Origin: Pseudomonadota bacterium
Lineage (GTDB): Bacteria > Myxococcota_A > UBA9042 > GCA-2863065
NCBI GenBank assembly: GCA_002863065.1
Contig: PKDL01000514.1
Location: forward strand, 65-64,064
DNA length: 64,000 bases
Direction of reading: 5' to 3'
Shown here: positions 1 to 64,000 of the stretch, piece after piece
Layout: the number at the start of each line of letters is the position of its first letter
Position numbering within the stretch: position 1 is the first letter of the stretch
Position numbers and translations under genes: made by a program
Notes under the pieces: generated by a model
The model's database searches: none
The model's input: the letters and a program-made list of their open reading frames with translations, nothing else
What the model was told of the DNA's origin: nothing

Positions 1-2092
1 AACAAAACGCGTCGCACGGTGGCTTCTCATCCGGTCTTTGGAATCGCAGCAGAGCGGTCGAAAATCCACAGAATGGCTACAACACGTGCAAGCACTCGCC
101 AACGATCCCGAGCTCGCTGGGCCTGTCCACTACCGGCTCGCTGACTATTGGAAAAATCGGGGCGAACACGCCAAAGCAATAACGCATTACGATCAAGTGC
201 CAGCAAACTATATCCGCGCATTACAGGCGCGCATTTCATCCGTCAGGCTCTTGCTACGCTTAGGGAAAGCGAGCGATGCGTTGGCGGTGATCCGTCGAGC
301 CAATCCGATGCAATATAACTTGTATTCCAGACAGCAGCTCATATTGCTCGAAGCCGAATCTTTACGTGTACTTGGAAAAAAAAGCAAAGCCATCGAACTG
401 CTCTATGTCATTTGGTCAAACAATCCGAATAGCCCTCAAGGAAAGCGAGCAGAAAAAGCACTCCGAACGCTGCGAGCTCGTCCAACCTCAGCCGAGCGCT
501 TAGTTCAAGCATTTGCCTCCGTAAACAAGGCCACTCAGGACTCGCTACGAGGCCGTCTAAGAAAAATGCGCCGCAAGTACCGGCAAAGCGGCAAACATGC
601 ATTCAGTTTTGCAAAAGGCGTTATCGAGTCTGTGTCATCGAAAACGAGACGGTCATCTCTTCGTCATCTAAAACATGCGGCAACGTCGCCTCGGATGTTC
701 GTAGCGGGATACGCACTCTTGCGCCTAGCCGCGGCCCTCGATGAACTTGAACGTCCCTCTGAAGCACTCACTACTTTGGAAACACTCACGCGAAAATATC
801 CAGCACATCCCGCCGCAGCCGAAGCAATCACCAGAGCATCGGCGTTGGCCCGACGATTGCGGCAACGAAAACGCGCGGATCAGCTACTCGAAATGGGAGA
901 TAAACGGTACTCCGAACACCCTGGCCAGTTGACGTATCGCTGGAAAGCTGCTTGGCAGGCGTGGCGAACAAAGCGATTTAAATCGGCAGTACAACAATTC
1001 AGTGCCATCGCTCAGGACTTTGGCCCCCGAAGACATCTGGGCCAAGCCACCTGGTTCGAACGCGCGACCTACTGGCAGGCAAATAGTGAACTAGAGCTTG
1101 GTCATTTGCCACGCGCAGTAGAACTATGGAGCACTATAGTCCGTAACTTCCCGCTCTCCTACTACTCACATCAGGCATTCAACCGTCTAATGGAGCACAA
1201 ACCGGCTATCGCTAAACAAACCCGCCCATTCCCGCGCCTGGATCGTTACGATATACGGAGTCCCTCCGATCTAAGCGAACTAGAGATCGATATTACTGAT
1301 CCTGGAGTGCGACACGCCGCGTTCTTGACTCGCTGTGGGCTATTTCAAGACGCATTAGATGACCTGACATACCGCACTCGGACCGGCCGCCTCTCTCCAG
1401 ACGGCGTGTCGCTCCTAATCAGCCTGGCCATTCGCCTCGGACAGGTAGAGACCCGTCGCGCGCTATCCTGGTCTCGTGGGGGGGTTCCTCAATATCCGAA
1501 CAACGTGAACCTGAAACTTTGGCAGAATGCATATCCTTTGCCATTTTGGGATGACATTCAGAAAGCGGCGAAACGCTTTAGTCTATCCCCTTGGCTGATT
1601 ATCGCGCTGATACGTCACGAATCGCGATACAAAATAAAGGCATACTCGCGGTCCAAAGCGATCGGTCTCATGCAACTGCTGGTGAGTACTGCGCGGACGA
1701 TGGCCGACCGAATGGCGCCAGAGGTCGGGAGAATCACGCGTAAAACGCTCCAGCTACCTGAGGTGAACATCACCCTGGGAAGCGCATTCTTGTCTGGCCT
1801 GAAACGTGTCTTCAAGAACAACCCGGCGCTCATGCTTGCCGCGTATAACGCGGGTCCTGGGCGCGTCAAAGGGTGGTGGCGACAATCGATCCAAGACGAG
1901 CAACTTCGCACCGACGTTCTGGTCGAAGAGATTCCTTACCGAGAGACTCAAAGCTACGTGAAGTCTGTGATCGCCAGCTATGGAGTCTACCGATTCCTGT
2001 ACGGGGACCGGCAGACTGACAAACACCGCACAGTGCCTATCGATATGGAACTGCCGTCTGAATTGGGCTTGTTCTACTCCAAGGTCCCATAG
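1..2092 (+). CDS. Soluble lytic murein transglycosylase (TPR-like superhelical N-domain + SLT catalytic domain); 5' end probably outside the window (frame open to position 2, no signal peptide visible)
   Basis: C-terminal SLT signature ESRYKIKAYSRSKAIGLMQLL ... AAYNAGPGRV (catalytic Glu-Ser, GLMQ and AYNAG motifs); long alpha-helical repeat N-terminus typical of Slt70. Confidence 0.8.
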   Translation, partial: TKRVARWLLIRSLESQQSGRKSTEWLQHVQALANDPELAGPVHYRLADYWKNRGEHAKAITHYDQVPANYIRALQARISSVRLLLRLGKASDALAVIRRANPMQYNLYSRQQLILLEAESLRVLGKKSKAIELLYVIWSNNPNSPQGKRAEKALRTLRARPTSAERLVQAFASVNKATQDSLRGRLRKMRRKYRQSGKHAFSFAKGVIESVSSKTRRSSLRHLKHAATSPRMFVAGYALLRLAAALDELERPSEALTTLETLTRKYPAHPAAAEAITRASALARRLRQRKRADQLLEMGDKRYSEHPGQLTYRWKAAWQAWRTKRFKSAVQQFSAIAQDFGPRRHLGQATWFERATYWQANSELELGHLPRAVELWSTIVRNFPLSYYSHQAFNRLMEHKPAIAKQTRPFPRLDRYDIRSPSDLSELEIDITDPGVRHAAFLTRCGLFQDALDDLTYRTRTGRLSPDGVSLLISLAIRLGQVETRRALSWSRGGVPQYPNNVNLKLWQNAYPLPFWDDIQKAAKRFSLSPWLIIALIRHESRYKIKAYSRSKAIGLMQLLVSTARTMADRMAPEVGRITRKTLQLPEVNITLGSAFLSGLKRVFKNNPALMLAAYNAGPGRVKGWWRQSIQDEQLRTDVLVEEIPYRETQSYVKSVIASYGVYRFLYGDRQTDKHRTVPIDMELPSELGLFYSKVP

Positions 2093-2215
2093 CGACGCTA
2101 ACGCGATAGACCGCCAGGGGTAGCTTGGCTTGGCGCGATCCGGTACGTTGTGAATGCGTAAATGGCTTCGATACAGTGCAAGCTCAGCACACGACGATAA
2201 ATCCAAGGAGAATGT

Positions 2216-3400
2216 ATGCGCAAGACCCGAACCCTGTTGATGACGTTACTGTCGCTCACATGCGTCATGAGTGCATGCGGCTCAGACGACGCAGCCGATT
2301 CTGGTCCAGCCTGTGTCGAAACCATTTGTACGCCTGGCGAATCAGTCTGCCTCGACAATGTCGCCGCTACATGCTCCGACGACGGTAAACAGTGGCTTGC
2401 AACAGATTGTGGTGCTGAACAGGGATGCATAGCTGGTTCGTGCACCAACCGAGACGCCCGCTGCGTTGGTGCCACCAACCAATCCTTCTGCGTAGAAGGC
2501 AATGTGCGAGCGCGTATCACATGTACCGACAACGGCACTGCAGTCACATCAACCAACTGTGACCTCAGCTGTGCCGGGGGCGCATGCCGAGAAGCACCAT
2601 GCGAAGCAGGTACCACCGTTTGCGGTTTCCGTTCCATCGCGATTTGCCAAGAAAATGGAGTCAGCTGGACCCATGTGGAGTGCGAAGCAAATGAGGTTTG
2701 CTCGTCGGGGGAATGCGTCACCGAAACCTGTGTACCGCTGTCTCGTGGCTGTAAAGACGACACGACGGTACAAAATTGCAATGCAGATGGAACGGGATTC
2801 GTAGAGACCGTCTGTGCGGAAGACGAGTCCTGTATCGAGAGCACTGGCCAGTGCGAGAAAAACCTATGCAGTCCGCCGACAGATACCGATGGGAACGATA
2901 ATACAGACGGCGCGGACGCTGATGCTACCGGTGGAGCAGACGGCGAAGATGGCCCCCCGAGAGAAGAGGATACCTATGAGCCCCCCGAGCTAGAGCCTCT
3001 CGACACGGCGTTCGTGAACGTGAATGGAGAGAAAATCGACTTCACATCGAATAAGGGCGCGAATTACGTGGTCGCAGACCAAGACCTCCGTATCACCATG
3101 GACAAAGGCCAAACGAAAATCGAAATATCCATCTCCCCGATTGAAGAGTTTGACGTGGGCGTATTTGCGAGCAGTGAGGCGAGCGATGTCAGTGTACGGA
3201 TCTTCTACCACGACGGGTCACCACTGGTTGGTATGGCGCAATTCCGATATCAATCCGTTGACTACCTCATGGACTTGGAAAGCTTCCAAGCCAAGGGCGG
3301 TAGGGTGAAGGGAACGTTCAGTGGAACGTTCACGGAGGACGGAGGAGCTACGACAATTCCGTTCGAGGGCGGCCAATTCGATGTGAAGCGCAACCTGTAA
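2216..3400 (+). CDS. Secreted lipoprotein with four tandem ~45-aa cysteine-rich repeats plus C-terminal beta-rich domain
   Basis: Lipobox signal MRKTRTLLMTLLSLTCVMSAC; repeated pattern C..G..C....C..DG..W....C....C..GxC four times; RBS-like AAGGAG upstream. Confidence 0.6.
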   Translation: MRKTRTLLMTLLSLTCVMSACGSDDAADSGPACVETICTPGESVCLDNVAATCSDDGKQWLATDCGAEQGCIAGSCTNRDARCVGATNQSFCVEGNVRARITCTDNGTAVTSTNCDLSCAGGACREAPCEAGTTVCGFRSIAICQENGVSWTHVECEANEVCSSGECVTETCVPLSRGCKDDTTVQNCNADGTGFVETVCAEDESCIESTGQCEKNLCSPPTDTDGNDNTDGADADATGGADGEDGPPREEDTYEPPELEPLDTAFVNVNGEKIDFTSNKGANYVVADQDLRITMDKGQTKIEISISPIEEFDVGVFASSEASDVSVRIFYHDGSPLVGMAQFRYQSVDYLMDLESFQAKGGRVKGTFSGTFTEDGGATTIPFEGGQFDVKRNL

Positions 3401-3404
3401 CCCA

Positions 3405-4916
3405 ATGAGTGTGAGTACCAGCACCGGATCTATTCTCTTGAGTTCGGTCTCTGGACCGGAGCGGCGAGTGGCGCTGCTAGAAAATGGTGTTACCACCGAT
3501 GTCCTAATAGCGCCCGTGTCTGGCACGCGTATCGTAGGGAACATCTACAAGGGACGCGTGGTCCGCGTTCTTCCTGGCATGCAGTCCGCATTTGTTGAAA
3601 TTGGTCTCGAGCGCACTGCCTTTCTTTTCGCCGGTGATCTCGCCGCCGGGCAGAATGACGAATCGAGCGAGGAACCCGGACACGCGGAACCAGCGATACG
3701 ACCTATCACACCGATCGCAGACCAACTGTCTGAAGGGCAAGACCTCATTGTACAAATCGCAAAAGAGCCCATGGGAACAAAGGGCGCACGCGTCACAAGT
3801 CAGATTACGCTTCCCGGCCGACATGTGGTTTTCATGCCGACGGTTCGGCACGTCGGTGTGTCTCGGCGGATTCAAGATGAAACCGAAAGAGAACGACTGC
3901 GAACGATCGCTGAGTCGATGTGCCCCGAGGACGGAGGACTAATCGTACGCACAGCAGGTGAAGGGTTTGATGAAACCGCGCTACGGGAAGATCTAGCCCT
4001 CCTGCTCGAGCTATGGCGGGATATTTGTGAACGCGCTCAGCACGCGAAACCACCGACACTTTTACACTCCGATTTAGACCTTGCCCTGCAGTCCGCTCGA
4101 GATCTTCTACGGCCGGATTTTGAGGCGTTTTATGTCGACGACGTCCACGAATTTGACCGTATCGCTAAATTCCTCGAGCGATTTATGCCGCGCTGCAGAC
4201 ATTTGCTGCGCTTAGATGAAGAAGACCCGCCACTCTTCACCCGGTACGGCGTCGAGCACGACATCAGCCGCGCTATGGATCGCAAAGTCTGGTTGAAAAG
4301 CGGTGGCAGCATTGTGATCGATCAAACGGAGGCGTTGACGGCGATCGATGTAAACACTGGCCGATACGTCGGAAAAAGTAACTTTGAAGACACGGTTCTC
4401 AAGGCGAATCTGGAGGCCGTTCGAGAAATCGCCTACCAGCTACGATTACGGAATATCGGTGGTATCATCGTGATCGATTTCATCGACATGGCAAAGCCAG
4501 AATCGCGAGATGCCGTCTACCAAGCGCTGCTTGAGGCGCTGAGTCAGGATAAAGTCAGGACGAGGGTACTCCCGATGAGTCAACTCGGACTGATCGAGAT
4601 GACACGTAAACGAGTGAGACAGAGCCTGAACCGTATGATGGCTCAAACATGCCGCCGCTGTGAGGGTCGAGGTTGGATCCTTTCGCCAAATGAAATAGCG
4701 CGACAGGTATTGGTTCGGGTGCGAGACTTAATCGGTACACGACGGGACTTGAAACGTATTGAAATCCAGGCGCATAGCAAAGTCGTAGAGGTTGTATATG
4801 ATGACTATCGCGACCAGATTGAAGCCATCGAGCAAAGCCGTTGCGTAGAAATAGAAGTGACACGTGCCCAAGGCGGTTACATCGAGCACTTTGAAGTCAA
4901 ACCACGCCAAACCTAG
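3405..4916 (+). CDS. rng: Ribonuclease G/E family endoribonuclease (Rng/CafA-like)
   Basis: S1 domain GNIYKGRVVRVLPGMQSAFVEIG; RNase E/G catalytic block IVIDQTEALTAIDVNTGRYVGK; ~500 aa, no RNase E C-terminal scaffold. Confidence 0.85.
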   Translation: MSVSTSTGSILLSSVSGPERRVALLENGVTTDVLIAPVSGTRIVGNIYKGRVVRVLPGMQSAFVEIGLERTAFLFAGDLAAGQNDESSEEPGHAEPAIRPITPIADQLSEGQDLIVQIAKEPMGTKGARVTSQITLPGRHVVFMPTVRHVGVSRRIQDETERERLRTIAESMCPEDGGLIVRTAGEGFDETALREDLALLLELWRDICERAQHAKPPTLLHSDLDLALQSARDLLRPDFEAFYVDDVHEFDRIAKFLERFMPRCRHLLRLDEEDPPLFTRYGVEHDISRAMDRKVWLKSGGSIVIDQTEALTAIDVNTGRYVGKSNFEDTVLKANLEAVREIAYQLRLRNIGGIIVIDFIDMAKPESRDAVYQALLEALSQDKVRTRVLPMSQLGLIEMTRKRVRQSLNRMMAQTCRRCEGRGWILSPNEIARQVLVRVRDLIGTRRDLKRIEIQAHSKVVEVVYDDYRDQIEAIEQSRCVEIEVTRAQGGYIEHFEVKPRQT

Positions 4917-4927
4917 TTTTTCGCCTT

Positions 4928-5230
4928 ATGGATGAACGCAGACGGGCACCTCGGATAACGGTAAATGATGAGTTTGCACTGCTTGGCAGCGACATCACCG
5001 AATATGCGAGTAATCTCTCCAGTGGCGGTCTGTTTCTTCGCTGCGAATCGACTGTTCCGCTGGGAACGGAACTAGAACTCAATTTCTCGATACTTCTCGA
5101 CGATATCGAAGAGATTAAGGGACGTGGCGTAGTCGTGCACTTGGGGACATCAGATGAGCCAGGACTGGGTATCCGGTTTATCGCCCTAACGGAAAAAAGC
5201 CTGGCCTTACTGACCGCGTTAGAAGACTAA
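4928..5230 (+). CDS. PilZ domain c-di-GMP-binding protein
   Basis: RxxxR motif (RRRAPRITV) and D/NxSxxG motif (NLSSGGLFL) with correct spacing; 100 aa. Confidence 0.7.
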   Translation: MDERRRAPRITVNDEFALLGSDITEYASNLSSGGLFLRCESTVPLGTELELNFSILLDDIEEIKGRGVVVHLGTSDEPGLGIRFIALTEKSLALLTALED

Positions 5231-5245
5231 CACCGGCCCATTTCA

Positions 5246-5998
5246 TCAGCCTTCCGACTTAAGACGAGTGCGGAAACCGTAGATTTCACGAGCGATACGC
5301 TTGATACGCTGAGTGCTTGCTACTTTAGACACGCCATGCGCTCGAGGCCTCACGATCATCGGTCTAACCGTAACAGTGTACCCACGTCGTAGTGCACGGG
5401 CGATAAGCTCAAAAGAAAAAAAGAATGTGTCGCCGGGAATGGTGTCTAAGCCGATCTCTTCCACCGCTACTCGCCGCGGAAAAAGATAAATCCCCTCCAT
5501 CGTGAAGTTGATCCCGCAAGCCCATTGCATGGCTCTCCGGAAGCCAAAGCTCAATACTCGACGTTGTAATTCTCGCTGGTTTGAATGAAAGGTAGTGACG
5601 ATATCAGCTTCCTTCAACCCTGGAAGCAAGACCTCCAGCTCAGGCGTTGGATGCTGACCGTCACCCGCGATAATCGTAAAGTAGTCGGCTGTAGCTGCCG
5701 CAATACCGGTTTTCATGCCGGCACCCATGCCTCGGTTCGTACCATGCGTCAGCACTCGGACCCGATGGTCTGCTTCTGCAAAGCGTTGTGCAACTCTCAA
5801 TGTGCCGTCGCTCGATCCGTCATCAACCACCAAGAGCTCCCACTCTCGGACCCTGGCTGTTAGGAAATCGACAGATTCCTGCAACATCGCTGGGAGGTTT
5901 TCCTCCTCGTTGTAAGCCAAGACGATGACAGCCACAGAGGGACAATCGAGTATTTTCGACGGCCGCGACTTCCGATGCTTTGCGCTCAGGTCAACCAC
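5246..5998 (-). CDS. GT2 family glycosyltransferase (polyprenol-phosphate sugar transferase, ArnC/DPM1-like)
   Basis: VAVIVLAYNEEENL ... VVDDGSSDGT ... GMGAGM... motifs of GT-A fold family 2. Confidence 0.8.
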   Translation of the reverse strand: MVDLSAKHRKSRPSKILDCPSVAVIVLAYNEEENLPAMLQESVDFLTARVREWELLVVDDGSSDGTLRVAQRFAEADHRVRVLTHGTNRGMGAGMKTGIAAATADYFTIIAGDGQHPTPELEVLLPGLKEADIVTTFHSNQRELQRRVLSFGFRRAMQWACGINFTMEGIYLFPRRVAVEEIGLDTIPGDTFFFSFELIARALRRGYTVTVRPMIVRPRAHGVSKVASTQRIKRIAREIYGFRTRLKSEG

Positions 5999-6041
5999 CC
6001 TGCCTCCCTTCTGCTATCAATATCGGTGCACGCGCTCATCG

Positions 6042-7532
6042 CTAGGGCAGCACTAGCCGCCCCAATCCAGCATCGTTTACCAGCACAAGACTGGACGCTT
6101 CTACCACTGAAACCGCACGGGCGGTATTACCGCGCTGAAACCGTGACACAACATCCTCAAGATCCGTCTGCCGAGTCACCACATATCGATGTTTGCCCTC
6201 AGGATGAGTGATTGGACCGTCACCAATGGGGTGAACCTGGCCTACCATCTGATTCATAAGAATGGACTGTTGTATCGCAAGAAACCGTGGATCTGCCGCA
6301 AACATTTCGACGCGCTTACCTCCAGAGTAAAAAGTGAGTGCTGCGGTGGTGGTATTGAATGTCGCAGTCACATCCCCTTCCTTCGCATGCCGTGCCATTA
6401 GCTCGCCCAGTGCCTTCTGATCCGGCGCCAAATCAGCATCGATCCAAAGCGCCATACGCCCAGGCGACGCGGCAAAAATCACCACGACAAGCGAGCCGAT
6501 ACACCAGGACGCATATCGACGGCGCCACCAATCGCTCGGGACTGCTGCAGGAGCCATCAAAGCAAGTCCGATAATTAATGGGAATGCGTAGTGGGGGAGG
6601 CGTGTCGAGCTTATCACCATTGGCAAAAACGCAAAGACGGACCAAAGCCCCCCAACCCAGACCGCACGCGTGATTTTGCCAGTGCGATTCCGCACCCAAG
6701 CACTTCTAATCAATGCGACACATGCCCCAAACACCAACACTGCGTCTTGAAGTACGAGAACGAGCAGGTCGCGAAGAGATATCCCAGGAACTACTGGCCG
6801 TGTTGCTCGGTCGCCAACATGGTGACCAATATAGGCGGCCCAGAATGCAGTACCATGCCTGAGTGTCGCCAGGAGATGCCAAGGTGCCGCAACAAGTATT
6901 GCGACTGCCGCAGCTGTACCAACACCTCTGAGTGCGGTTCGCCAGTCCAATCCGTTTGCCAGAAATGCGACCAGCATGATGGAGAATATCAGTGGACCAG
7001 CTGCCACTCCCTTTGCCAGGATCGCCAGGCCAGCACCGACACCGGCGTGCTTCCAATGGCCCGATAATGTCATCTGCAAAGAGTAGAGACTACACGCGAC
7101 CAGTGGTAGATCAGTCATTAGTCGACGGGACATCATCACAAAATAAAAACTCGTCAGTAACAGCAAACAGCCTGCAACAGATGCGAGCGATGAGAGACCT
7201 AGTCGGCCGTAGATGCCGAAAAGACTCCAAATTGCCAGGGCAGCGAAACACGTAAGAGGCAGCCTCAATGCGGCTTCAGACCAACCCCCAATGCCTCCGG
7301 ATAGCGCCATCGACCAAATGAGCAACGGTGGCTTTTCGAACAGAACAGTTCCAGACCAACGATTATCTACCCAATCCCCGCTTACCCACATGCTACGCGC
7401 CATTTCAGCGTACAACGCGTCGTCTGAGTCGTAATGACTTCCGCTATCCATGCCGATAGCAAAAAAAACGAACGTGACCGCAGTCAGCAGAATGCCAATT
7501 CGTCGTTCATCTGAGTTGATAGGTGCATGCAC
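6042..7532 (-). CDS. GT-C fold membrane glycosyltransferase (ArnT/PMT family 39-like); start uncertain (ORF open to 7901, likely GTG near 7532 before first TM helix)
   Basis: Multi-pass membrane protein; conserved DDALYAEMARSMWVSGDWV loop-1 motif (DE-x-x-YAEIAREM in ArnT/PMT); adjacent to GT2 gene. Confidence 0.65.
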   Translation of the reverse strand: MHAPINSDERRIGILLTAVTFVFFAIGMDSGSHYDSDDALYAEMARSMWVSGDWVDNRWSGTVLFEKPPLLIWSMALSGGIGGWSEAALRLPLTCFAALAIWSLFGIYGRLGLSSLASVAGCLLLLTSFYFVMMSRRLMTDLPLVACSLYSLQMTLSGHWKHAGVGAGLAILAKGVAAGPLIFSIMLVAFLANGLDWRTALRGVGTAAAVAILVAAPWHLLATLRHGTAFWAAYIGHHVGDRATRPVVPGISLRDLLVLVLQDAVLVFGACVALIRSAWVRNRTGKITRAVWVGGLWSVFAFLPMVISSTRLPHYAFPLIIGLALMAPAAVPSDWWRRRYASWCIGSLVVVIFAASPGRMALWIDADLAPDQKALGELMARHAKEGDVTATFNTTTAALTFYSGGKRVEMFAADPRFLAIQQSILMNQMVGQVHPIGDGPITHPEGKHRYVVTRQTDLEDVVSRFQRGNTARAVSVVEASSLVLVNDAGLGRLVLP

Positions 7533-7831
7533 GGGCTGAAGTGTGAACGGCAGAGACCATTCCGGCAACTCCACACCGAAAACGCCGTGCGAAGCACTCA
7601 ACGAAACCGAAGCGGGGTGCACTCGTAGAACCGCTCGATGTGATACGCTGCACCTCGTTTTCAGAATAATATGGCCTCTGATTACGAACAAACGCTCGAT
7701 TTGGACATTGCGCCAATAGACCGTTCGGCGGCAAAATGCGGAGGTATCCGCGCGAGAACGTACCCATCGGGTAGTCACGGAGAAGGTGAGGTCTCCATGG
7801 TTGTGAACACCGATCAAGCACCGGAGAGTAG

Positions 7832-9367
7832 ATGCGACGCCGAGACTTTCTAAAACATGCAAGCGCGATGGGGCTAGCCGCTGGGTTGACCGGCAGACCA
7901 CAGACCGCGCGGGCAGCTACCTCAATCTGGGGCCAGTACCCTGACTTCGCACTTCCCGCCCTGCTGCCGGCAGAAAAACGAGCAAAAAATGTTCTCGATA
8001 TCTTTCTATATGGTGGGCTGTCTCCGTGGGAGACATTTTACGTCGTGCCCGAATACGGGACTCCCGATAATCCGACGAATCCAAACCAGCAGTGGTGGAC
8101 CTTCCAATCAGGCGTAGATAGCGTCGAAAATGTCTATAACGGATGCTTTGGGGACGCCAAGCCACCCATGCTTCAACCATTTGGGGTGGACTACAACGGA
8201 AAAGAGGTCAACCTCGGACCATTCAGTGAGCCGTTGCGATCACGCGCCGACATCATTTCCAGGCTACGGATGCACGTGGTTACCCACTCCCTGGAGCCGC
8301 ATGAAGCAGCCATACCGTATGCAATGAGTGGTTTCCGGTTGGGTCAGCCAAAACTCGCGGGACTTGGTGCGGCTATCCAGCATTATTATCAAGCGCAGGC
8401 TCCAGTAATTACCGCAGAGCCATATGCGTATGTGCTCTATTCGCCCGGCGACTTTCCGACCGACAACCTGCGAGCCGCAAGCTCCATCGGCCTTCATCCT
8501 GGTTCCGCTCGCCCACTGGCCATTCGGGTAGAGGCAAATACATCCTTTATTGACGCACTCCAGCGACAGACGGTGTCTAGCGTCCGCCCGCAGTACGACG
8601 CCCTAATAAATCACTACCGACAAAAATATAAAGAACGCCTGCTTTACCCAGGTGCGGTGGAACCAACCCGCTCGCAAACCATGGCGGACTACAATTTCTC
8701 GATAGATACGCTTCAGCAAACAGATGCGCTCGTGGACATCCTCGAACCAAGCTACTTCAGCAGTGTGGCAGGCAGTCAATGTGGTCAAAATAGCAACAAC
8801 AACTTCCCGCGTATGGGGCTACAGCTTGCGGCCCACCTCCTTACACGAGAAAACTCAAAAGCAAGATACGTAAATGTCGTGGACGGGGGACTCATCCCAG
8901 CCTCTGGTGGTGGCGGATACGATACGCATAGCAAGCATGTCCAAGACTCCGCTCGTAATCTGAAGAACCTGTGGACTGAGCTCATTGCAATCATCAACGA
9001 GCCCGGCGAAAACGATCCAAACAAACTCAACTTGGATGAGACGCTCATCTGTATCAACACCGAGTTCGGTCGGACTCCCTGGCCCCAAGGCAACGACGGA
9101 CGGAATCATCATCCGTACGCTTATGTCACCTGCATGTTCGGTGGCCCGGTGTCCAATGATTCACAAGGCATCGTCGGAGCCATCGGACCTGATGGATATG
9201 CCTCCGGTGCATTGCATCCAGCTGAAAGCCGCGCTGCCATTCTGTCGGCGCTGGGGATCTACCCATTCGCCCCAGAGTGCTATGCCGTAAGCGATGTCTA
9301 TGGAGCCGGTTCAGAGACAGACGCGGGAATCTGGCTCAATGAAATGGTACTTGGGGTGCAATCATGA
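7832..9367 (+). CDS. DUF1501 family protein (sulfatase-like fold), Tat-secreted
   Basis: Twin-arginine signal MRRRDFLKHASAMGLAAGL...ARA; GGGYDTHSKH (WDTH-type) motif; 4-nt overlap with downstream PSCyt/DUF1553 gene. Confidence 0.65.
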   Translation: MRRRDFLKHASAMGLAAGLTGRPQTARAATSIWGQYPDFALPALLPAEKRAKNVLDIFLYGGLSPWETFYVVPEYGTPDNPTNPNQQWWTFQSGVDSVENVYNGCFGDAKPPMLQPFGVDYNGKEVNLGPFSEPLRSRADIISRLRMHVVTHSLEPHEAAIPYAMSGFRLGQPKLAGLGAAIQHYYQAQAPVITAEPYAYVLYSPGDFPTDNLRAASSIGLHPGSARPLAIRVEANTSFIDALQRQTVSSVRPQYDALINHYRQKYKERLLYPGAVEPTRSQTMADYNFSIDTLQQTDALVDILEPSYFSSVAGSQCGQNSNNNFPRMGLQLAAHLLTRENSKARYVNVVDGGLIPASGGGGYDTHSKHVQDSARNLKNLWTELIAIINEPGENDPNKLNLDETLICINTEFGRTPWPQGNDGRNHHPYAYVTCMFGGPVSNDSQGIVGAIGPDGYASGALHPAESRAAILSALGIYPFAPECYAVSDVYGAGSETDAGIWLNEMVLGVQS

Positions 9368-11826
9368 CTCGGACGCCCTCCCACGCATTACTAACTTTGG
9401 CGGCGCTGTTTCTGGCCCTATCTGCATGTGATAGTGGCTCATCTACTACGGACCAGACAACCGATCCTACGGACCAAACAGACGCAACGGATGCCATTGA
9501 GGGACCAGATACTGCGGATGGTACGACGACCGATGACAGCACTGACGGCACCGATAGCGGCGACCAAGTAGATGCCACGGATGGAACCGACCAGACAGAC
9601 ACGAATGATACGGGGGATGCCGCAGACAGCCGCGATGCGAGCGACGCAACGGATGATGCATCGAATACCGACGCGACGGACGGTATCGACGCGGTTGATG
9701 CCATCGATGCAGTAGACGCAACCGACAGCGCCACCGGGTCCGATGCGGCGGACGCGGCGGACTACATCGTCTGTGATGCTGGTGATGAGGCGTGGGCAAA
9801 ACGTACCATTGAAGTCCTACTCGGACGAAAGCCGCGCGGCGTGCGAGAGATTAGAGCACTGGCTGATTTGGTATCGCAATCATCTCGCACCGACGTGGCC
9901 AAGGGAATGATGACAACCCCCGAATTCCGCCGACGCTGGGCCATTTGGCTCATGGATGAGGTCCGGGTGAATCGAGTGGGAGATAAAGCGCATGATGTCT
10001 GTTACGGGAGCTTCTATCTGGGTACCCAAGAAACCGGATTTCCAAATACTGAAATCGCCAAGTACATCCGTGACAATGCGCCAGCAGAGTCTAATTTTGG
10101 ATCAACATTCTCAATGCTCGATGTGCTTTTGTCGTCTATCGAATTAGACGATTTATCCCCGTTTTACATGAGCCACCTCTTTGCGATGATGATGAAACCC
10201 ATCACAGGCGCAAATGTAGATGCTGAAGCCATGGACATCACACGCCGACAAGACTTTGGTGAAAATTTCGAGGCGATATATCTGAATCGAAATGTCGTAT
10301 GTGCCGGCTGCCACAACAGCGAGTGGGGAACTACAGATAACGAGGATCCGGAAAAAGATCGGCATCATCCGACCCCGGGCTTGGTAGAAAAGGCGGTATA
10401 TGGCTTCTCGACGGGTCGACCTGAAATGGAAGTGTACAGCGCGTTCCGCAGGCTAGGTATCGTGAGCGACAGCGGTACCCGCCCGTGGGGCATCGTTGGA
10501 GACTGTGGTCGTGTATTAGACCAGCAGAACATCAGCGAAGACTTCGCAGACTACAGCACATACTTCGGCAGCGACCTCGGAAAGACCGCAAGTATTTGGG
10601 ATGTGGAATCATTACTACACAGTGGATTTGACTCTTTACGATCCAGCGGCATGCTGGCCATTGATCCCGACACGGGTGAGGTGCCGGCGGATGAAGCGTT
10701 CGCCTACATGGTGAGTATGCGGATCACGAATCAGGTGTGGCGCGAAGTCATGGGCTTCGGGTTAACACTCGTGCATTACTTCCCACGCAACGTCGAACAG
10801 AAAGACCTGCTGCTCGAACTCACGAATCATTTCGTGATGGAGCAGTGGTCCCTACGGACCTTGCTACTCGATATCGTCACGCACCCATCATACAACGAGC
10901 CGGCACCGATGTCGGGGTGCGGAGACGCGGGCCATGCATACATACTCCCGCCGATCTTCAATCCATGGACGACCGATTACGACAATGAACTCCAAGAGAA
11001 TAACTCCGGAGATGCAATGCATCGTCATGATGCGCGCGTCATGCTGAATATGCTGACTCAGGCGTTAAGCTGGGATGCAGCGCCACTCTTTCCCAATGGC
11101 AGCGAAGAAAACTTTCAAAAAGCAATCGGCGTCTTCGTGAAGGATGCCGAGCCGGGTTTCCGTGGCGTAGATTTCCAAGGTCTGCTCACCTGGGAAGCAC
11201 GCTACGGAGCATGTACTTCTGAAAATGCTGGAGATACCGGGGGCGGATTGACGAACAGCTGCGTGGGGAAATGCGGCGGAGAAGGCGACGAATGCTACTG
11301 CGATGATGGATGCCTGCAGTTTGGTGACTGCTGTCCAGACTTCGAAGCCGTGTGCCAACAAGGTAATCTGCCCGACCTTCCAGAAGGTGCGGATTGGATA
11401 GCCCAGCTACAAGTTGTAGCAAATGCACTGAATACATCGGATGAGCCTACAACCATCCGTGATTTGGTGGTCGCCATGAAAGACCGGTTGATCAATGAAC
11501 CGGACCTGGAGCCTGGAGAAGACCTCCTTTGCGCTAGCCTCTTTGGAGTCGAGTCACTGGACGCGACGATCAGCGACGTCCCCAATTGGCAAGAGCGTAT
11601 GCGATTCTATTGCGGTGTTTTGTTATCTACACCACAGTTCATGCTGACGGGCGTGGTGGGCGACGCGCAAAACACCTCACCTAAACTCACGGTTGGACCG
11701 GCGAACTACAGTAACTACTGCGAGACATGGTCCAAAATCATCTTCGATCCGACCGTATGGACTGTGTCGTGCTATGACGACAATGTGGTGGTTACCCCGT
11801 TTGCACCGCCACTGGGCGCACTGTAA
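9364..11826 (+). CDS. PSCyt/DUF1549-DUF1553-like lipoprotein with CxxCH motif, Asp/Thr-rich linker and C-terminal somatomedin-B-like Cys knot
   Basis: Lipobox LALSAC; D/T-rich low-complexity region (aa 25-125); heme-type motif VVCAGCHNSEW; canonical partner of DUF1501; C-x3-C-x6-C-x-C-x3-C-x5-CC-x-DF-x3-C at nt 11260-11355. Confidence 0.6.
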   Translation: MTRTPSHALLTLAALFLALSACDSGSSTTDQTTDPTDQTDATDAIEGPDTADGTTTDDSTDGTDSGDQVDATDGTDQTDTNDTGDAADSRDASDATDDASNTDATDGIDAVDAIDAVDATDSATGSDAADAADYIVCDAGDEAWAKRTIEVLLGRKPRGVREIRALADLVSQSSRTDVAKGMMTTPEFRRRWAIWLMDEVRVNRVGDKAHDVCYGSFYLGTQETGFPNTEIAKYIRDNAPAESNFGSTFSMLDVLLSSIELDDLSPFYMSHLFAMMMKPITGANVDAEAMDITRRQDFGENFEAIYLNRNVVCAGCHNSEWGTTDNEDPEKDRHHPTPGLVEKAVYGFSTGRPEMEVYSAFRRLGIVSDSGTRPWGIVGDCGRVLDQQNISEDFADYSTYFGSDLGKTASIWDVESLLHSGFDSLRSSGMLAIDPDTGEVPADEAFAYMVSMRITNQVWREVMGFGLTLVHYFPRNVEQKDLLLELTNHFVMEQWSLRTLLLDIVTHPSYNEPAPMSGCGDAGHAYILPPIFNPWTTDYDNELQENNSGDAMHRHDARVMLNMLTQALSWDAAPLFPNGSEENFQKAIGVFVKDAEPGFRGVDFQGLLTWEARYGACTSENAGDTGGGLTNSCVGKCGGEGDECYCDDGCLQFGDCCPDFEAVCQQGNLPDLPEGADWIAQLQVVANALNTSDEPTTIRDLVVAMKDRLINEPDLEPGEDLLCASLFGVESLDATISDVPNWQERMRFYCGVLLSTPQFMLTGVVGDAQNTSPKLTVGPANYSNYCETWSKIIFDPTVWTVSCYDDNVVVTPFAPPLGAL
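9430..9760 (+). repeat. In-frame degenerate codon repeats encoding Asp/Thr/Ala-rich (TDxTD, DA[IV]DA) linker in PSCyt/DUF1553 gene
   Basis: Repeated GACGC/GATGC/ACGGA units visible in sequence. Confidence 0.6.
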
Positions 11827-11865
11827 GACTACCGCTACAAACCAGACAGGACGCGAAGCACTCGC

Positions 11866-13446
11866 ATGCGAATAATCCGACATGTGTCTTTCCGAAGTAT
11901 GTTCCAGGCAGAACTTTCGATCGGAGTCGTAAAATACCTCGCCAACCTCGGACAGCGCGTTGCGCTAGTCCAGGCCGAACGCCAAATGTCCATGCTGGAT
12001 GCACATCTGGGTAAAGCTCCACATACCGTAGCGATATTTTCGGCTGCGCATGATGGATTACAACAGACAGACTACGAAGCCGCCCCGACAGATGCTGAGA
12101 CCTGGTCGCAATGGGCCACATCACACGATATCGATATTCTCTGGCTCAATACTGCACCTGGTGCGGCACTCAGTATACCGGATACTGACGTTAGTTTGGC
12201 GTTGGTAGGACCTTCAATTCAGGAAGCTGAGACTATCGCTGAATGCACTAAGCGCGGTACCGATATCTTAGCGATTTACCTGCCGGCCGACGACATTCCT
12301 CAGACAGAGTTGCAGCACATCACAGCCCTTCTGAGTCACCCCTTTCGGACCTCGCCAAAAACCATAACCGTCCGTTCCAAAGCAATGCCTGTGCTCACGG
12401 ATAACCTACGCTCAAATGAAAAAACGCTCAGCATTGATGAGACCTCGATACAAAAGCTCGCACTCTCTCTCATTGACTCCGACACGCTGACAGAGTCGGT
12501 ACGACCAGCGATAAAAGCGGCGCTGGCGGGTCTCCTAGACAACCCCGACGGCACGTACGCGAAGTTGGCCAGCCTGGCGGAGCTTTACCCCCATCCAGAA
12601 ACACTACTTGCAGTGATGAAATTCTATCGGCTCCAACCTCGGATAGAGCGTCTGCCGCTCGCAGATGCAATCCGTTACTGGCGCATGACTGGAGATGCAG
12701 CACACCCGGTCCTATCGGACATCCTGCAACATGCGCTAGACCATGCGCCACAATCGGTCCCTACGGATTTCGCTATGAGTGTTGCATCCGCTCAGTCGAC
12801 TTTAAATGACACCATCGCGTTAGCGGTCGCTAAACGACTCAACCCACAAAATCAAGTCGAAGCGGTAGCAGTGCTTGAACTGCTAGATCCCGTGGTCCTG
12901 CAGGGCCGAGCCACTGCCAATGACTTAGCCAGTTACCTTCCTTCTCTGGCCACAGTACGAGGGGCAGCAGCAGCTCATGAAACGGCGCGGGAGCAGGCAT
13001 CTCGCTTTCGCACCGTTCCAACCTTCCACATTGCCTGGGCGACAGCACTTCACAATACGGCTGATGACGACATCCTTCGAAACATGCTCGTAGATCCCCG
13101 ATACAACGGTGGGGTAGTGACTCAGAATGCACCGGAACTTGCTAAAGCGATAGCCAACCGATTGGCTCCAGCGGACAGGATGAAAGCAAACGCACTTGTG
13201 GATTATGAAGCGTTTCTGCAATGCATCCGAGACGGGCATACCTCAATACAGTCAGCCGACATCGTTGCGAATGCCGTGAACGAGCTACACCGTCTGAAAC
13301 GTCTCGATGCTGATCAGCAACTGGCATTCTCGCGCGCTTTAGAAGAAGCATCGAAACGCTGGGCAAAACGAAGCTACATGCAGCGTCTCTGGCAAAAGTT
13401 ACCCATAGAACTAGACCCGCTCGTTCCGCTACGACTTCGCAGCTAG
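11866..13446 (+). CDS. Hypothetical protein: degenerate ParA/MinD-like N-domain (no P-loop) fused to long alpha-helical domain; start uncertain
   Basis: N-terminal AELSIGVVKYLANLGQRVALVQAERQMSMLDAHLG resembles MinD/ParA segment after Walker A but GxxGxGK[ST] is absent; rest helical, no other recognisable motif. Confidence 0.4.
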   Translation: MRIIRHVSFRSMFQAELSIGVVKYLANLGQRVALVQAERQMSMLDAHLGKAPHTVAIFSAAHDGLQQTDYEAAPTDAETWSQWATSHDIDILWLNTAPGAALSIPDTDVSLALVGPSIQEAETIAECTKRGTDILAIYLPADDIPQTELQHITALLSHPFRTSPKTITVRSKAMPVLTDNLRSNEKTLSIDETSIQKLALSLIDSDTLTESVRPAIKAALAGLLDNPDGTYAKLASLAELYPHPETLLAVMKFYRLQPRIERLPLADAIRYWRMTGDAAHPVLSDILQHALDHAPQSVPTDFAMSVASAQSTLNDTIALAVAKRLNPQNQVEAVAVLELLDPVVLQGRATANDLASYLPSLATVRGAAAAHETAREQASRFRTVPTFHIAWATALHNTADDDILRNMLVDPRYNGGVVTQNAPELAKAIANRLAPADRMKANALVDYEAFLQCIRDGHTSIQSADIVANAVNELHRLKRLDADQQLAFSRALEEASKRWAKRSYMQRLWQKLPIELDPLVPLRLRS

Positions 13447-13449
13447 CTG

Positions 13450-14226
13450 CTACAGAACTCCACTTCCTTCAATTTCACTATTTTCGGCCATGGAATGGCC
13501 CCGATGAGAAGCATAAAGACTCCGTACCCAGACGAGAATGGGTCGTTCTGCCACCCGGTTCTGTAACATTCGAGCTGGTTCAGGTAAGCGGTCCTGCAGA
13601 CGAAATGGTGACCAGCCAGGCTGAATCAAGGGTGATATCAACGCGGATAGGAGAATATCCGCGGCACTCAGTGTATCTCCGACCAGGAATAACCCGGGCT
13701 CCGGCAGTTCACGTTCAATGGTTGTAAGCGCATCCAAAACCTCCGCCTGAGCATCGCGTGCACGAGTCGGGGACAAGCCCCAGGCCATGTTAATCGCCCG
13801 GCGTATTACGGGAAACATCGTTCGATAAGCAGCGCGTTCGGTTGGGCTTCGTCCAATGCTAAACGCCGCTGCACAAAAAGATGTGTCCTCAAGAATCAAA
13901 GGGAACCAGGCGTCGCGTAGTGGTCTGGCAAGGAGATCGTAAAACCACCGGATCCGCTTTGACACCTCGCTCGTATTTGCCCTCAGTGGACGCTCACTCC
14001 ACGTCGCATCGATATACGATAAAATGGCGGGGCATCCGGCGACCCGCTCGCCAGAATGCTCGAGAACAGGAATACGCCGTTGACCAGTCATTGCGACCAG
14101 CTTTGCCATGTGAGGGCCGGGCAGCATATTCGTGCGATTCCACGGGATTGCCTTATGGTCAAGACTCCAACGGACGGCTTCGGCCACATGTGAGTAGCTG
14201 AACTGATAGAGGGTGGGTGGTGTCAT
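13450..14226 (-). CDS. Glutathione S-transferase family protein
   Basis: N-terminal thioredoxin-like GST fold: LYQFSYSHVAEAVRWSL ... RRIPVLEH ... ILSYID; C-terminal helical domain. Confidence 0.5.
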   Translation of the reverse strand: MTPPTLYQFSYSHVAEAVRWSLDHKAIPWNRTNMLPGPHMAKLVAMTGQRRIPVLEHSGERVAGCPAILSYIDATWSERPLRANTSEVSKRIRWFYDLLARPLRDAWFPLILEDTSFCAAAFSIGRSPTERAAYRTMFPVIRRAINMAWGLSPTRARDAQAEVLDALTTIERELPEPGLFLVGDTLSAADILLSALISPLIQPGWSPFRLQDRLPEPARMLQNRVAERPILVWVRSLYASHRGHSMAENSEIEGSGVL

Positions 14227-14265
14227 GCCGTCTACATTCTCGCGTTTACAGTCTATAAAGATGGA

Positions 14266-15201
14266 TTACACCATGGGTTGTCCTGGGATAACACCCGAAG
14301 AGTTAGCATAAGCCACGATAGCATCGCGCCACACCACAAGTGGACGACCACTTTCCGATAGAAACCAGTGCGCATCTTGCGGCCATAGCGATACCCGACT
14401 CAGCCACGCAGCGCGAGTCAATCCGTTCCGGGTGGCGATAACGTACCGCCCTTCCTCAATAGGAGCGTGTCCCAAACCATACCAGCCCGCTAAGGGCTTT
14501 GACGGTGCTTGGCGAAGACGATCAATAAACTGATATTCGGTACCCGAGAGCACTGCATCATCAAGGCTCATCGGTTTCGTAGCACGAATAAGCACATCGG
14601 ATACTGCGCCAATGGCACGCCCACCAAGGATGGGCGCCTGCTTTAGCCAGCTCGGATTTCGGCGTAGCCAAGGCATCCACATTGGTCCTACCAGTGGCTC
14701 CGGTGCAAGACCGCAGCGATGCAGCCGTTTCCACTCCTGCTTGGGAGAACCGAGTGCTTTCCCATGAGCCAAAAGTCGTAATATGTCGGGATTCCTACCA
14801 ATCTTTATCCGCCCCTGAATCGCCTCAAGAATGCGGACTGTGGGATTGACCAGCGTGTATGCAAGCCGTCCTCCAGGTCGCAGGACTCGTGCGCTTTCTT
14901 GAAGAAATACGTCGCGGTTCATGAGGTTGGCCGCGAAATACAGGCTCACAACTGATCCAAAGTAGTTCTCAGGAAACGGAAGTGCCTCACCATTTCCTTG
15001 TACCCAGCCGAGGTTCCCGTAACGCCTTCGCGCTTGGTCGAGTACTGCTTTATCTATATCCAAGCCGATGCAATCATGCCCAGCCGCAGTAAATCGGGCG
15101 ACTATCCGCCCGTCGCCACAACCTACATCGAGAATAGGCCCGTCGACGACATACTTTTCAACCAACTGATCAACACGGAAAAATCGGGGAGGTGAACTCA
15201 C
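14266..15201 (-). CDS. Class I SAM-dependent methyltransferase with ~150-aa C-terminal extension
   Basis: Motif I ILDVGCGDGRIV, motif post-I GLDID, LRPGGRLAY. Confidence 0.75.
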   Translation of the reverse strand: MSSPPRFFRVDQLVEKYVVDGPILDVGCGDGRIVARFTAAGHDCIGLDIDKAVLDQARRRYGNLGWVQGNGEALPFPENYFGSVVSLYFAANLMNRDVFLQESARVLRPGGRLAYTLVNPTVRILEAIQGRIKIGRNPDILRLLAHGKALGSPKQEWKRLHRCGLAPEPLVGPMWMPWLRRNPSWLKQAPILGGRAIGAVSDVLIRATKPMSLDDAVLSGTEYQFIDRLRQAPSKPLAGWYGLGHAPIEEGRYVIATRNGLTRAAWLSRVSLWPQDAHWFLSESGRPLVVWRDAIVAYANSSGVIPGQPMV

Positions 15202-15358
15202 ACTGGAACAATACCGTTATGCTGGAATGCTTGTCATGTAGCCACCATCGAATGCAGCTTGTGTTTACATTCTCTAAGGTGCATGTCCCATGATTGAGAA
15301 TAATATTCCTCAGGGAATGACTATCAACACCACCCGAATACAACGGTATAGTTGAGCG

Positions 15359-18300
15359 GTGGGTAGGAAATTCAATATCTATCGGCAGCTTGGATTCATT
15401 TGGCTTGCAGTGAGCTGCATTGCCTGTGAACCCAAGAGCACAGCGTTTGTCGCGCCGGAAAGTGTCGCTAACGACGTCGTATTATCGGAGGATATCAAGG
15501 CACCCAACGTGCGCATTCTCCCTGAGCGACCCACCAGCCGCGATGCACTCACTGCTCAGTTACTCTCTCCTGAAGCGGGAGCACAATATCACTTTCGTTG
15601 GATCGTTAATGGAGAGCTACTAGACGATCAAATCGACGAGACACTGCCAGGCGGAACCGTATCGCGGGGGCAATCCGTTGTACTTGAGGTGTCCGCTTCC
15701 AGAGACGGCAGGACCTCTCCCTGGGGAGGAGCCTCAGTGGTTATTGGTAATGCTGCCCCTGTGTGTTTACGCGCGTCGATACTTCCGAATCCCCCGACCA
15801 TTTTTGATTCGATTGAATGCCGTTGCGACGACCTGGATGACCCCGATGATGACCTGGTGGATACATTATGTTTATGGAGTGACCTTGAGCCTACTTTGAA
15901 TTCATGTAGCCGTCCGGCCCCCCATAATTGGCTGACAAATACCCTCCTTACCTGCGAACTCACAGCTATCGACTCTCGGCAAGATGCCGGAACGGTGATT
16001 GCTTCCTCGATGGTAGTAAATACACCACCGACCGGAGGACAGGTGGGGCTACAGCCGGCCCAAGTATTCGAGGATTCTCAAGTCCGTTGCCTGGCGAGCG
16101 GAGCCACTGACCCTGACGGAGTATCTTGGAATTACGATATATTGGTCGACGGGCTGTTGGCCGCCACGGGTCCTGAGGCCGAAATCAACGGTAATAGCTT
16201 CGATAAAGGACAGAGCATCCAATGTATTGCCACCGCGACCGACGGAATAGCCAAAGGACAACCCATTGCATCTGAGACTGTAGTAGTCGGTGACTCGCCA
16301 GCAAGTGTTGTCGCCATACAAGCCACGCCACCCGTCGTAACTCGCCTTCAGACCCCAAGTTGCGACATCACGATGACCGATCCAGACCTGAGTGATATCC
16401 CAGAATCCGTTACGACATGGTGGCGTAATGGTGTGGTTCTCGACTGGGAGCCGGCCAGTCCACTCGGTAATACCGTAGTTCCCGGCGATACGATCTTTTG
16501 CAGTGCAACCCCACTGGACTATCCCGGTGAAAGTACGCCGAAATTATCGAATAACCTTTTAGTCAAGAATCTCGGACCTGACCTGGCCGGGGTCGATATT
16601 CTCCCTGAAGCGCCCACCATCTCAGATGTACTCACGTGTGTACCGTATGCGCACGATCCCGAAGGGGACCCCATGGTATTTAGCTATAGCTGGTCGGTTG
16701 ACGGCGCCCAAATTACGGATGCCGGCGCGACGCTCAGCGGTATCACCGCGGGGTCCTTAGTGCAATGCGAAGTGCAAGTCAGCGATGCGTATGGTGATAC
16801 CGCGTCAATGGCATCGTCCACCGTCGCCGTAGTGCACTCTCCTCCATACATCGAGGGGATTGCTATGCTGCCAACAACTCCAGGACCGTGCGACTCTGTG
16901 AGCTGCATTGTCAACGATGTCAGCGACCCCGATGGAACGAGTAATCTCACTATAGCGACCACCCTTCTTCTCAACGGCGTACCCACTTCAGAGACGACCT
17001 TTGCGGTAGGTGCAGAGCTACAATGTATTGCGACAATCACCGACGAGACGGGACTCAATGTCACGGCTTCATCCACCATCAGCCAGGTTACAAACACCCC
17101 ACCAACACTGTCGGCAGTCACGATTTCACCCGCGCAACCGACGGCAGGTGATACCCTGACTTGTGCACCGGTCGATGCAATCGATCCCGATTGCAACACT
17201 CCACCCGCAGCTATCATCGAATGGGTGAGTGAAGCAGGGGTGACTTCTGGTGGCGCATTAGAAACCACAGCCGAACAAGCAGGCCAACAAGTCACGTGTT
17301 CCTTGACGGTATCAGACGGCTACGACTCGTCGACTGCGGTGCAGTCTACGGTCACGCTGGCGCCCCCACCAAGCCTTCCCACGGTGACCATAACCACCGA
17401 TATCAACGGGTCGGTTATATGCTCGCCGGAATCACCGCTAAATTCCCCGTCGTGGTTTTGGCGCGTAGGAAACAATGACGAATTCCAAGGGCCCTGGTTT
17501 TTGCCACCATCGACGTATCAGGACTGCGATCGTGTCACTTGTCGTGCAGAAAGTAATGGCCTGGCGACCAATATCGCTGAAGCCCTAATACCACTGGGGC
17601 CTGACTGCGATGACGGCTCACTCTGTACCCTAGATACCTGCTCACCTGCGGGCGGCTGTAGCCATACGGCATTGTCCGGCGCCTGTGATGATGGCGATAA
17701 CTGTACCGAGAATGATGCATGCCAGGACGCGATATGCAGCGGGTCCCCAACCGACTGTGATGATGACAACCCGTGCACCACGGAGCTTTGCGTGTCTGGC
17801 TTCGGATGCAATTACGGATATGCCAATGGGCCTTGTGATGATGGCGATGCCTGCACTCTCGATGATTATTGCATCGAGGGCAGCTGCGGCTTCGCCTCAA
17901 CCGCCATATGCGATGATGGAGATGTATGTACTGATGACGCCTGCGACTCCGAATTAGGCTGCATCGGTTGGCCCAATGTGTCTGTGTGCGATGATGGGAA
18001 TTCCTGCACACATATGGACGTATGTGCTGATGGTGACTGTCAAGGTAAACCGCTCACCGAATCAATCACTTGCCCCGATCCCGCGAGTCCCCTCGGGTAC
18101 TGCAGCAATGGGGTGTGCGTGAGCAATATCCCCCCACAGATCCCAATCCTCACGATATCACCCAGCATAGCGCAGGCAGGCAGCCCATTGATCTGCTCCG
18201 CAGTCGCTACTGATCCGGACAGCTGGCCAGCGCCAATGCAGTACACATTCCGTTGGACGCGAGAGCCAGCGGGGATTCAAATTGCTGATGGTCCAGAACT

Positions 18301-19489
18301 GCCAGGCGATCTACTGTCGAAAGGTGATGTGCTTGCGTGCCGAGCCACGGCATCAGACGGATTATTATCGTCGTTAGAAGCAATTATATTGGCCAAGGTC
18401 GTCAATGCCCCACCAGTTGTCGAATCGGTGTCCTTGACGGCAAATGATACGACGGTCACGTGCAATAGTGAGACCTATGATCCTGATACCGAAGACAGCC
18501 TAAATCTTAGTTATGCATGGTTTGCCGATGGGCTTTCTCTACCGCTGGATAGCCACACGGTCTCATCACATTCATTACCTGCCTGTAGCAATGTTACCTG
18601 CGAAGTTACCGTCGATGATGGACATGCGAGCAATGTGAAAACGGCATCACCTCTTGACGTCGATAACCCGAAAGCCTGTGGTCCAGAACCATGCTTAGTG
18701 TGGTCGTGCTCTGCCAACGGATGTACTTCCGTGCCTGGCGTCGGACCGTGCGATGACGGTAACCCATGCACTGGTTCGGGTATCTGCATCAATTCTGTCT
18801 GCGTTGCTGAGCCACTACCCGACGACGCGTGCAATGACAGCAATGTATGCACAACAGACAGTTGTAATGCAGACGTCGGCTGCGTTCATACCCCCGTATC
18901 GTTCGGAGTCGACTGCAATGCAGATGATTCCGTTTGTACAGAGGCGGACTTCTGCAATGCGATGGGCACATGCATTCCAGGCCCCCCGATCAGCTGTGAT
19001 GATGGCATCGCGTGCACATCCGACGCATGTGACCCCAACGATGGGTGCATCGCTACTTTGCCGGGGGAGTCTATCGGCTTCGCCATCGATTTTGGAATGA
19101 CCGAAGAATTTCTTCCATTCGCAGATGAGGCCACCACCGAGCTGGTTCAAGGTCCCCAGGGTGGAGAACACATCGAGTTTTCTTTGCAATACCTCTTGCC
19201 ATCGTCCTTCAATTGGCAGCCGCTGCGATCTAGAGTCATTGTCACCCTGGAGGGACCATGTTGCGGCGGTCTTCCTATCGGGGGGATGTACTTACCAAAC
19301 GTCCTGAGCGACTTAGAAGGCCCCAATGTATACGTGAGTGGCATGGTGATAGGTATCTTTGATCAGGAAATAACGACGGGCTCGACCGTATGCGCAACGG
19401 TCGAAGTGACAGTTTATGACGAACCAGGAACCACCGCAGTCAACACCAGCACTGCGAGGCATATGTTTACTATTATCGACACCGAGTAA
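15359..19489 (+). CDS. Giant secreted lipoprotein/adhesin-like protein: multiple Ig/cadherin-like beta domains plus two blocks of slime-mold-type (Dicty_CTDC-like) Cys repeats
   Basis: Lipobox WLAVSCIAC; repeated ~90-aa beta-rich units (ATxPxxxT..CxxxxDPD); CDDGNxCTxDxCxxxxGC repeated >12 times at nt ~17600-18120 and ~18670-19060. Confidence 0.7.
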   Translation: MGRKFNIYRQLGFIWLAVSCIACEPKSTAFVAPESVANDVVLSEDIKAPNVRILPERPTSRDALTAQLLSPEAGAQYHFRWIVNGELLDDQIDETLPGGTVSRGQSVVLEVSASRDGRTSPWGGASVVIGNAAPVCLRASILPNPPTIFDSIECRCDDLDDPDDDLVDTLCLWSDLEPTLNSCSRPAPHNWLTNTLLTCELTAIDSRQDAGTVIASSMVVNTPPTGGQVGLQPAQVFEDSQVRCLASGATDPDGVSWNYDILVDGLLAATGPEAEINGNSFDKGQSIQCIATATDGIAKGQPIASETVVVGDSPASVVAIQATPPVVTRLQTPSCDITMTDPDLSDIPESVTTWWRNGVVLDWEPASPLGNTVVPGDTIFCSATPLDYPGESTPKLSNNLLVKNLGPDLAGVDILPEAPTISDVLTCVPYAHDPEGDPMVFSYSWSVDGAQITDAGATLSGITAGSLVQCEVQVSDAYGDTASMASSTVAVVHSPPYIEGIAMLPTTPGPCDSVSCIVNDVSDPDGTSNLTIATTLLLNGVPTSETTFAVGAELQCIATITDETGLNVTASSTISQVTNTPPTLSAVTISPAQPTAGDTLTCAPVDAIDPDCNTPPAAIIEWVSEAGVTSGGALETTAEQAGQQVTCSLTVSDGYDSSTAVQSTVTLAPPPSLPTVTITTDINGSVICSPESPLNSPSWFWRVGNNDEFQGPWFLPPSTYQDCDRVTCRAESNGLATNIAEALIPLGPDCDDGSLCTLDTCSPAGGCSHTALSGACDDGDNCTENDACQDAICSGSPTDCDDDNPCTTELCVSGFGCNYGYANGPCDDGDACTLDDYCIEGSCGFASTAICDDGDVCTDDACDSELGCIGWPNVSVCDDGNSCTHMDVCADGDCQGKPLTESITCPDPASPLGYCSNGVCVSNIPPQIPILTISPSIAQAGSPLICSAVATDPDSWPAPMQYTFRWTREPAGIQIADGPELPGDLLSKGDVLACRATASDGLLSSLEAIILAKVVNAPPVVESVSLTANDTTVTCNSETYDPDTEDSLNLSYAWFADGLSLPLDSHTVSSHSLPACSNVTCEVTVDDGHASNVKTASPLDVDNPKACGPEPCLVWSCSANGCTSVPGVGPCDDGNPCTGSGICINSVCVAEPLPDDACNDSNVCTTDSCNADVGCVHTPVSFGVDCNADDSVCTEADFCNAMGTCIPGPPISCDDGIACTSDACDPNDGCIATLPGESIGFAIDFGMTEEFLPFADEATTELVQGPQGGEHIEFSLQYLLPSSFNWQPLRSRVIVTLEGPCCGGLPIGGMYLPNVLSDLEGPNVYVSGMVIGIFDQEITTGSTVCATVEVTVYDEPGTTAVNTSTARHMFTIIDTE

Positions 19490-19524
19490 GGCCGAAAACG
19501 AATCGGAGCCATGCCTTCGGCTGG

Positions 19525-20172
19525 TCAATGATTGGACGATAGACCAAAACCACGCAAAATCGTGTTGAACATTACCTTGAATAATTGCTCTGTCTGTAAT
19601 GCTTCAGGCTGTATACGGTCCCGCTTACGAAAGTGGTCCAGCCCATGGAATGAGGCCCAGATTAGGTATGTTCTCTGCCGCGCATTGCCGGGAATAAGCG
19701 CCCCTGTCGCCACTGCAGCCTCCAGCGCTGAATCGAGCAAGGATAAGACCGGCTCAAGATGGTGGTCCACTTCCAAAGCCTGCGCCTCTGTAAGTACGGG
19801 CCGAGGAGCGGAGAGAAATGCATCGATCAAACCATGCTCAGCCGGTATTTCGGCTGCAGCATCGATCCAAGCCCGCCACCCACGCGTAAGCCGCTCAATG
19901 GCTTGGTCGCTTTCGGATATGCTGCTGCATTCCCCTACCTCTAAGGCATCGCGCACACGCGCTTCATACACGCGAATGGCCCGCATTTGCAGCGCCACCA
20001 CCAGATCACCTTTCGAATGGAAGTAGCGATACAAACCCGATGGCGACATCCCCAGGCTGCGTGATAAGCCACCGATAGTCAGGGCCTCCAGGCCATCCTG
20101 AGATACCAGCTGCAACGCAGTGGTTAGCACGAGCTCTTCATCGAATTTTCTTTTTGGTCCTCGGCGTCCCAT
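19525..20172 (-). CDS. TetR/AcrR family transcriptional regulator (start likely Met at 20172; ORF open to 20238)
   Basis: N-terminal HTH LVLTTALQLVSQDGLEALTIGGLSRSLGMSPSGLYRYFHSKGDLV; divergent from amidohydrolase gene. Confidence 0.8.
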   Translation of the reverse strand: MGRRGPKRKFDEELVLTTALQLVSQDGLEALTIGGLSRSLGMSPSGLYRYFHSKGDLVVALQMRAIRVYEARVRDALEVGECSSISESDQAIERLTRGWRAWIDAAAEIPAEHGLIDAFLSAPRPVLTEAQALEVDHHLEPVLSLLDSALEAAVATGALIPGNARQRTYLIWASFHGLDHFRKRDRIQPEALQTEQLFKVMFNTILRGFGLSSNH

Positions 20173-20205
20173 GAGCGGTGGATAGCACATGTGGAATAAA
20201 TTGAG

Positions 20206-20258
20206 AACGCCATTCTCTATTTTGGTTGACTCCCTCATCTAAAACTGAGAATGGTGTT
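20206..20258. promoter_or_regulatory. Candidate TetR operator: 12-bp inverted repeat AACGCCATTCTC-N29-GAGAATGGTGTT in TetR/amidohydrolase divergent intergenic region
   Basis: Arms 11/12 complementary; first arm is itself a local palindrome GAGAA-N5-TTCTC. Confidence 0.45.
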
Positions 20259-20286
20259 CGCAGTTCTTGTGCGTGAGGAGAAATAA

Positions 20287-22008
20287 ATGTTCGATATTGT
20301 AATTCGAGGAGGCACCGTAATCGATGGTACGGGTGCAACCCGACGGACCGCAGACATCGGAATCAACGGTAGCCAGATTACGGATGTCGGACACCGGCTC
20401 GGCCGCGGGCATCGCGAAATCGATGCCCACGGCCTTTTAGTGACGCCGGGTTTCGTCGACATGCATACCCACTATGACGCCCAAGTGACATGGGATCCTT
20501 ACCTGACTCCATCATCCTGGCACGGTGTCACCACGGTGGTCATGGGCAATTGCGGCGTTGGATTCGCCCCGGTCGCACCAGACAAGCATGCATGGCTCAT
20601 CGGTCTCATGGAGGGTGTCGAAGACATTCCCGGTGCTGCAATGCACGAAGGGATCCAGTGGGGCTGGGAATCGTTCCCAGAGTACCTAGACGCTATCGGA
20701 GCCACGCCACACGCAATCGATTTCGGTACACAAATTCCACACGGCGCGCTGCGCGGCTACGTCATGGGAGAGCGAGGCGCAGCGAATGAAGCGGCAACGG
20801 CCGAAGACATTCAAGAGATGTATCGGTTAGTAAAGGACGCCCTCAATGCGGGAGCCCTCGGCTTTTCCACTTCGAGAACCATGCTGCATAAAGCAATCGA
20901 CGGGAGGCACGTGCCAGGTACCTTTGCTGAAAAGGAGGAATTGTTCGGTATCGGACGCGCCCTACGAGACGCGGGAAAAGGCATCTTTCAGCTAGCAGCC
21001 GATCACCTCAGCGTACCGGAAGAAATCGATTGGATGAGCGAACTATCGAGGAACATGCGGCGCCCGGTGATGTTCAATCTATCGCAAACAGACCAAGCCC
21101 CAGACCTCTGGCGCACTCTCATTCGCAAGTTAGAAGAGGTACACGAAAATGGTGCCCAGGTGTTCGGACAGGTTGCAGGCCGGTCAATAGGTATTGTGAT
21201 GAATTGGCAACTCACTGCACATCCTTTTGCCACGCATCCGAGCTTCCTGAAAATGATGCAGTGCAGCTCAGAAGAAAAGCTGGCTGCGGTCCGGGACCCT
21301 GAATTTCGAGCACGAGTGCTACGAGAGTCTCCTATGCACATCGGAGATTTTGAGACATTCGTAACGACCACGTACTCAAAAATGTTTGAACTAGGAGACA
21401 GTGGAGTCGATTACGAACCTTCGGTAAATACCTCCGTACAAGCCATAGCGACAGCGCAAGGCCGAGACCCGAAAGCGGTTGCATGGGATTTGATGGCCGC
21501 AAAAGATGGCAATGCAATGTTGTATTTCCCGCTTTTCAACTACGCAGATGGCGACTTAGACCTTCTATACGAGCTACATCAACACCCACTGACTCGTATG
21601 GGACTTTCCGATGCTGGCGCACACTGCGGTGCAATCTGTGATGGTGGAATGCCCACCTTCATGCTGACGCATTGGGCTCGAGATCGCACCCGCGGGCCAA
21701 GGCTTCCTTTGGAACACGTGATTCAGCGTCAGACCCGCGATACGGCGCAAACCTTCGGATTACACGATCGCGGGGTAATCGCTAAGGGAATGAAGGCAGA
21801 TCTCAACCTAATCGACTATGACCGTCTAGGCTTTGGTCAGCCCGAAATCACCTGGGACCTGCCCGCTGGTGGTCGGCGCTTGATACAACACGCCGACGGT
21901 TACGAAATGACCATTTGCAGTGGCCAGGTGATCAGCGAGCATGGCCAACAGACAGGAGTGCTCCCCGGACAACTCATTCGAGGCGCAAAAAAGGTCCCGA
22001 CACCATGA
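20287..22008 (+). CDS. Amidohydrolase family, N-acyl-D-amino-acid deacylase (D-aminoacylase)-like
   Basis: N-terminus MFDIVIRGGTVIDGTG...ADIGINGSQI..VG ... PGFVDMHTHYD typical of D-aminoacylase/metal-dependent hydrolases. Confidence 0.75.
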   Translation: MFDIVIRGGTVIDGTGATRRTADIGINGSQITDVGHRLGRGHREIDAHGLLVTPGFVDMHTHYDAQVTWDPYLTPSSWHGVTTVVMGNCGVGFAPVAPDKHAWLIGLMEGVEDIPGAAMHEGIQWGWESFPEYLDAIGATPHAIDFGTQIPHGALRGYVMGERGAANEAATAEDIQEMYRLVKDALNAGALGFSTSRTMLHKAIDGRHVPGTFAEKEELFGIGRALRDAGKGIFQLAADHLSVPEEIDWMSELSRNMRRPVMFNLSQTDQAPDLWRTLIRKLEEVHENGAQVFGQVAGRSIGIVMNWQLTAHPFATHPSFLKMMQCSSEEKLAAVRDPEFRARVLRESPMHIGDFETFVTTTYSKMFELGDSGVDYEPSVNTSVQAIATAQGRDPKAVAWDLMAAKDGNAMLYFPLFNYADGDLDLLYELHQHPLTRMGLSDAGAHCGAICDGGMPTFMLTHWARDRTRGPRLPLEHVIQRQTRDTAQTFGLHDRGVIAKGMKADLNLIDYDRLGFGQPEITWDLPAGGRRLIQHADGYEMTICSGQVISEHGQQTGVLPGQLIRGAKKVPTP

Positions 22009-22691
22009 TTCCGCAGGCCATAGTAACCGGCGGGAACAAAGGAATTGGCTTGCATGTCGCGATGCGATTGTTGCGACGTGGTTATCATGTGCATGTGCTA
22101 TCGCGGACAGCACCTCTTGATCCACCTGCCGGTCTACAGCACCATGCGCTCGATATCTCAAACGATCAGGCGCTATATGAAGTAATCGAGTCCCTCCCAA
22201 CACCAGACATACTCATCAACAACGCTGGAGTAATGTGCGCCTCGCCGTGGGATACATACTCCGTAGCAGACGAGACTAGAACGCTGGCCGTCAACCTCAT
22301 AGCTCCAATGCATCTGATGCAATGGATTGGCAGACGCATGGCCGATGCTGGTACCGGTCGTATTGTAAATGTGGGTTCGATAGCCGGTGATATAGGTCAT
22401 CCGGATATCTGGTACGGAGCAACAAAAGCAGCGTTGCTGAACGCTACCAAAAGCTTCGCAATGATGCTGGGGCGATCCGGCGTATGCGTCAATATCGTCG
22501 CGCCAGGACCCGTAGAAACGGATATGCTCAAGGCAATACCTTCTGAGCGACTTCAGCGGATCCAGCAGCGCATGCTGAGTGGCCGAGTACTTCAAGCCGA
22601 TGAGGTTGCGTCCGCAATTGAATGGTTGGCCATCGATAGTCCAATAACCTTGAATGGAGCGTGTCTACCTCTATACGACGGCCCCCGATAA
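22005..22691 (+). CDS. SDR family short-chain dehydrogenase/reductase
   Basis: TGGNKGIG Rossmann motif, NNAG, catalytic Y-x3-K (YGATKAAL); ATGA overlap with upstream gene. Confidence 0.8.
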   Translation: MIPQAIVTGGNKGIGLHVAMRLLRRGYHVHVLSRTAPLDPPAGLQHHALDISNDQALYEVIESLPTPDILINNAGVMCASPWDTYSVADETRTLAVNLIAPMHLMQWIGRRMADAGTGRIVNVGSIAGDIGHPDIWYGATKAALLNATKSFAMMLGRSGVCVNIVAPGPVETDMLKAIPSERLQRIQQRMLSGRVLQADEVASAIEWLAIDSPITLNGACLPLYDGPR

Positions 22692-22699
22692 CCGCACAA

Positions 22700-23290
22700 T
22701 CAACCGAAATATTCAGGGGCATTCCCCGGTAACCACTTAATATTGCAACCCAAACTCGGGCGCTGCTCTTCTGGCGACTCAATACCCGAAAATACGGCGT
22801 GGACTGCAGCTCGTAAATCGGCTCCAGTCACTGGAATATCAGAACCCGGGCGGCTGTCATCCAATTGACCGCGGTAAAACAATCTGCCGGCTGAATCATA
22901 CAGAAAAAAGTCTGGAGTACATGCCGCTCCGAATGCTTTCGCGACGCTTTGGGTCTCATCCAAACAGAACGGAAAGTTCATCCCAGCCGATGTACCCAAG
23001 GATTTCATCGCCTCCGGTCCGTCCTGAGGATACCGCTCTACGTCATTTGAATTAATGGCAATGACTCGCCCACCTCGATCAACAATGTCATTCGCGAGCC
23101 GGATCATCTCGTCCATAACGTGCACGACGAACGGGCAATGGTTGCAGATGAACATGAACAGAGTGTGTTGCCCAGCAACCATATCTGAATCAACCGACTT
23201 CCCGGTGATTTGGTCGATCATACGAAATGACGGCATAACAGAGCCTAGCGGTGCCATTGTCGAGGGGGTACGTGCCATGTGGTTCTCCAA
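22700..23290 (-). CDS. Thioredoxin-fold redoxin family protein (CxxC = CNHC)
   Basis: FMFICNHCPFVVHV redox motif in thioredoxin-like context; downstream of SGNH/MBOAT genes. Confidence 0.55.
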   Translation of the reverse strand: MENHMARTPSTMAPLGSVMPSFRMIDQITGKSVDSDMVAGQHTLFMFICNHCPFVVHVMDEMIRLANDIVDRGGRVIAINSNDVERYPQDGPEAMKSLGTSAGMNFPFCLDETQSVAKAFGAACTPDFFLYDSAGRLFYRGQLDDSRPGSDIPVTGADLRAAVHAVFSGIESPEEQRPSLGCNIKWLPGNAPEYFG

Positions 23291-23336
23291 TGAGAGATAA
23301 TTTCACTCGTGATAATGAACAGCGGAAGGCCGAAAC

Positions 23337-25052
23337 CTATGCGTCGGGATGGTCGCTGAGCCAGTGTGCAAAGTCCTTCAGCAGCGCTTGATAGAACATC
23401 ACTCCCAGTACTTTATTTCCCTTGCTCGTCATGTGAGCAAAATCTCCAGACATGAGACCGCTTTTATACCAACGGCCGGACGCACCATCGCCACCCATTG
23501 CCTCGAACGTATTGTAAAATGCGCAACCGACTGACGCGGCGATAGAACGCTGAATAGGAACCATCTCTAGCATCCTACGGTTCGTACGAATTCTACCTCG
23601 GTACTTTTCACCATGGGCCACCGGCGTCATCACTAGACAACTCGCCTCGGGACGCCCCGCTCGCATGCGCCGTATGGCCGCTGTGTACTTTTCTGCGTAG
23701 GTATCGAGACTTCCGCTATCTCCTACTTCATTTCCCCCGTACATGAATACCTGAAGGTCGGGTGACCGATGCTCTACTTGCGCTTTGATGTGTTCCGAAT
23801 TGAAATTCAACAGACGACTTGAACGCGTCCCCACCATTTGCACTGCATCGTAGACGATGCCCGGCCCAGCTGTTTCGAGAGTGACGCCATACGTGTGCAC
23901 ATTACCACCGCCGGACGCGCGTACTTCGAATGTGTGCTTACCAGGTCCACTCGCTGAAAATACGCGATAACGATCCGCTGGAAGGTCCTCACGAGTCTCA
24001 AATTCGCTCCAGTCTCCACCATCGATTCGCACAGAAATTCTGCCGCCACGAGGAAACGCCAGGTAATACAATTCCAGACGGTCAGCATACGCTTCGTACG
24101 TCGACTTGGCCCCCCAGCCAATTCCAGCGACACCGCCGTATCCATATCGACCTGGAGCCCAGCGTGACTTTGATAATTTATTGCTTGTTACGGTCTTAGA
24201 CTTCCAGCCGCGGGCCTTGTAAATCACGTCCTTCTGTCGATACCACTGCCACCCCGGTGCAACGTTCACCCATCCTTTACCCGCGCTTCCAAATCTCGTC
24301 TGCAGCTTCCGACGTATCGAGGACGTCAATCCGTCCGCCCCGATAACAGAGTCGCCGTAGTGAGACACACGCACCACGGCACCAGCCTCGCGGCGCCCCG
24401 TACGAACCAACTGCCGGTAAAAGTGATCAAGGGTTCCATTGGTCAACTCAAAATCCATCGGTACGTTTTCGTAATCCGACGTAGTGATATGCAATGCTGG
24501 ATGTTTGGGCGGTTTGGGCGGCTCAGGCGCCACCACAGCCGATGCCATGCGTACATCAGAGGCTGAAGCTCCCATATCTGCGGTCGAACCTCCTGATAGA
24601 TCCACCGACTTTTCCGCACCATCCGACGTCCGTATCGAGTTTGAGACCGCCGATGGTGCCATGGGTGAAAGCGATGTCCCGACAGGTGGAGGCGCGAGTA
24701 GCTCAGCCTCGTCGGTTGTATCCTCAACTACAGCCGCTGCAATGAGTGACGTATCGATTCCCGAGGCATCGGCACCTTCTGTGTTCGAATCGAATGTAAC
24801 TAGTCCGTTAGCAAGGTGCGTGGGCGCTTCACTACCCGATGCTCTCTGGCCGCCCATCCAGTGAGCAAATGGTACCGCCTCTCCATCGATCCAAGGCCGA
24901 TAGTCCTCAAGGGCAGGAACCACATACGTGAGCGCTACGCAGCAGAGCACCATTACCCCGGTCCCAAGCCCTTGTAATAACGCGCGTCGTGTCTCTTCCT
25001 CAGACACACGTTCCGGTACATCAGGGGCTAGGTCACTAATGCTCAATATCAT
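23337..25052 (-). CDS. Membrane-anchored SGNH/GDSL hydrolase-fold protein (AlgX/AlgJ/PatB-like O-acyltransferase partner)
   Basis: N-terminal TM anchor; block I HYGDSVIG (GDS), block III YGGNEV, block V DFAH (DxxH); immediately downstream of MBOAT gene. Confidence 0.65.
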   Translation of the reverse strand: MILSISDLAPDVPERVSEEETRRALLQGLGTGVMVLCCVALTYVVPALEDYRPWIDGEAVPFAHWMGGQRASGSEAPTHLANGLVTFDSNTEGADASGIDTSLIAAAVVEDTTDEAELLAPPPVGTSLSPMAPSAVSNSIRTSDGAEKSVDLSGGSTADMGASASDVRMASAVVAPEPPKPPKHPALHITTSDYENVPMDFELTNGTLDHFYRQLVRTGRREAGAVVRVSHYGDSVIGADGLTSSIRRKLQTRFGSAGKGWVNVAPGWQWYRQKDVIYKARGWKSKTVTSNKLSKSRWAPGRYGYGGVAGIGWGAKSTYEAYADRLELYYLAFPRGGRISVRIDGGDWSEFETREDLPADRYRVFSASGPGKHTFEVRASGGGNVHTYGVTLETAGPGIVYDAVQMVGTRSSRLLNFNSEHIKAQVEHRSPDLQVFMYGGNEVGDSGSLDTYAEKYTAAIRRMRAGRPEASCLVMTPVAHGEKYRGRIRTNRRMLEMVPIQRSIAASVGCAFYNTFEAMGGDGASGRWYKSGLMSGDFAHMTSKGNKVLGVMFYQALLKDFAHWLSDHPDA

Positions 25053-25097
25053 CTCCTGCGATAAGCTTATGCGAACCGGAGCCCGCGGTTATACGTC

Positions 25098-26531
25098 CTA
25101 AAACGCAAAATAAATGAATGGCACGGGCTGTGTATTCGATAAGTAGACCATCCACCAAGTCATAATCCCAAGTGCTATTCCCTGGAGTGGCCAGGGAGCG
25201 GCCACAAATACATACCCAGCCTGGTCCACCCACCGCTTCGGTGACCAGTGCACAGCAAAGCTAACGGCCAGGACAAGCCAAATCTTCCAATGAATATGAT
25301 CGAGGCCCCAGTCCGGCCCAAACAGAGCGATAAAAACGCGCCAGGCTTCATCGAGGTTCTGTCCTCGAAACAAGACCCTTGCCACCGATACAAATAAAAA
25401 AGCGAACGCAACACGCCAGATAAGGTTCCAGCCCGTGAGATCGTAGGCGAGCTTCAAGCGAACACGACGCTGATTGTGATATCGATTTACGCAGACGACA
25501 AAGCCATGAAACACCCCGTACCAAAAGAACGTCCAATTGGCTCCGTGCCACAGTCCCATAACGATGAGAACCACCATGATATTCATGTATGCTCGGGTAT
25601 CGCCTTTTCTGGTGCCTCCAAGGGGGAAGTAGATGTAGTGGCGGACCCAGAGCGACAGCGTCATATGCCAACGGCGCCAGAACTTAGCCACGGATTCAGC
25701 CTGATATGGCCGCTGAAAGTTGATGGGCAACTCATAGCCAAAAAACTTGCCGCTACCACGGGCAAGATCGGTATAGCCCGAAAAGTCGCAGTATATCTGC
25801 ATCGAGTAGGCGAATAGCCCCAAGAGAACCTCTGCAGATGTAAAATCACCAGTGCGTGCATAAATGCGGTCGACCAGATTAATCCCGAGGAAATCCGCAA
25901 TTGCTACCTTCTTTATGAGCCCCTTGATCGTCAGAAATATTCCCTCTGATAGCTGTCTTCGAGTCAGTTGAGGTGGCCGTTCAAACTGCGGAATCAAGTG
26001 AGATGCCAGTACAATTGGACCGGCCACGAGCTGGGGAAAGAACGATACAAAAAGCGCAAATTTCACAAAGTTTCGAATCGGCTGTTGGTCACCCCGGAAA
26101 ATATCGATGCTGTAGGCCATCGTTTGAAACGTATAGAAGGAAATGCCCACGGGGAGCGCAGCCCGGAGAAAGGGAAACGCCACTGATTCATCGAACCAAC
26201 CCATCGATATGAGTACTGTGCGGATACTGTCGAGAAAGAAGTCGTAATACTTAAAGGTCCCCAATAGCCCAAGATTTGTCACCAGGCTGATAGTTAGAAA
26301 CAGCTTCTTTCGTGCTTTTGACTTCGCTTCCGCAATCTGGATGCCGCAGGTGTAGTCTACGACCGTCGACCCCAGGATCAGGAGAATGTAGACCGCCTTG
26401 GCATTCATGTAGAAAAACCACGATGCCAAAAGGAGCATCGTCAGACGCAACATACGGAATCGAGCGAGGCCCCAAGATAAAATGAAGGCCACGACTAGGA
26501 AGATTGCGTAGCTTAGTGAGTTAAACGCCAA
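25098..26531 (-). CDS. MBOAT family membrane-bound O-acyltransferase (AlgI/DltB/PatA-like)
   Basis: Multi-TM; conserved FWRRWHMTLSLWVRHYIYFPLGG histidine motif. Confidence 0.85.
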   Translation of the reverse strand: MAFNSLSYAIFLVVAFILSWGLARFRMLRLTMLLLASWFFYMNAKAVYILLILGSTVVDYTCGIQIAEAKSKARKKLFLTISLVTNLGLLGTFKYYDFFLDSIRTVLISMGWFDESVAFPFLRAALPVGISFYTFQTMAYSIDIFRGDQQPIRNFVKFALFVSFFPQLVAGPIVLASHLIPQFERPPQLTRRQLSEGIFLTIKGLIKKVAIADFLGINLVDRIYARTGDFTSAEVLLGLFAYSMQIYCDFSGYTDLARGSGKFFGYELPINFQRPYQAESVAKFWRRWHMTLSLWVRHYIYFPLGGTRKGDTRAYMNIMVVLIVMGLWHGANWTFFWYGVFHGFVVCVNRYHNQRRVRLKLAYDLTGWNLIWRVAFAFLFVSVARVLFRGQNLDEAWRVFIALFGPDWGLDHIHWKIWLVLAVSFAVHWSPKRWVDQAGYVFVAAPWPLQGIALGIMTWWMVYLSNTQPVPFIYFAF

Positions 26532-26944
26532 GTCGTCGCTCGCCTAATCATCCTGCTGCGGAAGCGCTCTTACCACGTTAGCGGAATGAAGCGCCTCCCC
26601 ACCGTCTCCGAAGTACCCATAGCCTGACATGCCCTGCATGCCAGCTGTTATTGTGCGCCGCTGCTTACAGCGATGTGGTTCCCGAGGTTCGAGAATAGTC
26701 ACCGAACCTGGATTCCCGCACGCTGCCATAATCAGCCACACTTGCTAACACTTTGGTGAAAATGCGTCCAGCAGATGCGACGGTAAGAGCATTACTTCTC
26801 CGGGCTGATATCCGCAGTATGAAAGTTCAAGTGCCATCATATTCCGCGCGTTCGTGCGACAATGCAGCACCACCTGCTAAAACTTTTCTCAGGTGGGAAT
26901 CACTGTCATAAGACTACGGATGCATAATCAACAGGGACAGCAAG

Positions 26945-28108
26945 ATGAAGACGAAGTGTCTGGTGTGCGGAGAATTATCTGAAGCAACGGCGCTGTTGTG
27001 CTCTCATTGTGGTGCGCCGTTACCCGAATCCGCGCCGGCGTCCGTAGTTCCGCACCACCCCAGACACAGGCAGGCATTCAGCCGGCTCGCGCGGGTCGCC
27101 GCAGCGGGAATCGCCGCTGTCATTATAGTAGTGGTTGCAGTCACCCTCACTTCGAAGAACAGCTTGACCCCAAATTCGACGCTGGAGACGATGCCAAACG
27201 GAATGAACTCGATAAGCGCTTGGAACCTATCTCAACTCTGGAAGTACGAAAAACTGCAGCCGCTATGGGGTAACCCCATCGTGAAGCAGTACTTCGGGAC
27301 GGCGAAGTCCATGGCGGGGATCGACGTCGAGGCTCTCGATTCATTTGTCGCTGGCTCTCGCCTCACAGATCAGCAATTCGAAGTCTTGTACGTTGTGAAA
27401 GGAGCGTTCGACGCCACCACTCTCAACGGAATAATCGGTACGTTTTGCACGAGCGAAATCGTTGTCGCTCAGCGGCGGCTCAAGTCATGCGACCTCAATA
27501 GCTTGGTCACGCAGTCCACATTGCCAACGTCGGATGACGAGAATGGAGGTAAAGCTGGCGACGAAAAGGTGCCAGAAGCATCCATTACAGCAATTCCCGA
27601 GATTACGGCGCCGATTTCCCTAGGAATAGTGGCTGTTGGAGTATGGGACGCAACTACATTCGTCGCGGGGACACCAGACATGCTAGAGGCGTATTTCACC
27701 GGCGGCGACGCTGTCGGTGGCAACGAAACCCTGGAATTACTAATGAAAGATGCTGACCCCACTGCATTTGGATGGGGCGGTCTGCAACTCAACACCGTGT
27801 ATACGCAATTATGCGACGCCTTCCCCATGTTGGTATCGTTCCCCAAACTAGAGGATGGAACGCTGCAATTTGAGATGCAGCTTCGGGAAGTCCTGGGACT
27901 GCGCCTAATCCTGGAGGTCGCAGACGTACAAACAATCAAGATGATGGAGCCCGTCATAAGAATAGGGCTTGCTAGCGCTATCAAGACCGCAAACGAAAGT
28001 CTCGCATTGACGGGTCAAACCGACTTGCTCGCTGCAGAGATTGAAGTGAACGAAACACGGTTCGAGGTTCAATTCACGCTGAAAATCCCCGCGCTGCCCG
28101 CCATCTAG
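26945..28108 (+). CDS. Hypothetical membrane protein: N-terminal zinc-ribbon (CxxC...CxxC), one TM helix, periplasmic domain
   Basis: CLVCGELSEATALLCSHCGAPL; TM AAGIAAVIIVVVAV; no recognisable catalytic motif. Confidence 0.45.
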   Translation: MKTKCLVCGELSEATALLCSHCGAPLPESAPASVVPHHPRHRQAFSRLARVAAAGIAAVIIVVVAVTLTSKNSLTPNSTLETMPNGMNSISAWNLSQLWKYEKLQPLWGNPIVKQYFGTAKSMAGIDVEALDSFVAGSRLTDQQFEVLYVVKGAFDATTLNGIIGTFCTSEIVVAQRRLKSCDLNSLVTQSTLPTSDDENGGKAGDEKVPEASITAIPEITAPISLGIVAVGVWDATTFVAGTPDMLEAYFTGGDAVGGNETLELLMKDADPTAFGWGGLQLNTVYTQLCDAFPMLVSFPKLEDGTLQFEMQLREVLGLRLILEVADVQTIKMMEPVIRIGLASAIKTANESLALTGQTDLLAAEIEVNETRFEVQFTLKIPALPAI

Positions 28109-28308
28109 CCATTCAATCTGCATAAAGGAGCTGGCGGTGTTCAAGACGGCCAGCCAGAAATAATAGACACCTAATACGAGGTTTCATCGAAATCGATGCA
28201 TCGGATCCAAACTGTTGATTTCACTCTAAGCCGTTTGACAGATTCCGTACACACCCCCTATTCTCCGTAAGTCCTTAGGTCAGTTCTATCCGCTATACGG
28301 GAAGCCAT

Positions 28309-29121
28309 TTGATGCCAGACAAATCCCCAGTAGCCCCCGAAACCGAAGGGGACCAGCCCTCTGCCACCAACTCGGCGTCGGCAAGTCGCCCAACCGGCGG
28401 GAACTCACTACTCGCCGATCTACTAAGCGAAACGAGTAACGAAGCGCAGCGCGAACTCGACCAAATAAAGGCCGAACTCGAGTCCCGAAAGCACGCTGAA
28501 CTGGAAGCTCGCCGAACGGCTGAACGCCAACGGCGCGCTGAACTGGATCGGCTGCGTGAAGCAGAGCTGAAACGCCGAGAAGCTGCACTCCGTACTCCGG
28601 AAGAATCAAAGGCGACGCCAGCTGCGACTGCGCTCTCCACAAGTGCACGGACAGAAGAATCCGTTGTTTTCGAAGTAAAAAGTAAGAATAACGGCGTCGT
28701 GTACGCAATCGCTGCCGTGCTTATTGCTGCCATTGGGACTGCAGGCTGGTACTTCACCACCAAAGAAAAGGTTAACGCCGGTACGAAAGCTACTGCAACA
28801 CAAACGGTAGAGAACGCACCAACATCAAAAACTACGGGAGCGGAGCTGGCCTCGGAAGCCAACAAGGATTCAAGCGCCAACGACACGCTGAAAAATTCAG
28901 GGGCTGACCCGACCGCAACCGCGAAAAAAGAGCCAATAGCCCTGCCCGTAGTTGTCCGCTTTGCCGCTGCAGAATCGGAGTCATATGACCGCCGCGTTCC
29001 CGAATTCGCCGTGCCCAATTACGTGAAATCAAAGCGACGTACTCGTCGCAGTCGAAAAGCACGCGGACCCGGGAAAGGGAAGATTAAGATCCGCGGGTTA
29101 AACTTAGGGGCTGGGCGATAA
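28309..29121 (+). CDS. Hypothetical bitopic membrane protein with charged coiled-coil N-domain and Thr/Ala-rich periplasmic tail, basic C-terminus
   Basis: ELESRKHAELEARRTAERQRRAELDRLREAELKRREAALR coiled coil; TM VVYAIAAVLIAAIGTAGWYF; stop 1 nt before gpsA start. Confidence 0.4.
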   Translation: MMPDKSPVAPETEGDQPSATNSASASRPTGGNSLLADLLSETSNEAQRELDQIKAELESRKHAELEARRTAERQRRAELDRLREAELKRREAALRTPEESKATPAATALSTSARTEESVVFEVKSKNNGVVYAIAAVLIAAIGTAGWYFTTKEKVNAGTKATATQTVENAPTSKTTGAELASEANKDSSANDTLKNSGADPTATAKKEPIALPVVVRFAAAESESYDRRVPEFAVPNYVKSKRRTRRSRKARGPGKGKIKIRGLNLGAGR

Positions 29122-29122
29122 G

Positions 29123-30139
29123 TTGAAACCGGGCGCACTCCGCGCATGCGTGGTCGGGGCCGGCGCGTGGGGTACTGCGCTCGCAAGCGTCTTGTGTGAA
29201 GCCGGTCATCAAGTCACAATCTGGGCCTTCGAGCCCAAGGTTTCACACGACATCCAGGCCAACCGCCTCAACTCCACCTACCTGCCTGGCGTGGCGCTCC
29301 CAGACAGCCTTCAAAGCACATCCAAATTGAACGCTGCCATTGCAGGAGCTGACCTAATCATCAGTGTCGTACCGTCACAACATACCCGCCGCGTGACCGA
29401 ATTATGGTCAGAAACCGCCAAAAAGGATGCGGTTATCGTCTGTGCATCCAAAGGCATTGAGCTGGGAACAGGTAAATTACTCAGCGACGTTTTTGAAGAG
29501 ACACTTCCAGCCAGCATGCGCACACGTATGTGCTTTCTCAGCGGTCCGTCTTTTGCGAAAGAGGTTGCATGCCAGCAGCCTACAGTTGTCGTGTGCGCGA
29601 GCACGAATGAGGCAGCAGCTCAGCATGTGCAACATGCCTTTGCTCGACCATTCTTTCGAACGTACTGGACACATGACGTAGTCGGTGTGGAAGTCGGTGG
29701 TGCCCTAAAAAACGTGATGGCGATTGCGACAGGAATTTGCGATGGAATGGGTCTGGGACTGAACGCCCGAGCTGCGCTCATCACCCGTGGCCTGTTTGAA
29801 ATCACTCGTGTCGCAGTTGCACTCGGCGCCGAACCGACCACCATGATGGGGCTTGCAGGCCAAGGGGACCTGATCTTGACCTGTACTGGCGACTTATCTC
29901 GTAATCGAAGGGTTGGACTAGCACTGGGGAAAGGTGAGAACCTAGAGAAAGTCCTAGGTGCCATGCCGCAGGTAGTGGAAGGAGTTGCCACTGCCCAGGC
30001 GGCACATAGGCTGGCGCGAAGGCTGGGCGTATCCACGCCGATAATTGACGAAGTCTACGGTGTACTGCACCAAGGATTAGATGTGAGCGGAACCGTCGAA
30101 CGACTTATGACGCGGAGCTTAAAACGAGAAGCACTCTAG
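29123..30139 (+). CDS. gpsA: NAD(P)H-dependent glycerol-3-phosphate dehydrogenase
   Basis: ACVVGAGAWGTALASVL Rossmann N-terminus, ~335 aa, conserved GpsA C-terminal domain (TGDLSRNRRVG). Confidence 0.85.
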   Translation: MKPGALRACVVGAGAWGTALASVLCEAGHQVTIWAFEPKVSHDIQANRLNSTYLPGVALPDSLQSTSKLNAAIAGADLIISVVPSQHTRRVTELWSETAKKDAVIVCASKGIELGTGKLLSDVFEETLPASMRTRMCFLSGPSFAKEVACQQPTVVVCASTNEAAAQHVQHAFARPFFRTYWTHDVVGVEVGGALKNVMAIATGICDGMGLGLNARAALITRGLFEITRVAVALGAEPTTMMGLAGQGDLILTCTGDLSRNRRVGLALGKGENLEKVLGAMPQVVEGVATAQAAHRLARRLGVSTPIIDEVYGVLHQGLDVSGTVERLMTRSLKREAL

Positions 30140-30191
30140 AGCGTTCGACGACAAAAAAAGACTACTAAGCGCAGAATAAGGGGACTGTATT

Positions 30192-31298
30192 ATGGAAGCC
30201 TCTGAGAAAAAAACAGCGGAACAAGGCGAGACACGCCGAGACTTCCTCGAGCATGCCGCTATCGGTACGACTGCCGCTGCGGCCGCGATTGCGCTGCCAA
30301 AGGTGGCCTCAGCAAAAAATCCGACATCATTTCCCATGTCCAAGAGAGGACACGTCGTACGCGCGTACCATTCTGGGGCTACCATTAAGGTAACAAAACA
30401 AGATAAAGAGATAGTGGAGAGCATGCTCGAGGCAGCCCTGCTCCGCCTCACAGGAGAGTCTTCGATTGGCGATGCCATGAAGCATTTTGTGAAGCCCGAC
30501 GATATTGTGGGTGTCAAATTGAACACCCTCGGCTCACCGTACTCAACCGTCACTGCTGAGACGGCATTTGCGGTGGCTGACGCGGTCCATGCTGCTGGTG
30601 TAGCCAAAGAAAATATTATCATCTATGACCAGTACGGCTCTCGGATGCGAAAGGCGAAAATACGTCCGATGCCAACGTATAAGAAGCCACAGCCGGGACA
30701 GTACCAGGTTCACTTCCACAAGAACCTGGGATACGAAGACAAACCCACCGACTTCGGTGCCAAACGAAAAAATGGAAAGGCGACCACCAGCAAACTTGCG
30801 GCGGTCGCACGAAAATGCACGGCAGTCATCAACGTCTGTGTACCCAAAGATCATGACCTTTCAGGTGTAACTGGGGCCATCAAAAATGTGGCCTACGGAA
30901 ACATTGATTCCGTTCCCAAATACCACTGCTCAAAGGAGTGTGTACCGACGTGTAAACACGGGGTGTGCAACATCGCAAAAGTGTATTCACATGCACAAAT
31001 GGGGGGCAAAGTACGGCTTATCGTATGCGATGCATTGCGTGTCCTCTATCACGGCGGTCCGCAAGACAAGAAATGGCGAGAGGTTCATAATGAAATCGCC
31101 GTCACGACCGATCCGGTCGCGATGGATCGAATCATTTACGACTGGGTAGACGGCTATCGAAAGAAACACAAGCTCAAGCCGCTGGCCATTGACCGAGATG
31201 GACGCCGGCTACCGAGATTCATACAAGGGGCAGCTGACCTTGGACTCGGTGAAGGCGACTTGGCCAAAATTACTCAAGACCGCATCGAACTAGGCTAG
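30192..31298 (+). CDS. Tat-secreted DUF362-like protein (putative Fe-S/Cys-cluster protein)
   Basis: Twin-arginine signal TRRDFLEHAAIGTTAAAAAIALPKVASA; Cys cluster KYHCSKECVPTCKHGVCN; overall similarity to DUF362 family recalled, not verified. Confidence 0.4.
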   Translation: MEASEKKTAEQGETRRDFLEHAAIGTTAAAAAIALPKVASAKNPTSFPMSKRGHVVRAYHSGATIKVTKQDKEIVESMLEAALLRLTGESSIGDAMKHFVKPDDIVGVKLNTLGSPYSTVTAETAFAVADAVHAAGVAKENIIIYDQYGSRMRKAKIRPMPTYKKPQPGQYQVHFHKNLGYEDKPTDFGAKRKNGKATTSKLAAVARKCTAVINVCVPKDHDLSGVTGAIKNVAYGNIDSVPKYHCSKECVPTCKHGVCNIAKVYSHAQMGGKVRLIVCDALRVLYHGGPQDKKWREVHNEIAVTTDPVAMDRIIYDWVDGYRKKHKLKPLAIDRDGRRLPRFIQGAADLGLGEGDLAKITQDRIELG

Positions 31299-31321
31299 TC
31301 GGGCTTCCATCTTGGCGCTAC

Positions 31322-31345
31322 GCACTTCCCCACTCGTGGAAGTGC
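31322..31345 (+). terminator. Stem-loop gcacttcc-N8-ggaagtgc 24 nt after DUF362-like gene stop
   Basis: Perfect 8-bp stem. Confidence 0.3.
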
Positions 31346-31493
31346 TCCAAGCCGAGATACGTCCAACAATGCGCACCGACAAAATTCGGTCGTTGACCGC
31401 ACGGTCGACACCTCCTACTATTCGGCGCCCTGCGAGGTCCAGGATTAGAAATGGGCCCGAATGACGCAGATATGACAGTCGACTAGAGGACCC

Positions 31494-33071
31494 ATGCTCG
31501 AGACCGTATCGAAGGGATTCAAATCCGCACGCAACCGGCTCAAAGGCTATCGAGAGCTAAGCGAAGAAAATATCGACGAAGCAGTGCGAGACATTCGCAT
31601 TTCGCTGCTCGAGGCAGATGTTGAGTTCAACGTCGTCAAAGCCTTCCTAGGAAAGGTCAAAGACAAGGCGGTGGGTGAGCTCGTACAGGTCACGACGGAG
31701 AGTAAGAGCAAAGGTAAAGTCAAAGTTTCGCCTGGAGACCACTTCGTAAAGATATGTCTCGATGAACTGACAGACCTAATGGGACCCGTCGACCCGTCTC
31801 TAAGCTACGCGCAGAGCGGTGTATCGAAAATCATGATGGTGGGTCTGCAGGGTTCGGGTAAGACCACAACGGTAGGCAAGCTTGCGAAGCGATTAGAAAA
31901 AGAAGGTAAACGCCCCCTTCTCGTTGCCGCCGATGTGTATCGTCCAGCAGCGGTCCAGCAACTGAAAGTCCTGGGCCAAAAGCTTCGTATACCAGTATAT
32001 GACGAAGGGACTGGCGACCCGGTTGAGATCTGCCAAAATGCGGTGGCCAAAGCCAAGGCGATCGGACGCAACGTCGTCATCTTCGATACCGCAGGGCGCT
32101 TAGCCATCGACGAGCCGCTGATGGCGGAACTCGATCGGATAGTCGACAACACAAAACCCGACAACATCCTATACGTCTGCGACGCAATGACAGGTCAAGA
32201 TGCGGTGAAGACTGCGAGGACCTTCAATCAGCGCTTGGACATTGATGGGGTCATCCTCACCAAAATGGATGGTGATGCCCGGGGCGGTGCCGCCCTGTCG
32301 GTCAAGGCCGTTACCGGTAAACCCATCAAATTTGTCGGCATGGGTGAGGGGATGGACCGCCTCGAGCCATTCCGTCCCGAGGGGATTGCCACTCGGATAC
32401 TTGGACTCGGCGACGTCGTCGGGCTCATGCAAGACTTCGAGCAAGTCGTTGACGAGGAAAAAGCCGATGAAGATGCGAAGCGTATCCTCAGCGGAAAATT
32501 CAACTTGGTGCATTTCCTCGACCAGATCAAAACCATCCAGAAGCTCGGTCCGATCAAAGAGGTGTTCGAGAAACTTCCGTTCGGTGACATGCCAGACGGT
32601 ATGCAAGTCGATGACAAACAGCTGAAGCGCGTAGAATCGATGATTAACTCGATGACCAAACAAGAACGAGAAGACCCCGAGGTTTTCTCAGTGTCTGGGA
32701 GCGGTGAGAGTCGTATCGGACGTGTTGCAAAAGGTAGCGGAATGCAACGGAGTGATGTCCGCAATCTGCTGCAGCGTTTCTTCGGTATGCGCCAAATAAT
32801 GGGTAACGTGGGTAAACAACCCGGACTCCTCAGTAAGTTACCCGGATTCAACCAACTCAATCAGCTCAAAAATATCCAAGGCCTGGATATGGAAGAGATG
32901 CTTGGACGAGAAATGGCGCAGGCAATGAACCCCTCAGCACCTGCGAGTCGGGGACGGCAGCGAGGCGCGCCTGGTACTCGGCGAGGCCCAACAGCATCAC
33001 AGAAGCAGAAGGCAAAATCGCGCGCCAAAATGGCCAAGAAAAGTCGAAAGAAAGGCCGGAAGAAAAAGTAA
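31494..33071 (+). CDS. ffh: Signal recognition particle protein Ffh (with extended Lys/Arg-rich C-terminal tail)
   Basis: N-domain LETVSKGF...LKGYRELSEENIDEAVRDIRISLLEADV; G-domain GLQGSGKTTT, DTAGR, TKMDGDARGG; M-domain Met-rich. Confidence 0.95.
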   Translation: MLETVSKGFKSARNRLKGYRELSEENIDEAVRDIRISLLEADVEFNVVKAFLGKVKDKAVGELVQVTTESKSKGKVKVSPGDHFVKICLDELTDLMGPVDPSLSYAQSGVSKIMMVGLQGSGKTTTVGKLAKRLEKEGKRPLLVAADVYRPAAVQQLKVLGQKLRIPVYDEGTGDPVEICQNAVAKAKAIGRNVVIFDTAGRLAIDEPLMAELDRIVDNTKPDNILYVCDAMTGQDAVKTARTFNQRLDIDGVILTKMDGDARGGAALSVKAVTGKPIKFVGMGEGMDRLEPFRPEGIATRILGLGDVVGLMQDFEQVVDEEKADEDAKRILSGKFNLVHFLDQIKTIQKLGPIKEVFEKLPFGDMPDGMQVDDKQLKRVESMINSMTKQEREDPEVFSVSGSGESRIGRVAKGSGMQRSDVRNLLQRFFGMRQIMGNVGKQPGLLSKLPGFNQLNQLKNIQGLDMEEMLGREMAQAMNPSAPASRGRQRGAPGTRRGPTASQKQKAKSRAKMAKKSRKKGRKKK

Positions 33072-33103
33072 GGCGCGGGAAGATACCCCCGCGATAGCGC
33101 TCA

Positions 33104-33601
33104 CTACAGCTGAAACCGCTGTGCCTTCGGTACATCAGAACACAATTGACCACGTTCAAATCGCCCCCGCCCGACCGGCACATGGTAGATCTCACCATTA
33201 CTGGCCGTTATCGTACCAATTACTATCGAATAATGCCGAGGTGACTCATCTGACGGCCAAGAGATTCGGTTTCCAGCAGCGAACATGCGTGTCCCCTCAT
33301 GGTTTAGCGTGATTGTTGAGCGGCTCGCGAGGTGTCCGAATCGCTGGATAAAACTGGCCGATAGACGTGTTGGCTGTGCGATATTCTTACTAGCCATCAT
33401 CCCAAATGCACCCGTAGGAATGCCGGGGATTGGCCGCATCTCCGACCGAGCTATCCACACCGCATCGGATTCGCACCGATGCCAAAACGTCCAACCAGCA
33501 AAGGCGTCTGAAGGAAAGCCGTATTCCTCCATCAACGTAATCACGAACACATGGCGGTCATCGAGGGCTTGGAATGCATCTAACTTTGTCGGCAAGCTCA
33601 T
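33104..33601 (-). CDS. Hypothetical protein, possibly separately encoded RsmF-type C-terminal (PUA-like) domain; ATGA overlap with upstream methyltransferase
   Basis: Position and size (165 aa) match the C-terminal extension of RsmF; no catalytic motifs; assignment by context only. Confidence 0.35.
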   Translation of the reverse strand: MSLPTKLDAFQALDDRHVFVITLMEEYGFPSDAFAGWTFWHRCESDAVWIARSEMRPIPGIPTGAFGMMASKNIAQPTRLSASFIQRFGHLASRSTITLNHEGTRMFAAGNRISWPSDESPRHYSIVIGTITASNGEIYHVPVGRGRFERGQLCSDVPKAQRFQL

Positions 33602-34614
33602 GATATGCCTCCGCCTGCTGCGACTGAGTGACCGTCTGTGGCCGGTTCCATGTGACTTGGCTCCGGTAGCTTCCGCAATAACGCGATAAAGAAGCCCCCA
33701 CTATTGTTGTGGTGAGGCCAGATCCGCCATGCATTACGCACATCATCGCGATATGTTTGACCCTCCCAAGCCGCAAGTCCTGGAGAAATCCGAAGTCCGG
33801 CAGGAGGAGCCATAGCGACGACTTCCGCTACATGCGGCCAGATGCTGTTCAGGACACCCTCATTTTCTTCGGGGGCAAAGGTACATGTAGCATACGCGAC
33901 AAGTCCGCCAGGCCGAGTCAGTGCCAACGCACGCCTTAACATCCCTTTCTGGGTCTGTACGACACTTTTCCGATAAGCATCAACGGAATGCCGACGATGC
34001 ATATTGCGCTTTCGAGTGGTCCCTTCACAGGTACATGGCACATCCACCAATACTTTATCGAAACCGTGCCCACCCAAAGCAAATGGAGTCTTGGGCACCG
34101 TCCCGTCCAACCACGTAAATCGGGCGGCATCATGTCTGGTAATGAGCGCTGATGTCACCCCAAGTCTCTCAAGGTTATGCCGTAGCGAGACGAGTCGATC
34201 CCAGCGCCGTTCATTCGCGATAATCAGTCCCTCATCTTGCATTGCCACCGCAAGCTGAGCTGTTTTATTTCCTGGAGCCGCGCATAGATCGAGTACACGC
34301 TCTCCTGGCTGTGCGTTCAGTAACGGAACGGCCCACAAGGCAACCTCTTCTTGACCGTGAATCCAACCCAACCGGTACTCCGGCCATAATCCCGGCTTCA
34401 CCCCAGGCGGTAAACGCCAGGCCAAGGTCTGCCAAGGTATGATCTGAGCTTCAGGCACCCGCGCTGCCACCAGTCTCCGAACGTCATCGGCCGACGCTTT
34501 CAGCGGATTGTGCCAAATCGCTCGCGGCAAAGGCATCTGACAAGCGTGCATAAATGCATCCCAATCATCGACGATCGGTTTGTAGCGTTGGAGACACTTT
34601 TCTAACCAGCTCAC
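33598..34614 (-). CDS. RsmB/RsmF (NOP2/Sun) family rRNA cytosine-C5 methyltransferase
   Basis: SAM motif VLDLCAAPGNKTAQLA; motif IV DVPCTCEGT (catalytic Cys); motif VI YATCTF; GGFFIALLRK end of MTase domain. Confidence 0.85.
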   Translation of the reverse strand: MSWLEKCLQRYKPIVDDWDAFMHACQMPLPRAIWHNPLKASADDVRRLVAARVPEAQIIPWQTLAWRLPPGVKPGLWPEYRLGWIHGQEEVALWAVPLLNAQPGERVLDLCAAPGNKTAQLAVAMQDEGLIIANERRWDRLVSLRHNLERLGVTSALITRHDAARFTWLDGTVPKTPFALGGHGFDKVLVDVPCTCEGTTRKRNMHRRHSVDAYRKSVVQTQKGMLRRALALTRPGGLVAYATCTFAPEENEGVLNSIWPHVAEVVAMAPPAGLRISPGLAAWEGQTYRDDVRNAWRIWPHHNNSGGFFIALLRKLPEPSHMEPATDGHSVAAGGGIS

Positions 34615-34794
34615 GCTGTTCTCCTCTCATGGACAGATTGCTTATTGCCATATCGTCGAGCGAAGCAAAACCGAAGGATAGGTACGACTGCTCGTACAAT
34701 ACTCACAAACGTTATCGTCCCCGGCACCGTACTTTCGCTGTATGGAGTTACACACTGTACATAACAAAACGCCCATCTCCTGCATCATACACGT

Positions 34795-35340
34795 GTGAAT
34801 CGGCGTCGAGTTATCCGAGGAATTGCGGTTTGTGCCACGACTCTCCTAGTCGTATACGCGGGCTATAGAGCCTGGTGGACGCCGGCCATTGGCGGAGAGC
34901 CAACGTCTGGTGAGACTGCTCCCGATTTCACACTGCTCGACCAAAGCGGCACTGCACATACACTCTCTCGGCTCCTGAACCAGGGCCCTGTTGTGGTGAG
35001 CTTTTATCGCGGATACTGGTGACCCAATTGCAGAACTCAGCTCGGAGAGCTGAAACAGCTACAAGAGGCAGTGCAAATTGTCGCCATCAGTGCCGACTCC
35101 GCGAAAGACTCAGCCACATATGCGAAAAATCACGGAATCCGTTTTCCCCTACTCAATGATGGAGCATCGACGGTCATGAGTGCCTATGGCGTCCGTATGG
35201 TCGATACCCCGATTGCAGTACCAGCCACATTTCTAGTCAATACGGAGAGAGTCGTCGTTTGGAGCCACATCGGAGCAACCCAAAGAGACTTTGCAGATAT
35301 TGATGCCTTGCAGGCTGCAATTGCAGGCCTACCGCCGTAG
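34795..35340 (+). CDS. Candidate selenoprotein: membrane-anchored peroxiredoxin-like/TlpA-like thioredoxin-fold protein (AhpC/TSA family) with in-frame TGA (35020-35022) at first redox Cys: FYRGYW-U-PNCR
   Basis: Two same-frame ORFs (34795-35022 and 35071-35340) joined only by one TGA; readthrough gives APDFTLLDQSG...VVSFYRGYW[TGA]PNCRTQLGEL...AISAD...HGIRFPLLND (redoxin fold with UxxC); hairpin tcagctc-gga-gagctga 15 nt downstream of TGA. Confidence 0.6.
35037..35053 (+). ncRNA. Candidate SECIS-like hairpin downstream of in-frame UGA
   Basis: 7-bp stem tcagctc/gagctga with GGA loop beginning 15 nt 3' of the TGA at 35020. Confidence 0.35.
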
Positions 35341-36732
35341 CTATCCTGGCGGTAGGCTCTCCTCATCACACCACCTCACCAAATCGGCGAGACAAAGTCG
35401 GCCATCATGCGCCCAAACCATAGACGGCGTACCCATCGCTCCTGGAGGGCAAATCCTAGTCACACCCAAGCGTGCTAATTGAAGTCGGTCCTCCTCAGAT
35501 ATTCCCGCAACAGCCGCACATTGGAGGTACTGGCGCACCGGATTGATCTGCGCAAATACATCCTCGGCTTTATCTACGGGTACCACTGTCACAAAGCGGT
35601 CTAACGGACCTGGCTTTAGGGTATCGAGCTGCCGAATAACGACAGACGACTGCAAGGTATCGCTCACGAGTCGAGCATCTCCCATGGCGGCCTCTACTCG
35701 GCTAAGTTCGAGCGCACTTCGGAGGGCTGGAGCCTCTTCAGGCAACAAGGCGCGAGCAGGTAGCCTTTTCCGCACCTTGGTCATGGCATTGGATAGCTGC
35801 TCCGCAAACGTTTCCGGCGAGACCTCACCACCGGATTCGACATACACAGCTTGCGGCGCAAGACATGCGTGCTGGTCGAACACGCTAAAATCATATGCCA
35901 ATTTTTCGGCCAGTCCGAGGCTGTCTGACGTGGTCATCACCGATGAGGTAAGCCATGCAAAGCCCATACGATGTCCATGCCAAGTAGCACGAGATCCGTG
36001 CGGAAGCCGTTTTTCGATCTCAGCGAGTGCTGCGTCTCCTCCATACGCAATGAGGTGATCGCTACACTCGAGAAATGCATCACTAAGCTCATGCTTATCC
36101 CGGTCGTAATACACTACTGCCAAGCACTCGCTCAGCTCTGGGTCGATGGCTGCGAGCGATTGTGCGTATAAAGGTAAATATAATGGTTCGCCACGACTCA
36201 CACGCCCCATACAGGCTGCTTTCACAAGAAAGGAGCGCATAACGGTCAGATGTGGCAAGGCGGGAATATTCGCGCTAAAAATGCCGCCGATCAGCTCTGG
36301 ACCGACCGCCGTTGAGCGGCCCTTTGGAGTCTTAATAAAACCATCAAGAGCGAGTCGATTACCCAGTTCCCGGTCAAGTGCTCTACGCATATCTGGACCG
36401 CGAGAACTAATCTGCTCGAGATGAATCGCATGCGACACCATCTCCTCAGAAAATCCCGATAAGACCGAAATCGCCGTCACTGCGTGACTGCGGAGTGGCG
36501 TATCTTCCAACCAGAACCGCGCTACTGAGTCGAGAGCCTCAATAATCTCGTCGATAGACCGACGCGCAAGCACTTCACGACGGCGTGCTTTCAATCGAGC
36601 AGCACATTGCCGTATTTGGGAGACTGTCAGGACGGGAAACCGTACCTCAATCGACCGTCCATCACGTACCGCGGTCATTGCCGTAGTCTCAACCTGAATA
36701 CCTGGTAGCCAAAACGCATCGTAACTAGCCAC
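35341..36732 (-). CDS. LuxC-family acyl-CoA (acyl-protein) reductase
   Basis: ~460 aa; catalytic-Cys block VFDQHACLAPQAVYV as in LuxC; follows LuxE-like gene with overlap. Confidence 0.7.
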   Translation of the reverse strand: MASYDAFWLPGIQVETTAMTAVRDGRSIEVRFPVLTVSQIRQCAARLKARRREVLARRSIDEIIEALDSVARFWLEDTPLRSHAVTAISVLSGFSEEMVSHAIHLEQISSRGPDMRRALDRELGNRLALDGFIKTPKGRSTAVGPELIGGIFSANIPALPHLTVMRSFLVKAACMGRVSRGEPLYLPLYAQSLAAIDPELSECLAVVYYDRDKHELSDAFLECSDHLIAYGGDAALAEIEKRLPHGSRATWHGHRMGFAWLTSSVMTTSDSLGLAEKLAYDFSVFDQHACLAPQAVYVESGGEVSPETFAEQLSNAMTKVRKRLPARALLPEEAPALRSALELSRVEAAMGDARLVSDTLQSSVVIRQLDTLKPGPLDRFVTVVPVDKAEDVFAQINPVRQYLQCAAVAGISEEDRLQLARLGVTRICPPGAMGTPSMVWAHDGRLCLADLVRWCDEESLPPG

Positions 36733-37819
36733 CGGTTTGTCCTCCCAGCATGGCGTCTATCGTGAGCGAACAACCCTTCGACTCAACTCCCTTCGCCCGC
36801 CCCAATACCGTCCAGCCTAGCGCATCTCGTACCCCCAAATCGTCGGTAAGTACCGCACATGGCCGTTCTAAGTTGGCCAGGTCCCAATGACAGAGCAGAC
36901 CCGGAGTACCATGGGCAGCAAACTGCATCGAACGTGGGTCCAGCACCACAGTTCGAGTCCAGGGCGCATTAGACTTGCGGCGCCGCTGAGGATCGCGGTG
37001 TATCAATACATCATCGTAGAATTGACTAGCGAGCTCCGTCATTCCAAGTAAATTGACGCTGAGATGGGCAGGAATTGCCAGTGTCTCGGTAATCGCCCGA
37101 TCCATGTCATTTCGCCGCACCACACGGGACCTTCCCTTGAATCCACCGGCATCCATTAGTCGGCTGCCCTCCGGCAGCTGCAACGTCAGGGATTTAGCGG
37201 CAAGACCATCCAGAAGGTGAACGAACCCGAAGCTAGCACCGATCAATGTGACCGGGATGTTGGCACGGATGCAGTCCGTGAAAGTCTGCATCAAACCATT
37301 TTGGTCCAAACCCTCTGGACCGACGAGAAATCGAGAACCTGGTAAACCGAAATGTTGGATGAGCTGCTCCATTCCCCACGCCATAATCATATGCGGAGCT
37401 AAAGAAGGCGAAGGGGCAAGTACCAGAATGACCGTATTGCGCCCTTCGGGTAAAAAATATTTGCGTGCATTCTGCAGAATACTTTCCGCCATCAGAGTGA
37501 GGCCGGCTTCAGAAAAGTGGGCTTTTGACTTCGGTGCGCCGCTCGTACCGCTCGAAAAAAACGTATGCGCAAGCGCACCGTCATCGAACATGGAATATGA
37601 CTTAAAAGCACGAGCGGGTATCGCGGGGATATCATTCCAGCGCTGAACCCTATCAGGCGTGTTTCCAGTGTAGTCCGCTACCCGACGGACAACCTCAATG
37701 TGCTTATACTGGTACTCGAATACCGCAAGGGCAAGCGCATTGAAGTCTCCAACTTCGGGTGTCCGGATAAATGACACCAGGCGATCGTGCAGGGCATCGT
37801 GTGCGAGTTCCCGAGTCAC
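36725..37819 (-). CDS. LuxE-family acyl-protein synthetase (adenylate-forming)
   Basis: N-terminal FEYQYKHIEVVRRVADYTG...WNDIPAIPARAFK...FSSGTSG typical of LuxE/acyl-protein synthetase. Confidence 0.7.
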   Translation of the reverse strand: MTRELAHDALHDRLVSFIRTPEVGDFNALALAVFEYQYKHIEVVRRVADYTGNTPDRVQRWNDIPAIPARAFKSYSMFDDGALAHTFFSSGTSGAPKSKAHFSEAGLTLMAESILQNARKYFLPEGRNTVILVLAPSPSLAPHMIMAWGMEQLIQHFGLPGSRFLVGPEGLDQNGLMQTFTDCIRANIPVTLIGASFGFVHLLDGLAAKSLTLQLPEGSRLMDAGGFKGRSRVVRRNDMDRAITETLAIPAHLSVNLLGMTELASQFYDDVLIHRDPQRRRKSNAPWTRTVVLDPRSMQFAAHGTPGLLCHWDLANLERPCAVLTDDLGVRDALGWTVLGRAKGVESKGCSLTIDAMLGGQTGG

Positions 37820-38973
37820 TCTAACGGTCTCCTGTGCACCGTGATGGCCTTTGATGTGATGAAGGGCATGAGTTCTCCACGAATATCATCCAGGCTCCGC
37901 CCCGTATCCAATGCATGCGCTTCAAGCGTTGTGCATCCGTCGACCCACGATGGACCTTTGGTGAGTATCAGGGGGACGCAATCCGATGGAAGCACAGGCA
38001 AGTCAATCGGCTTGACCGGTAACACCTCATCGTCTGCCGCGTAGGCAAATAATCTTGGAGCATGGTTGAATTTTCGTTCAAAAGCATAAGCGTAGGCAGA
38101 CAGCCCTGCTGCCACTCCATCACCGAGAGCTACCAATGTCGATGCATAACGCCCAGTCACATCTCCTGCGGCAAACACTCCTGGCTCGCTTGTTCGCATT
38201 AGTCCGTCTGTCGTAAGGAACCCTCTCAAATCGCGGGCCGGCTCCACACCGGTGACGTGCAAGGCTGGTGTTAGTTCGAAGGCATTGTAATCCATCAGAA
38301 TGGCACCACAGTCTATTATTCGCTCACCATGCGCATCACGTACCTTAGCCGCTACCACATGCGTTTCGCCCATAACTTCGAGTAGCTCACCTCCATCCAG
38401 CACCGTGACTGGACCTGCTCCACTGGTATGCGCACGGAGCATAGCCTTCAGATGCGACGTTTTTTCATTACCGACGACGAGAAGACCACGACCAGAAGCG
38501 TCTTTCGCACAGGCCCGGAGTAAGCGTGGAAAATGCTCATATCCTTTGTACGTAATGCGCACCCCTCGCAGATAGTACTCCGACTCATTTGCCAGAGGCC
38601 GGAACCCCGTTGCCAGAATTACAGCCAAGCTCCGCAATGCAGCGCCCGATGCCAGACCTACCTCCAAAAGCGCACCTTTTCGGTGTATCGAAACCACTTG
38701 GTCATGCTGAATTGGTATGCGTAATCTCTCAATATCGGCCATCAATCGATCGGTAAGCTCTTGTCCTTTGTAGGCCCAACCGGGCCCAGAAAGCACACAG
38801 CTCCCCCAACGCAATAAACCGCCGACTGTACCCGATTCGATGATCCGTACTGAGCAAGCCATGGCATGGTAACCCTTCACCCAGCGTACCCGCGTCGCCG
38901 CTGCCAAGCCTGCCGGTCCGGCTCCAACAACGATCACATCGGCATCATAACCGCCTGGCGAGACATCAGCCAT
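37816..38973 (-). CDS. FAD-dependent pyridine-nucleotide oxidoreductase (thioredoxin-reductase-like fold, no CxxC) with C-terminal extension; start likely Met at 38973
   Basis: DADVIVVGAGPAGLAAA FAD-binding GxGxxG; FAAGDVTGR C-terminal FAD motif; second NAD(P) Rossmann LLVVGNEKTS. Confidence 0.7.
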   Translation of the reverse strand: MADVSPGGYDADVIVVGAGPAGLAAATRVRWVKGYHAMACSVRIIESGTVGGLLRWGSCVLSGPGWAYKGQELTDRLMADIERLRIPIQHDQVVSIHRKGALLEVGLASGAALRSLAVILATGFRPLANESEYYLRGVRITYKGYEHFPRLLRACAKDASGRGLLVVGNEKTSHLKAMLRAHTSGAGPVTVLDGGELLEVMGETHVVAAKVRDAHGERIIDCGAILMDYNAFELTPALHVTGVEPARDLRGFLTTDGLMRTSEPGVFAAGDVTGRYASTLVALGDGVAAGLSAYAYAFERKFNHAPRLFAYAADDEVLPVKPIDLPVLPSDCVPLILTKGPSWVDGCTTLEAHALDTGRSLDDIRGELMPFITSKAITVHRRPLE

Positions 38974-39487
38974 CCTGTGAAGCCTTATGCGTCGAAGTCG
39001 AAAGTCCCAACCACTGGGCGAGTCCACCTGCATCACACACACGCTGCCAATGCGGATCCCATGGTTCGATAGGAAATTGCCGACCGCTTACTGTCAATAG
39101 GCGCGATATCAGGTCGAGTCGTACCGCAACATCATCGGAAGGCCGATAACCAGCAAGTGCCGGACAAACCACTGCAGGTAAGCCCAAGTTCATCACGTTC
39201 CGATAGAAAATACGGGCGAAAGATGCGGCTACAATCGCCTGGACCCCGGCCAGTACGAACACGCGCGCCCCCGTTTCACGCGATGAGCCAATCCCGAAGT
39301 TCTCTCCCGCCAATACAATGGCACCGGTAAGGTCGCGCTGCCCATCTGACTCCCTGCCATCAACGGCGCCTAGAAACCCCGACCGAACCTTTTTATCGTC
39401 CAGGCTATAAAAGCGGCTGGGATGTAAAATGTCGGTATTGACGTTATCACCCAGCACGAGTGCTCGCCCCTCGACCAGCGGCTTCAT
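38966..39487 (-). CDS. leuD: 3-isopropylmalate/(homo)aconitate dehydratase small subunit, archaeal type
   Basis: LGDNVNTDILHPSRF swivel-domain motif; 173 aa; ATGA overlap with large subunit. Confidence 0.8.
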   Translation of the reverse strand: MKPLVEGRALVLGDNVNTDILHPSRFYSLDDKKVRSGFLGAVDGRESDGQRDLTGAIVLAGENFGIGSSRETGARVFVLAGVQAIVAASFARIFYRNVMNLGLPAVVCPALAGYRPSDDVAVRLDLISRLLTVSGRQFPIEPWDPHWQRVCDAGGLAQWLGLSTSTHKASQDG

Positions 39488-40761
39488 GAGGTAACCTCCC
39501 GAGGATCGATAATCTGACCCGATACGGCAGCGGCCGCTGCAGTGCGAGCTGATGCAAGCCAGATACGAGCATCATTGCTGCCCATACGACCACGAAAGTT
39601 TCGGTTTGATGTGGATACGCATACGTCTCCAGCTGACAAAATCCCTTTGTCGATACCGCCACATGCTCCGCACGCACTAGCGGTTACCATAGCGCCGGCC
39701 TCGATGAGTATGGAGACAATCCCTTCTTCAACCGCCGCACGATACACCGCGGTTGATGCGGGCGTAACCACCATCCGGATGCCAGACTTGATACGTCGGC
39801 CAGTTAAAATTTCGGCGGCCTGCCTTAAATCTTCTAAACGACCGCCACAGCAAGAGCCGATAAAGACTTGGTCAACATGCTCACCACCGACCATAGATGC
39901 AGGGGTGACGTCAGCGGGACTACCTGGACGAGCTACGGAAGGGACAACTACCGAGAGATCGATGTGCAACGTATCCACATACTCGGTTCCAGGCGTAGAC
40001 CAATCCGCCATATCCTCAGGAATCCCACCATCTCGTTCTATCAGGTATGCCCTCGTGACAGCATCTGGAATAACGAGCCCATTTTTCGCACCACAATCCA
40101 CTGCCATGTTGGTTACAGTACAGCGATCAGCCATCGACAAGCCTTGGTCATGGTCGACGAATTCAAGCGCTCGATAGCCGGCACCACCTTCTCCAAAGTG
40201 CTGCATCATTAGGAGCGCAACGTCTTTGCCTGTTGCCCCCTCGGACAATGTATTCACGCAATCCACGCGTACCGCTTCAGGCAGACGAACCCACACCTTC
40301 CCAGTGGCGAGCAGGCCCAAAATATCCGTCGAACCAAACCCAGCAGCAAACGCACCGACGGCACCTGCCATGGTCGTGTGGCTGTCTGCTCCAGCAATAA
40401 GCGAGCCTGGCAAACACCGAGAGTCTTCAATTAACAACTGGTGGCTAATTCCTCGATAAAAGAGGTCCGTCGAGATACCTTCATCCTCGACGAATTTTAG
40501 ATACTTCTTCAGAATCGCGGCGCGCTCCGCAGTCGCTGGCGGAACGAAATGGTCCGCGGCAAAAAAGCATCGTTCCGGTGCAAACACCCGTTTCCCAGCG
40601 GCGCGTAATCTGTCAATTAGCAACGCGATGGTCGCTTCATGCCCAAGTACAATGTCCGGGCTGACCGCAAAGTACGCACTACCGTCCAGTGTCTCCTCGC
40701 AGTGGGCGAGTAAAATACGATGCGTCAACGGTGCGTCTGACATGGTGGACAGTGTAACCAT
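39484..40761 (-). CDS. leuC: 3-isopropylmalate/(homo)aconitate dehydratase large subunit, archaeal type (aconitase family)
   Basis: Aconitase-family Fe-S ligand blocks (GSCCGGR, MVTASACGACGG), ~425 aa. Confidence 0.8.
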   Translation of the reverse strand: MVTLSTMSDAPLTHRILLAHCEETLDGSAYFAVSPDIVLGHEATIALLIDRLRAAGKRVFAPERCFFAADHFVPPATAERAAILKKYLKFVEDEGISTDLFYRGISHQLLIEDSRCLPGSLIAGADSHTTMAGAVGAFAAGFGSTDILGLLATGKVWVRLPEAVRVDCVNTLSEGATGKDVALLMMQHFGEGGAGYRALEFVDHDQGLSMADRCTVTNMAVDCGAKNGLVIPDAVTRAYLIERDGGIPEDMADWSTPGTEYVDTLHIDLSVVVPSVARPGSPADVTPASMVGGEHVDQVFIGSCCGGRLEDLRQAAEILTGRRIKSGIRMVVTPASTAVYRAAVEEGIVSILIEAGAMVTASACGACGGIDKGILSAGDVCVSTSNRNFRGRMGSNDARIWLASARTAAAAAVSGQIIDPREVTS

Positions 40762-40829
40762 CGTTAGTTCCTACCGTCGAGTGACGCGCTTTGTTTCATC
40801 CCACGGCAGATCACAGGTAGGGTGACGCC

Positions 40830-42932
40830 ATGGGGACACCATCTCGCATTACAATTGTCGCTGGCACCATCGCTATTTTTGCATTAGCGGGCATCGTGTT
40901 GATGCTCCTCGCACTTGTCGGCCGTCCACTCGCTACCGCCGACCTGTGGTTCCACCTCAAAATGGGCGAATGGTACCTGCAGGAAGGACTGTGGCCCCTC
41001 GCTGATCCCATGTTGCATACCAACGGACCGATTACCCCTGTGCAACATGAATGGCTGTTCGGAGTCGCCGTACATACCGTGGAACGCTTTTTCGGATTCC
41101 AGGGATTGAGAATCACCAATATCCTCTCTGTCATACTCATTATCGGGCTCGTGTTCGATGTGTGCCGTCGCCAGGCTGGCAGCATTGCAGAAGCATGCCT
41201 TGGAACTGGAGCATTTGTCATACTTAGTTGGCTACGGCTGATGCAGGACAGACCAGACCGATGGTCTATCGCAAGTCTGCTCATCCTCTATAAGCTGACC
41301 CTGGAACCAGGTAGACGACTGACTGCCCGCTCCACGGCGGCAGTACTGGTTCTTATGCTGTTGTGGGTAAACGCGCATTCACTGTTCGCCATCGGACTGG
41401 CGTTGATCGGAGTGACGATGGTAGCGCGTTTCTTTGAGTCTCAGCTCACAGCCCAACTTTCGAATGTATCGCAAGCAGATAACTCGCTGGTGAAACACAT
41501 GCTATGGCTTCTGATTTTATCCTTCGCCATCACCCTACTCAATCCGCGTGGAATATGGCAGCACCTCACATTTTTCACATCCAGTACCACCACGGCAGTG
41601 TGGGCAGTAACGGACGAATGGCTAGCCTTTTATCCCTGGTCTCCTGGAGCACCCAACAGTCCCGTTCTTCCATGGCTGACATGGCTAGTAGCCGATATTA
41701 CTCTGATAGGTTTCGTCGTTGCTCTAATCGCCGGATATCGACACCTTGTGACCTACCGAAAAACGCATGCGCTGGGGGCACTCAATCCCACACTCATGCT
41801 ACTTGGCATCGTTAGCATCGGAGCCATGTTGGTCAGTTTCCGCTTCTTATGGCTTGGGCTCTTCCCCATCCTCTTTATTTTGCGAGTACGGCGAGAGGTA
41901 TCGGGCGCATCCGCCGTACGCGGGGACCAATGGGTCGGTGTAAGTGCACTCACTGCTGCCGCCGCAATCACCAGTATTTTACTATTCTGGCCAACCGCTT
42001 CTGGTGCATGGTCATTACATATGTCCGATGTTCCTGAGGACACTAGCGAGTACATCAATACTGCGGTCAATCATGCAAGATATGCTGGAGAGGGGGCACA
42101 ATTTCTGAACGATGCCGGAATCGAAGGCAATCTCTTCAATAACTATACCCTTGGCGCATATTTGGGATTCCAATTAGCACCCCAGATACGCACCTTTATC
42201 GATGGTCGCGCCGAGCATTATCCGCCGGAAGTAATGATTGACTACGATGTCATCACTGCGGGCGGAGTACGAAATGATGGGCGACATTACCTGGACATTC
42301 TCGACGACCGAAAAGTCGACCTATTTTATGGCGTTGGCGGGGTCGGATACGGCTACCATGCTGATGACACATTGCACCATGTAGAAGCGGTACCGTGGTG
42401 GGTGCTGATATTTCGCTCCGCTGGGCACGGAATTTGGCTGCGAAAAGACGCAGCTTCAATCGCGACCCTACAACGCATAAAGGCATACTATGACGCCCGG
42501 GGCATTCCATTCTCGGTCGAAGCAGGGCTCGATGTCGGGCAACTCATCCGAGAACACCAGGCATACGCAATCGATATCCGCCTCATACCGCCCATCTATC
42601 CTGCCAGGCTAGCAGTATCACGCGAAGGCGACCCAGATACTCGCCTCAATGCATTGGCTTGGCTCGGGGACCGACACAAAATTGCTGGAGACTACGTAGG
42701 GGCATTAGGGGCATATGGCGAAGTGCTGAAAGTCAATCCAAACGTCGGGTATATCCTTGAGCAGTCTATAACCTGTCTAACAGCACTGGGTCACTTCGAC
42801 GCAGCCATGGATACATTTGCACGGGCGCAACGCGCCGGCGTACCGGATGAGACGTTGAAGCGGCTGGAGCATCACATCGCGAACCAATCCGAGTGGCGAA
42901 CCACCTTGTCGAAGTGGAAGGTCACTCCATGA
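40830..42932 (+). CDS. Large polytopic membrane protein with C-terminal TPR-like domain (GT-C/oligosaccharyl- or mannosyltransferase-like architecture)
   Basis: ~11 predicted TM helices in first 420 aa then soluble helical repeats; no definitive motif. Confidence 0.45.
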   Translation: MGTPSRITIVAGTIAIFALAGIVLMLLALVGRPLATADLWFHLKMGEWYLQEGLWPLADPMLHTNGPITPVQHEWLFGVAVHTVERFFGFQGLRITNILSVILIIGLVFDVCRRQAGSIAEACLGTGAFVILSWLRLMQDRPDRWSIASLLILYKLTLEPGRRLTARSTAAVLVLMLLWVNAHSLFAIGLALIGVTMVARFFESQLTAQLSNVSQADNSLVKHMLWLLILSFAITLLNPRGIWQHLTFFTSSTTTAVWAVTDEWLAFYPWSPGAPNSPVLPWLTWLVADITLIGFVVALIAGYRHLVTYRKTHALGALNPTLMLLGIVSIGAMLVSFRFLWLGLFPILFILRVRREVSGASAVRGDQWVGVSALTAAAAITSILLFWPTASGAWSLHMSDVPEDTSEYINTAVNHARYAGEGAQFLNDAGIEGNLFNNYTLGAYLGFQLAPQIRTFIDGRAEHYPPEVMIDYDVITAGGVRNDGRHYLDILDDRKVDLFYGVGGVGYGYHADDTLHHVEAVPWWVLIFRSAGHGIWLRKDAASIATLQRIKAYYDARGIPFSVEAGLDVGQLIREHQAYAIDIRLIPPIYPARLAVSREGDPDTRLNALAWLGDRHKIAGDYVGALGAYGEVLKVNPNVGYILEQSITCLTALGHFDAAMDTFARAQRAGVPDETLKRLEHHIANQSEWRTTLSKWKVTP

Positions 42933-44467
42933 CATCTTTGGCCGAGAGTCTCAGGCCCACCACCGTACGGCGCAGCCTGTTCTGCACTGTATTTTTACTA
43001 CTGAGCTATTGGGTGCATTTCTGGCCAACATTCCATGCCGCCAATGAGTCTATACGTCTGTACTTCGTTCAGGCTGTGGTTGACTACGGCTCCGCATCTG
43101 TAGATGAACCGCGTCAGCGGTACGGCATGACCAATGTAGACAAAGCTCACTACCAGGGTCATGACTACATGGACAAGGCACCTGGGCTATCACTGCTCGT
43201 AATCCCGGTCTACTGGATCGCAACGCGCATCTTTGGGATGTCGACGGAGTTTCCGGACCTTCCTAACCTGAGTTACCTTCTCTTGCTTTTTGGTGTCGTT
43301 ATTCCAGGTACTTTAGGAGCCTACGCCGTATATCGCGTAATCCAATCTCGAGCAGGGCCCAGCAAAGCGGTAGAAGAGGCAGCCCTATTTGGCGCCATCA
43401 TCGTTGGGCTCGCCTCGCCGTATGCCCTGTACTGCACCCTATTCTTCGGACACGGACCTGCCGCCGCATTAGGCGCAATGAGCATCGCCATGCTCAGCCG
43501 CCAACGATATGTTGCAGGAATGCTCGCGGGTGCCATGGTACTGGTCGATACCCCGGCGGCTGTACTTGCCTTTGGGCTCGGTATCTGGGTTCTCATCCGC
43601 ACGCGTAGCCTAAGAGCAATGATCGAGTTTGGTATTGGTGGAATCCCGCCGATTGCGATTCAACTCGCTTACAACACGTGGCTTTTCGATTCACCGTTCA
43701 CCTTCGCATATGCTCACAAAGCCAGTGGCGATCTCGCGACGATACATGCCCAAGGACTTTTTGGGTTTTCAATACCCACCATTGAAAGACTGTATGGCTT
43801 GTCTTTTGGCTCGGAACGTGGACTCTTTTTTCATGCACCGGTTCTACTCTTGGCCTTTTTTGGGGGGCCTCGGGCTAAACCGTTTCTCGTACTCAGTCTT
43901 CTGTATTTTCTGTGGATCGCAGCATTCGTCGACTGGCAAGCCGGGGCATCCTATGCGCCTCGGCATCTCACTCCGGTCGTACCACTGCTCGCAATAGCTG
44001 CAGCACTTAGCTTGCTCCAGCAGCCAAAGCTACGCGTAATCGCACCCGCATTGCTTGTGTACTCCGCCCTGGTGACATTTTCGATGATCAGTACCTTTCC
44101 GTACGCGATGATCCCTTTTGATGCACCCATCCTAGAACAGGCACTGCCCATGCTAGGGTCCGGTGCGATATCACCCAATATACTTGGCCTAACCAGCTAT
44201 ATGGCCTTATTACCGCCCATAGGACTAGCTGTGCTTTTATGCGGACTTCTCAGCGTACGTCGATCCTTGCTTGCGGGCTTTGTGGGTCTTGCATGCTTTC
44301 TCATGCTAGCCGCCGCTCCCGTTCCTCTCACCACGGCAGCCAAAATAGATAGCCTGACACGCGCCACTGCTTTCAACGGGTATGCGCCCGTCGCAAAGAA
44401 TATCTGTCACTCGCATAACGGCTATCGTTGGATTGAACGCGCATGGGCGTGTGTGCCCAAACGCTAA
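42929..44467 (+). CDS. GT-C fold membrane glycosyltransferase (PMT/ArnT family 39-like)
   Basis: Loop-1 motif YQGHDYMDKAPGLSLLVIPVYWIA; polytopic; ATGA overlap with upstream membrane protein. Confidence 0.5.
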   Translation: MTSLAESLRPTTVRRSLFCTVFLLLSYWVHFWPTFHAANESIRLYFVQAVVDYGSASVDEPRQRYGMTNVDKAHYQGHDYMDKAPGLSLLVIPVYWIATRIFGMSTEFPDLPNLSYLLLLFGVVIPGTLGAYAVYRVIQSRAGPSKAVEEAALFGAIIVGLASPYALYCTLFFGHGPAAALGAMSIAMLSRQRYVAGMLAGAMVLVDTPAAVLAFGLGIWVLIRTRSLRAMIEFGIGGIPPIAIQLAYNTWLFDSPFTFAYAHKASGDLATIHAQGLFGFSIPTIERLYGLSFGSERGLFFHAPVLLLAFFGGPRAKPFLVLSLLYFLWIAAFVDWQAGASYAPRHLTPVVPLLAIAAALSLLQQPKLRVIAPALLVYSALVTFSMISTFPYAMIPFDAPILEQALPMLGSGAISPNILGLTSYMALLPPIGLAVLLCGLLSVRRSLLAGFVGLACFLMLAAAPVPLTTAAKIDSLTRATAFNGYAPVAKNICHSHNGYRWIERAWACVPKR

Positions 44468-44498
44468 ATAAGGTTCTAGTGGACGACCTCGTACCCTC

Positions 44499-44518
44499 GA
44501 GATGAGACAACTCATCTC
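44499..44518 (+). terminator. Stem-loop gagatgag-acaa-ctcatctc 30 nt after stop of GT-C gene (possible intrinsic terminator, no U-tract)
   Basis: Perfect 8-bp stem, 4-nt loop. Confidence 0.3.
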
Positions 44519-44876
44519 CAGTCGTGCTCTCAACACCAACGAAAGCCGTGCCCATGGTCCATTCTCCTGCGAAAAAACAAGTGCCAAGTCATATCGGACT
44601 GAGAACCAAGCGGGAAGCCAGATTAACGGGGGCACTTTCCCGAATGCCACCTTCCGCGACTGCATAATTGGACAAGGGTTGAACTACCGTCAGCGTCGGG
44701 AAAAACTGGGGTCTTCCTAAACCACCTCCGTAAGAAACCCAGGCACGAATGCTCGATAAAAACAGGTGTGTGTACGATAACTGCATCGGCGCTTCACGTT
44801 GGTGAATACAAGATGCATCGTCTGCGATACGCAGTGCTGCTCGCATGACTTGGAGATAAAAAAGAGGAGTTCTCTA

Positions 44877-46163
44877 ATGTTTCTTGCAGACTTGACCGAA
44901 GACCTCTTTGGTATGGAACAGTCTCATATAACAAACATTGTCGTCGCCCTCTTCCTTGCGTCCTGTACGACGCCGCCTCCGGTCGATGTACAAGATGAGT
45001 CGCTCAATGATTCGTACACTGCGTATGCTACGCCTCCGAGCCCGCTGGTCCCGAGTACTCCGCTGCAGATTGGGAGTGTGCCGCATGATGCGACGAAGGT
45101 GCAGCGGACGGCACTGCATTGGTTAAATACGTTCCGTATCCGAGCCGGCGTTGCTCCAATCCACCAACTAAACACCTTAAACACTGCTGCCTCATCGCAT
45201 GCGGCCTACGTACTCGCCAATGCAGACCTCTATGCAACTGGCTTGTCTGTACACGAGCAAGACCCAGAGCAGCCGGGCTTCCTTGGAGAACGTTTCTGGG
45301 AGCGGCTCGCAGCCGTAGGTTATAATGGGACCGCATTCCGTGAGGTGGTCGCCTACCATGCTCAACCTGCGACCGCCATCGCACATTGGATGGAAACCAT
45401 CTACCACCGACTGCCTCTGATACATCCCAATGCCCAGCATGTCGGCTATGGTGAAGCACATCTGGTGAATGACCGGGTCAATGTAATGGACGTAGGCGCC
45501 GGCGATGGTTGGTCGCCCCGGATTCCCGGAGGTGTCGCCTGGCCACCGGATGGTGCGACCCAGGTGGCCTTGGCATGGGATGGATTAGAAAGTCCGCAGC
45601 CCTTGTCTCCGCCAAATGGGTTTCCATCTGGACCAGTCATCACGCTTACGTTTCCAAACGGTACGGACTTTGCGATTGCTGAACATCGACTCACAAATAT
45701 GAGTACGGGCGAGATCATCGCGCACGTCTTTGCGGATCAAAACAATGATCCAAACCTCGCAAAAGAAAGCTCAGTTGCCATGTATGCAAATGAACCACTG
45801 CAACCAGCCGCGACGTACTCAGTACAGATGAAGGGCGTAGTCGATGGCGCCGTTTTCGAACGTCAGTGGTCATTTAGTACACGAGCAGTCGCACAGTGCA
45901 GCGTCCAATGGCAGGATTGCGGGGTCGGAAAGGGCTGTTATGCCACTACCGACAATGGAGCCACATGCGCTTGGGCCGGTGCGAGGCGTATGGGGGAGCC
46001 CTGCGAATTCCAGAATGATTGTGCCGGGGGACTGACGTGTGTGTCGTCGGTCTGTCGTGTGTACTGCTTGGTCGATGGCGGAGATGGGGGCTGCGATACC
46101 AAATGTGATGCCGGGTGGTCAGCTCTGAATGTTCCGGGAGGCCATGGCGTCTGTAAGCTTTGA
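44877..46163 (+). CDS. Secreted lipoprotein with CAP/SCP (PR-1-like) domain and C-terminal Cys-rich module
   Basis: RBS AAGAGGAG 7 nt upstream; lipobox LFLASC; CAP motifs HTQVVW-like (HAAYVL...GENL..., HYTQ-like HWMETIYHRLPLIHPNAQHVGYG); C-terminal CxxC-rich. Confidence 0.6.
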   Translation: MFLADLTEDLFGMEQSHITNIVVALFLASCTTPPPVDVQDESLNDSYTAYATPPSPLVPSTPLQIGSVPHDATKVQRTALHWLNTFRIRAGVAPIHQLNTLNTAASSHAAYVLANADLYATGLSVHEQDPEQPGFLGERFWERLAAVGYNGTAFREVVAYHAQPATAIAHWMETIYHRLPLIHPNAQHVGYGEAHLVNDRVNVMDVGAGDGWSPRIPGGVAWPPDGATQVALAWDGLESPQPLSPPNGFPSGPVITLTFPNGTDFAIAEHRLTNMSTGEIIAHVFADQNNDPNLAKESSVAMYANEPLQPAATYSVQMKGVVDGAVFERQWSFSTRAVAQCSVQWQDCGVGKGCYATTDNGATCAWAGARRMGEPCEFQNDCAGGLTCVSSVCRVYCLVDGGDGGCDTKCDAGWSALNVPGGHGVCKL

Positions 46164-46169
46164 GCCATC

Positions 46170-46424
46170 TCACCCAGCGAACTCCCATGACCGCATAATA
46201 GATTTCTTAGCCCAATCCACCAGTGTCTTCTCGAGGCCCTTTACGCGACCAAACATGCGTGTGCCATTAATTCGCGTCTCCGTCAGCGATAGCAATCGAG
46301 CACGTGTCTTATCCGATAGCCGGCCGTAGAGAGCTCGCGGTCTCCGCTTCATATCTTCTGCAGAGCTCACAAATCCGTTTTGCCGTTTTGGGGACCAGTT
46401 CAATCGGCGAACATTCGAATGCAT
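46170..46424 (-). CDS. Small basic hypothetical protein (may be non-coding)
   Basis: ORF only; no motif; lies in the xerC upstream region. Confidence 0.2.
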   Translation of the reverse strand: MHSNVRRLNWSPKRQNGFVSSAEDMKRRPRALYGRLSDKTRARLLSLTETRINGTRMFGRVKGLEKTLVDWAKKSIMRSWEFAG

Positions 46425-46467
46425 ACGTTTTGATGCGTTCTCGGTCTCAGAGAGCTACAGTTAGTGC

Positions 46468-47415
46468 GTGGAGCGCTTTCCTCTAGATACTTTTTTGGTG
46501 CACCTAACGGACGTTCGAGATCTCTCGAAACATACGCGACGTGCCTACGCCGTCGATTTGCGCGATTTCCAAGGCTATCTCGAAGCGCAGGGCATCACGT
46601 GGAACGCGGTAACTAAGGACGAAGTCCGCCAGTATGTTCACTCCATGTACCGTGAGTTGAAACCGGCGAGTATGTCACGCCGGATGGCTACGCTACGAAC
46701 CTTCTACCGCTGGGCAGTCGCAACCGGGAGAATCGAGGCCAGTCCATGCGAAGGAGTCCGAACGCCCAAAATCGGGCATCGAAATCCGCAGGTCCTCATG
46801 CCAGAGGAAGTAGACCGACTTCTGACATCAATCGACGATGCAACCGATACATTCGCTCTTCGAGATGCGGCACTGTTAGAGGTCTGCTATGGCGGTGGAC
46901 TGCGGGTGTCAGAGCTGGTGGGCATCGACGTATCGCACTTAGATACCGAGCAGCGGCAAGTGTTAGTGCGCGGGAAAGGCAATAAGGAACGAATCGTGCC
47001 GTTAGGACGAAAAGCAGTCGATGCAGTAGAGTCCTGGATGCATACCCGAGCAGGACTGATTACCGAGTCCACGGAAACAGCATTATTCGTGAATCGGTTC
47101 GGGCGCCGCCTATCGGCGAGGTCGGTTCGAACAATTTTATCGAAGCGCCACTTTGACTCTGGGGGTTGGGGCGGCGTACACCCACATGCCTTGCGCCATT
47201 CTTGCGCTACCCATTTGTTGGAGGAGGGGGCGGAACTTCGCCACATCCAAGAATTTTTGGGGCACGAAAGTCTGGCGACAACTCAAAAGTACACGCAGGT
47301 AAGCCTGGAACAATTGATGCGTACATATGATGAGGCTCATCCGAGAGCACAAGCGGTTACATCCGCAGATAACGCCGCCCCGAACGCCGAGTACAATGAC
47401 CACCACGACGCGTAG
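46468..47415 (+). CDS. xerC: Tyrosine site-specific recombinase XerC/XerD family
   Basis: Catalytic HALRHSCATHLLEEGAELRHIQEFLGHESLATTQKYTQV (R-H-R-Y pentad region); conserved xerC-hslV-hslU gene order. Confidence 0.8.
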   Translation: MERFPLDTFLVHLTDVRDLSKHTRRAYAVDLRDFQGYLEAQGITWNAVTKDEVRQYVHSMYRELKPASMSRRMATLRTFYRWAVATGRIEASPCEGVRTPKIGHRNPQVLMPEEVDRLLTSIDDATDTFALRDAALLEVCYGGGLRVSELVGIDVSHLDTEQRQVLVRGKGNKERIVPLGRKAVDAVESWMHTRAGLITESTETALFVNRFGRRLSARSVRTILSKRHFDSGGWGGVHPHALRHSCATHLLEEGAELRHIQEFLGHESLATTQKYTQVSLEQLMRTYDEAHPRAQAVTSADNAAPNAEYNDHHDA

Positions 47416-47466
47416 CTATGTGAGAATGTAGGGCAACGCGCGACGATACGACGAAGGTGCTAAGCA

Positions 47467-48015
47467 ATGGCAGACTATGAGTTTCACGGAACGACAATAA
47501 TTGCAGTGCGACATGCGGGGCGAGTAGCGCTTGGCGGCGATGGCCAAGTGTCACGCGGGAGCTCCATCATGAAAGGCGGGGCCAACAAAATTCGCCGGCT
47601 TTGTGACGGGAAGGTCATTGTTGGCTTTGCGGGCTCAACGGCCGATGCCTTCACTCTGTTCGAGCGATTTGAAGGTAAGTTGAAGGATTACAATAATAAT
47701 CTCGTCCGGGCCGCGGTGGAACTTGCCAAAGATTGGCGGCTGGATAAGGCGCTCCGACGACTTGAGGCCATGATTCTCGCTGCGGACGCCAGTAAAACAC
47801 TGCTTCTGTCAGGCACCGGAGACGTGATTGAACCAGACACATCCGTTTGCGCAATTGGCTCCGGAGGCGATTTTGCCCTGTCGGCTGGGCTCGCGCTGAC
47901 AAAGCACGCGCCCCACCTGAGCGCCAAGGACATTGTAGAAGAGTCTCTTGGCATCGCCGCTGGGATCTGTATCTACACCAACGACAACTTCACCATCGAG
48001 GAATTAGAATCATGA
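47467..48015 (+). CDS. hslV: ATP-dependent protease subunit HslV
   Basis: N-terminal [21 protein letters not shown] (Thr1 nucleophile after Met removal), [10 protein letters not shown]. Confidence 0.95.
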
Positions 48016-49367
48016 GCGACCTTGAGGATATCCCGGTCGAACTTTCCTTCACCCCGCGAGAGCTCGTAGGCGAACTCGACCGGTATATCGTTGGCCAACG
48101 CGATGCAAAGAAAGCAGTTGCGGTCGCCTTACGAAACCGTTGGAGAAGGCGTCAAGTCAAGCCGCCCTTACGCGACGAAATCACCCCAAAGAACATCATC
48201 ATGATTGGACCCACGGGTGTCGGTAAAACGGAAATTGCTAGACGGCTCGCCCGACTGGCGCGTGCTCCATTTGTGAAAGTTGAAGCAAGTAAATTTACAG
48301 AAGTAGGATATGTCGGCCGAGACGTCGAATCCATGATCCGCGATCTCGTCGAGAATGCCGTCGCCCTGGTGAAAAAGGAAGAACGCCAGGCGGTGTCGGA
48401 CCGAGCACGTGCGAATGCGATCGAACGCGTCCTCGATGTCCTCGTTCCTGAGGAACCACAAGGTTTCGAGGTCGGCGAGAAACGCACGAGCACCCGCGAC
48501 AAGTTTAGAGACATGCTAGAATCCGGTGCACTCGACGAACGTCGCATTGAAGTCGAACGCCAAGAGAAAGCGTTCCCGAGCCTTGAAATCTTCTCAAGTC
48601 AAGGCGGTGTCGAAGAGATGGGAATGCAGTTTCAGGACATGTTCGGCAATCTCTTTCCCAAAAAAACGAAACGGAGAGAGGTCCTGATACCGGAAGCACT
48701 CGAACAATTCACCGAACAAGAGGCAGAAAAACTCATCGACCAGGAACGCGTTGTTCGACTGGCACGACTCAGAGCAGAACAGACCGGTGTAGTATTCATC
48801 GACGAGGTCGATAAGGTTGCTGGGCGCGAGTCTGGAAAAGGACCTGATGTCTCACGCGAAGGCGTTCAGCGCGATCTTTTGCCGATCATAGAAGGCTCAA
48901 CAGTGAGTACAAAGTATGGTTCCGTAGCGACAGACCACATGCTCTTCATCGCCGCTGGCGCATTTCACGTAGCAAACGTGAATGATCTTATTCCCGAACT
49001 CCAGGGACGTTTCCCCATTCGAGTGCAACTACAATCACTAGGTGAAGACGATCTGCTGCGTATTCTGACGGAACCAGAGAATAGTCTCCCTAAGCAATAT
49101 GCGGCACTTCTCGGTACCGAAGGGTTGAATGTTCAATTCGACAGCGATGCCTTGGAATCGATTGCTACCGTTGCGGCCTCTGTCAATCAACGTGCAGAGA
49201 ACATTGGAGCAAGACGCTTGCATACTGTGATGGAAAAGTTGTTGGAAGATGTGAGTTTCCGCGCGCCAGAGATGCCCAATGAACCGTTCGTGGTCACCAA
49301 AGCCTTTGTGGAGTCCCAGCTGTCCGACGTGGTCGAGGACCAAGACTTGGAGAAGTACATCCTGTGA
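48012..49367 (+). CDS. hslU: ATP-dependent protease ATPase subunit HslU
   Basis: [32 protein letters not shown]; Walker [16 protein letters not shown]; I-domain; ATGA overlap with hslV. Confidence 0.95.
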
Positions 49368-50632
49368 GCAGCTTCGATACATCACCTACTGGGAATTTCG
49401 TGATTGGGGAACACGACCAAGATGCGCTCGTCGCTATCGGTCGCCGCACGATGTCCAAGAATTTTCGCCAACAACCGCTCGTTGCGGTGAAAGGTGAGGG
49501 CATGTACATCTGGGACCGAGCAGGTAAACGGTACCTAGACTTCATCGGTGGCATCGCTGTCAACGGCCTTGGTCACAGCCACCCCCGACTTGTAGAGGCC
49601 GGTTCGCGTCAACTTGCACAGCTGTGGCACGTATCTAACCTATACTTTAACGAACCGCAGATTCTGTTATCCGAACGTCTCTCTGAGGCGTTTGTCGACG
49701 GACGAGTGTACTTGTGTAACAGCGGAGCGGAAGCAAACGAAGCAGCCCTGAAATTTGCACGACGCTATGGAAGTATCACGCGAAAGGAACCGAATAGAAC
49801 CAACTTCATTACCTTCAAGAAGTCTTTTCATGGCCGCACCATGTTCGCTTTGTCTGCGACAGCACAGCCAAAGTACCACAAAGGATTTGAACCGGTAGTT
49901 CCCGGCTTCCGATACGCCATGTTCAATGACATCGACTCGGTAGCAGCGCTGATGGATGACACCGTCTGTGGTGTATTAGTAGAGCCAATACAGGCAGAGG
50001 GCGGTATCATCATGCCCGAGACTGGCTTTCTGAAAGACCTCAGGCAATTGACTGAGGATAATGGCGCACTCCTGCTCTTGGATGAGGTCCAGTGCGGTGT
50101 CGGCCGCACAGGCTCATTCTTCGCGTTCGAACAGGAAGGCATTCGGCCAGATGTCGTCACCTTAGCTAAAGCATTGGGTGGTGGACTTCCGATCGGCGCA
50201 ATGATCACCACAGAAGAAGTAGCCGACGGGTTCCAGCCAGGGTCACATGGCTCGACATTCGCTGGTAATGCGGTAGCCGCACGAGTAGCGCTCGAAGTGC
50301 TGAATGTCCTCGAAGATGACCAACTCATCTCTCACGTGAGGACTGCCGGTGCTTATTTCATGCAACAGCTGGATCGGCTCGCGAAGAAATATGACTTCGT
50401 AGAGGGTGCCCGTGGTCGTGGGTTCATCGTTGGCCTTGGATTCAACAAGGAGTATGCGCCGGAAGCGATGTTGCGCAGCATGGAAAGAGGGTTGCTGATT
50501 AACAGGCTCAACCCCCACACGCTGCGCTTCCTTCCCCCGTTGATTGCACAGCACTCGCATATCGACGCAGCCCTTGACATACTCGCGGATGTATTTGAAG
50601 ACCTGAAGCGTAACCCGCCGAACTTGGAGTAA
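49364..50632 (+). CDS. argD: Class-III PLP aminotransferase, acetylornithine/succinyl-diaminopimelate aminotransferase-like (start possibly at Met 49454)
   Basis: [48 protein letters not shown] (PLP Lys). Confidence 0.75.
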
Positions 50633-50635
50633 GCA

Positions 50636-51484
50636 GTGTCTAAAGGTGATTCCTTCGACATGCGGCTCACAGAGCTTGTGGAGCGATTGTCCTCTGAGGA
50701 CTTGCCAGCATTACGCGACAGAAGACTCAGATCGTTAGGAGATGAGCAACGGGCACGCCTCGACGAGACCATGCTCGCCCTCGACGGGCTGCTCGATTTG
50801 CTGGACCAACGCGAGGCGGCAATTGCGTCCGGTTCCGTACATCCTGTGATTACGCCCGCAGCCGATACGACCGAAAGCCCAAAGACATTCCAAATGAGTG
50901 GTAGCGAGGAGGACGCGGATACTGAGGGACCCGACACAGTCGTACTCGAAGCGGTGTCTGATAGTGATATGGACACGCCGCACATCGAACCCGATGCACT
51001 GCCTCAGGTACAGACAAATGAAGAGCCCATTGAGGATTACGTCATCCCTCAGGTGGACGAGGAGGAGCCTCCCTCACCGGGATGGACTCGGCGCTCTGAA
51101 CTTCTATACGACGACATGCTTCGCCTGTTCCGGCTCGCGGACAGCGATGGAGCGCTCGTTTCACTCGAAAGGCTACTGACCTCGACTCCTCTGAATGCCG
51201 ACCTGACAGAGTTCATCCACGTGAACGAAGAGCGACTTTTGGAACTCTACCAATCGGTCATTGGACCATTGGATTCGGTGCCCACGACGCTAGATACCAC
51301 CGAAGGTCCTATTCCGACCGCCTTTCTCAAATTTTCCAAGATTAGTTCCATTCTGCCACTGATCGATGGGGTCAATTGCATACAAGACATTATGGAGGCG
51401 GCACCCCTGTCGCGATTGGAAACTATTACAGTGATCAACCAATTGCTACGTTCAGGGGTTATCACGGTGGAGGGCACGACATGA
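50636..51484 (+). CDS. Acidic hypothetical protein with DUF4388-like C-terminal segment
   Basis: C-terminal FSKISSILPLIDGVNCIQDIMEAAP...TITVINQLLRSGVI resembles DUF4388 (PatA-like) motif; weak. Confidence 0.3.
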   Translation: MSKGDSFDMRLTELVERLSSEDLPALRDRRLRSLGDEQRARLDETMLALDGLLDLLDQREAAIASGSVHPVITPAADTTESPKTFQMSGSEEDADTEGPDTVVLEAVSDSDMDTPHIEPDALPQVQTNEEPIEDYVIPQVDEEEPPSPGWTRRSELLYDDMLRLFRLADSDGALVSLERLLTSTPLNADLTEFIHVNEERLLELYQSVIGPLDSVPTTLDTTEGPIPTAFLKFSKISSILPLIDGVNCIQDIMEAAPLSRLETITVINQLLRSGVITVEGTT

Positions 51485-51942
51485 CGGCAATGACAGTGCG
51501 TTGGGAAGACTTCGAATCCGCCTTCATTATCGGCAGTCCAGATGCCCGGTATTTCCTGAACCTAGATACAGGAGAAACGGAATATACCAGTCATATGGAC
51601 GGTGACACGGTCAAAGCGCGCGTGCTCCAAAAGGTAGAGTCCGGTCATTTTTTGGAGATACCACGCCCGAGCTTTGACGATGCCATGGCGGAGGTTAACG
51701 CGTTCATTAGCTCGGAAAATGCGGAGACTCAGACTCGCCTTAAAGAGGGAATGATGGAGCATCGAAGCCCTTTTTTAGGCTTTAATCGGGCTATTGGATC
51801 AGATCGAGAGTTACGCGCACGCTGGAGCGCGCATCGTCAGGCAGGCATCGAGAGACGGCTGATATCTTTCTGCCGAGACCACGAACTTGCCATCGAAAAT
51901 GAGGTCTATAAACAGCTTCTCAAAAAGCACCTGACAAATTAG
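51481..51942 (+). CDS. UPF0158-like hypothetical protein
   Basis: ATGA overlap with upstream gene; sequence reminiscent of UPF0158 family (WEDFESAF...YFLNLDTGE); weak. Confidence 0.3.
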   Translation: MTAMTVRWEDFESAFIIGSPDARYFLNLDTGETEYTSHMDGDTVKARVLQKVESGHFLEIPRPSFDDAMAEVNAFISSENAETQTRLKEGMMEHRSPFLGFNRAIGSDRELRARWSAHRQAGIERRLISFCRDHELAIENEVYKQLLKKHLTN

Positions 51943-51969
51943 CGAGTTCGCCTAAATATCGAGGCGTAC

Positions 51970-53577
51970 TTAGACACCGCAAGAAGAGCGAATCTCACTC
52001 ACAGTCGTCTTACCCATGGCGGCCGCCAGCACTGCAAGCTCAAACAAAGTGTGGAATCCGTCTTCACGCGCTAATTCCATCAGCTCTTCTTCATCAGCAC
52101 CGTTGCGAATCGCATCTCGCATCGCAGTTGGCGCATATGCTATCTCCGACACGAGTACTCGGCCCGCATAGCCGGTGCCCCAACAATGTGTGCATCCTTT
52201 GCCTTGCCGAAAGTTTTCATTTGGCGACGGGATTTCGGGTAGGCCCAGTTCGGTTCGTACCGAGGCTTCCACATCCACACCCACGCCACACTCGGGACAA
52301 ACCCGCCTTAGTAATCGCACTGCAACTACTGCCTGCAATGTCGCCGCCAAAGACCATGAAGAAGAGAGAGATGAAAGTGTCTTTAGTGTCGTCATCGCTC
52401 GACTGCCCGCAACCGTCACCACCACAAGTCGCCCTTCGAGAGCGGCGTGCGTCATTCTGGAAATATCCTCCAGCGGTACATCGTCAAACAGCAAAACATC
52501 GGGGTCCTGACTCAGGGCCTCATCAAGCTGATGTGGCTGGAAACCCAGAGCCCCCGATACGCCCATCGAACCATGGCGAGACAACGTGACTATTTGGCGT
52601 TCACTTCGAGAGACCATCTCGACGAGTGCAGACGCGAGCGTAGTTCGACCTGAATCCTTCGGCCCGGCGATAACCACCAACCCATGTGGGCGGCCCAGTA
52701 TTTGCTCGAGCCGAGAACGCTGGTCATGTGTGAAGTCCAGATCGTCCAAAGTGTGGATGTCAACATCCAACGACAGCAGCGTGACTGCTTGTCCAAATAC
52801 GGTGTTGGCTATCTTGAGTCGAAACCGACCGCGCCCCTCTGACGTACTCGCCGTTAGAATGCCTCCATGGGCAAGTGAACTTAGTCGCGCGACGATAGCC
52901 CGATGCAATCTCCGCGGGACCGTAAGTAGTGTCTGCAACCCCCCATCGACTCGCATCCGAATGCGGGCGGTAGTTTCGAATGGTTCAATATGTAAACCAC
53001 TCGCCTTCCTGCGTACAGCCTCAGTCAGAAGGTGATCCACGACAGTCACAACTGGCCGAGCATCAATCGGCGGCTCATCTTCCTCAGCCGGCGGACTAGA
53101 TACGGCTACATGCGCTGGAGGCGTGTCTAATAAGGCAGAAAGCTCTGGCTTACCTGACAGTTGAGATAGCGACCATTCAGCAAACTCAGATGCCGCGATG
53201 ACACGAATAGATATGTTGCGAAAACCGGTAGCATTTCGCACCGCATCGAGAGCGACTGTATTCTGTGGATCCACCATACCCACGACTAAAGTATTACCCT
53301 CAACTTCCAGTGGGACGACTTCAAAGCGTCGCATAGAAGGTGATGGCATCATTGCTAAAACCTCTGACTTCGGCGTGACATCCCCCAGAGAAACAGCTGT
53401 CGTACCACTCTGCTGGGCCAGGGCCTCTCGAAGAGAATCCGCTTCCAACAACCCCTCAGAAACAAGGATTTCCCCCAGCCGTCGATGCTCAGCACGCTGC
53501 CGTTGGAGCATTTCATCCAGCTTCTCCTGCGATAATGCACCTTGCTGCACTAGCAGCTCTCCCAACCTAAGCGCCAT
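51970..53577 (-). CDS. GspE/PilB-like type II/IV secretion ATPase homologue with N-terminal MshEN (T2SSE_N) c-di-GMP-binding domain but degenerate ATPase motifs
   Basis: Tandem 24-aa MshEN motifs RLGELLVQQGALSQEKLDEMLQRQ / RLGEILVSEGLLEADSLREALAQQ; Walker A GPKDSGRTT (Lys->Arg); Asp/His boxes lost; C-terminal tetra-Cys CPEC...CTHC retained. Confidence 0.7.
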   Translation of the reverse strand: MALRLGELLVQQGALSQEKLDEMLQRQRAEHRRLGEILVSEGLLEADSLREALAQQSGTTAVSLGDVTPKSEVLAMMPSPSMRRFEVVPLEVEGNTLVVGMVDPQNTVALDAVRNATGFRNISIRVIAASEFAEWSLSQLSGKPELSALLDTPPAHVAVSSPPAEEDEPPIDARPVVTVVDHLLTEAVRRKASGLHIEPFETTARIRMRVDGGLQTLLTVPRRLHRAIVARLSSLAHGGILTASTSEGRGRFRLKIANTVFGQAVTLLSLDVDIHTLDDLDFTHDQRSRLEQILGRPHGLVVIAGPKDSGRTTLASALVEMVSRSERQIVTLSRHGSMGVSGALGFQPHQLDEALSQDPDVLLFDDVPLEDISRMTHAALEGRLVVVTVAGSRAMTTLKTLSSLSSSWSLAATLQAVVAVRLLRRVCPECGVGVDVEASVRTELGLPEIPSPNENFRQGKGCTHCWGTGYAGRVLVSEIAYAPTAMRDAIRNGADEEELMELAREDGFHTLFELAVLAAAMGKTTVSEIRSSCGV

Positions 53578-54634
53578 AAGGCTCTCCTCCCGTATCGAAC
53601 GTGACGCGCTGTAAGTGCGTCACGAGTTTTCCCACGTACGTGTGGAACGCCGGACAGCGAATATTCGTGCCGCTCAGCAGCTCGAACGTATTGATTGTGT
53701 TGTAGATGACCAATTGGTTGAAGTAGTCGACGATACTTTCAGGCGGACTAAATCGTTTCGCAATCGGTAGCCGAAACAGCCGACGCGCGACAGGCGCTGG
53801 AATATGGCCTCTAGGACGCTTTCTTTGCGCATGGTCGGCAAACAACTCCAGAACCCGACGCGCAGGTAGTGGATTGGGGTCAGTCACATGAAACGTTAGA
53901 CCGATGCCACGTGGGTCCCGAGCAATGTGTGAAATCACGTTCACTACATAATCCGCGGGAACTAAATTCAGCGGATGGTCGCCGCGCCCTGGAAGGAATC
54001 CGAAGCTGAATGGGGACGACAAGAATGCCATCATCATTCGATAGGGCTCATCTCGATGTTCGATCTCGCCTGTTTCACTATCACCAACGACAAGGCTCGG
54101 ACGATATATCGATATCGGAAGGTCCCGCGATGCACGACGAACTAGCCGCTCTGCTTCCAACTTCGTCCGCTCATACTCATTTCGTGGTTTTTGCCCTCGG
54201 TCGAGTTCTTCCTCCATCACAACGCCTTGTCTGCTTCCTGAAACGAATGCGGTGGACAGAAAATTGAATCGCTGCAGATGGTCTGCTCCCAGCGCAAGTT
54301 CAAGTATCGTGCGCGTCCCCTTTATGTTGATAGCGCGCACCGTCTCTGGCCGTGATCGAGCGCTGGAGGATGCCAGGTGATATATCACATCGACCTCGCG
54401 CAACAGACGGCGCACCTCTGGCCCACTTAGTCCGAGGTCCATCATAGTCACATCACCCACCAGGATCTCACCGGAACCGGTGTCCGTTCTTCGAAGAAAC
54501 TGCTCAGCTTCTTGTTGATAACGGTACGGAGTTAGCAAACGAACATGTTCGCCCTGTGACAAAAGGCGACTTGCAAGCTTCCGAGTCAATAGGCTCGGGT
54601 ATCCGGTCAATAGAACATCAGCCATGAGATGCAC
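53567..54634 (-). CDS. NAD-dependent epimerase/dehydratase (extended SDR, thioester-reductase-like)
   Basis: N-terminal VLLTGYPSLLTRKLASRLL NAD-binding; ~355 aa. Confidence 0.6.
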   Translation of the reverse strand: MHLMADVLLTGYPSLLTRKLASRLLSQGEHVRLLTPYRYQQEAEQFLRRTDTGSGEILVGDVTMMDLGLSGPEVRRLLREVDVIYHLASSSARSRPETVRAINIKGTRTILELALGADHLQRFNFLSTAFVSGSRQGVVMEEELDRGQKPRNEYERTKLEAERLVRRASRDLPISIYRPSLVVGDSETGEIEHRDEPYRMMMAFLSSPFSFGFLPGRGDHPLNLVPADYVVNVISHIARDPRGIGLTFHVTDPNPLPARRVLELFADHAQRKRPRGHIPAPVARRLFRLPIAKRFSPPESIVDYFNQLVIYNTINTFELLSGTNIRCPAFHTYVGKLVTHLQRVTFDTGGEPYGA

Positions 54635-55250
54635 CAGTATAGTTGAGACCGAGCAACTCGTGTATTCGAGCCAAGGCTTGGTCTACACGGCGCTCCAGGG
54701 TTGGAAGGTCGGCATCGTTATAAATCACAACATCGGCACGTTGGACTTTATCCTCCAGGGGCATTTGAGCAGCAATTCGAGCCCGGGCGTCTTCCTCAGA
54801 TAAATCGAGGTCACGAGAGGCAATTCGCATCATTTGGAGGTCCACTGGTGCAGCGACTACAAGAACCATAGGGAATTGGCGATAACTCCCCGTTTCGAAC
54901 AACAAGGCTGCGTCATAGAACCCAAGGGTTTCGCCGCTACTAATCCATGAAGCAAATACCTCTGCTGAACGTCGTGCAACGGCTGGATGAACTATCCCAT
55001 TGAGATCACGCCTAGCCCCGTCATCGCCGAACACTGTTTTTCCAAGCTCACGACGCCTTAACCGACCATGCTCATCCACAATAGCGTGACCAAATCTTTC
55101 GATAAGCGCAGCCAGTGCCGGTTCGCCAGGCATCAAGACATCCCGAGAGATTTGGTCCGCGTCGACGACAGGATATCCGCGTCGCTTCAACATCGCACTG
55201 ACGGTAGACTTACCGCTAGCGATTCCCCCTGTTAGACCTACGATTCGAAT
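54618..55250 (-). CDS. coaE: Dephospho-CoA kinase (start uncertain; ORF open to 55388)
   Basis: IVGLTGGIASGKSTVSAML...VVDADQISRDV P-loop and DxD. Confidence 0.8.
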   Translation of the reverse strand: MRIVGLTGGIASGKSTVSAMLKRRGYPVVDADQISRDVLMPGEPALAALIERFGHAIVDEHGRLRRRELGKTVFGDDGARRDLNGIVHPAVARRSAEVFASWISSGETLGFYDAALLFETGSYRQFPMVLVVAAPVDLQMMRIASRDLDLSEEDARARIAAQMPLEDKVQRADVVIYNDADLPTLERRVDQALARIHELLGLNYTGASHG

Positions 55251-55502
55251 GCTGCTACTCCGAAATCCGCTGATACAAACCGGCGCCTGCGCGCGAGTAC
55301 CTTGACACCCCGTGTGCTCACTGCTAACCCAAACGTCTCGCAGAGGCAACCGGTGGTACGGTCGCCAGCATAACCCCAATGAGCACACTGTGCTGCCATT
55401 GTATTACTATTTGCCGTGGCTGACACCACAGTGCGATGTGTCTTGCTCCTCTTACGATTCCAAATGCGACAGAACGCAACAAGATAGCGGCGAGGTAAGT
55501 GC

Positions 55503-56729
55503 ATGACTTGGGGAGAAACCGTCTTTCACCGCATATCGGACCGCAGGGCGACCATTGTTCTGTTGGCGCTACTGGCGTTCATGATGAGCTTTGGGCTTGT
55601 GGTGCCACAGCATGTATCCAGCGAAACGATCGGGCATTCGTATACCTCCTCAGTAACTCAGGTGGTTGTAGGTCTCGAACTCCATCGGATTGAGTCGTCT
55701 TGGCTGACTCAACTACTAGCCATTCTACTCGCACTCAACATCGTAGCTATCGGCCTAAAAAGGGCGTTCCGTCTACCCAACGGTGTAGAAAACGGTCCCG
55801 CGAGGAGCCCTTATGCCGTATCCGAAGTCGCGATTGAGTCGACAGACAACAGTCTGAATGACTGGTTACACACCAGACTCCCACGCTCCGGTGCACGACT
55901 ACACTCGCGACATCACGCAAGCGGCAGCCTCGGTTTCCGGGTGGAATCTGCTATTCTGTGCCTCTCGGGAGTTGCTGTCTTGCTCGCCGCCGCCGCAATT
56001 GGAGCTCGGACCGACCTAGGGTTCATCACCGTAGTGGAAGGAGCCGACGATGCAGCACGCGCACGCTTTGAGGCATCACAGATTCGCAACGATGCTGAGC
56101 TGCCCTGGAACCCCCCATTCGATATGGAGTGTGGTCGCAGCGAAGACAGTACAATGCGGGGTCCTCGCCGTTGTCTTATCGTTTGGGATGGGAAACGACA
56201 CGAAGCGACCGTAAAACCTGGGACAGATCTGGAATTTCTCGGTCGGCGCCTCACATTGGTTGGTCTTGAAAGGCTACCCCTATCGGGTAGCCTTGACCTT
56301 GATATCGCCTATGGCAAGAAGGAGCGCAGCCGGACCACTTCGGCAGTCGGTACTCCACTAGATATAACGCTTCCCGATGGGCGTATTACCGCGCTGCTTG
56401 GCGGGTCAACGGATGGCTCCCCCGTAGGCGTACTCATGGGCCAAGTCGGCGAGGAGGCAGTAGCCGGACAGCTAAGTATTTCCGCAAGACCGCGTACTGC
56501 CATGACGTTCCTTGTGTCCGGTACCGACCATATCCCCTTTGTCTGGATCGGTGCTGGACTGCTACTCATTGGTATACTTGGCATCACATTGCTGCCCGCT
56601 TACCGCATCGCTATTGTACGAACGAGTGACACCATCACACTGAACATCCGCGGCTACGGCGCACTGTCGCGACCAGAACGGCTAAAACACCAACTCCTTG
56701 CGTATGGACGTGCTGGAGGTGATGAATGA
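55503..56729 (+). CDS. Cytochrome c biogenesis protein ResB/Ccs1 (system II)
   Basis: N-terminal TM ...LLALLAFMMSFGLVVPQ; large periplasmic domain; C-terminal TM; precedes CcsA with overlap. Confidence 0.6.
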   Translation: MTWGETVFHRISDRRATIVLLALLAFMMSFGLVVPQHVSSETIGHSYTSSVTQVVVGLELHRIESSWLTQLLAILLALNIVAIGLKRAFRLPNGVENGPARSPYAVSEVAIESTDNSLNDWLHTRLPRSGARLHSRHHASGSLGFRVESAILCLSGVAVLLAAAAIGARTDLGFITVVEGADDAARARFEASQIRNDAELPWNPPFDMECGRSEDSTMRGPRRCLIVWDGKRHEATVKPGTDLEFLGRRLTLVGLERLPLSGSLDLDIAYGKKERSRTTSAVGTPLDITLPDGRITALLGGSTDGSPVGVLMGQVGEEAVAGQLSISARPRTAMTFLVSGTDHIPFVWIGAGLLLIGILGITLLPAYRIAIVRTSDTITLNIRGYGALSRPERLKHQLLAYGRAGGDE

Positions 56730-57991
56730 TTGCCGTGATATTTGGAGCACTGGCACTCGCATACGGATTCATACTCGTCCGCTCCTACCAGCATCCATCT
56801 TGGTTGCGTGGGGTGGCGCTGGTGCACCTCATACAGGTAGTTGCAGCTGCCGCATACCGAGGAGACCTCCCACCCGCTGGTTGGAGCTCAGCGCTCATGC
56901 TAGCCAGCGGGATTCCTGCATTGGTAGCTTTCGTGCGACCGCACATAGGTCAACGGCTGCTTGGTATGTTGTGCATCTGGTGCATTGCCAGCATCGGACT
57001 AGTGAGCGGCCCTCAAGGTCGTGGTGTTGTGCAGTGGATACCGTGGTCTATTCCCCATATTACGTTATCCATTGGGGCGCTAGGATGCTTATTCGTTGCT
57101 GCAAGTGGGGCAGCGATCCAGCTGCGCGGACATGTCGTTGGCTTACTTCTACTCACACTCTTCTTAGTGGCAATACCACTGCTCTCGCCTCGAGCCGATG
57201 CAGTATATGCTTTCTCTGATGGCGCCCCCGTCCAGGCCTCAGTGCTCGTTGGCAACCTACAAGGTGATAGCGGCCTAGTGCGTAAAGTATGGGCCATGAT
57301 CCCTGGACCTACGTGGCCACGACAGGTCGGCACAGGACTGCTCATTTTTGCTCTCATGAGTGGTATCGCTGCCTATCATGCTGGCCGCCGCATCCCGCGT
57401 TGGGTACGCCTGCTAGGTTTCGTAGGGGCAGTACTTCCTACGGTTTTCCTAGTCATTCGCTGGTGGCCTGGAGTAACAGTATCGACAGAGCAGATAATGC
57501 AAGCGGCGCGTGACACCATTGAGCTGGAGTTATCGCAGAGCGAGGTCATTCGGGGTGTACGCCTTCCGACAGGACCATTTGGTGGCGGTCTTGGTGCAAC
57601 TGCAGCCGCTCTAATCTTCCCACTCGCAGCCGTTGCGCTAGCAGCTCTCGCAATGCTACCTGCCGCAGATGAAGGCATGCGTGCCCTCGCGAACCGACTG
57701 GAGCAAATAGCAGGTCAGCTTGCGACTGCACTACTCGCAGGGGGAGTTCTAACTGGGATGGTTTGGGCAAACTTCAGCTGGGGAGGACCTACCTACCCCG
57801 ATCCGAAACTATACGCAGGGATAACGGCACTATTGATACTGGGTATGTGGCACATTGCCGACACCGAGCTCACGCGAAAGTCACCACTGCCGAGCTGGCT
57901 CATGATCGTCGCTTTGCTAGTGCTTCTATGGTCAGTGGTTGGCCCCTCAATAGGATGGATGGCTCCAACTCTGCATAATTTTGGTCCGTAA
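56726..57991 (+). CDS. ccsA: Cytochrome c-type biogenesis protein CcsA/ResC (system II heme lyase)
   Basis: Polytopic; WWD-type Trp-rich motif VWANFSWGGPTYPDPK. Confidence 0.65.
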   Translation: MIAVIFGALALAYGFILVRSYQHPSWLRGVALVHLIQVVAAAAYRGDLPPAGWSSALMLASGIPALVAFVRPHIGQRLLGMLCIWCIASIGLVSGPQGRGVVQWIPWSIPHITLSIGALGCLFVAASGAAIQLRGHVVGLLLLTLFLVAIPLLSPRADAVYAFSDGAPVQASVLVGNLQGDSGLVRKVWAMIPGPTWPRQVGTGLLIFALMSGIAAYHAGRRIPRWVRLLGFVGAVLPTVFLVIRWWPGVTVSTEQIMQAARDTIELELSQSEVIRGVRLPTGPFGGGLGATAAALIFPLAAVALAALAMLPAADEGMRALANRLEQIAGQLATALLAGGVLTGMVWANFSWGGPTYPDPKLYAGITALLILGMWHIADTELTRKSPLPSWLMIVALLVLLWSVVGPSIGWMAPTLHNFGP

Positions 57992-58117
57992 CCAGGCGTT
58001 TTGTACCCCGCAAAGAGCGATTAGTGCCCGTTTAACTGTCGCATTACGCTTCGCACAATTGAGTCCGCCCTAGACAATGATTTTGATCCCTATCAGCCCT
58101 ACCACTACCATCACGGG

Positions 58118-58372
58118 GTGAGCGCCGCGTCTAACCAGATCTCTCAGGACCACGAGGGAATGACTATTTGGGTCGTAGAGGTACTTAGTAACGGTGCGTG
58201 GGAGCTCCGAAATGGCCCCCTACCCAGCTACGATATGGCCCGTGCTTGCATTAACGAAAACATGGTCGAAAACAACCGCTGGCGTATACGTGGCGGGGTT
58301 GATGTCATGGACACAGTGGTCGAACCGACCTTGCCAAAAGCGAAGAAGAAAGCGTCGTCTAAAACCCCCTAA
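58118..58372 (+). CDS. Small hypothetical protein with basic C-terminal tail
   Basis: ORF only. Confidence 0.2.
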   Translation: MSAASNQISQDHEGMTIWVVEVLSNGAWELRNGPLPSYDMARACINENMVENNRWRIRGGVDVMDTVVEPTLPKAKKKASSKTP

Positions 58373-58393
58373 GTATCTCCGTAGAATTATGCG

Positions 58394-60769
58394 TTAGAGC
58401 AGGCCGACGCGCCTACGAAACCACCATTCAACCGTCAAAACTAAACAGGCCAAAATAAACACGGCCGGCACATTCCAGCGTTCATGGTAGCGACGGCTAG
58501 TGACATCGGACACGCGTGGTGGATTGAACTTCAAAGATGGATTTCGTGCACTCAAGGTATAAGACTGGCCACCGGTGATCTCGGAAAGCTCAGCCAGAAG
58601 CCCGCTATTGGCAATAACAGCTCGCATCTCGGGTCGCTCATCACTTACGACGAATACGGTTTTCGCCTCGATACGTCGGCCTGCGATCATCGCCTTCACT
58701 TGCACGTCATATACCCCTGCTTGAACCGGTTCATAGCGCACTGCGCTTCGACCTGACTCATCTGAGGTTAAATCAGTGCGCTTGAATACCAACTCAGAAG
58801 AGGGCCCTGCGGCGTCGTCTGAACGTCGATATACTGACAGGTCGAATCGTGTTCCTGATTGCGGCGTGTAGTCTGGAGCAAAGGCTCGTATGTCGAGATT
58901 CACGTCCTCTCCAAGTGCTCGGACACCTGCGCTGGGAGAAACGCGCACTAGATCTAGATCTGGATCCTTCACCAACCATCGGATGAGATTGGTCCAAAAC
59001 GTGTCGTAATGAGCTGCGTCGCCGCCCTCTCCCGTGACCGGCATTTTCATTCGCCAAGAGGAGTCTGATGCAAGCGCTGCAACGCGTCCATCGCCAGGTT
59101 CTCCAATCGCCAAGATAGGCATCGGTTTTCCCTGTCTTGTCTCTAACGTCGGGTGTTGAAGCAGTACGAGGGCGTTTTCCGCCACACCATCCAGTACATT
59201 CGCCCCTCGAAACTCAGGCATAGCGGCCCAAAGCGCATTATTCTTCCGCGTGTCATACACCAGCCGCGTAATACTATGAGATTCCCCAACGTCACTCAGC
59301 TCTGCATGGAATGGCTCCAGATTGAGTACCGAATCAGGATCCCCACTTGGGATGGCCATCTGCACTGGCAGGGCGTTCTCCAGCTCCGTGCCGTCCCACC
59401 CGCCTGCACCGAAACTAAGCCGTCCACCAATCATCGCTAGGGCGCCACCTTGCTCCAGGTAGTCTCGTATCCGAAAGAGGTGCTGATCGGTATTGAAGGG
59501 GCCATAATTAAAGTCCTGAAGCACAACGAGATCGAAACTCCCAAGCTCTTCTACGAATAATTGCTGTGCAGGGAATGGGATAAGGGACGTTTCGCCCGGC
59601 CGGAAACTTCGTCCTTGTCCCTGCCGTATCAGGATAAAAAAACTAATCAGCTGGATATTAGGCGTGCGGCGTAAATGGTTTCGCAGAAATCGCACATCCC
59701 AGCTGGGATGACCCGCAATCTGAAGTACTCGTATTTTATCGCGATTTATTCTAATTACCGCATGACGCTCGTTATTCTCGATGGTCACTTCATTTGGAAA
59801 GGGCTTCGCCCGTACGGAATACACTCGGTGCCCTAGCTCCACCGGGGTAAACTCGAATGACGCGGTGTACTGCGTCAAACCCGGTTCTATCTCGTAGGTA
59901 ACTGAGCGAACTAACCGGCCCTCCTCCAAAAGCTCTACTTCAATGCTGCCACTGTCGTAACCATGCACTTCGATGACGGCCTCGAGTGTTGTGAGGTTAC
60001 GTTTGAAGGCGAAGGGGCTGTACCGAAGCTCTTTTACGGAAACGTCCTGAATAGACGCTGAATCCAGACCAAAAGTGTAAATGGGGGCACGGAAAGACTG
60101 GAGTAGCCGACGACTCGATGAATCTAGACGATTGCCTCCTCCAGAAAGGCGCCCCAATCGGCCATTATCGATCCCATCAGACAGTAATAAGATTCCACCA
60201 ATATCCCGATTCCGATAGCGATCCCGTAACTCTTCCAACGTTTCAAGAATGTTCGTATGGGTACCACGACCTTGGAGCGCGGAACCCATGTCGCGCCATT
60301 TCGTAGCCTCAACCGAGTCCCCAAAGACGTAGCTCTCGATGATGTTGGATTGTTCCAGATCACGCCACAATGCTTCATTACCTGAGACAAAATCCACGAG
60401 CATCCGTGAACGGGTTGTATCGTCTTGAGGTAGCGCCATGCTTGCAGAATCATCCGCCAACAGAAGCACAACATTGGTAGACCGCGCCCGCCGCTCTTCC
60501 AGCAATGCTGGCTGAAAAAAAGCAAACAACAGAATGCCTACGATAACCAGACGGAGGAACAAGAGAATTCCGCGATCACGCCAGCTAGGAATACGCCGGG
60601 CATTCCACATGGATAAGCCGATGATAAAAAGTACCAATACGAATACGAGGGCCTGTTGTGCATCTGACCATGCGGCCAGCTGTACCCAACGGGTATCGAT
60701 TCCCTCCGCGGATTCTGGGAGCGGCTCGCCTACGAGAAACGTCGTAAACCGTTGCAGGAGTTCCCTCAC
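58394..60769 (-). CDS. Membrane-anchored BatA-like von Willebrand factor A domain protein with large C-terminal beta-rich region
   Basis: Two N-terminal TM helices then VWA with MIDAS LLADDSASM (DxSxS), ILLLSDGIDNG. Confidence 0.55.
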   Translation of the reverse strand: MRELLQRFTTFLVGEPLPESAEGIDTRWVQLAAWSDAQQALVFVLVLFIIGLSMWNARRIPSWRDRGILLFLRLVIVGILLFAFFQPALLEERRARSTNVVLLLADDSASMALPQDDTTRSRMLVDFVSGNEALWRDLEQSNIIESYVFGDSVEATKWRDMGSALQGRGTHTNILETLEELRDRYRNRDIGGILLLSDGIDNGRLGRLSGGGNRLDSSSRRLLQSFRAPIYTFGLDSASIQDVSVKELRYSPFAFKRNLTTLEAVIEVHGYDSGSIEVELLEEGRLVRSVTYEIEPGLTQYTASFEFTPVELGHRVYSVRAKPFPNEVTIENNERHAVIRINRDKIRVLQIAGHPSWDVRFLRNHLRRTPNIQLISFFILIRQGQGRSFRPGETSLIPFPAQQLFVEELGSFDLVVLQDFNYGPFNTDQHLFRIRDYLEQGGALAMIGGRLSFGAGGWDGTELENALPVQMAIPSGDPDSVLNLEPFHAELSDVGESHSITRLVYDTRKNNALWAAMPEFRGANVLDGVAENALVLLQHPTLETRQGKPMPILAIGEPGDGRVAALASDSSWRMKMPVTGEGGDAAHYDTFWTNLIRWLVKDPDLDLVRVSPSAGVRALGEDVNLDIRAFAPDYTPQSGTRFDLSVYRRSDDAAGPSSELVFKRTDLTSDESGRSAVRYEPVQAGVYDVQVKAMIAGRRIEAKTVFVVSDERPEMRAVIANSGLLAELSEITGGQSYTLSARNPSLKFNPPRVSDVTSRRYHERWNVPAVFILACLVLTVEWWFRRRVGLL

Positions 60770-61548
60770 GGTGTACGTATCTCTGGCGGGTTGATTTGCC
60801 AGCGACGTGCTTTAAGCAAGTACGACCGATGCACTTGGTCGTCTTTGTAGTCTAAGCACATAGCGTACATGACCAAGTTGACGGCCATGCGCTGTGCGAG
60901 CTCCCGCTGCTTTTCGCCGCCGGGCACCACATCGTGGGACCATGCGCCAATCTGGTCCCGGTCCAATGCGCCCGTCAAATCGTTCTGCATGTACACCACG
61001 GCCAGTCGCTCATCGATAAAGAGGCCCTCGACAAAGTTGTGATGAATGGCCCGACCTGGGGGATAATCTAACTTGTAGAGTGAGCGAAACAATACGTGAG
61101 ACGCTGGGACTTTGATAAGCGGTCGTCCCGGGAACATGGTCTGAAACTCGGCGCGAAGGGATTGGTCAAACGACTCTGATGGCCGCGTCAAACCCGTATT
61201 ATCAACAATCAGAAATCCGCCACTCTCAACCCACTTTTTTAGATTCATTCGCTCAACTTGACTAAGTCGGAAACGCATATCCCCCGAAAGTACCGCTATC
61301 GGTAGTTCGAATAGCCGCCGGTCGGTCAGGGCAATACCAGAGCGAAGTGTCCCATCTAGGCGTACATCAATCGATGTCCGAAAACGAACCTCTTGAGACC
61401 ATACGTGTGTGGCGTAAGGTCTCGAATTCCAGTTGCCTGTATATCGCAACGAAACGAGCTGAAGCTGGTCTTCGGGACCCATCGCCCCCACGGATGGCGC
61501 CAGCATCGTGGCGCCGAATCCGCATAATATGCTCCGTCTGGATAGCAT
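60766..61548 (-). CDS. Tat-signal DUF4159-like protein
   Basis: MLSRRSILCGFGATMLAPSVGA Tat/sec signal; overlapping stop/start with VWA gene; DUF4159 typically partners BatA/VWA genes. Confidence 0.4.
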   Translation of the reverse strand: MLSRRSILCGFGATMLAPSVGAMGPEDQLQLVSLRYTGNWNSRPYATHVWSQEVRFRTSIDVRLDGTLRSGIALTDRRLFELPIAVLSGDMRFRLSQVERMNLKKWVESGGFLIVDNTGLTRPSESFDQSLRAEFQTMFPGRPLIKVPASHVLFRSLYKLDYPPGRAIHHNFVEGLFIDERLAVVYMQNDLTGALDRDQIGAWSHDVVPGGEKQRELAQRMAVNLVMYAMCLDYKDDQVHRSYLLKARRWQINPPEIRTP

Positions 61549-61555
61549 TGGCCGG

Positions 61556-62458
61556 CTAATCAGACTCCGGAGTAGCGGGTATATACGGGGTTAGGCACAC
61601 ACTAAACTTAGAAGACACCGACTCATTGACGCCATCACAATCAAGGTCGAGATCTTCCTGCACTAAACCGCTGGCTGTTTCTCTAAATACTTCCGGTACT
61701 ACTGACATCAGTTCCGCTTTGATGACGATCCCCTCAAGCGTCCCAGTCGCCCAGTCATACTTGATTTGCCGCAAAATCGCAGGCCCATCTAGGATACCCT
61801 CGATCGGTACCGGCATATTAGAACCGTACTGCGTTGTGCAGTCGTCATTATATTCGGGCTTGCCGGTGGACCACACCGTATTGAACTCACAACCCTGAGA
61901 AAAAGACCCATCCACGCTCATGGTGATCACCAGACCATCGAGTATCGATTCCTCGATAATTGGGTTCGCCAAGGGCGCCATCGTCGTCAGCCCGCCATAT
62001 GCTTCCATAACCATTGAACGAATCATGTACACGCCCGTCACCGCTGGACACTCGTCTTGTGCCGTAAAAGCATCCGTCTGTGCACTGCATTCCGCGGGAA
62101 CGTCCAACCAGGGTTCATCCGCTCCACAGCGATGACTGGTTTGTACCTCAGTATCGTCCTTTCCAACCGGGTCATCAGAATCTGAACTCGGTATACGTCT
62201 ATCAGTGCAATCTGCAGTGAACCCAGCGTCGAACGCTACGGTGTTGTCGATCTCAACAGCGACATCGCCAATACCGAAATGCCGAGGGCCAAGCCCGCTC
62301 ACGACAGCATTTACGGAATCGCAACGCCCACTGGATGTACAAAGCATCCCGTCGCCACAATCAGAATCAATGCGACATGCATCGCCCACCTCACCTGCAC
62401 AACTCGCCGCCGTAATGACCATGACTAGCCTGCAGATATGTCGTGAAAAATTGCCCAT
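61556..62458 (-). CDS. Secreted Cys-rich lipoprotein
   Basis: Signal LVMVITAASCAG; CRIDSDCGDGMLCTSSGRCDS module. Confidence 0.45.
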   Translation of the reverse strand: MGNFSRHICRLVMVITAASCAGEVGDACRIDSDCGDGMLCTSSGRCDSVNAVVSGLGPRHFGIGDVAVEIDNTVAFDAGFTADCTDRRIPSSDSDDPVGKDDTEVQTSHRCGADEPWLDVPAECSAQTDAFTAQDECPAVTGVYMIRSMVMEAYGGLTTMAPLANPIIEESILDGLVITMSVDGSFSQGCEFNTVWSTGKPEYNDDCTTQYGSNMPVPIEGILDGPAILRQIKYDWATGTLEGIVIKAELMSVVPEVFRETASGLVQEDLDLDCDGVNESVSSKFSVCLTPYIPATPESD

Positions 62459-62476
62459 ACGATTAGGTAGTTCCCT

Positions 62477-63958
62477 TCACTCAAGTCCCATGACAAGGTC
62501 GTAGTGATGTATCTCACCCGGCTGACCAAGCACACGGATGTAGAATTCTATGTTCTCTTCCGGGAGGTACCGAAGTTCGACACCATCCGAGGCAGACAAC
62601 CCGTCCGCTAGCTTAACGAGGTCGGAACCTTCGTAGCGATACAGCTCCGCATTCAAAAGCGCCTCATTGCTAAATCCGAAAACGTATACGAATAACTCTT
62701 CAAATGCGCCGCCTTGAATGCGATACCAATCTTCTCCACCCGGACATATCTTCAACCGAGTAACAAATCCATCATCACTGTTGATATCGAGCGCGGAATT
62801 GGGTGAGTTTGTCGGACTAAATCGATCGTCCTGGCATGCCCCCGGCGGATCCTCCACTGAGAAGGCCATCGTATAGAATGTGGTAACTTCACCCTTGGTT
62901 GTTAGACGCCAACGCAATGCACCGGCCGCAGCCGCTGTTGCTTCCCAACCGACCACAAATGGATCATCGTCGAGCCCAAACGGAGATCCGATGACTTGAG
63001 TGCCCTGTGCATCGCTTACCATGACGAGTTCTAACTGAGAGTCGAGCGGTGATTCAGGATAAGCCACGACAGTGAGTGTTTCGCCCGCATTGACATCAAC
63101 ACGATACCAATCTTCTTTATCGGCGCAGATCAGTAGGTCGGAATATCCATTTTCCGGCAGCAAAATCGACTGTCCCGGGTTGTGGTTTGGTGAGAATCCG
63201 TCTTCGAAACAAACCGTTGCTGTAGGCACAATCTGAATGTCGAGTACGCCCGCATTACTGGCTCCCCGAAACCCAGAGACCTCAAGCAATAAGGTCGCTC
63301 CTTCGAGAAAGTGCACCGTAATTGTCTCACCATTGCTAGCGGTATCACTTCGGCCCAGTAAGTCTCCGTCGCTAGTGTAAAGCGCGAGGTCAAGATCACC
63401 GAATGCATGGTCGAAACTCAGATCCACCAAAACTGACTGCCCTGCTTGAGCCACGATGCTGAACATGTCGCGATCACCCGGACAAATCACCACATCTCGC
63501 TGGCCAGACGCCACTAATGTAGATTCGTCTGGCACATCGTTAGGCTCGAAACTGTCGTTGGGGCAAGCGCCATCAGTCGAGCTAAGTACGAGACCGTACG
63601 TTAGGTCTCCTCCTTTTTCTCCGTCCGGAGTCTTTACCCGAATGTAGACCGGAGAAGTGGTTGGTACAAAAGCCGCAACGTCCGATGGCTGGTCAGGTGG
63701 AAGCGGATAAATAATACGCCCTTCCTCATCATGGAAGCTCAAAGCGAGTGCACCATGCGAGGGTTCATGAATGAGCTCGGCAGAAAATACGGAGCCAGGT
63801 TCCACTTCAGACCGATACCAGTCAGCGCCTCCCTGCCCTAGGCACCAACGAAGGTCGAGGGTAACACCAAGCTCGAGCATATGTGCCGAAAATACCGTGT
63901 CATTCGGCTCCATGGCGTCATCCCGGCAGCCCCCCGTCCATCCGACGGGGTAGTTCAC
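62477..63958 (-). CDS. Protein with four tandem PPC (bacterial pre-peptidase C-terminal)-like domains
   Basis: Repeated EPND...DWYR / FEPNDVPDES...DRDMFSI / FSPNHNPGQS...EDWYRV / FSPTNSPNSA...EDWYRIQ modules. Confidence 0.55.
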   Translation of the reverse strand: MNYPVGWTGGCRDDAMEPNDTVFSAHMLELGVTLDLRWCLGQGGADWYRSEVEPGSVFSAELIHEPSHGALALSFHDEEGRIIYPLPPDQPSDVAAFVPTTSPVYIRVKTPDGEKGGDLTYGLVLSSTDGACPNDSFEPNDVPDESTLVASGQRDVVICPGDRDMFSIVAQAGQSVLVDLSFDHAFGDLDLALYTSDGDLLGRSDTASNGETITVHFLEGATLLLEVSGFRGASNAGVLDIQIVPTATVCFEDGFSPNHNPGQSILLPENGYSDLLICADKEDWYRVDVNAGETLTVVAYPESPLDSQLELVMVSDAQGTQVIGSPFGLDDDPFVVGWEATAAAAGALRWRLTTKGEVTTFYTMAFSVEDPPGACQDDRFSPTNSPNSALDINSDDGFVTRLKICPGGEDWYRIQGGAFEELFVYVFGFSNEALLNAELYRYEGSDLVKLADGLSASDGVELRYLPEENIEFYIRVLGQPGEIHHYDLVMGLE

Positions 63959-64000
63959 TAGCGTGTAGTGCCCTGCTTTGGGCAGTCGACCTGTGCGGTC

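Follow-up and report, generated by a model that had tools for sequence, protein, structure and literature searches.

A translationally coupled DUF1501-lipoprotein gene pair remotely related to PSCyt/PSD1 modules in a Myxococcota genome

Layout of the locus and export signals

Within the window, i.e., the whole stretch of 64,000 nucleotides analysed here, two forward-strand genes form a compact pair: ORF1 (7832..9367, +), encoding a Tat-exported DUF1501 protein of 511 aa that is the putative catalytic subunit, and ORF2 (9364..11826, +), encoding an 820-aa lipoprotein remotely related to PSCyt2/PSD1 proteins. These coordinates, proposed in a previous sequence-only reading, match the ORFs found, and the 4-nt overlap is an ATGA (9364..9367, +; read from sequence) in which the ORF2 start codon lies over the ORF1 stop codon, coupling the two genes translationally. 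No terminator-like site was seen between ORF1 and ORF2. Across 56 related loci, a 4-nt NTGA overlap is possible at 35 and a 1-nt overlap at 4, with the gap at the other DUF1501/partner junctions always 57 nt or less. Promoter and terminator scans gave signal at or below the shuffled expectation, an Rfam scan of the entire window returned zero RNA families, and the window contains neither a second copy of the module nor a canonical PSCyt/PSD1 gene. When neighbourhoods were compared, the gene 3' of the pair varied between loci; because this downstream gene is not conserved, the pair itself appears to be the functional unit. The downstream ORF at 11866-13446 was rejected as a module member, as it has no Pfam match, is unlike the third gene of Polyangium and is missing at all other loci.

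ORF1 had been described as a DUF1501 protein with a Tat signal, and this proved correct. It scored 66.2 bits against Pfam DUF1501 (PF07394; cutoff 27), with aa 51-476 corresponding to profile positions 1-363 of 390, and 24.5 bits against the NCBIfam Tat-signal model TIGR01409 (cutoff 16.7); Pfam TAT_signal matched with an E value of 0.022. The signal peptide spans aa 1-28 (MRRRDFLK ... ARA; 7832..7915, +), has low pLDDT in the structure model, and belongs to an MxRRxFL consensus kept throughout the ORF1 subfamily. According to the model, the predicted fold is that of the alkaline-phosphatase superfamily, nearest to NPP phosphodiesterases and PafA/PhoK phosphatases, and sequence identity to NPP/ENPP and PafA/PhoK is only 10-13%; a PDB sequence search with the ORF1 family profile gave no relatives, nor was a sequence-level relationship of ORF1 to any PDB chain found. 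Compared to the 523 bits of a canonical DUF1501 protein, the 66 bits of ORF1 on the Pfam model are low, and the polar motifs common to all DUF1501 proteins, including that canonical protein, are retained in ORF1 as a putative metal centre.

ORF2 begins with a lipoprotein signal peptide (9364..9429, +; MTRTPSHALLTLAALFLALSAC) ending in the lipobox LSAC, in agreement with its earlier description as a lipoprotein. The sequence L-S-A-C22 fits [LVI][ASTVI][GAS]C, the lipidated Cys22 is kept in at least 90% of alignment A1, and a simple lipobox regular expression matches 135 of 200 full-length partner-family members. An Asp/Thr/Ala-rich, acidic low-complexity linker follows (aa 23-135; 9430..9768, +), recognised by its composition (36 Asp, 24 Thr and 22 Ala among the 128 residues 23-150); with about 110 residues, it is presumed to be a flexible tether. 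Beneath the linker no tandem DNA repeat was found beyond a two-copy 9-mer. A somatomedin-B (SMB) domain with eight Cys (aa 631-666; 11254..11361, +) forms a loop insert in the C-terminal region, scoring 35.0 bits against Pfam Somatomedin_B (PF01033; cutoff 23.1, E 1.7e-8) and showing reduced pLDDT in the model. Both elements had been singled out as extra features of this pair, and both are real, although neither is unique to the locus: 43 of 200 partner-family members carry a long, acidic linker at the N-terminus, its sequence and length differing from locus to locus, and 67 of 233 carry an SMB-type insert (50-80 aa, at least eight Cys), which is absent (0 Cys) in 154. The insert and the linker would be accessories of one subclade. 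In comparison with NPP/ENPP proteins, the SMB domain here is carried by the partner protein, and by only ~29% of family members.

Synteny of an upstream PMT_2 and GT2 gene pair is confined to the nearest MAGs (L002/L003, L007, L008 and L014). Glycosylation of the Thr-rich linker by PMT_2/GT2 was considered and rejected, since the PMT neighbourhood does not track Thr/Ser-rich linkers: linker Thr plus Ser amounts to 26-37% in Nannocystis, which has no PMT neighbour, and to 4% at L008, which has one.

Relationship of the partner to PSCyt2 and PSD1

A PSCyt2 (DUF1549)-like helical region covers aa 137-325 of ORF2 (9772..10338, +), including a phycobilisome-linker-like subdomain at ~aa 148-191, and a PSD1 (DUF1553)-like N-terminal motif covers aa 451-514 (10714..10905, +; ...ITNQVWREVMG...LLLELTNHFV..WSLRTLLLDIVTHPSYN). 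ORF2 scored 20.7 bits against PSCyt2/DUF1549 (PF07583), below the cutoff of 29.8 and over profile positions 21-89 of 209 only, and 14.8 bits against PSD1/DUF1553 (PF07587), below the cutoff of 28.5, with aa 454-511 corresponding to profile positions 21-82 of 244 only. The PSCyt2 cutoff was passed by the relatives P0082, P0085 and P0090 (34.2, 33.2 and 32.9 bits), whose near full-length alignments stop at CxxCH; the PSD1 cutoff was passed by member P0021 alone (29.1 bits), the other PSD1 matches in the family being weak. Among 50 partner-family members, PSCyt2 matches were seen in 25 and PSD1 matches in 10. The PSCyt1 (PF07635) cytochrome domain is absent from the window protein and from all 50 members, while it is present, with its own CxxCH, in all four canonical partners compared, and no counterpart was found for the C-terminal two thirds of PSD1. 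Thus, of the HMM matches anticipated from the sequence-only reading, the one to DUF1501 was obtained for ORF1, but ORF2 failed the DUF1549 and DUF1553 models and lacks PSCyt1.

The motif CAGCH (C313, C316 and H317; aa 313-317), a candidate heme c or metal site, was verified at 10300..10314 (+), where it had been placed before. CxxCH is present in 234/234 partner-family members and invariant in alignments A1 and A2, and only one other window ORF of at least 150 aa, antisense and spurious, contains the pattern; the motif is therefore not a chance occurrence. In the family it falls at PSCyt2 profile positions ~181-185, like the canonical CVQCH, and hhalign placed it onto the canonical CxxCH; judged from these alignments, the ORF2 motif is homologous to that of PSCyt2. 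The extended motif CH-[DST]-H-[KP]-x-D-P, found in all four canonical partners compared, does not occur in the window protein, which reads CAGCHNSEWGTT; compared to the canonical CH[DST]H[KP]xDP, the ORF2 family has CHNSE[FW]S[VI]T, with CHNSEFSVT as its consensus.

Profile-profile comparison by hhalign depended on the canonical profile used. A low-diversity profile built from Bacteroidota only gave a probability of 14%, whereas a diverse profile, with Planctomycetota, Gammaproteobacteria and Saprospiria partners added, gave 75.3% for PSCyt2 (E 2.5e-5, 154 columns); the PSD1 N-terminal motif reached 14-22% (E ~1e-3), colinear with the PSCyt2 segment. Global ORF2-canonical alignments obtained in forced or permissive mode (low mact) were discarded as meaningless, and a PDB sequence search with the partner-family profile returned the phycobilisome-linker motif only. 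The likeness to PSCyt/DUF1549/DUF1553 proteins is retained as a remote PSCyt2/PSD1 relationship with a homologous CxxCH, below Pfam thresholds.

Two other views of the ancestry of the pair were weighed. ORF2 might be unrelated to PSCyt2/PSD1 and combine a generic 'LLGRxP..E' helical motif, of the kind found in phycobilisome linkers and DUF4214-type domains, with a convergent CxxCH, as could be argued from its short PSCyt2 match, confined to the stretch that also matches ApcE linkers, from the 14% of the first hhalign run and from the meaningless long alignments. However, for members whose loops are shorter the alignment extends over PSCyt2 positions 20-204 of 209 and the score exceeds the cutoff, CxxCH occupies the profile columns that it has in canonical proteins, the alignment to the diverse profile runs up to CxxCH with the PSD1 motif colinear, and the obligatory neighbour, DUF1501, is shared with canonical partners; we regard convergence as improbable. 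Less probable still is that Planctomycetes or Verrucomicrobia passed on the pair by recent horizontal transfer, a scenario that the sequence-only reading implied in calling the pair typical of Planctomycetes. Canonical DUF1501 + PSCyt/PSD1 modules are indeed most abundant in PVC bacteria, and a few distant homologues of the family are scattered among Nitrospina, Burkholderiales, Cellvibrionaceae and Eremiobacterota, but no planctomycetal locus is among the 56 from genomes, and the nearest relatives of the pair are all from Myxococcota. Moreover, the two subunits have diverged jointly from the canonical families, ORF2 falling under the Pfam cutoffs and canonical DUF1501 reaching only 28.9 bits on the ORF1-subfamily HMM; the gene order, DUF1501 then partner, is the reverse of that in four canonical pairs (L006, L063 twice and L064); the local GC of 0.53-0.555 is not unusual compared to the remaining window; and the upstream PMT_2/GT2 synteny is common to related MAGs. 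A planctomycete-type import is not supported.

A Myxococcota-centred family

By sequence comparison, the pair falls in a family of its own, Myxococcota-centred and remote from canonical DUF1501 + PSCyt/PSD1 pairs. Its hosts include Polyangium, Nannocystis, Byssovorax, Sorangium and many MAGs, and the Myxococcota branch comprises ~500-1,000 sequence clusters, largely unannotated. At every informative locus, a DUF1501 gene of the subfamily lies directly upstream of the partner on the same strand, except at the distant locus L055, where the partner has no upstream DUF1501.

Canonical pairs, composed of DUF1501 and a PSCyt1/PSCyt2(DUF1549)/PSD1(DUF1553) protein, occur in Planctomycetota, Verrucomicrobiota, Bacteroidota and others (Kamneva et al. 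2012, PMC3542564; He et al. 2017, PMC5615132). Like them, the pair described here links a Tat-signal DUF1501 gene tightly to that of a large exported helical partner, in which a PSCyt2-type region terminates with CxxCH and a motif of PSD1 type, 'VNRxW..FG...WS.K.L...IV.S..Y', is present. Unlike them, ORF2 lacks both the PSCyt1 cytochrome c domain and a carbohydrate-binding module, its C-terminal PSD1 block is unrecognisable, and the partner is a lipoprotein that has an acidic tether and, within one subclade, the SMB insert. Canonical pairs number dozens per genome, compared to one copy in the window, and both subunits here have diverged beyond the reach of routine annotation, ORF2 receiving no Pfam family call. 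The DUF1800 + DUF1501 operons of Proteobacteria, noted beside bacterial chitin synthases (PMC5122149), likewise join a twin-arginine DUF1501 protein to a helical partner. Similarity of DUF1800 to ApcE has been noted (PMC12981691), and DUF1800 and ORF2 partners both have phycobilisome-linker-like segments; one ORF2-family member gave a faint DUF1800 match over the PSD1-like motif, whereas the Pfam DUF1800 model did not match the window ORF2.

A proposed two-subunit envelope module

The identity and family assignment of the pair are, in our judgment, highly probable. The overall explanation, mechanism included, is that this translationally coupled two-gene operon encodes a two-subunit cell-envelope module, and we consider it rather likely; its mechanistic part is tentative, with a chance somewhat short of even. 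In this scheme the DUF1501 subunit would be exported folded via the Tat pathway, while the partner would cross unfolded via Sec and be lipidated at Cys22, its mainly helical body being held off the membrane by the ~110-residue acidic linker. The two proteins may assemble 1:1 in the periplasm, where the lipoprotein would anchor and position the enzyme and supply a Cys/Cys/His site that could carry covalent heme c or a metal ion, and the complex might act on a phospho- or sulfo-ester-type substrate. In the searched literature, we found no experiment on any DUF1501, PSCyt2/PSD1 or DUF1800 protein.

The nature of the Cys/Cys/His site can be read in two ways. C-x-x-C-H spacing is characteristic of sites where heme c is attached, and the partner could be a true c-type cytochrome with heme on C313/C316 and H317 as axial ligand, serving redox chemistry or electron transfer with DUF1501. 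Consistent with this, the motif is invariant across the family, ORF2 combines CxxCH with a Sec/lipoprotein signal peptide, so that its precursor is predicted to reach the periplasm unfolded, as would be compatible with heme attachment there, and the homologous motif of canonical partners adjoins a real cytochrome c domain, PSCyt1. Electron transport has also been proposed for the module in PVC bacteria (Kamneva et al. 2012, PMC3542564). We nevertheless hold a cytochrome to be doubtful, and give a better, nearly even, chance to a non-heme Zn/Cu/Fe site or a redox or structural disulfide beside the His, in a partner acting as a non-catalytic anchor, substrate-binding or chaperone-like subunit. 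No recognisable cytochrome fold and no conserved second axial (distal) ligand were detected in the ORF2 partner family, and the eight other conserved Cys can pair together, leaving C313-C316 as a pair of their own. The lipid anchor and tether reside on the partner, and canonical partners often have carbohydrate-binding modules, e.g., CBM_6 (He et al. 2017, PMC5615132), which fits substrate recognition. Against the non-heme reading stands the exact C-x-x-C-H spacing, which canonical PSCyt2 and the ORF2 family, evolutionarily very far apart, have both retained.

In Planctomycetes and Verrucomicrobia, few gene modules have expanded as strongly as the DUF1501 + PSCyt/PSD1 pairs. Attention was drawn to these pairs in 2012 as an attractive system of unknown role (Kamneva et al. 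2012, PMC3542564), and the searched literature yielded no functional study of the module since. As the locus alone reveals no new mechanism, it is a modest finding. The Myxococcota branch has shed every accessory domain and kept strict pairing and the PSCyt2 CxxCH, which points to an essential core composed of an alkaline-phosphatase-fold subunit, a helical partner and the Cys/Cys/His site. It is conceivable, though fairly unlikely, that CxxCH, which lies in a fold predicted with confidence and lacking any solved relative, forms a new heme c or metal centre working directly with the alkaline-phosphatase-fold subunit. If true, this would represent an undescribed type of redox-assisted or cofactor-dependent esterase, and the myxobacterial family would be the minimal core of PSCyt/DUF1501 modules, devoid of PSCyt1 and of carbohydrate-binding modules and present once at each locus. 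The pair is present in single or double copy in cultured Nannocystis exedens DSM 71, Polyangium fumosum DSM 14668 and others, in which gene deletion and biochemical work would be much easier than in planctomycetes, where paralogues number in the dozens; should this reading hold, such strains would offer a tractable route to the function of the module.

The gene pair and the parts of its lipoprotein

The DUF1501 gene pair is genuine and well defined. It represents a variant, for the most part lacking annotation, of a module that is already known though functionally uncharacterised, and it is chiefly of value as a minimal form of the PSCyt/DUF1501 system that is easier to handle genetically. Both genes that the sequence-only reading had delineated were recovered on the forward strand at the same coordinates, i.e., ORF1 (7832-9367; 511 aa) encoding the DUF1501 protein and ORF2 (9364-11826; 820 aa) encoding its partner, with a 4-base overlap, ATGA, at the junction. 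The view of ORF1 as a Tat-secreted DUF1501 protein held as well, since the protein passed Pfam DUF1501 with 66.2 bits (cutoff, 27) and the NCBIfam twin-arginine signal model with 24.5 bits (cutoff, 16.7), and its motif RRRDFLK is near-consensus. The DUF1501 motif cluster of ORF1 comprises E67, D364, H366, E411 and H426, and no C/SxPxR motif was present in the window's DUF1501 protein. Near the canonical cytochrome c-domain protein/DUF1501/DUF1553 cluster on a Haliscomenobacter plasmid, we noted a gene of the SUMF1/EgtB/PvdO family (2316-2984; formylglycine-generating-enzyme-like), a neighbor that may point to maturation of a sulfatase-like kind in some of the canonical systems.

The features previously read in ORF2, namely a lipoprotein signal, a CxxCH motif, an acidic linker and a Cys knot resembling Somatomedin-B (SMB), were all confirmed. 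Its N-terminal signal peptide ends in the lipobox LSAC (Cys22) and is followed by an Asp/Thr/Ala-rich low-complexity stretch, whose 128 residues include 36 D, 24 T and 22 A; CAGCH occupies aa 313-317 (nt 10300-10314, forward strand), and the SMB domain, at aa 631-666 (11254-11361, forward strand), scored 35.0 bits against the Pfam Somatomedin_B cutoff of 23.1. Among partner family members, CxxCH was kept in 234/234, the SMB-like insert (50 to 80 aa with at least 8 Cys) occurred in 67/233, and the long acidic N-terminal linker occurred in 43/200; CxxCH is therefore a core feature, while the linker and SMB belong to the subclade containing the window. A simple regular expression matched the lipobox in 135 of 200 members. 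Besides CxxCH, no further His or Met was conserved at ≥90% in the family alignments.

The best structural matches of the DUF1501 model were NPP/ENPP phosphodiesterases. Eukaryotic ENPP1-3 and autotaxin carry SMB-SMB-PDE in one protein, whereas here the arrangement is split, with SMB on ORF2 and DUF1501 on ORF1. Because the insert is found in so few partner family members, this parallel may be coincidence. A weak SMB match was also seen in the gene that follows the pair in a related locus, L004.

Relationship of the partner to PSCyt2 and PSD1

ORF2 had been likened to the PSCyt/DUF1549/DUF1553 proteins, a likeness that failed at the Pfam cutoffs: only short parts of the models were matched, with 20.7 bits for PSCyt2/DUF1549 (cutoff, 29.8) and 14.8 bits for PSD1/DUF1553 (cutoff, 28.5), and no PSCyt1 domain was matched in ORF2. 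A homologue search with ORF2 returned about 95 proteins at 30 to 55% identity, mostly without Pfam annotation; those with a name came from Myxococcota MAGs, Polyangium and Kofleriaceae. When 1.84 billion cluster representatives were searched exhaustively with a profile, 1022 proteins reached E ≤ 1e-3, 516 of them with E ≤ 1e-30; the partner family is therefore compact and separate, lying outside the canonical family, which is very large.

A number of sequence comparisons nonetheless indicate that the partner family is a remote relative of PSCyt2/PSD1. Among 50 aligned members, 25 matched PSCyt2 and 10 matched PSD1 in Pfam, with 3 and 1 family members, respectively, above cutoff. In short-loop members, the PSCyt2 alignment spans profile positions 20 to 189-204 of 209, ending just past CxxCH. 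The canonical partner on a Chondrinema plasmid (PSCyt1, 58 bits; PSCyt2, 283 bits; CBM_6; PSD1, 325 bits) places its second CxxCH (CVQCHSHPYDP) on the same PSCyt2 profile columns as the partner-family CxxCH. Profile-profile comparison with a Bacteroidota-only canonical profile reached 14% probability; the canonical profile was then widened with partners from Singulisphaera (Planctomycetota), Catenovulum (Gammaproteobacteria) and Haliscomenobacter, and two colinear matches were obtained. The first (75.3%, E 2.5e-5, 154 columns) starts at the 'LLGRxP' motif, extends as far as CxxCH and puts CxxCH upon CxxCH, and the second (22%, E 1e-3) covers the PSD1 N-terminal motif. The C-terminal two thirds of PSD1 had no counterpart in the partner family in this comparison. 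Canonical partners share the extended motif CH[DST]H[KP]xDP, whereas the partner family has CHNSE[FW]S[VI]T.

Pairing, distribution and origin

Scanning one genome from each species with a single peptide pattern yielded 56 loci, nearly all from Myxococcota (Polyangium, Nannocystis, Byssovorax, Sorangium and many MAGs), with a few distant matches in Eremiobacterota, Rokubacteria, Nitrospina, Burkholderiales and Cellvibrionaceae. Genera of the class Myxococcia, e.g., Myxococcus, gave no match, which in a single-pattern scan is not proof of absence. In Polyangium fumosum DSM 14668 and in the Myxococcota MAG TF_7, the pair occurs twice, with the copies located on separate contigs.

Directly upstream of the partner and in the same orientation, a DUF1501 gene from the same subfamily was present at all loci whose upstream DNA was long enough, with one exception; this sole related locus with a partner homologue and no upstream DUF1501 is from a Rokubacteria MAG (L055, 3950-5407), and its homologue is a partial match beginning at query residue 169. 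A 4-nt overlap is possible at 35 of the 56 junctions and a 1-nt overlap at 4, the largest gap being ≤57 nt. On the HMM of this DUF1501 subfamily, a canonical DUF1501 protein scored only 28.9 bits; thus, both subunits diverged together. Four canonical pairs (Chondrinema, Singulisphaera twice and Catenovulum) have the partner before DUF1501, the reverse of the order here, and the Haliscomenobacter cluster has a variant order.

The pair is not a planctomycete import. Horizontal acquisition from that group, raised in the sequence-only reading, found no support, as 0/56 loci were planctomycetal, the DUF1501 protein of the window groups with MAG entries labelled 'Myxococcota bacterium', and the GC content around the pair does not stand out. 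Together with the co-divergence and gene order, these results do not support recent transfer from Planctomycetes.

Proposed envelope enzyme and neighboring genes

The canonical module has been described without a function being given (Kamneva 2012, PMC3542564; He 2017, PMC5615132), DUF1800/DUF1501 genes adjoin chitin synthases (PMC5122149), and no functional study of the module was found in the literature searched. We propose that the pair may form a two-subunit envelope enzyme, in which the Tat-exported, alkaline-phosphatase-fold DUF1501 subunit would be the catalytic part and the Sec-exported lipoprotein would tether it via the acidic linker and supply a Cys/Cys/His site. Invariance of the motif and Sec export of ORF2 favor heme c attachment at CxxCH, but the partner has no heme fold, conserved distal ligand or PSCyt1, and we regard a heme as rather unlikely; tentatively, the site could instead bind a metal or form a disulfide.

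Divergent from the pair, on the reverse strand, is a block (5246-7901) comprising a GT2 glycosyltransferase gene (5246-5998) and a PMT_2-family membrane glycosyltransferase gene (6042 to about 7900), an arrangement also seen in related MAG loci of marine type (L002/L003, L007, L008 and L014). As the listed PMT_2 frame overlaps the DUF1501 start, the PMT_2 protein probably begins further downstream than listed. The gene downstream of the pair is not conserved across the compared loci; in the window it is an orphan 526-aa frame (11866-13446, forward strand), 40 nt 3' of the pair, with no Pfam match and no homologue in 60+ related loci, which may or may not be co-transcribed with the pair. Further along the forward strand, 15359-19489 encodes a 1376-aa protein with a domain match to Dictyostelium-type Cys-rich repeats (Dicty_CTDC), and eukaryote-like Cys-rich extracellular modules (e.g., SMB and CTDC) seem common in the window's lineage. 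A repeat protein with Dicty_CTDC/TSP_3 matches is likewise encoded near the pair of locus L004.

Follow-up and report, generated by a model that had tools for sequence, protein, structure and literature searches.

A conserved MBOAT-SGNH gene pair of a marine myxobacterium: a candidate cell-envelope O-acetylation module with an Ape1-fold partner

Genes and features of the locus

The window is the whole stretch of DNA that was analysed (64,000 nucleotides). The source organism of the pair is a marine myxobacterium. The three minus-strand ORFs and the 45-bp gap reported in an earlier sequence-only reading are present exactly as given there. They encode an MBOAT, an SGNH protein (SGNH1) and a thioredoxin-like protein.

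The MBOAT gene (25098..26531, minus strand) starts at a TTG, with an in-frame TAG five codons upstream. It encodes a PatA/AlgI-type protein of 477 aa, as judged from Pfam, structure and homologue matches; 477-aa homologues give 100% coverage. The score against Pfam MBOAT (PF03062) is 77.6 bits (gathering threshold 27; E 1.4e-21). Homologues number in the thousands, the nearest being from Myxococcota MAGs. The closest solved structure is DltB (8jem/6bug; ~1e-25; residues 128-350). The aligned region includes His289 of WRRWH (codon 25665..25667, minus strand), the invariant MBOAT catalytic histidine. Its equivalent in C. jejuni PatA, His315, is needed for auto-acetylation (PMC12148441). The His motif described earlier is found as FWRRWH...YIYFPLGG and, like all motifs quoted in that reading, is far beyond chance.

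The match to the DltB model stops near residue 390 of 477; the ~87 residues beyond it include hydrophobic segments. The protein ends in the hexapeptide FIYFAF (residues 472-477, with Tyr474; 25101..25118, minus strand), an FxYxxF acyl-shuttle motif in the sense of PMC12148441. N. gonorrhoeae PatA has FIYANF at its C-terminus, and the Tyr of this tail carries the acetyl (PMC12148441). A C-terminal x-I-Y-x-x-F is kept in identical register by all of the 120 closest MBOAT homologues. Two features of a PatA/AlgI-type acyl shuttle are present: FxYxxF on an extension past the DltB core, and genetic pairing with an extracytoplasmic SGNH protein. The score against the DltB equivalog model (NCBIfam TIGR04091) is 144.8 bits, far under the cutoff of 375. 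No dltA, dltC, dltX or dltD was found by Pfam scans of the pair, the thioredoxin-like ORF and 30 other ORFs (38-50632).

The spacer (25053..25097, minus strand; 45 bp) carries an AGGAG ribosome-binding site. Scans of these 45 bp for promoter-like and terminator-like sites gave nothing above shuffled expectation. The AGGAG box directly abuts the annotated ATG of SGNH1 at 25052; translation may in fact begin two codons further in, at a TTG (25046).

The SGNH1 gene (23337..25052, minus strand) encodes a membrane-anchored Ape1-fold SGNH protein of 571 aa, identified from sequence and fold. It matches Pfam Lipase_GDSL_2 (44.3 bits; cutoff 32.9). Homologues of this type are named 'lysophospholipase L1-like esterase' in databases. 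The membrane anchor proposed earlier corresponds to one N-terminal hydrophobic helix (residues 29-47; 24912..24968, minus strand; Kyte-Doolittle 19-residue mean 1.99), the sole such segment of the protein. A helix of this kind is shared by 76 of 83 SGNH1-class ORFs. It is followed by LTYVVPAL and by a juxtamembrane motif, RPWIDGE (residues 52-58; 24879..24899, minus strand), that is conserved in the homologue alignment. The pattern [RK]PWx[PDE]G occurs upstream of block I in 46/83 SGNH1-class ORFs versus 0/42 SGNH2-class ORFs (SGNH2, a second Ape1-fold paralogue found near related pairs; see below). The next segment (about residues 60-200; 24453..24875, minus strand) is by composition an Ala/Ser/Pro/Gly/Thr/Asp-rich linker. 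Homologues do not conserve it, and with many of them the match spans no more than 58-77% of the query.

The Ape1-like catalytic region (residues 219-567; 23352..24398, minus strand) is an SGNH domain split by an inserted beta-sandwich. The catalytic blocks that had been proposed are present as HYGDSVIG, MYGGNEVG and GDFAHM. The catalytic codons are (minus strand) Ser235, 24348-24350; Asn441, 23730-23732; Asp537, 23442-23444; and His540, 23433-23435. These four residues and Gly408 are invariant in 49 SGNH1 homologues. The inserted CBM35-like beta-sandwich follows block I (about residues 256-394; 23871..24287, minus strand). It is an all-beta segment of the structure model (residues 62-200 of the model) and superposes on the CBM35 domain of Ape1.

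The thioredoxin-like gene (22700-23290, minus strand) encodes a CxxC redoxin (CNHC) of 196 aa, with Redoxin and AhpC-TSA matches at ~1e-13. The ORF is real and has the orientation reported earlier, but it is not a conserved neighbour: it lies beside the pair in none of the related loci. It lacks a signal peptide and probably has nothing to do with the MBOAT-SGNH module. The redoxin gene and the downstream SDR and amidohydrolase genes were considered as module members and rejected.

Conservation of gene order and neighbourhood

The genome scan for SGNH1 loci used an alignment of 22 closer sequences. It gave 80 related GTDB loci, nearly all from Myxococcota. An MBOAT gene lies directly upstream of the SGNH1 orthologue in all 75 loci with enough upstream DNA (75/75). 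The spacing of the two genes ranges from 0 to a few hundred bp, and some pairs overlap, as in locus L001, where base 8001 is shared. The pairing is also found in loci L001, L003, L088 and L089. At least 555 GTDB species genomes carry the module, with no annotation beyond 'GDSL esterase' and 'MBOAT family protein'. In five high-GC loci, ORFs of 986-1128 aa resembling MBOAT-SGNH1 fusions were rejected: they lack WRRWH and are spurious other-frame extensions overlapping the MBOAT gene.

All-against-all clustering of neighbour ORFs, to which spurious high-GC ORFs add noise, gives MBOAT and SGNH as the only universal neighbours. MatE, SDR, NUDIX and DUF445 genes recur near the pair within one Polyangiales clade only. 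No peptidoglycan gene adjoins the pair in the Myxococcota loci; the clusters of distant relatives adjoin SLT/LysM and M23 genes. No glycan synthase or export gene is linked to the pair in ~80 loci.

The second Ape1-fold paralogue, SGNH2, is found nearby in 54/80 related loci. In most of these 54 it is nearer than SGNH1 to true Ape1, which gives a trio resembling patA-patB-ape1. A tblastn search of the window with two SGNH2 paralogues returned the SGNH1 gene alone. Neither the window nor its closest relatives contain an SGNH gene other than SGNH1.

Family placement of SGNH1

The HMM comparison with AlgX/AlgJ, PatB and DltD suggested in the earlier reading was not informative: Pfam and NCBIfam gave SGNH1 a generic GDSL match or none. 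SGNH1 does not match the family HMMs of AlgX/AlgJ (PF16822) or DltD (PF04914). Nor is it of OatA type, as no AT3 membrane domain is joined to its SGNH domain. The informative placement came from sequence and fold searches of the PDB.

SGNH1 superposes on Ape1 at 2.2 A over 338 residues, with 16-20% identity. Ape1 (PDB 4k3u, 8gld) and SGNH1 are both bimodular, with a CBM35 inserted in the SGNH domain after block I, and both have a Ser-His-Asp triad and a Gly/Asn oxyanion hole. Residues S235/G408/N441/D537/H540 of SGNH1 align to Ser80/Gly236/Asn268/Asp366/His369 of Ape1 (native numbering). The insert, a beta-sandwich of ~100-140 aa, is of the Ape1a/1b type; a segment of ~100 aa after motif I defines these subfamilies, and that of SGNH1 corresponds to it (PMC1199599). 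By sequence and structure, SGNH1 belongs to the Ape1 family, a family genetically tied to PatA MBOATs.

SGNH1 is not an Ape1 orthologue, since the neighbouring SGNH2 paralogues of related loci are nearer to characterised Ape1. Scores against NmApe1 are 77-101 bits for SGNH2 paralogues and 21-76 bits for the SGNH1 class (46-48 bits for SGNH1 of the window). CjApe1 is also matched by SGNH2 paralogues, while SGNH1 of the window matches NmApe1 only. Block I is GDSVIGAD in SGNH1 and G(D/A)SH(T/V)AGD in Ape1 and SGNH2. Ape1 is a soluble periplasmic protein, whereas SGNH1 is anchored by its TM helix, RPWxPGE motif and ~140-aa linker. Unlike Ape1, SGNH1 is always coupled to an MBOAT. It resembles PatB in three respects: its gene comes directly after that of the MBOAT, a TM helix anchors its N-terminus, and its linker is long. 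It lacks the fold features specific to PatB, i.e. the two beta-hairpin wings and the atypical block II.

A fortuitous adjacency, in which the SGNH protein would be a generic secreted lipase or esterase without link to the MBOAT, is very improbable. The generic or absent Pfam/NCBIfam matches and the database names of homologues speak for it. It is already contradicted by the gene order kept across the phylum; in addition, the fold is specifically that of Ape1 and not of a lipase, and the acyl-shuttle tail of the MBOAT requires a partner. Of the AlgI/AlgJ-AlgX, PatA/PatB and OatA logic invoked earlier, the pairing of an MBOAT with an anchored SGNH partner is strongly supported; the partner is of Ape1 fold and not of the AlgX/AlgJ, DltD or PatB type.

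Proposed O-acetyl transfer and its acceptor

The synteny and the PatA-type tail argue strongly for the earlier proposal of an O-acylation module made of an MBOAT and an anchored SGNH protein. Most likely, the pair is a variant of the known PatA-PatB-Ape1-type systems that adds acetyl to the cell wall. In its full form, the favoured reading has somewhat better than even chances: the two genes would be co-transcribed and form an MBOAT-SGNH-type module that O-acetylates the cell envelope, with SGNH1 in the place of PatB and peptidoglycan as the likeliest acceptor. Gene structure, motifs, fold, family placement and the conserved gene order are established here; that the acyl group is acetyl, that the reaction runs towards transfer and not hydrolysis, and which polymer accepts it are inferred.

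The MBOAT would take acetyl from cytoplasmic acetyl-CoA at His289 and load it onto Tyr474 of its own periplasmic FIYFAF tail. The TM helix and the conserved RPWxPGE segment would hold SGNH1 beside the MBOAT. Ser235 of the Ser-His-Asp triad, with the Gly408/Asn441 oxyanion hole, would receive the acetyl, which SGNH1 would hand to a hydroxyl group on a long glycan placed in the SGNH/CBM35-like cleft. The likeliest acceptor hydroxyl would be the C6-OH of MurNAc in peptidoglycan. SGNH1 would thus combine the fold of the de-acetylase Ape1 with the position of the transferase PatB in the patA-patB-ape1 cluster of Neisseria and Campylobacter. In most other Myxococcota, the role of de-acetylase would fall to the Ape1-fold paralogue that lies within or beside the locus and is in general nearer to true Ape1.

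Two features of SGNH1 count against transfer: its fold is that of a characterised esterase, and its oxyanion hole, with Gly in block II and Asn in block III, is still the canonical one of hydrolases. As it also lacks the atypical block II and hairpin wings of PatB, its active site bears no transferase mark. Further points against the favoured reading are the missing SGNH2 in the window, the missing peptidoglycan genes beside the pair in Myxococcota and the lack of reports of O-acetylated peptidoglycan from myxobacteria in the searchable literature. SGNH1 could instead be a membrane-tethered O-acetyl-peptidoglycan esterase, i.e. a functional Ape1, the transferase being encoded elsewhere (PatB-type or SGNH2). 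This is unlikely. In its favour, the protein that SGNH1 matches best in both structure and sequence is the esterase Ape1, its oxyanion hole is canonical for hydrolases and the second SGNH gene near many related loci could be the transferase. However, it is SGNH2 that is nearer to true Ape1; SGNH1 is always directly behind the MBOAT, with no other SGNH gene in the window or its closest relatives; and the TM anchor and conserved juxtamembrane motif, expected for docking to the MBOAT, are found in SGNH1 alone. Moreover, an MBOAT of the PatA type needs an SGNH acceptor (PMC12148441).

The target polymer, left open in the sequence-only reading, is no longer fully so: the Ape1 fold and the SLT/LysM and M23 neighbours of distant relatives point to peptidoglycan. 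Myxobacteria produce several acetylated surface polysaccharides. A true MBOAT-SGNH transferase acting on another periplasmic or surface glycan (exopolysaccharide, spore-coat or capsule polymer, lipopolysaccharide-linked glycan), on the model of AlgI/J/X (alginate) and WssH/I (cellulose), has a low probability, similar to that of the esterase. The absence of adjoining peptidoglycan genes in Myxococcota is consistent with it, and Weadge et al. (PMC1199599) noted that other acetylated glycans may be the substrates of some Ape-like proteins. Polymer-specific acetylation genes are, however, normally located inside the biosynthetic operon, and neither synthase nor export genes are linked to the pair. 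Across the phylum the core of the module stays constant and its housekeeping surroundings vary, as expected for a universal substrate. The whole cleft architecture of Ape1 is kept, and the neighbours found in distant relatives also argue for peptidoglycan.

For peptidoglycan O-acetylation by the pair, a tentative evolutionary scenario, held with less than even confidence, is that PatB was replaced in Myxococcota by a duplicated Ape1 esterase, this copy having acquired, besides a membrane anchor, a segment for docking to the MBOAT, and acting today in the transfer direction. If so, a single scaffold, SGNH+CBM35, would serve both to write peptidoglycan O-acetylation and to erase it, and predators might shield their own walls from the muramidases that they secrete. 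No report of O-acetylated peptidoglycan in myxobacteria, nor of this module, was found in the searchable literature. If confirmed, the module would be the first indication of this modification in Myxococcota and a third SGNH-transferase solution, after PatB and OatA's C-terminal domain, here built on the scaffold of an enzyme that normally removes acetyl. SGNH1 and SGNH2 would be a natural test of the esterase-to-transferase switch (same fold, two directions, one locus). It would also bear on lytic transglycosylase control and on the avoidance of self-lysis by predators secreting lysozyme-like enzymes.

Several known systems resemble the pair. The PatA-PatB-Ape1 O-acetylpeptidoglycan (OAP) cluster (Neisseria, Campylobacter) shares an MBOAT with the catalytic His and FxYxxF tail (FIYFAF here, FIYANF in NgPatA); the gene directly after it encodes an SGNH protein that is anchored by an N-terminal TM helix and has a long linker of dispensable appearance. 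In most related genomes the trio is completed by an Ape1-fold gene, which this window lacks. The ape1b-(ape1c)-pat clusters of Bacteroides and the pat-ape3 pairs, which are of OAP type, lack a PatB/Ape2 gene and pair an MBOAT with Ape-family SGNH proteins (PMC1199599); pat-ape3 has, as here, an MBOAT gene then a single SGNH gene. In those clusters, the insert-bearing Ape1b is encoded upstream of pat, whereas here the insert-bearing, TM-anchored Ape1-fold gene is downstream; Ape1c and Ape3, unlike SGNH1, have no insert. AlgI-AlgJ-AlgX-AlgF (alginate), WssH-WssI (cellulose) and DltB-DltX-DltD (teichoic acid) share the path from MBOAT to acyl-tyrosine, SGNH serine and polymer. AlgJ and DltD are TM-anchored, as is SGNH1.

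Gene structure and the MBOAT protein

Three ORFs are found on the minus strand, exactly where the sequence-only reading had placed them: an MBOAT gene (25098-26531; 477 aa; TTG start), the gene of the SGNH protein SGNH1 (23337-25052; 571 aa) and a gene encoding a CxxC protein (22700-23290; 196 aa). The motifs on which that reading relied were each recovered in the translations (MBOAT, FWRRWH...YIYFPLGG; SGNH, HYGDSVIG, MYGGNEVG and GDFAHM; third ORF, CNHC), and its MBOAT, SGNH and thioredoxin-like assignments are upheld by Pfam. MBOAT scores 77.6 bits (cutoff 27). Lipase_GDSL_2 scores 44.3 bits (cutoff 32.9) on SGNH1; the match covers residues 384-547 only, so block I is missed. Redoxin and AhpC-TSA each match the 196-aa ORF at about 1e-13. 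The TTG start of the MBOAT is supported by an in-frame TAG five codons upstream and by 477-aa homologues spanning its full length. The MBOAT-SGNH1 spacer is 45 bp, as claimed, and includes an AGGAG box; since this box abuts the ATG, the true SGNH1 start may be the TTG at 25046, two codons inside the annotated ORF.

DltB structures are the best solved relatives of the MBOAT (about 1e-25). Its identification as DltB was rejected: the equivalog model gives 145 bits for a cutoff of 375, and the match stops near residue 390. The extra C-terminal portion is closed by FIYFAF. In PatA-type MBOATs, two extra helices that are lacking in DltB bear an "acyl-shuttle" hexapeptide, FxYxxF, at the C terminus; in PatA, its tyrosine undergoes His-dependent auto-acetylation with acetyl-CoA as donor, and PatB receives acetyl from the acetylated motif peptide, FIYANF in N. 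gonorrhoeae (Anderson et al., PMC12148441). Both shuttle elements, His289 and Tyr474, are present in the window MBOAT, and the terminus x-I-Y-x-x-F is found in all of the 120 closest homologues. These features indicate a self-contained shuttle MBOAT, predicted to require an SGNH acceptor.

Architecture of SGNH1 and conservation of the gene order

The family check proposed for the SGNH protein was run: AlgX/AlgJ and DltD HMMs gave no match to SGNH1, and an NCBIfam search found nothing. The sole significant match among PDB sequences (phmmer, E 6.8e-12) is 4k3u, the peptidoglycan O-acetylesterase Ape1 of N. meningitidis; residues 219-553 are aligned, from block I through an insert of about 140 residues to block V. 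Residues 195-571, modelled with AlphaFold2 from 49 homologues, reach a mean pLDDT of 96.9. No AlgX, AlgJ or DltD chain is within the top 60 structural matches of the model. Foldseek is in agreement, with TM 0.80/0.86 for Ape1 and 0.3 for the next class. SGNH1 therefore has the layout of Ape1, in which a CBM35-like beta-sandwich interrupts the SGNH domain after block I. This insert defines the Ape1a/1b subfamilies (PMC1199599). In the alignment, Ser235, Gly408, Asn441, Asp537 and His540 fall on the triad and oxyanion hole of Ape1; all five are invariant across the family. N-terminal to the Ape1-like region are a single transmembrane helix (residues 29-47), a conserved LTYxVPxL...RPWxPGE segment and a low-complexity linker of about 140 residues.

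SGNH1 homologues come almost throughout from Myxococcota metagenome-assembled genomes. Scanned with a sequence pattern, the GTDB species genomes yielded at least 555 relatives, of which the best 80, mapped by tblastn, include Nannocystis, Enhygromyxa, Paraliomyxa, Sandaracinus, Polyangiales and one Anaeromyxobacter-labelled MAG. MBOAT is directly upstream of SGNH1, on the same strand, in 75/75 loci with enough upstream DNA; in the other five, contig ends cut this DNA. The proposed MBOAT-SGNH O-acylation module is thereby supported, and a functional acyl-relay pair is probable. Chance adjacency to a generic lipase is contradicted by this synteny and is scarcely credible. The two-component logic likened to AlgJ/AlgX and PatB holds; the partner family does not, being that of Ape1 and not AlgX, AlgJ, PatB or DltD.

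A second Ape1-fold gene is in or next to the locus in 54 of the 80 GTDB loci, and also in locus L001 (9485-10741, minus strand) and locus L003 (4938-6341, plus strand). In most of the 54 it is SGNH2 (about 29% identity with SGNH1; block I GASH(V/T)AxD), located convergently downstream or directly upstream. SGNH2 is closer to true Ape1, the scores against the N. meningitidis protein being 77-101 bits for SGNH2 and 21-76 bits for the SGNH1 class. RPWxPGE is found in 0/42 SGNH2 ORFs versus 46/83 SGNH1 ORFs. A third class (GASMIGxD), the second copy in about 11 loci, mostly of Nannocystaceae, matches SGNH1 better and scores low against Ape1. The window, where SGNH2 was not found within 64 kb, and its closest relatives (L005-L009, L088, L089) carry MBOAT and SGNH1 only. 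Clustering of neighbouring ORFs across related loci revealed no further universally conserved partner. The common order in the phylum is thus MBOAT, tethered diverged Ape1 paralogue, Ape1-like protein, a formal parallel to patA-patB-ape1. MBOAT-SGNH relays and O-acetylpeptidoglycan (OAP) clusters are already known as a category. The novelty would be the anchored, insert-bearing Ape1 paralogue at PatB's place, conserved across the phylum and often accompanied by a second Ape1-like gene; no description of it was found in the literature.

Putative acetyl relay and its acceptor

Gene structure, motifs, fold, the subfamily split and the conserved order of the genes are established by the analysis; the relay built on them is inferred. 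Tyr474, in the tail of the MBOAT, would first be acetylated from acetyl-CoA with dependence on His289; the acetyl would then pass to Ser235 of SGNH1, docked via its transmembrane helix and juxtamembrane segment, and finally to a glycan hydroxyl held in the SGNH/CBM35 cleft, most likely the MurNAc C6-OH. Two points favour acetyl as the acyl group: like PatA, the MBOAT has its own shuttle motif, and the scanned window neighbours included no gene for a Dlt-type carrier. The main weakness of the model is the choice between transfer and hydrolysis: the oxyanion hole of SGNH1 is of the hydrolase type, and the special features of PatB are all missing, so transfer is argued solely from genetic logic. 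The same traits would suit a tethered esterase, the transferase being encoded elsewhere; set against the pairing of the genes, this is judged improbable.

The target polymer had been left undefined, with no synthase adjacent. The latter stands; peptidoglycan is now the preferred acceptor, because the complete Ape1 cleft, a proposed holder of long peptidoglycan strands, is kept, because the core stays constant amid varying housekeeping surroundings and is linked to no polymer synthase, and because distant relatives have peptidoglycan-enzyme neighbours. On a Bacteroidales contig (L085, 3407-9444), SLT+LysM, Ape1-like, SGNH (422 aa) and MBOAT (554 aa) genes follow in one direction; this cluster is of OAP type, lacks PatB, adjoins a lytic transglycosylase of peptidoglycan and matches the uncharacterised ape1b-ape1c-pat type (Weadge et al. 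2005). On another distant contig, an M23 peptidase gene adjoins SGNH-SGNH-MBOAT. The wider family is tied to peptidoglycan by these neighbours and by the Bacteroides-type ape1b-ape1c-pat cluster (Weadge et al., PMC1199599). A search of the literature on myxobacteria gave no mention of O-acetylated peptidoglycan. Acetylation of another glycan by the pair is judged as improbable as the esterase reading. The full proposal (relay pair, SGNH1 as transferase, peptidoglycan as target) is rated slightly better than even.

Genomic surroundings of the pair

The window is ordinary chromosomal housekeeping DNA (about 54% GC; RNase G, Ffh, GpsA, RsmB/F-type methyltransferase, Xer-type recombinase, HslU-like ATPase, class-III aminotransferase); no tRNA gene is found in its 64 kb. 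A TARA Oceans scaffold carries a 98% identical MBOAT in the same gene order, which places the source in a marine lineage of Myxococcota. SGNH1 identity with the nearest genome relative is only 58%.

The redoxin ORF (22700-23290) follows the SGNH gene after 46 bp and shares its strand; the redoxin product contains CNHC and lacks a signal peptide. The CxxC gene is thus present and co-oriented as described; it is not counted as part of the module: tblastn found it in 0/80 related loci, and it is probably a mere neighbour. Transcribed away from the MBOAT is a 387-aa ORF (26945-28108, plus strand) with no Pfam match; its product has one hydrophobic helix and, near the N terminus, a CxxC...CxxC motif resembling a zinc ribbon. 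The ORF has the same divergent position in the closest relatives (L006, L009, L088 and L089), not in the wider phylum.

MurNAc 6-O-acetylation blocks lytic transglycosylases. A TPR and SLT-domain lytic transglycosylase is encoded at 38-2092 (plus strand), 21 kb from the pair, a distance too great to argue linkage. A GT2 glycosyltransferase and, next to it, a PMT_2 (ArnT/dolichyl-phosphate-mannose-type) membrane glycosyltransferase (5246-7901, minus strand; 17 kb from the MBOAT-SGNH1 pair) have the look of two enzymes for sugar transfer via polyprenyl phosphate, serving an envelope glycoconjugate. At 35341-37819 (minus strand), genes for a LuxC-like acyl-CoA reductase (463 aa; 3e-77) and a LuxE-like acyl-protein synthetase (364 aa) lie side by side and are predicted to form a fatty-aldehyde-forming pair; luciferase genes are not obvious, and a pyridine-nucleotide oxidoreductase gene follows. 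A 1376-aa protein (15359-19489, plus strand) has as its only Pfam match the Dictyostelium CTDC cysteine-rich repeat (1.8e-12), and proteins with eukaryote-like EGF/teneurin, COLFI and serpin domains are encoded near the module in L003; together they suggest that myxobacteria have a set of extracellular proteins resembling those of eukaryotes.

Follow-up and report, generated by a model that had tools for sequence, protein, structure and literature searches.

Prx-like thiol:disulfide oxidoreductases (PF00578) with a UxxC or UxxU motif and one to two Sec residues have been a high-confidence predicted selenoprotein family since 2004 (2026 review, PMC13188914 Table 1). The GOS marine samples contain 225 selenoproteins assigned to "Prx-like 1, pfam00578, UxxC" (PMC2398784 Table 2), and Prx-like selenoprotein genes occur in Geobacter, Syntrophus, and Desulfotalea (PMC1794560 Table 3). 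These three sources bear out the premise of the original prediction for the locus described here, namely that Sec-containing Prx-like oxidoreductases are established, including in Deltaproteobacteria.

We analyzed a 64-kb stretch of DNA (termed the window) from a marine Myxococcota MAG; the NCBI records of the neighboring proteins name the source as Myxococcota bacterium. The redoxin gene of this window appears to be a further, mis-annotated member of the long-known Prx-like UxxC selenoprotein family, a placement supported by its sequence features. With this family (Kryukov and Gladyshev 2004; "Prx-like 1" of the GOS samples) it has in common PF00578, a UxxC motif with Sec in first position, many Cys homologues, the occurrence in deltaproteobacterial lineages and marine metagenomes, and a UxxU variant in a relative (L002, see below). 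The assignment is one by definition (PF00578 plus UxxC) and not by comparison with the Geobacter sulfurreducens reference WP_010940744.1. Within the Prx-like selenoproteins, the clade of the window gene possesses an N-terminal anchor or lipoprotein signal, whereas a 51-member clade with the motif FYRGYW-UPKC (termed the main clade) lacks such an extension.

A second related group comprises PRX_like2, or "peroxiredoxin-like family protein", and the SelL-related redox proteins (NCBIfam NF040769), which have in common with the window protein the FYRGxW-CxxC arrangement on a Prx-like fold. The second Cys of this motif corresponds to the peroxidatic Cys of Prx, as it does in the window protein, and one relative carries the NCBI name "peroxiredoxin-like family protein". 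However, the similarity of the window protein to NF040769 is weak: at 49 bits it stays below the cutoff of 120 and is thus outside this curated subfamily, and main-clade members score 28–38 bits. None of the curated NCBIfam models reaches its cutoff for the window protein, and the main clade also fits none.

Reading frame of the redoxin gene

Positions 34795–35340 of the (+) strand comprise a single frame of 181 codons that ends with TAG (35338–35340) and has a TGA at 35020–35022 as its sole internal stop. The ORF listing splits the locus into 34795–35022 (75 amino acids) and 35071–35340 (89 amino acids), and the NCBI record of the gene holds only the 89-amino acid C-terminal fragment. The original prediction had stated that the two listed ORFs lie in the same frame and are joined by one TGA, which we re-derived from the sequence, and that the ORF caller yields no full-length protein here, which is evident from the two listed pieces. 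Translation of the 181-residue read-through product recovered all of the motifs named in it (APDFTLLDQSG, VVSFYRGYW-TGA-PNCRTQL, AISAD, and HGIRFPLLND). Based on the single frame with one TGA, the Pfam matches, and orthologues of the same architecture, we annotate 34795–35340 as a complete coding sequence (181 residues and a TAG stop) for a predicted Prx-like UxxC selenoprotein. Two separate genes at this locus were considered and rejected.

The putative start site is GTG at 34795–34797 on the (+) strand; in the ORF listing it is the start codon nearest to the upstream stop, and the independently assembled L053 shares it. A promoter scan upstream of this GTG gave neither a Shine-Dalgarno nor a sigma-70 match, and the promoter and terminator scan around the redoxin gene returned nothing above background.

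Of the 42 long ORFs of the window, 14 are terminated by TGA, and hence the genetic code is standard. A reassignment of TGA was rejected, as the codon serves as an ordinary stop elsewhere in the window. When all TGA codons that bridge two long stop-free segments were inspected in six frames over the whole window, only 35020–35022 joined two plausible coding halves; no other credible TGA-split gene that could signal Sec use was found in the window.

Conservation of the in-frame TGA

The TGA at 35020–35022 (+) is the predicted selenocysteine codon for residue 76. It is kept in L053, a Tara metagenome scaffold (ENA ERZ28654550) that was assembled independently and is 99.45% identical to window positions 30719–36213 (5,495 bp), with five substitutions inside the redoxin gene. 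L001, from another metagenome, is a 55%-identical orthologue, the called protein of which ends exactly at FYRGYW. In its DNA, this motif is followed by TGA, after which the frame goes on with PNCRKQLGEL...IVAISAD...IAVPATFLI.

Comparison of the window gene with L001 gave a pN of 0.27 on both sides of the TGA, a pS of 0.77 upstream and 0.58 downstream, and a dN/dS of ∼0.30 downstream of the TGA. Synonymous sites are thus near saturation, and the TGA is still retained. Because pN is equal on both sides and pS is near saturation, the segment 3′ of the TGA must be translated and under selection; by this measure, coding conservation continues downstream of the UGA. The TGA is also found at the same codon in the DNA of the clade members L054, L055, L056/57, and L058. 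Altogether, besides L053, it occupies the redox codon in 56 further relatives across phyla (L001 and 55 others, including the main-clade loci L002–L052).

Sec and Cys forms of the family

A pattern scan covering one genome per species returned the 51 main-clade loci (L002–L052), which are 28–38% identical. They stem from Methylomirabilota/Rokubacteria, Binatia, Tectomicrobia, Deltaproteobacteria, Nitrospinota, Planctomycetota, Actinomycetota, and Gemmatimonadales MAGs. All 51 FYRGYW loci (eight phyla) carry the TGA in the context FYRGYW-TGA-[P/G]K-C, one of them with glycine replacing the second Cys, and the frame stays open for 96–152 codons 3′ of the TGA in 50 of these 51 distant relatives.

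The exception is L002, from a Tectomicrobia MAG (JACPUC010000010.1). At positions 10112–10123, this locus reads TGA-CCG-AAG-TGA (W-U-P-K-U), followed by 124 open codons up to a TAG. Going by these codons, L002 is a UxxU variant of the redoxin family that could form a diselenide, similar to the UxxU forms described for SelL and Prx-like 2.

When the 105 residues C-terminal to the TGA were used as query in an exhaustive HMMER search, 238 matches at E ≤ 1e-3 were obtained. Among the best 150 of the 238 cluster representatives, 102 are orphan C-terminal ORFs that begin directly 3′ of the redox motif, and 32 are full-length with a CxxC motif, 30 of the latter with FYRGxW-C-xxC. Four short C-terminal ORFs were examined at the DNA level, and all four are TGA-split genes (FYRG[YRN][WF]-TGA-xx-C-[KR]RQLGEL). 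A search of metagenome contigs with the clade alignment gave no matches.

The original prediction placed the TGA at the first Cys of the redox motif. Homologues of the Cys form agree with this placement: P0002, P0003, and P0005 (FYRGxW-C-PxC) as well as the 30 full-length relatives align a Cys with the TGA. A conserved UGA together with a Cys/Sec pair is an accepted in silico criterion for selenoprotein genes (PMC13188914).

Every Sec form of the main clade (51 of 51) has Tyr in front of the Trp (FYRGYW-U). At this position, Tyr is never found among the 32 full-length Cys forms (P0029–P0170), which carry H, D, A, G, S, F, L, N, or Q instead. Judging from this pattern, the choice of the residue beside Sec may be coupled to the use of Sec.

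A candidate SECIS hairpin downstream of the TGA

A hairpin with a 7-bp stem (tcagctc-gga-gagctga) lies at 35037–35053 (+), on the codons for (T)QLGEL(K). It starts 14 nt after the TGA, and its GGA loop (35044–35046) begins 21 nt after the UGA. The calculated MFE is −8.6 kcal/mol (z = −2.9 versus shuffles). The published bSECIS model calls for an apical loop of 3–9 nt, a stem of 4–16 bp, a G in the first two loop positions, a UGA-to-loop distance of 16–37 nt, and an MFE of ≤ −7.5 kcal/mol (PMC13188914 Fig. 2). The original prediction had described a 7-bp hairpin placed like a bacterial SECIS element, and indeed this hairpin satisfies four of the four published bSECIS constraints.

A loose filter for SECIS geometry is of little discriminating value, as it fires after 54% of the control codons. 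Given this background, a strict test was used instead that requires seven perfect Watson-Crick pairs in a SECIS-like geometry; such hairpins follow 0.64% (106 of 16,594) of the in-frame codons of the window's long ORFs. In seven sequences of the window clade, the helix is 91.1% paired, a value reached by none of 500 shuffles and compared with 21–54% for slid controls. These sequences show compensatory changes at pair 18–34 (UA, CG, GC, and GU) and at pair 21–31, where GC is changed to AU via the synonymous replacements CAG to CAA and CUG to UUG.

The distant main clade has a hairpin of 5–8 bp, the loop of which (AGUUGC, AGGUCAG, or AGUU) begins, with few exceptions among the members, at a distance of exactly 16 nt from the UGA. 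This hairpin is upheld in three different pairing registers. RNAalifold found no single consensus structure for all 49 sequences across the clades, because the sub-clades pair in different registers. Relative to the remainder of each gene, the 42 nt following the UGA have an ordinary stability (z = −1.1 for the window gene; mean z = −0.45 for the family). A search of the 64-kb window against Rfam gave no matches, which is expected, since to our knowledge bacterial SECIS elements have no general Rfam model.

Two Cys forms served as controls. The one with QLREL does not have this hairpin, and the one with QLGEL (L059, positions 63–668 of Logan SRR33696284; FYRGFW-C-TRCARQLGEL) has nearly the same hairpin as the Sec forms (GCAGCUC-GGG-GAGCUGG), as the peptide QLGEL tends to encode one. 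By its sequence, the hairpin of L059 may be a fossil SECIS element left after a change from Sec to Cys, or a pre-adapted one. QLGEL is modestly enriched in Sec forms (7/12 versus 5/30 in Cys forms; p = 0.02), and so is a glycine loop codon (9/12 versus 9/30; p = 0.014). Because a Cys-form control also possesses the hairpin, we count it as supportive only: it is good supporting evidence for a SECIS element at 35037–35053, and no proof of one.

Active site and relation to peroxiredoxins and TlpA/ResA proteins

With Sec written as Cys, the window protein matches the Pfam families AhpC-TSA (PF00578; 5e-27, 94.7 bits versus a cutoff of 26) and Redoxin (2e-22, 79.9 bits). The original classification as a peroxiredoxin/TlpA-like redoxin is thus correct at the level of the superfamily and does not extend to a true peroxiredoxin, since the catalytic Pro, Thr, and Arg of Prx are absent. 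The redox motif is U76-P77-N78-C79 (UxxC), encoded by 35020–35031 (+); throughout the clade alignment (A5), the position of Sec-76 holds C or U and that of Cys-79 holds C.

BCP/PrxQ peroxiredoxins (PDB codes 2cx3, 2ywn, and 5epf) are the best structural-sequence relatives (profile E = 4e-29) and have the overall fold and the position of the second Cys in common with the window protein. They feature the Pro and Thr of the PxxxT/SxxC motif and a catalytic Arg, whereas the window protein possesses none of these. In the alignments with 5epf, 2cx3, and 2ywn, Arg-72 is opposite the Pro, Sec-76 is opposite the Thr/Ser, and Cys-79 is opposite the peroxidatic Cys. The position of the catalytic Arg in 2cx3, 2ywn, and 5epf is taken by Pro-143 of the AVPATF motif (codon 35221–35223, + strand), which is invariant in the clade alignment and corresponds to the cis-Pro of the thioredoxin fold. 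With all three catalytic residues of Prx replaced, assignment to the true peroxiredoxins (BCP/PrxQ/AhpC) was rejected. The protein instead combines a Prx-like fold with the CxxC and cis-Pro arrangement of thioredoxin-type oxidoreductases.

TlpA, ResA, and CcmG share with the window protein an N-terminal anchor, the thioredoxin fold, an xCxxC active site, and the cis-Pro. ResA (NF002854) is the top NCBIfam match (residues 3–163), although its 53.8 bits are below the cutoff of 170, and ResA structures match the window protein at about 1e-20. In contrast to ResA, the motif of the window protein is FYRGYW-UPNC and not WCxxC, with Sec replacing Cys. Also different from the TlpA/ResA/CcmG group, no cytochrome c maturation genes are located near the window redoxin.

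N-terminal targeting segment

The N terminus (34798–34866, + strand) consists of NRRR followed by the hydrophobic stretch VIRGIAVCATTLLVVYAGY, with a Kyte-Doolittle maximum of 2.2 over residues 6–20. A membrane anchor had been proposed in the original prediction, and RRR followed by the hydrophobic VIRGIAVCATTLLVV is in line with it; the same profile also fits a signal peptide. Lipobox signal peptides are found at the same place in most relatives of the clade, in Sec and Cys forms alike. On these grounds, the redoxin would be anchored in the membrane with an extracytoplasmic redox domain. Its function is most likely that of a membrane-anchored extracytoplasmic thiol-disulfide oxidoreductase, in which Sec-76 would serve as the nucleophile and Cys-79 as the resolving residue.

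Genomic context

The redoxin gene stands alone between a divergent gene for an RsmB/F-like methyltransferase and a convergent LuxC-like gene, and the context therefore gives no functional clue. The redoxin (+) and LuxC-like (−) genes converge on adjacent stop codons, which are spanned by a strong 12-bp hairpin at 35326–35358 (−22.3 kcal/mol, z = −4.07; none of 200 shuffles folded as stably). This hairpin is probably a structure common to both transcript ends, and was missed by the terminator scan because it has no T-run behind it.

The (−) strand at 35341–39042 carries three overlapping, operon-like genes for a LuxC-like acyl-CoA reductase, a LuxE-like acyl-protein synthetase, and a thioredoxin-reductase-like flavoprotein. 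The NCBIfam matches are weak for all three; going by these matches, the trio may be a fatty-aldehyde-forming module. Long ORFs at 15359–19489 (+), 40830–46163 (+), and 55503–63958 (both strands), among them ones of 1376, 700, 524, 454, 791, and 493 amino acids, have no NCBIfam match at E ≤ 1e-10, and by this measure a sizeable part of the Myxococcota contig is uncharacterized. In the relative L055 (positions 2173–6303; NCBI GCA_046766315.1, JBJNWD010003491.1), the TGA-split redoxin gene adjoins a gene for a Ni-superoxide dismutase (PF09055), and two DSBA-family genes are located nearby, which suggests an oxidative-stress or envelope-redox neighborhood.

Discussion

At this locus there is very probably an actual gene, the product of which is a small, exported redox protein with an active-site selenocysteine at the TGA. 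The TGA is conserved and corresponds to Cys in homologues, purifying selection acts on both sides of it, the genetic code is standard, a covarying hairpin of the right geometry follows, and the catalytic residues of Prx are absent. The selenoprotein reading is strongly supported by this comparative evidence. Sec insertion itself, topology, substrate, and reductant are inferred, topology and substrate from inspection of the sequence. We assign a probability of roughly 0.88 to the reading that one gene encodes a 181-residue thioredoxin-fold protein, in which the UGA at codon 76 is recoded to Sec with the help of the hairpin and which acts as a membrane-targeted TlpA/ResA-like oxidoreductase.

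According to this reading, the stem-loop at 35037–35053, with its G-rich triloop 21 nt after the UGA, would recruit SelB-GTP-Sec-tRNA(Sec). Recoding of UGA codon 76 to selenocysteine would give the active site U76-P-N-C79, and the Arg-rich and hydrophobic N-terminal segment would direct the protein to the membrane and place its redox domain on the extracytoplasmic side, for which relatives have lipoprotein signal peptides. The selenolate would then attack substrate disulfides, or possibly oxidized thiols or peroxides, and form a selenenylsulfide with Cys-79 that would be resolved by a partner reductant. The redoxin would thereby resemble TlpA and ResA in function, as a thiol-disulfide oxidoreductase whose nucleophile is Sec.

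A nonsense mutation or base-call error in a former Cys redoxin, of which only the 75-amino acid stub is made, would also account for the fact that gene callers split the locus and that the NCBI record is confined to a C-terminal fragment, and it would be in keeping with the lack of visible Sec machinery within the window. However, the TGA is present in the independent strain-variant assembly L053 and at the same codon in the 56 further relatives across phyla. The downstream frame is open in all but a few of these, is under purifying selection equal to that of the upstream part, and follows a TGA that was retained although synonymous sites are near saturation. The comparative data effectively refute a pseudogene or sequencing error, to which we attach almost no credence: L053 keeps the TGA, L001 keeps it with purifying selection downstream, and 55 more relatives do likewise, so that the codon is genuine. 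Of the outcomes that the original prediction had named as refuting it, neither a non-Cys residue at the TGA position of homologues nor a sequencing error or pseudogene was thus borne out. Reading of the UGA without Sec, either by near-cognate insertion of Trp or Cys or in a reassigned code, would produce a W/C-xx-C protein. UGA-C is a weak termination context in bacteria, and the UGA is followed by C in five of the seven window-clade sequences; in addition, no Sec machinery was found in the 64-kb window. On the other hand, reassignment is excluded by the 14 of 42 long ORFs that end in TGA, and leaky read-through would not explain why TGA, and not TGC or TGG, is kept over a divergence that has reached saturation, nor why a positioned hairpin with compensatory changes is maintained. 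Moreover, residue 76 is at the position of the catalytic nucleophile, for which the homologues use Cys. We consider such a non-Sec product very improbable.

The protein might also be a genuine selenoprotein that functions as a thiol/selenol peroxidase, like peroxiredoxins, rather than as a disulfide oxidoreductase. The best Pfam and PDB matches are indeed AhpC/TSA and BCP/PrxQ peroxiredoxins, Cys-79 aligns with the peroxidatic Cys, the relative in L055 adjoins the Ni-superoxide dismutase gene, and relatives are named "peroxiredoxin" in the sources. Yet the replacement of all Prx catalytic residues (by Arg-72, Sec-76, and Pro-143), the CxxC and cis-Pro arrangement, the N-terminal anchor, and ResA as top NCBIfam match are features of a TlpA/ResA-type reductase. 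A peroxidase role is the weaker alternative and appears unlikely to us.

As for the host, neither selA, selB, and selD nor tRNA-Sec were found in the 64-kb window, where ARAGORN detects no tRNA at all, and Sec decoding by this organism is thus a putative trait. Within the Myxococcota the trait does occur, as Anaeromyxobacter dehalogenans possesses 11 selenoproteins (PMC1794560).

More tentatively, the window gene might represent a distinct sub-clade of exported (lipoprotein or membrane-anchored) Prx-like UxxC proteins in which Sec forms outnumber Cys forms and the SECIS element is hard-wired as a palindrome encoding Q-L-G-E-L. Since some Cys forms retain this palindrome, it could be read there as a pre-adapted or fossil SECIS element, which would make the switch from Cys to Sec a step of one nucleotide. 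We regard this sub-clade scenario as possible, if somewhat doubtful.

With Prx-like UxxC selenoproteins on record since 2004 and ranking with the most abundant selenoprotein families of the sea, one more member brings little conceptual gain. The connection of the QLGEL peptide with the SECIS hairpin, and the presence of the same hairpin in some Cys forms, is mildly interesting. In the public annotation of the Myxococcota MAG, a meaningless 89-amino acid fragment stands in place of the redoxin gene, and the best 150 of the 238 cluster representatives from the exhaustive search suggest that roughly a hundred representatives of the same clade are mis-called likewise. Correction of such mis-called genes would add extracytoplasmic selenoproteins to the marine and soil selenoproteomes, and the corrected gene of the window would imply the use of selenocysteine in a marine Myxococcota lineage.

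Follow-up and report, generated by a model that had tools for sequence, protein, structure and literature searches.

The five genes at 35341-40761 on the minus strand of the window (the whole stretch of DNA analysed, 64,000 nucleotides) are best explained, with moderate confidence, as the core of a conserved specialised-metabolism pathway and not as part of leucine biosynthesis. They are a shortened form of a gene cluster that usually contains seven genes. This reading is based on the operon structure, the conservation of the cluster, the intact catalytic motifs, distinct specificity features at the family level and the lack of luciferase, leuA and leuB. As judged from sequence, the likely function of the cluster is to convert a branched di-acid to an aldehyde via LuxE/LuxC.

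Organization of the operon

An ORF check agreed with the preliminary description, which had reported five minus-strand genes with 4-8-nt overlaps (Table 1). As read from the sequence, the overlaps were 4 nt at AcnL/AcnS (ATGA), 8 nt at AcnS/flavoprotein, 4 nt at flavoprotein/LuxE (GTGA) and 8 nt at LuxE/LuxC. A purine-rich SD-like motif was found before every start codon (GGGAGG, AAGG, AGGAG, GGGAGG). These overlaps suggest, on balance, that the five genes are co-transcribed as one translationally coupled operon. The longest flavoprotein ORF begins at GTG 39042; the start proposed earlier, ATG 38973, was supported by the N-termini of 34 homologues.

The sole non-coding gap ahead of the operon is the 68-bp intergenic region, and a divergent gene for a 700-aa membrane/TPR protein begins at 40830. 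This divergent arrangement is also kept in the two closest relatives of the window (loci L085 and L086), which share its synteny. Scanning for an operon promoter in the window found no sigma-70 consensus, so the promoter was placed by position only. Pfam scans of nearly all window ORFs of at least 110 aa detected no luciferase, as described earlier, no LuxD, and no leuA/leuB-type or other HMGL-like gene.

Table 1. Features of the five-gene operon in the window.
Feature	Description	Coordinates	Strand	Domain or basis
AcnL	archaeal LeuC/HacA-like aconitase-family Fe-S hydro-lyase large subunit, 425 aa	39484..40761	-	
AcnS	aconitase-family small subunit with family-specific substrate loop, 173 aa	38966..39487	-	
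Flavoprotein	TrxR-fold FAD protein, 385 aa	37816..38973	-	Pyr_redox_2
LuxE	LuxE-type adenylating acyl-protein synthetase, 364 aa	36725..37819	-	Pfam LuxE
LuxC	LuxC-type acyl-thioester reductase, ALDH superfamily, 463 aa	35341..36732	-	Pfam LuxC
Presumed operon promoter region	divergent intergenic, upstream of AcnL	40762..40829	.	position only

Conservation of the cluster in related genomes

The order [rSAM]-HMGL-AcnL-AcnS-Flav-LuxE-LuxC was seen again in dozens of species-level genomes, and the metagenome-assembled genomes (MAGs) that have it belong to at least six phyla. All the related loci counted below come from MAGs, of Myxococcota, Gemmatimonadota, Thermodesulfobacteriota, Acidobacteriota and others. 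Because the same order recurs across so many genomes and several phyla, the gene arrangement is far beyond chance. The usual form has seven genes, encoding a B12-radical-SAM protein, a homocitrate-synthase-like enzyme, AcnL, AcnS, the flavoprotein, LuxE and LuxC. The window, L085 and L086 carry the five-gene form, which has neither the B12-radical-SAM nor the homocitrate-synthase-like gene. A four-gene form, AcnS-Flav-LuxE-LuxC, is also known; the flavoprotein is wholly missing from acidobacterial and Kofleriaceae variants, and on one contig the modules rSAM-HMGL, AcnLS and Flav-LuxE-LuxC are dispersed across 45 kb.

Counts were made on the 43 non-redundant related loci whose upstream DNA was long enough. 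LuxC follows LuxE in 43/43 of them, and AcnS adjoins LuxE-LuxC in 40; AcnL was present in 38, HMGL in 37, the flavoprotein in 35 and rSAM in 28. The preliminary description had named a LuxC-LuxE-flavoprotein trio occurring in relatives without leuCD as a sign of chance packing. The relatives do not show that pattern; in the sole close exception, AcnL-AcnS lie at a distance of 30 kb but on the same contig. No LeuB/IDH-type dehydrogenase or homoisocitrate dehydrogenase was found in any locus. ORF clustering of 78 loci revealed no conserved ACP, KAS, acyltransferase or glycerol-lipid gene in the orthologous clusters, and no conserved PEP mutase or other hallmark gene. When the synthase and the radical SAM protein of the relatives were used as tblastn queries, no copy of either was detected in the 64 kb. 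The absence of both genes from the window weighs against the preferred reading, in which the condensing enzyme makes the substrate of AcnLS.

Sequence features of the encoded proteins

The domain identities assigned earlier to the five proteins held in Pfam matches. AcnL matched Pfam Aconitase (2.6e-82) but cleared subfamily models only (given as score/cut-off: PRK00402, 436.8/385; hacA_fam, 422/386; IPMI_arch, 418/410) and missed the equivalogs LEU2 (336/611) and HacA_Meth (346/550). It shares 68% identity with the cluster orthologue in locus L001. AcnS matched Aconitase_C (3.2e-14), stayed under the LEUD_arch subfamily cut-off (97/109) and was far under both equivalogs, leud and HacB. In the AcnL translation, the three Cys motifs of the cluster ligands (IGSCCGG, ACGACGG) as well as ADH and GADSHT are readable, and AcnS contains the catalytic motif GIGSSRE. 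Neither the Fe-S ligands nor GSSRE are disrupted. The best PDB matches of AcnS were 3vba (3.1e-20) and 2pkp (8.3e-20), the small subunits of archaeal-type isopropylmalate/citramalate isomerase (MJ1277) and homoaconitase (MJ1271), which are likewise heterodimeric Fe-S hydro-lyases with the same catalytic motifs. Unlike these types, the cluster pair is partnered with LuxE/LuxC and the flavoprotein instead of LeuA/LeuB or AksA/AksF. The specificity loop also differs: alignment showed that LHPSRFY-SLD is kept in more than 50 cluster orthologues, as LHPSxF[YF]-SLD whether or not the variant has the flavoprotein. It differs from the loops of Methanocaldococcus jannaschii LeuD (YLVY) and HacB (YLRT) and has one residue fewer.

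The synthase of the relatives was closest to Sulfolobus acidocaldarius homocitrate synthase (HCS; 6ktq, 6.5e-59) and NifV-type models, and it contains the LREGEQ motif. At the position of His in S. acidocaldarius HCS and of Leu in Neisseria meningitidis isopropylmalate synthase (IPMS), all cluster synthases carry Ser/Thr. An AcnS loop and a synthase pocket residue unlike those of the leucine and homoaconitase types lead us to predict that the pathway substrate is a new one.

LuxE matched Pfam LuxE (1.8e-19) and fell far below the LuxE equivalog (59/550); LuxC matched Pfam LuxC (3.2e-77) and missed its equivalog (75/750). The only PDB relative of the operon LuxE was Photobacterium phosphoreum LuxE (7xc6_E, 1.7e-14). 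Its acyl-Cys motif QKGCSLS aligned to the C-terminal SKGCSLT of the operon protein, in which G349-C350-S351 is invariant across 21 homologues. Similarly, FDQHACLAPQ of LuxC aligned to YDQQACFSTQ of 7xc6_A, the site of the catalytic Cys. The two systems thus share adjacent overlapping genes, a two-protein architecture, the LuxE C-terminal GCS acyl-cysteine and the LuxC DQxAC catalytic cysteine, whereas the similarity is remote (56.6 and 47 bits) and far under the NCBIfam equivalog cut-offs. In contrast to luminous bacteria, the operon lacks luxA, luxB and luxD, and the cluster pair is partnered with aconitase-family subunits and usually an HCS-like synthase. The cluster LuxE/LuxC probably has no connection to light production. 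Because the thioester-relay cysteines of both proteins are conserved, they are likely to reduce a carboxylate to an aldehyde at the expense of ATP. A long-chain fatty acid is an unlikely substrate. The fungal alpha-aminoadipate reductase Lys2 and bacterial CAR, carboxylate reductases that yield semialdehydes, are functional analogues, which also activate a carboxylate with ATP, form a thioester intermediate and reduce it with NADPH to an aldehyde; however, they are single multidomain A-PCP-R proteins needing phosphopantetheinylation, whereas LuxE/LuxC are two separate proteins with a cysteine-to-cysteine relay.

The flavoprotein matched Pyr_redox_2 (2.7e-14). Its identification as a TrxR was rejected (TRX_reduct, 75/343). 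Alignment confirmed the reported lack of a CxxC, with GVRITFKGY at the TrxR CxxC site, and showed a degenerate second Rossmann motif (VVGNxKT at the GxGxxG position). In the AF2 model (pLDDT 92.5), the top Foldseek matches were TrxR/AhpF proteins (~22% identity, TM ~0.45). The ferredoxin-dependent FFTR (6gna/6gnc) and Gloeobacter DTR (5j60) resemble it in their two-domain TrxR fold (Foldseek E~1e-19) and degenerate NADPH-binding motif, but they retain the CxxC dithiol and reduce thioredoxin. A conserved Cys pair is absent from the flavoprotein family, which carries an additional C-terminal domain of ~80 aa and invariant charged residues (R125, E130, K143, D228, E233). Scores set the family sharply apart from ordinary TrxRs (at least 182 bits versus at most 61 bits). 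It is also small: a search of 1.84 billion representatives gave only ~100 clusters (50% identity) at E<=1e-30. A classical mode of NAD(P)H binding is unlikely for this protein.

Proposed pathway and alternative explanations

In the route that we infer, from the choice of acid, the task of the flavoprotein and the sequence of reactions to what becomes of the aldehyde, a homocitrate-synthase-like condensing enzyme would make a 2-substituted malate-type hydroxy-di-acid. Its gene adjoins the cluster in most relatives, often with the B12-radical-SAM gene; in the window lineage it may be encoded elsewhere or replaced. AcnL/AcnS would dehydrate or isomerise this acid. The flavoprotein, having no dithiol and no classical NAD(P)H site, might then perform a redox step on the ene- or hydroxy-di-acid; we can only guess at C=C reduction or the oxidation done by LeuB in leucine-type pathways. 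LuxE would adenylate one carboxylate and hold it as a thioester on C-terminal Cys350; the acyl group would then move to LuxC's catalytic Cys, where NAD(P)H would reduce it to a free aldehyde (semialdehyde). Dedicated chain-extension modules for 2-oxoacids, such as HphABCD for homophenylalanine, AksADEF for coenzyme B and Pms/Pmi with the B12-rSAM PhpK for phosphinothricin, combine an HMGL-family condensing enzyme with an aconitase-family isomerase, some with a B12-radical-SAM protein and an aminotransferase. The cluster makes the same pairing but, unlike these modules, has no LeuB/IDH-type dehydrogenase and no conserved PEP mutase, and its LuxE/LuxC reduction has no counterpart there.

The preliminary description had also considered leuCD as housekeeping genes that simply sit in a common operon; the flavoprotein, LuxE and LuxC would then be unrelated neighbours. 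AcnL does clear subfamily-level LeuC/HacA models, but the cross-phylum association in 40/43 loci largely refutes coincidental packing. The equivalog scores, the AcnS score under even the subfamily cut-off, the loop common to all cluster orthologues, a 64-kb window with no leuA or leuB, and, in relatives, the dedicated HCS-like partner synthase with its non-IPMS pocket residue also argue against it, and we consider it very improbable. The dedicated carboxylate-activating and -reducing pathway suggested at the same time, tied to a hydro-lyase and a flavoenzyme, gained support from the AcnS neighbourhood and the relay cysteines. A route of the alpha-aminoadipate type is also improbable, though less so: homocitrate synthase and homoaconitase would yield 2-oxoadipate/aminoadipate, and LuxE/LuxC, acting as Lys2, would form the 6-semialdehyde as a precursor of lysine, pipecolate or related compounds. 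The parallel with Lys2 chemistry, the synthase's similarity to HCS and NifV, and a HisC-like aminotransferase heading some clusters favour this route. The replacement of the HCS His, a loop that lacks the Arg of methanogen YLRT and has no conserved basic residue, the missing homoisocitrate dehydrogenase, and the lack of an aminotransferase in flavoprotein-containing clusters and in the window speak against it.

It is unlikely, but somewhat more conceivable, that LuxE/LuxC is a true fatty-acid reductase whose fatty aldehydes or alcohols go into ether lipids, wax esters or lipids of another kind, with AcnLS and the synthase supplying branched 2-oxoacid-derived primers and the radical SAM protein modifying the chain. 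In favour of this, the mechanism matches LuxCE, ether and branched lipids are known products of the host phyla, and distant LuxE-LuxC pairs (37% identity) occur in lipid-like contexts; in Desulfobulbaceae, FabA-like, SDR and MMPL genes lie nearby, together with B12-rSAM, U32 and amine-oxidase-like genes. Against this stand the lack of conserved lipid genes in the 78 loci, the distance of LuxE from the long-chain equivalog, and the tight coupling of the HCS-like synthase with AcnLS, which favours a short polar acid. The least unlikely of these alternatives, still with a low probability, is homologation of an aromatic or bulky 2-oxoacid: an arylpyruvate and acetyl-CoA would give an arylmethyl-malate or -maleate, whose carboxylate becomes an aldehyde that is tailored or cyclised, with O2-dependent or -independent tailoring according to the host. 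Consistent with this, though indirectly, the aminotransferase clears the hisC cut-off and the HisC family also serves aromatic amino acids, while the small Ser/Thr in the synthase pocket and the aromatic-rich AcnS loop suit a bulky substituent. Acidobacterial clusters have extra FAD monooxygenase/halogenase-like enzymes and a Methyltransf_2 O-methyltransferase, anaerobe clusters have extra U32 proteins and B12-rSAM, and in Nostocales HT-58-2 the synthase-AcnLS module is accompanied by a P450 and two methyltransferases. However, the window contains neither an aromatic-specific enzyme nor any tailoring gene.

We found no description of this cluster in the literature. The preferred reading places AcnL/AcnS outside leucine biosynthesis, and the cluster is an undescribed pathway built from known enzyme families.

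A translationally coupled five-gene operon

Reading of the ORFs in the window confirmed five consecutive minus-strand genes, exactly where the preliminary description had placed them. They encode the large and small subunits of an archaeal-type aconitase-family enzyme (AcnL and AcnS, together AcnLS), a 385-aa FAD protein with the fold of thioredoxin reductase (TrxR; hereafter the flavoprotein), LuxE and LuxC. The domain calls also held, with Pfam assigning the proteins to Aconitase, Aconitase_C, Pyr_redox_2, LuxE and LuxC, respectively. The junctions, read directly, overlap by 4 nt (ATGA), 8 nt, 4 nt (GTGA) and 8 nt, in line with the 4–8 nt first described, and a purine-rich Shine-Dalgarno-like motif precedes each start codon. 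The five genes thus form a translationally coupled operon. Its upstream edge is a 68-bp gap followed by a divergent gene for a 700-aa membrane/TPR protein; at the downstream edge, a convergent redoxin-like gene ends two bases before the LuxC stop codon. A promoter and terminator scan of positions 34400–41200 found no sigma-70 consensus and terminator-like sites at chance level, and it has no bearing on the operon boundaries. An Rfam scan of the whole window gave no RNA family, so the window contains no riboswitch or leader. The GC content of the window is ~54%, and its LuxE is 100% identical to 'hypothetical protein VX223_12005' of a Myxococcota metagenome-assembled genome (MAG).

Coordinates of the operon, neighbouring features and compared loci
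Feature	Sequence	Coordinates	Strand	Remark
Five-gene operon	window	35341-40761	-
AcnL	window	39484-40761	-
AcnS	window	38966-39487	-
Flavoprotein	window	37816-38973	-	longest ORF opens at GTG 39042; ATG 38973 agrees with N-termini of 34 homologues
LuxE	window	36725-37819	-
LuxC	window	35341-36732	-
Redoxin/AhpC-TSA-like gene	window	34795-35340	+	in-frame TGA at 35020-35022
Hairpin (7 bp)	window	35037-35053		fold z-score -2.5
Second redoxin gene	window	22700-23290		no in-frame stop
MBOAT and GDSL-like genes	window	23337-26531	-	477 aa and 571 aa
Divergent membrane protein 1	window	40830-44467	+	700 aa, C-terminal TPR
Divergent membrane protein 2	window	44799-47415	+	524 aa, no Pfam match
Class-III aminotransferase	window	49364-50632	+	ArgD-like
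NAD_binding_4 protein	window	53567-54634	-	355 aa
coaE (dephospho-CoA kinase)	window	54618-55388
LuxE-LuxC locus L068	Desulfobulbaceae-type MAG	7766-20249
LuxE-LuxC locus L070	Desulfobulbaceae-type MAG	7910-13208
Synthase-AcnL-AcnS module (L087)	L087, from CP019636	10001-16552

The in-frame TGA of the convergent redoxin-like gene sits within FYRGYW-TGA-PNC, giving UxxC instead of CxxC, and protein similarity runs on both sides of it. The same TGA position was found in the redoxin-like genes of L085 (56% identity) and L086 (49%), the closest syntenic relatives of the window. The hairpin lies ~15 nt downstream of the TGA, and the window contains no tRNA-Sec. As read from these features, the gene probably encodes a selenocysteine-containing thioredoxin-fold protein. 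The second redoxin gene lies beyond an MBOAT acyltransferase gene that adjoins a gene for a GDSL-like lipase/acylhydrolase domain protein, a pairing that resembles polysaccharide O-acetylation systems. The two large divergent proteins are multi-pass membrane proteins; next come a CAP-domain protein and a XerC/D-type integrase. The synteny of membrane protein, CAP protein and integrase is kept in L085 and L086. Located 13 kb from the operon, the gene for a stand-alone NAD_binding_4 protein ('male sterility'/thioester-reductase type) overlaps coaE as well as a T2SSE ATPase gene at its 3' end; its product is predicted to be a second potential acyl-thioester/aldehyde-forming reductase.

A cluster conserved across phyla

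When we examined the neighbourhood of LuxE homologues of 45–58% identity, the LuxC-LuxE-flavoprotein order was repeated around them. The recurrent order is a B12-binding radical SAM protein (~565 aa), an HMGL-like/HCS_D2 synthase (~400 aa; homocitrate synthase (HCS)-like), AcnL, AcnS, the flavoprotein, LuxE and LuxC. Synthases of the cluster type carry the motifs DCTLREGEQ and GASVRA. Scanning one genome per GTDB species gave 75 loci, all in MAGs, from Myxococcota, Gemmatimonadota, Thermodesulfobacteriota, Syntrophorhabdus, Blastocatellia/Chloracidobacterium, Kofleriaceae, Binatia and Elusimicrobia. The 43 non-redundant loci counted by tblastn and de novo ORF clustering each extended 6.5 kb or more upstream of LuxE. 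LuxC was present in all 43, AcnS in 40, AcnL in 38, the synthase in 37, the flavoprotein in 35 and the radical SAM protein in 28. A U32-family protein was present in 14 of the 43 loci; the U32 proteins of the clusters are found in anaerobic lineages. The association of AcnLS with LuxE and LuxC is therefore conserved across phyla.

A variant cluster in Acidobacteriota and Kofleriaceae lacks the flavoprotein and radical SAM genes, although the flavoprotein is retained at a few loci of Acidobacteriota. It gains a HisC-family aminotransferase, FAD monooxygenase/halogenase-like proteins, a Methyltransf_2 O-methyltransferase, a solute-binding-protein homologue and a Na/H exchanger. A four-gene form, AcnS-flavoprotein-LuxE-LuxC with no adjoining AcnL, was found in L089, where a TMEM260_N-type membrane protein lies nearby.

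Three of the 43 loci (L021, L068 and L070) lacked AcnS. A flavoprotein-LuxE-LuxC trio without AcnLS in relatives would have pointed to coincidental operon packing; the trio of L021, however, has AcnL-AcnS on the same contig (CAYFPX010000008.1, also L088), on which the radical SAM-synthase, AcnL-AcnS and flavoprotein-LuxE-LuxC modules lie at ~27, 36 and 68 kb (spread ~45 kb). HEAT-repeat, PP-binding and AMP-binding genes follow the AcnL-AcnS module on this contig. L068 and L070 are distant LuxE-LuxC pairs (37% identity) with a DUF4070-type B12-radical SAM gene upstream, an SDR gene downstream and FabA-like genes in context; this context is a different, lipid-like uncharacterised cluster. Besides a FabA-like dehydratase, the genes at L068 encode a U32 protein, another B12-radical SAM protein, an amine-oxidase/phytoene-desaturase-like flavoprotein and a transporter of the MMPL type.

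The window holds only the last five of the seven genes: tblastn with the radical SAM protein and synthase of L001, which like L003 carries all seven genes, gave no match in the 64 kb. The five window proteins share 54–68% identity with those of L001, in the same order and each in the matching ORF family. L085 and L086 (flavoprotein identity 78–81%) contain the same five genes and the same synteny, including the divergent membrane protein, the redoxin, an RsmF-like methyltransferase and ffh. The five-gene form is therefore stably kept in this Myxococcota lineage and did not arise through misassembly. As another genome clearly has its modules scattered, the synthase of the window's genome may be encoded away from the operon. 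The VX223 locus-tag prefix was absent among the best 120 protein-database matches to the L001 synthase, most of which are unnamed, and the MAG is perhaps incomplete.

A module of the same synthase subtype with AcnL and AcnS was also found in a cultured organism, Nostocales cyanobacterium HT-58-2. It shows the same loop and pocket motifs as the clusters (synthase GASVRC; AcnS loop LHPASYF-SLN). Instead of LuxE and LuxC, its partners are a P450 and two methyltransferases, one UbiE-like and one a Methyltransf_2 O-methyltransferase; the locus lies at ~901–906 kb of the chromosome record.

The class-III aminotransferase of the window was considered as a pathway member and rejected; it lies 9 kb off the operon, is unlinked to it, and was judged to show general family similarity. 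It shares an ORF family with aminotransferases of L076, L078, L079 and L081–L083, which are located directly upstream of very distant LuxE-like genes (31–34% identity) in Myxococcaceae, Polyangiales and other deltaproteobacterial MAGs; this is probably an unrelated family-level similarity. An HMG-CoA-lyase-type HMGL protein also occurs in L076, L079, L082 and L083.

Catalytic motifs and specificity signatures

As judged by sequence, the catalytic machinery of all five proteins was intact, and the cluster proteins carried family-specific specificity determinants. Translation of AcnL revealed the three Fe-S ligand cysteines (IGSCCGG, ACGACGG) and the Asp-His motifs AADH and GADSHT, and AcnS keeps the swivel-domain motif GIGSSRE; the 4Fe-4S ligands, Asp-His pairs and GSSRE of aconitase-superfamily Fe-S hydro-lyases are thus all in place. 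AcnL scored above Pfam and subfamily-model cut-offs only (IPMI_arch, 418 bits against a cut-off of 410) and below the LeuC equivalogs (LEU2, 335.6 vs 610.65; leuC, 212.9 vs 560.25). AcnS fell below the LeuD equivalogs (leud, 90.8 vs 245.85; leuD, 35.8 vs 116.25) and under even the LEUD_arch subfamily cut-off (97 vs 109). The homoaconitase equivalogs were missed as well (HacA_Meth, 346 vs 550; HacB, 82–90 vs 230). The nearest solved relatives of AcnS are the M. jannaschii small subunits of isopropylmalate/citramalate isomerase and homoaconitase. Its loop, SRFY-SLD, is one residue shorter than the YLVY/YLRT loop by which their substrate specificity is set; the form LHPSxF[YF]-SLD is kept in more than 50 cluster orthologues, with no basic residue conserved in it.

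The flavoprotein folded confidently as a two-domain TrxR-type protein (AF2 pLDDT 92.5). A Foldseek search against the PDB returned TrxR, AhpF or TrxR-type FNR for all top 50 matches, with the best TrxR/AhpF at ~22% identity, and nothing beyond the generic TrxR fold, including for the extra ~80-aa C-terminal domain. The protein shares this fold with TrxR and AhpF, but both of their defining motifs are missing. The absence of CxxC noted earlier was borne out by alignment, in which GVRITYKGYEHF (segment GVRITFKGY) stands in place of the TrxR GVSxCAxCDG, and no conserved Cys pair occurs among 35 aligned family members. The second glycine-rich (NADPH) motif GxGxxG/A is replaced by VVGNEKT (family form VVGNxKT). 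The FAD-binding VVGAGPAG and the GD motif AAGDVTGR are conserved, and several charged residues are invariant in the family alignment. The TRX_reduct score was 75.3 against a cut-off of 343.45, and PF00070 matched no family member. The family is sharply split from ordinary TrxRs (at least 182 bits vs at most 61 bits). It is also rare: a search of 1.84 billion representatives at E<=1e-30 gave ~100 clusters at 50% identity.

LuxE and LuxC matched PDB 7xc6 (1.7e-14 and 1.5e-11, respectively). The acylatable C-terminal cysteine of LuxE, ~10 residues from the end, lies in SKGC350SLT, which aligns with QKGCSLS of 7xc6_E, and G349-C350-S351 is invariant in 21 homologues; the catalytic cysteine of LuxC lies in FDQHAC (DQxAC motif), which aligns with YDQQAC of 7xc6_A. 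These two cysteines are the thioester carriers of the LuxCE relay (PMC12041015). The NCBIfam long-chain equivalogs were not reached (LuxE, 59 vs 550 bits; LuxC, 75.1 vs 750 bits). The window pair and the proteins of luminous bacteria are only remote relatives, yet both relay cysteines are common to them.

Proposed pathway and its significance

To our knowledge, LuxC and LuxE biochemistry is known almost only from the supply of aldehydes for bacterial luciferase. In Pfam scans covering almost every ORF of at least 110 aa in the window, no luciferase was detected, as previously stated, nor any LuxD, leuA/leuB-type or other HMGL-like gene; luxA/luxB and luxD were likewise not among the conserved ORF families of 78 related loci. 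The pair therefore differs from bioluminescence LuxCDE in its equivalog scores, in the lack of luxABD linkage and probably in its substrate, while the mechanism appears alike. The preliminary description had weighed a dedicated carboxylate-to-aldehyde pathway against housekeeping leuCD sharing an operon. AcnLS resembles LeuCD and homoaconitase HacAB in sequence, yet it falls short of the equivalog scores and loop signatures of both. The hydrophobic YLVY-type loop that sets small-subunit specificity in LeuCD is missing from AcnS; this, the equivalog scores and the cross-phylum association make the housekeeping alternative very unlikely. A homoaconitase role in lysine-type chemistry is weakened by the AcnS loop, which lacks the Arg that binds the distal carboxylate in the YLRT loop of methanogen HacAB, and by a synthase pocket residue: in alignment, the Ser/Thr of the cluster synthases stands opposite the His of S. 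acidocaldarius HCS and the Leu of N. meningitidis isopropylmalate synthase, a position that we take to contact the substrate side chain. A phosphonate-type pathway, by analogy with Pms/Pmi/PhpK, was also rejected, as neither PEP mutase nor any other additional gene family shows conservation near the clusters. The cross-phylum conservation and the retained acyl-relay cysteines support and extend the dedicated-pathway reading.

In the proposed pathway, the HCS-like enzyme would condense acetyl-CoA with a 2-oxoacid to a 2-substituted malate, which AcnLS would dehydrate or isomerise. The flavoprotein may perform a redox step, either C=C reduction or the LeuB-type oxidation of leucine-type pathways; no LeuB-type gene was found in any cluster locus. 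The flavoprotein has a degenerate version of the classical NAD(P)H motif, and its invariant charged residues could bind a polycarboxylate. LuxE would then adenylate a carboxylate and carry the acyl group on Cys350. From there the group would move to the cysteine of LuxC, where NAD(P)H would reduce it to an aldehyde. In logic, the closest parallels may be the Hph, Aks and Pms/Pmi 2-oxoacid chain-extension modules of specialised metabolism; the cluster, unlike these, has no dehydrogenase and ends in a cysteine-relay carboxylate reductase.

A substrate derived from 2-oxoisovalerate or from 2-oxoglutarate is improbable. A weak hint at a bulky, possibly aromatic 2-oxoacid comes from the small residue in the synthase pocket, the aromatic-rich AcnS loop and the HisC-type aminotransferase. 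It is a long shot, in our estimate, that the core of HCS-like synthase, AcnLS and LuxE/LuxC represents an unrecognised homologation of an aromatic or bulky 2-oxoacid and its reduction to an aldehyde, which is then cyclised or tailored to a redox-active or signalling molecule in O2-dependent and O2-independent versions. The former would use the FAD monooxygenases and O-methyltransferase, and the latter the U32-family hydroxylase-like proteins, the B12-radical SAM protein and the TrxR-like flavoprotein. Ubiquinone biosynthesis, with its aerobic and anaerobic routes, would be the parallel. On the aromatic-2-oxoacid reading, the window would hold the minimal acid-to-aldehyde engine of the pathway.

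We found no published description of the cluster in the literature on LuxE/LuxC with aconitase-family or chain-extension genes. The cluster is an uncharacterised pathway made from known enzyme families, widely distributed but rare; the arrangement recurs in at least six phyla known only from metagenomes. The labels 'LeuC/LeuD', 'thioredoxin reductase' and 'isopropylmalate synthase' are probably wrong for its proteins. The HT-58-2 locus could offer an experimentally tractable entry to a shared intermediate. In the cluster, a carboxylate reductase with a LuxCE-type cysteine relay is hard-wired to chain-extension enzymes of the leucine/lysine type. It is likewise tied to a new family of flavoproteins, which resemble thioredoxin reductase with the working parts missing. 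Solving the pathway would provide a compact, two-protein, phosphopantetheine-free carboxylate reductase for polar acids, of use in biocatalysis. It would also give functions to the rare flavoprotein family and to a TIGR04190-like B12-radical SAM family, and would reveal metabolites of a new class, made by uncultured bacteria of marine and anoxic settings.
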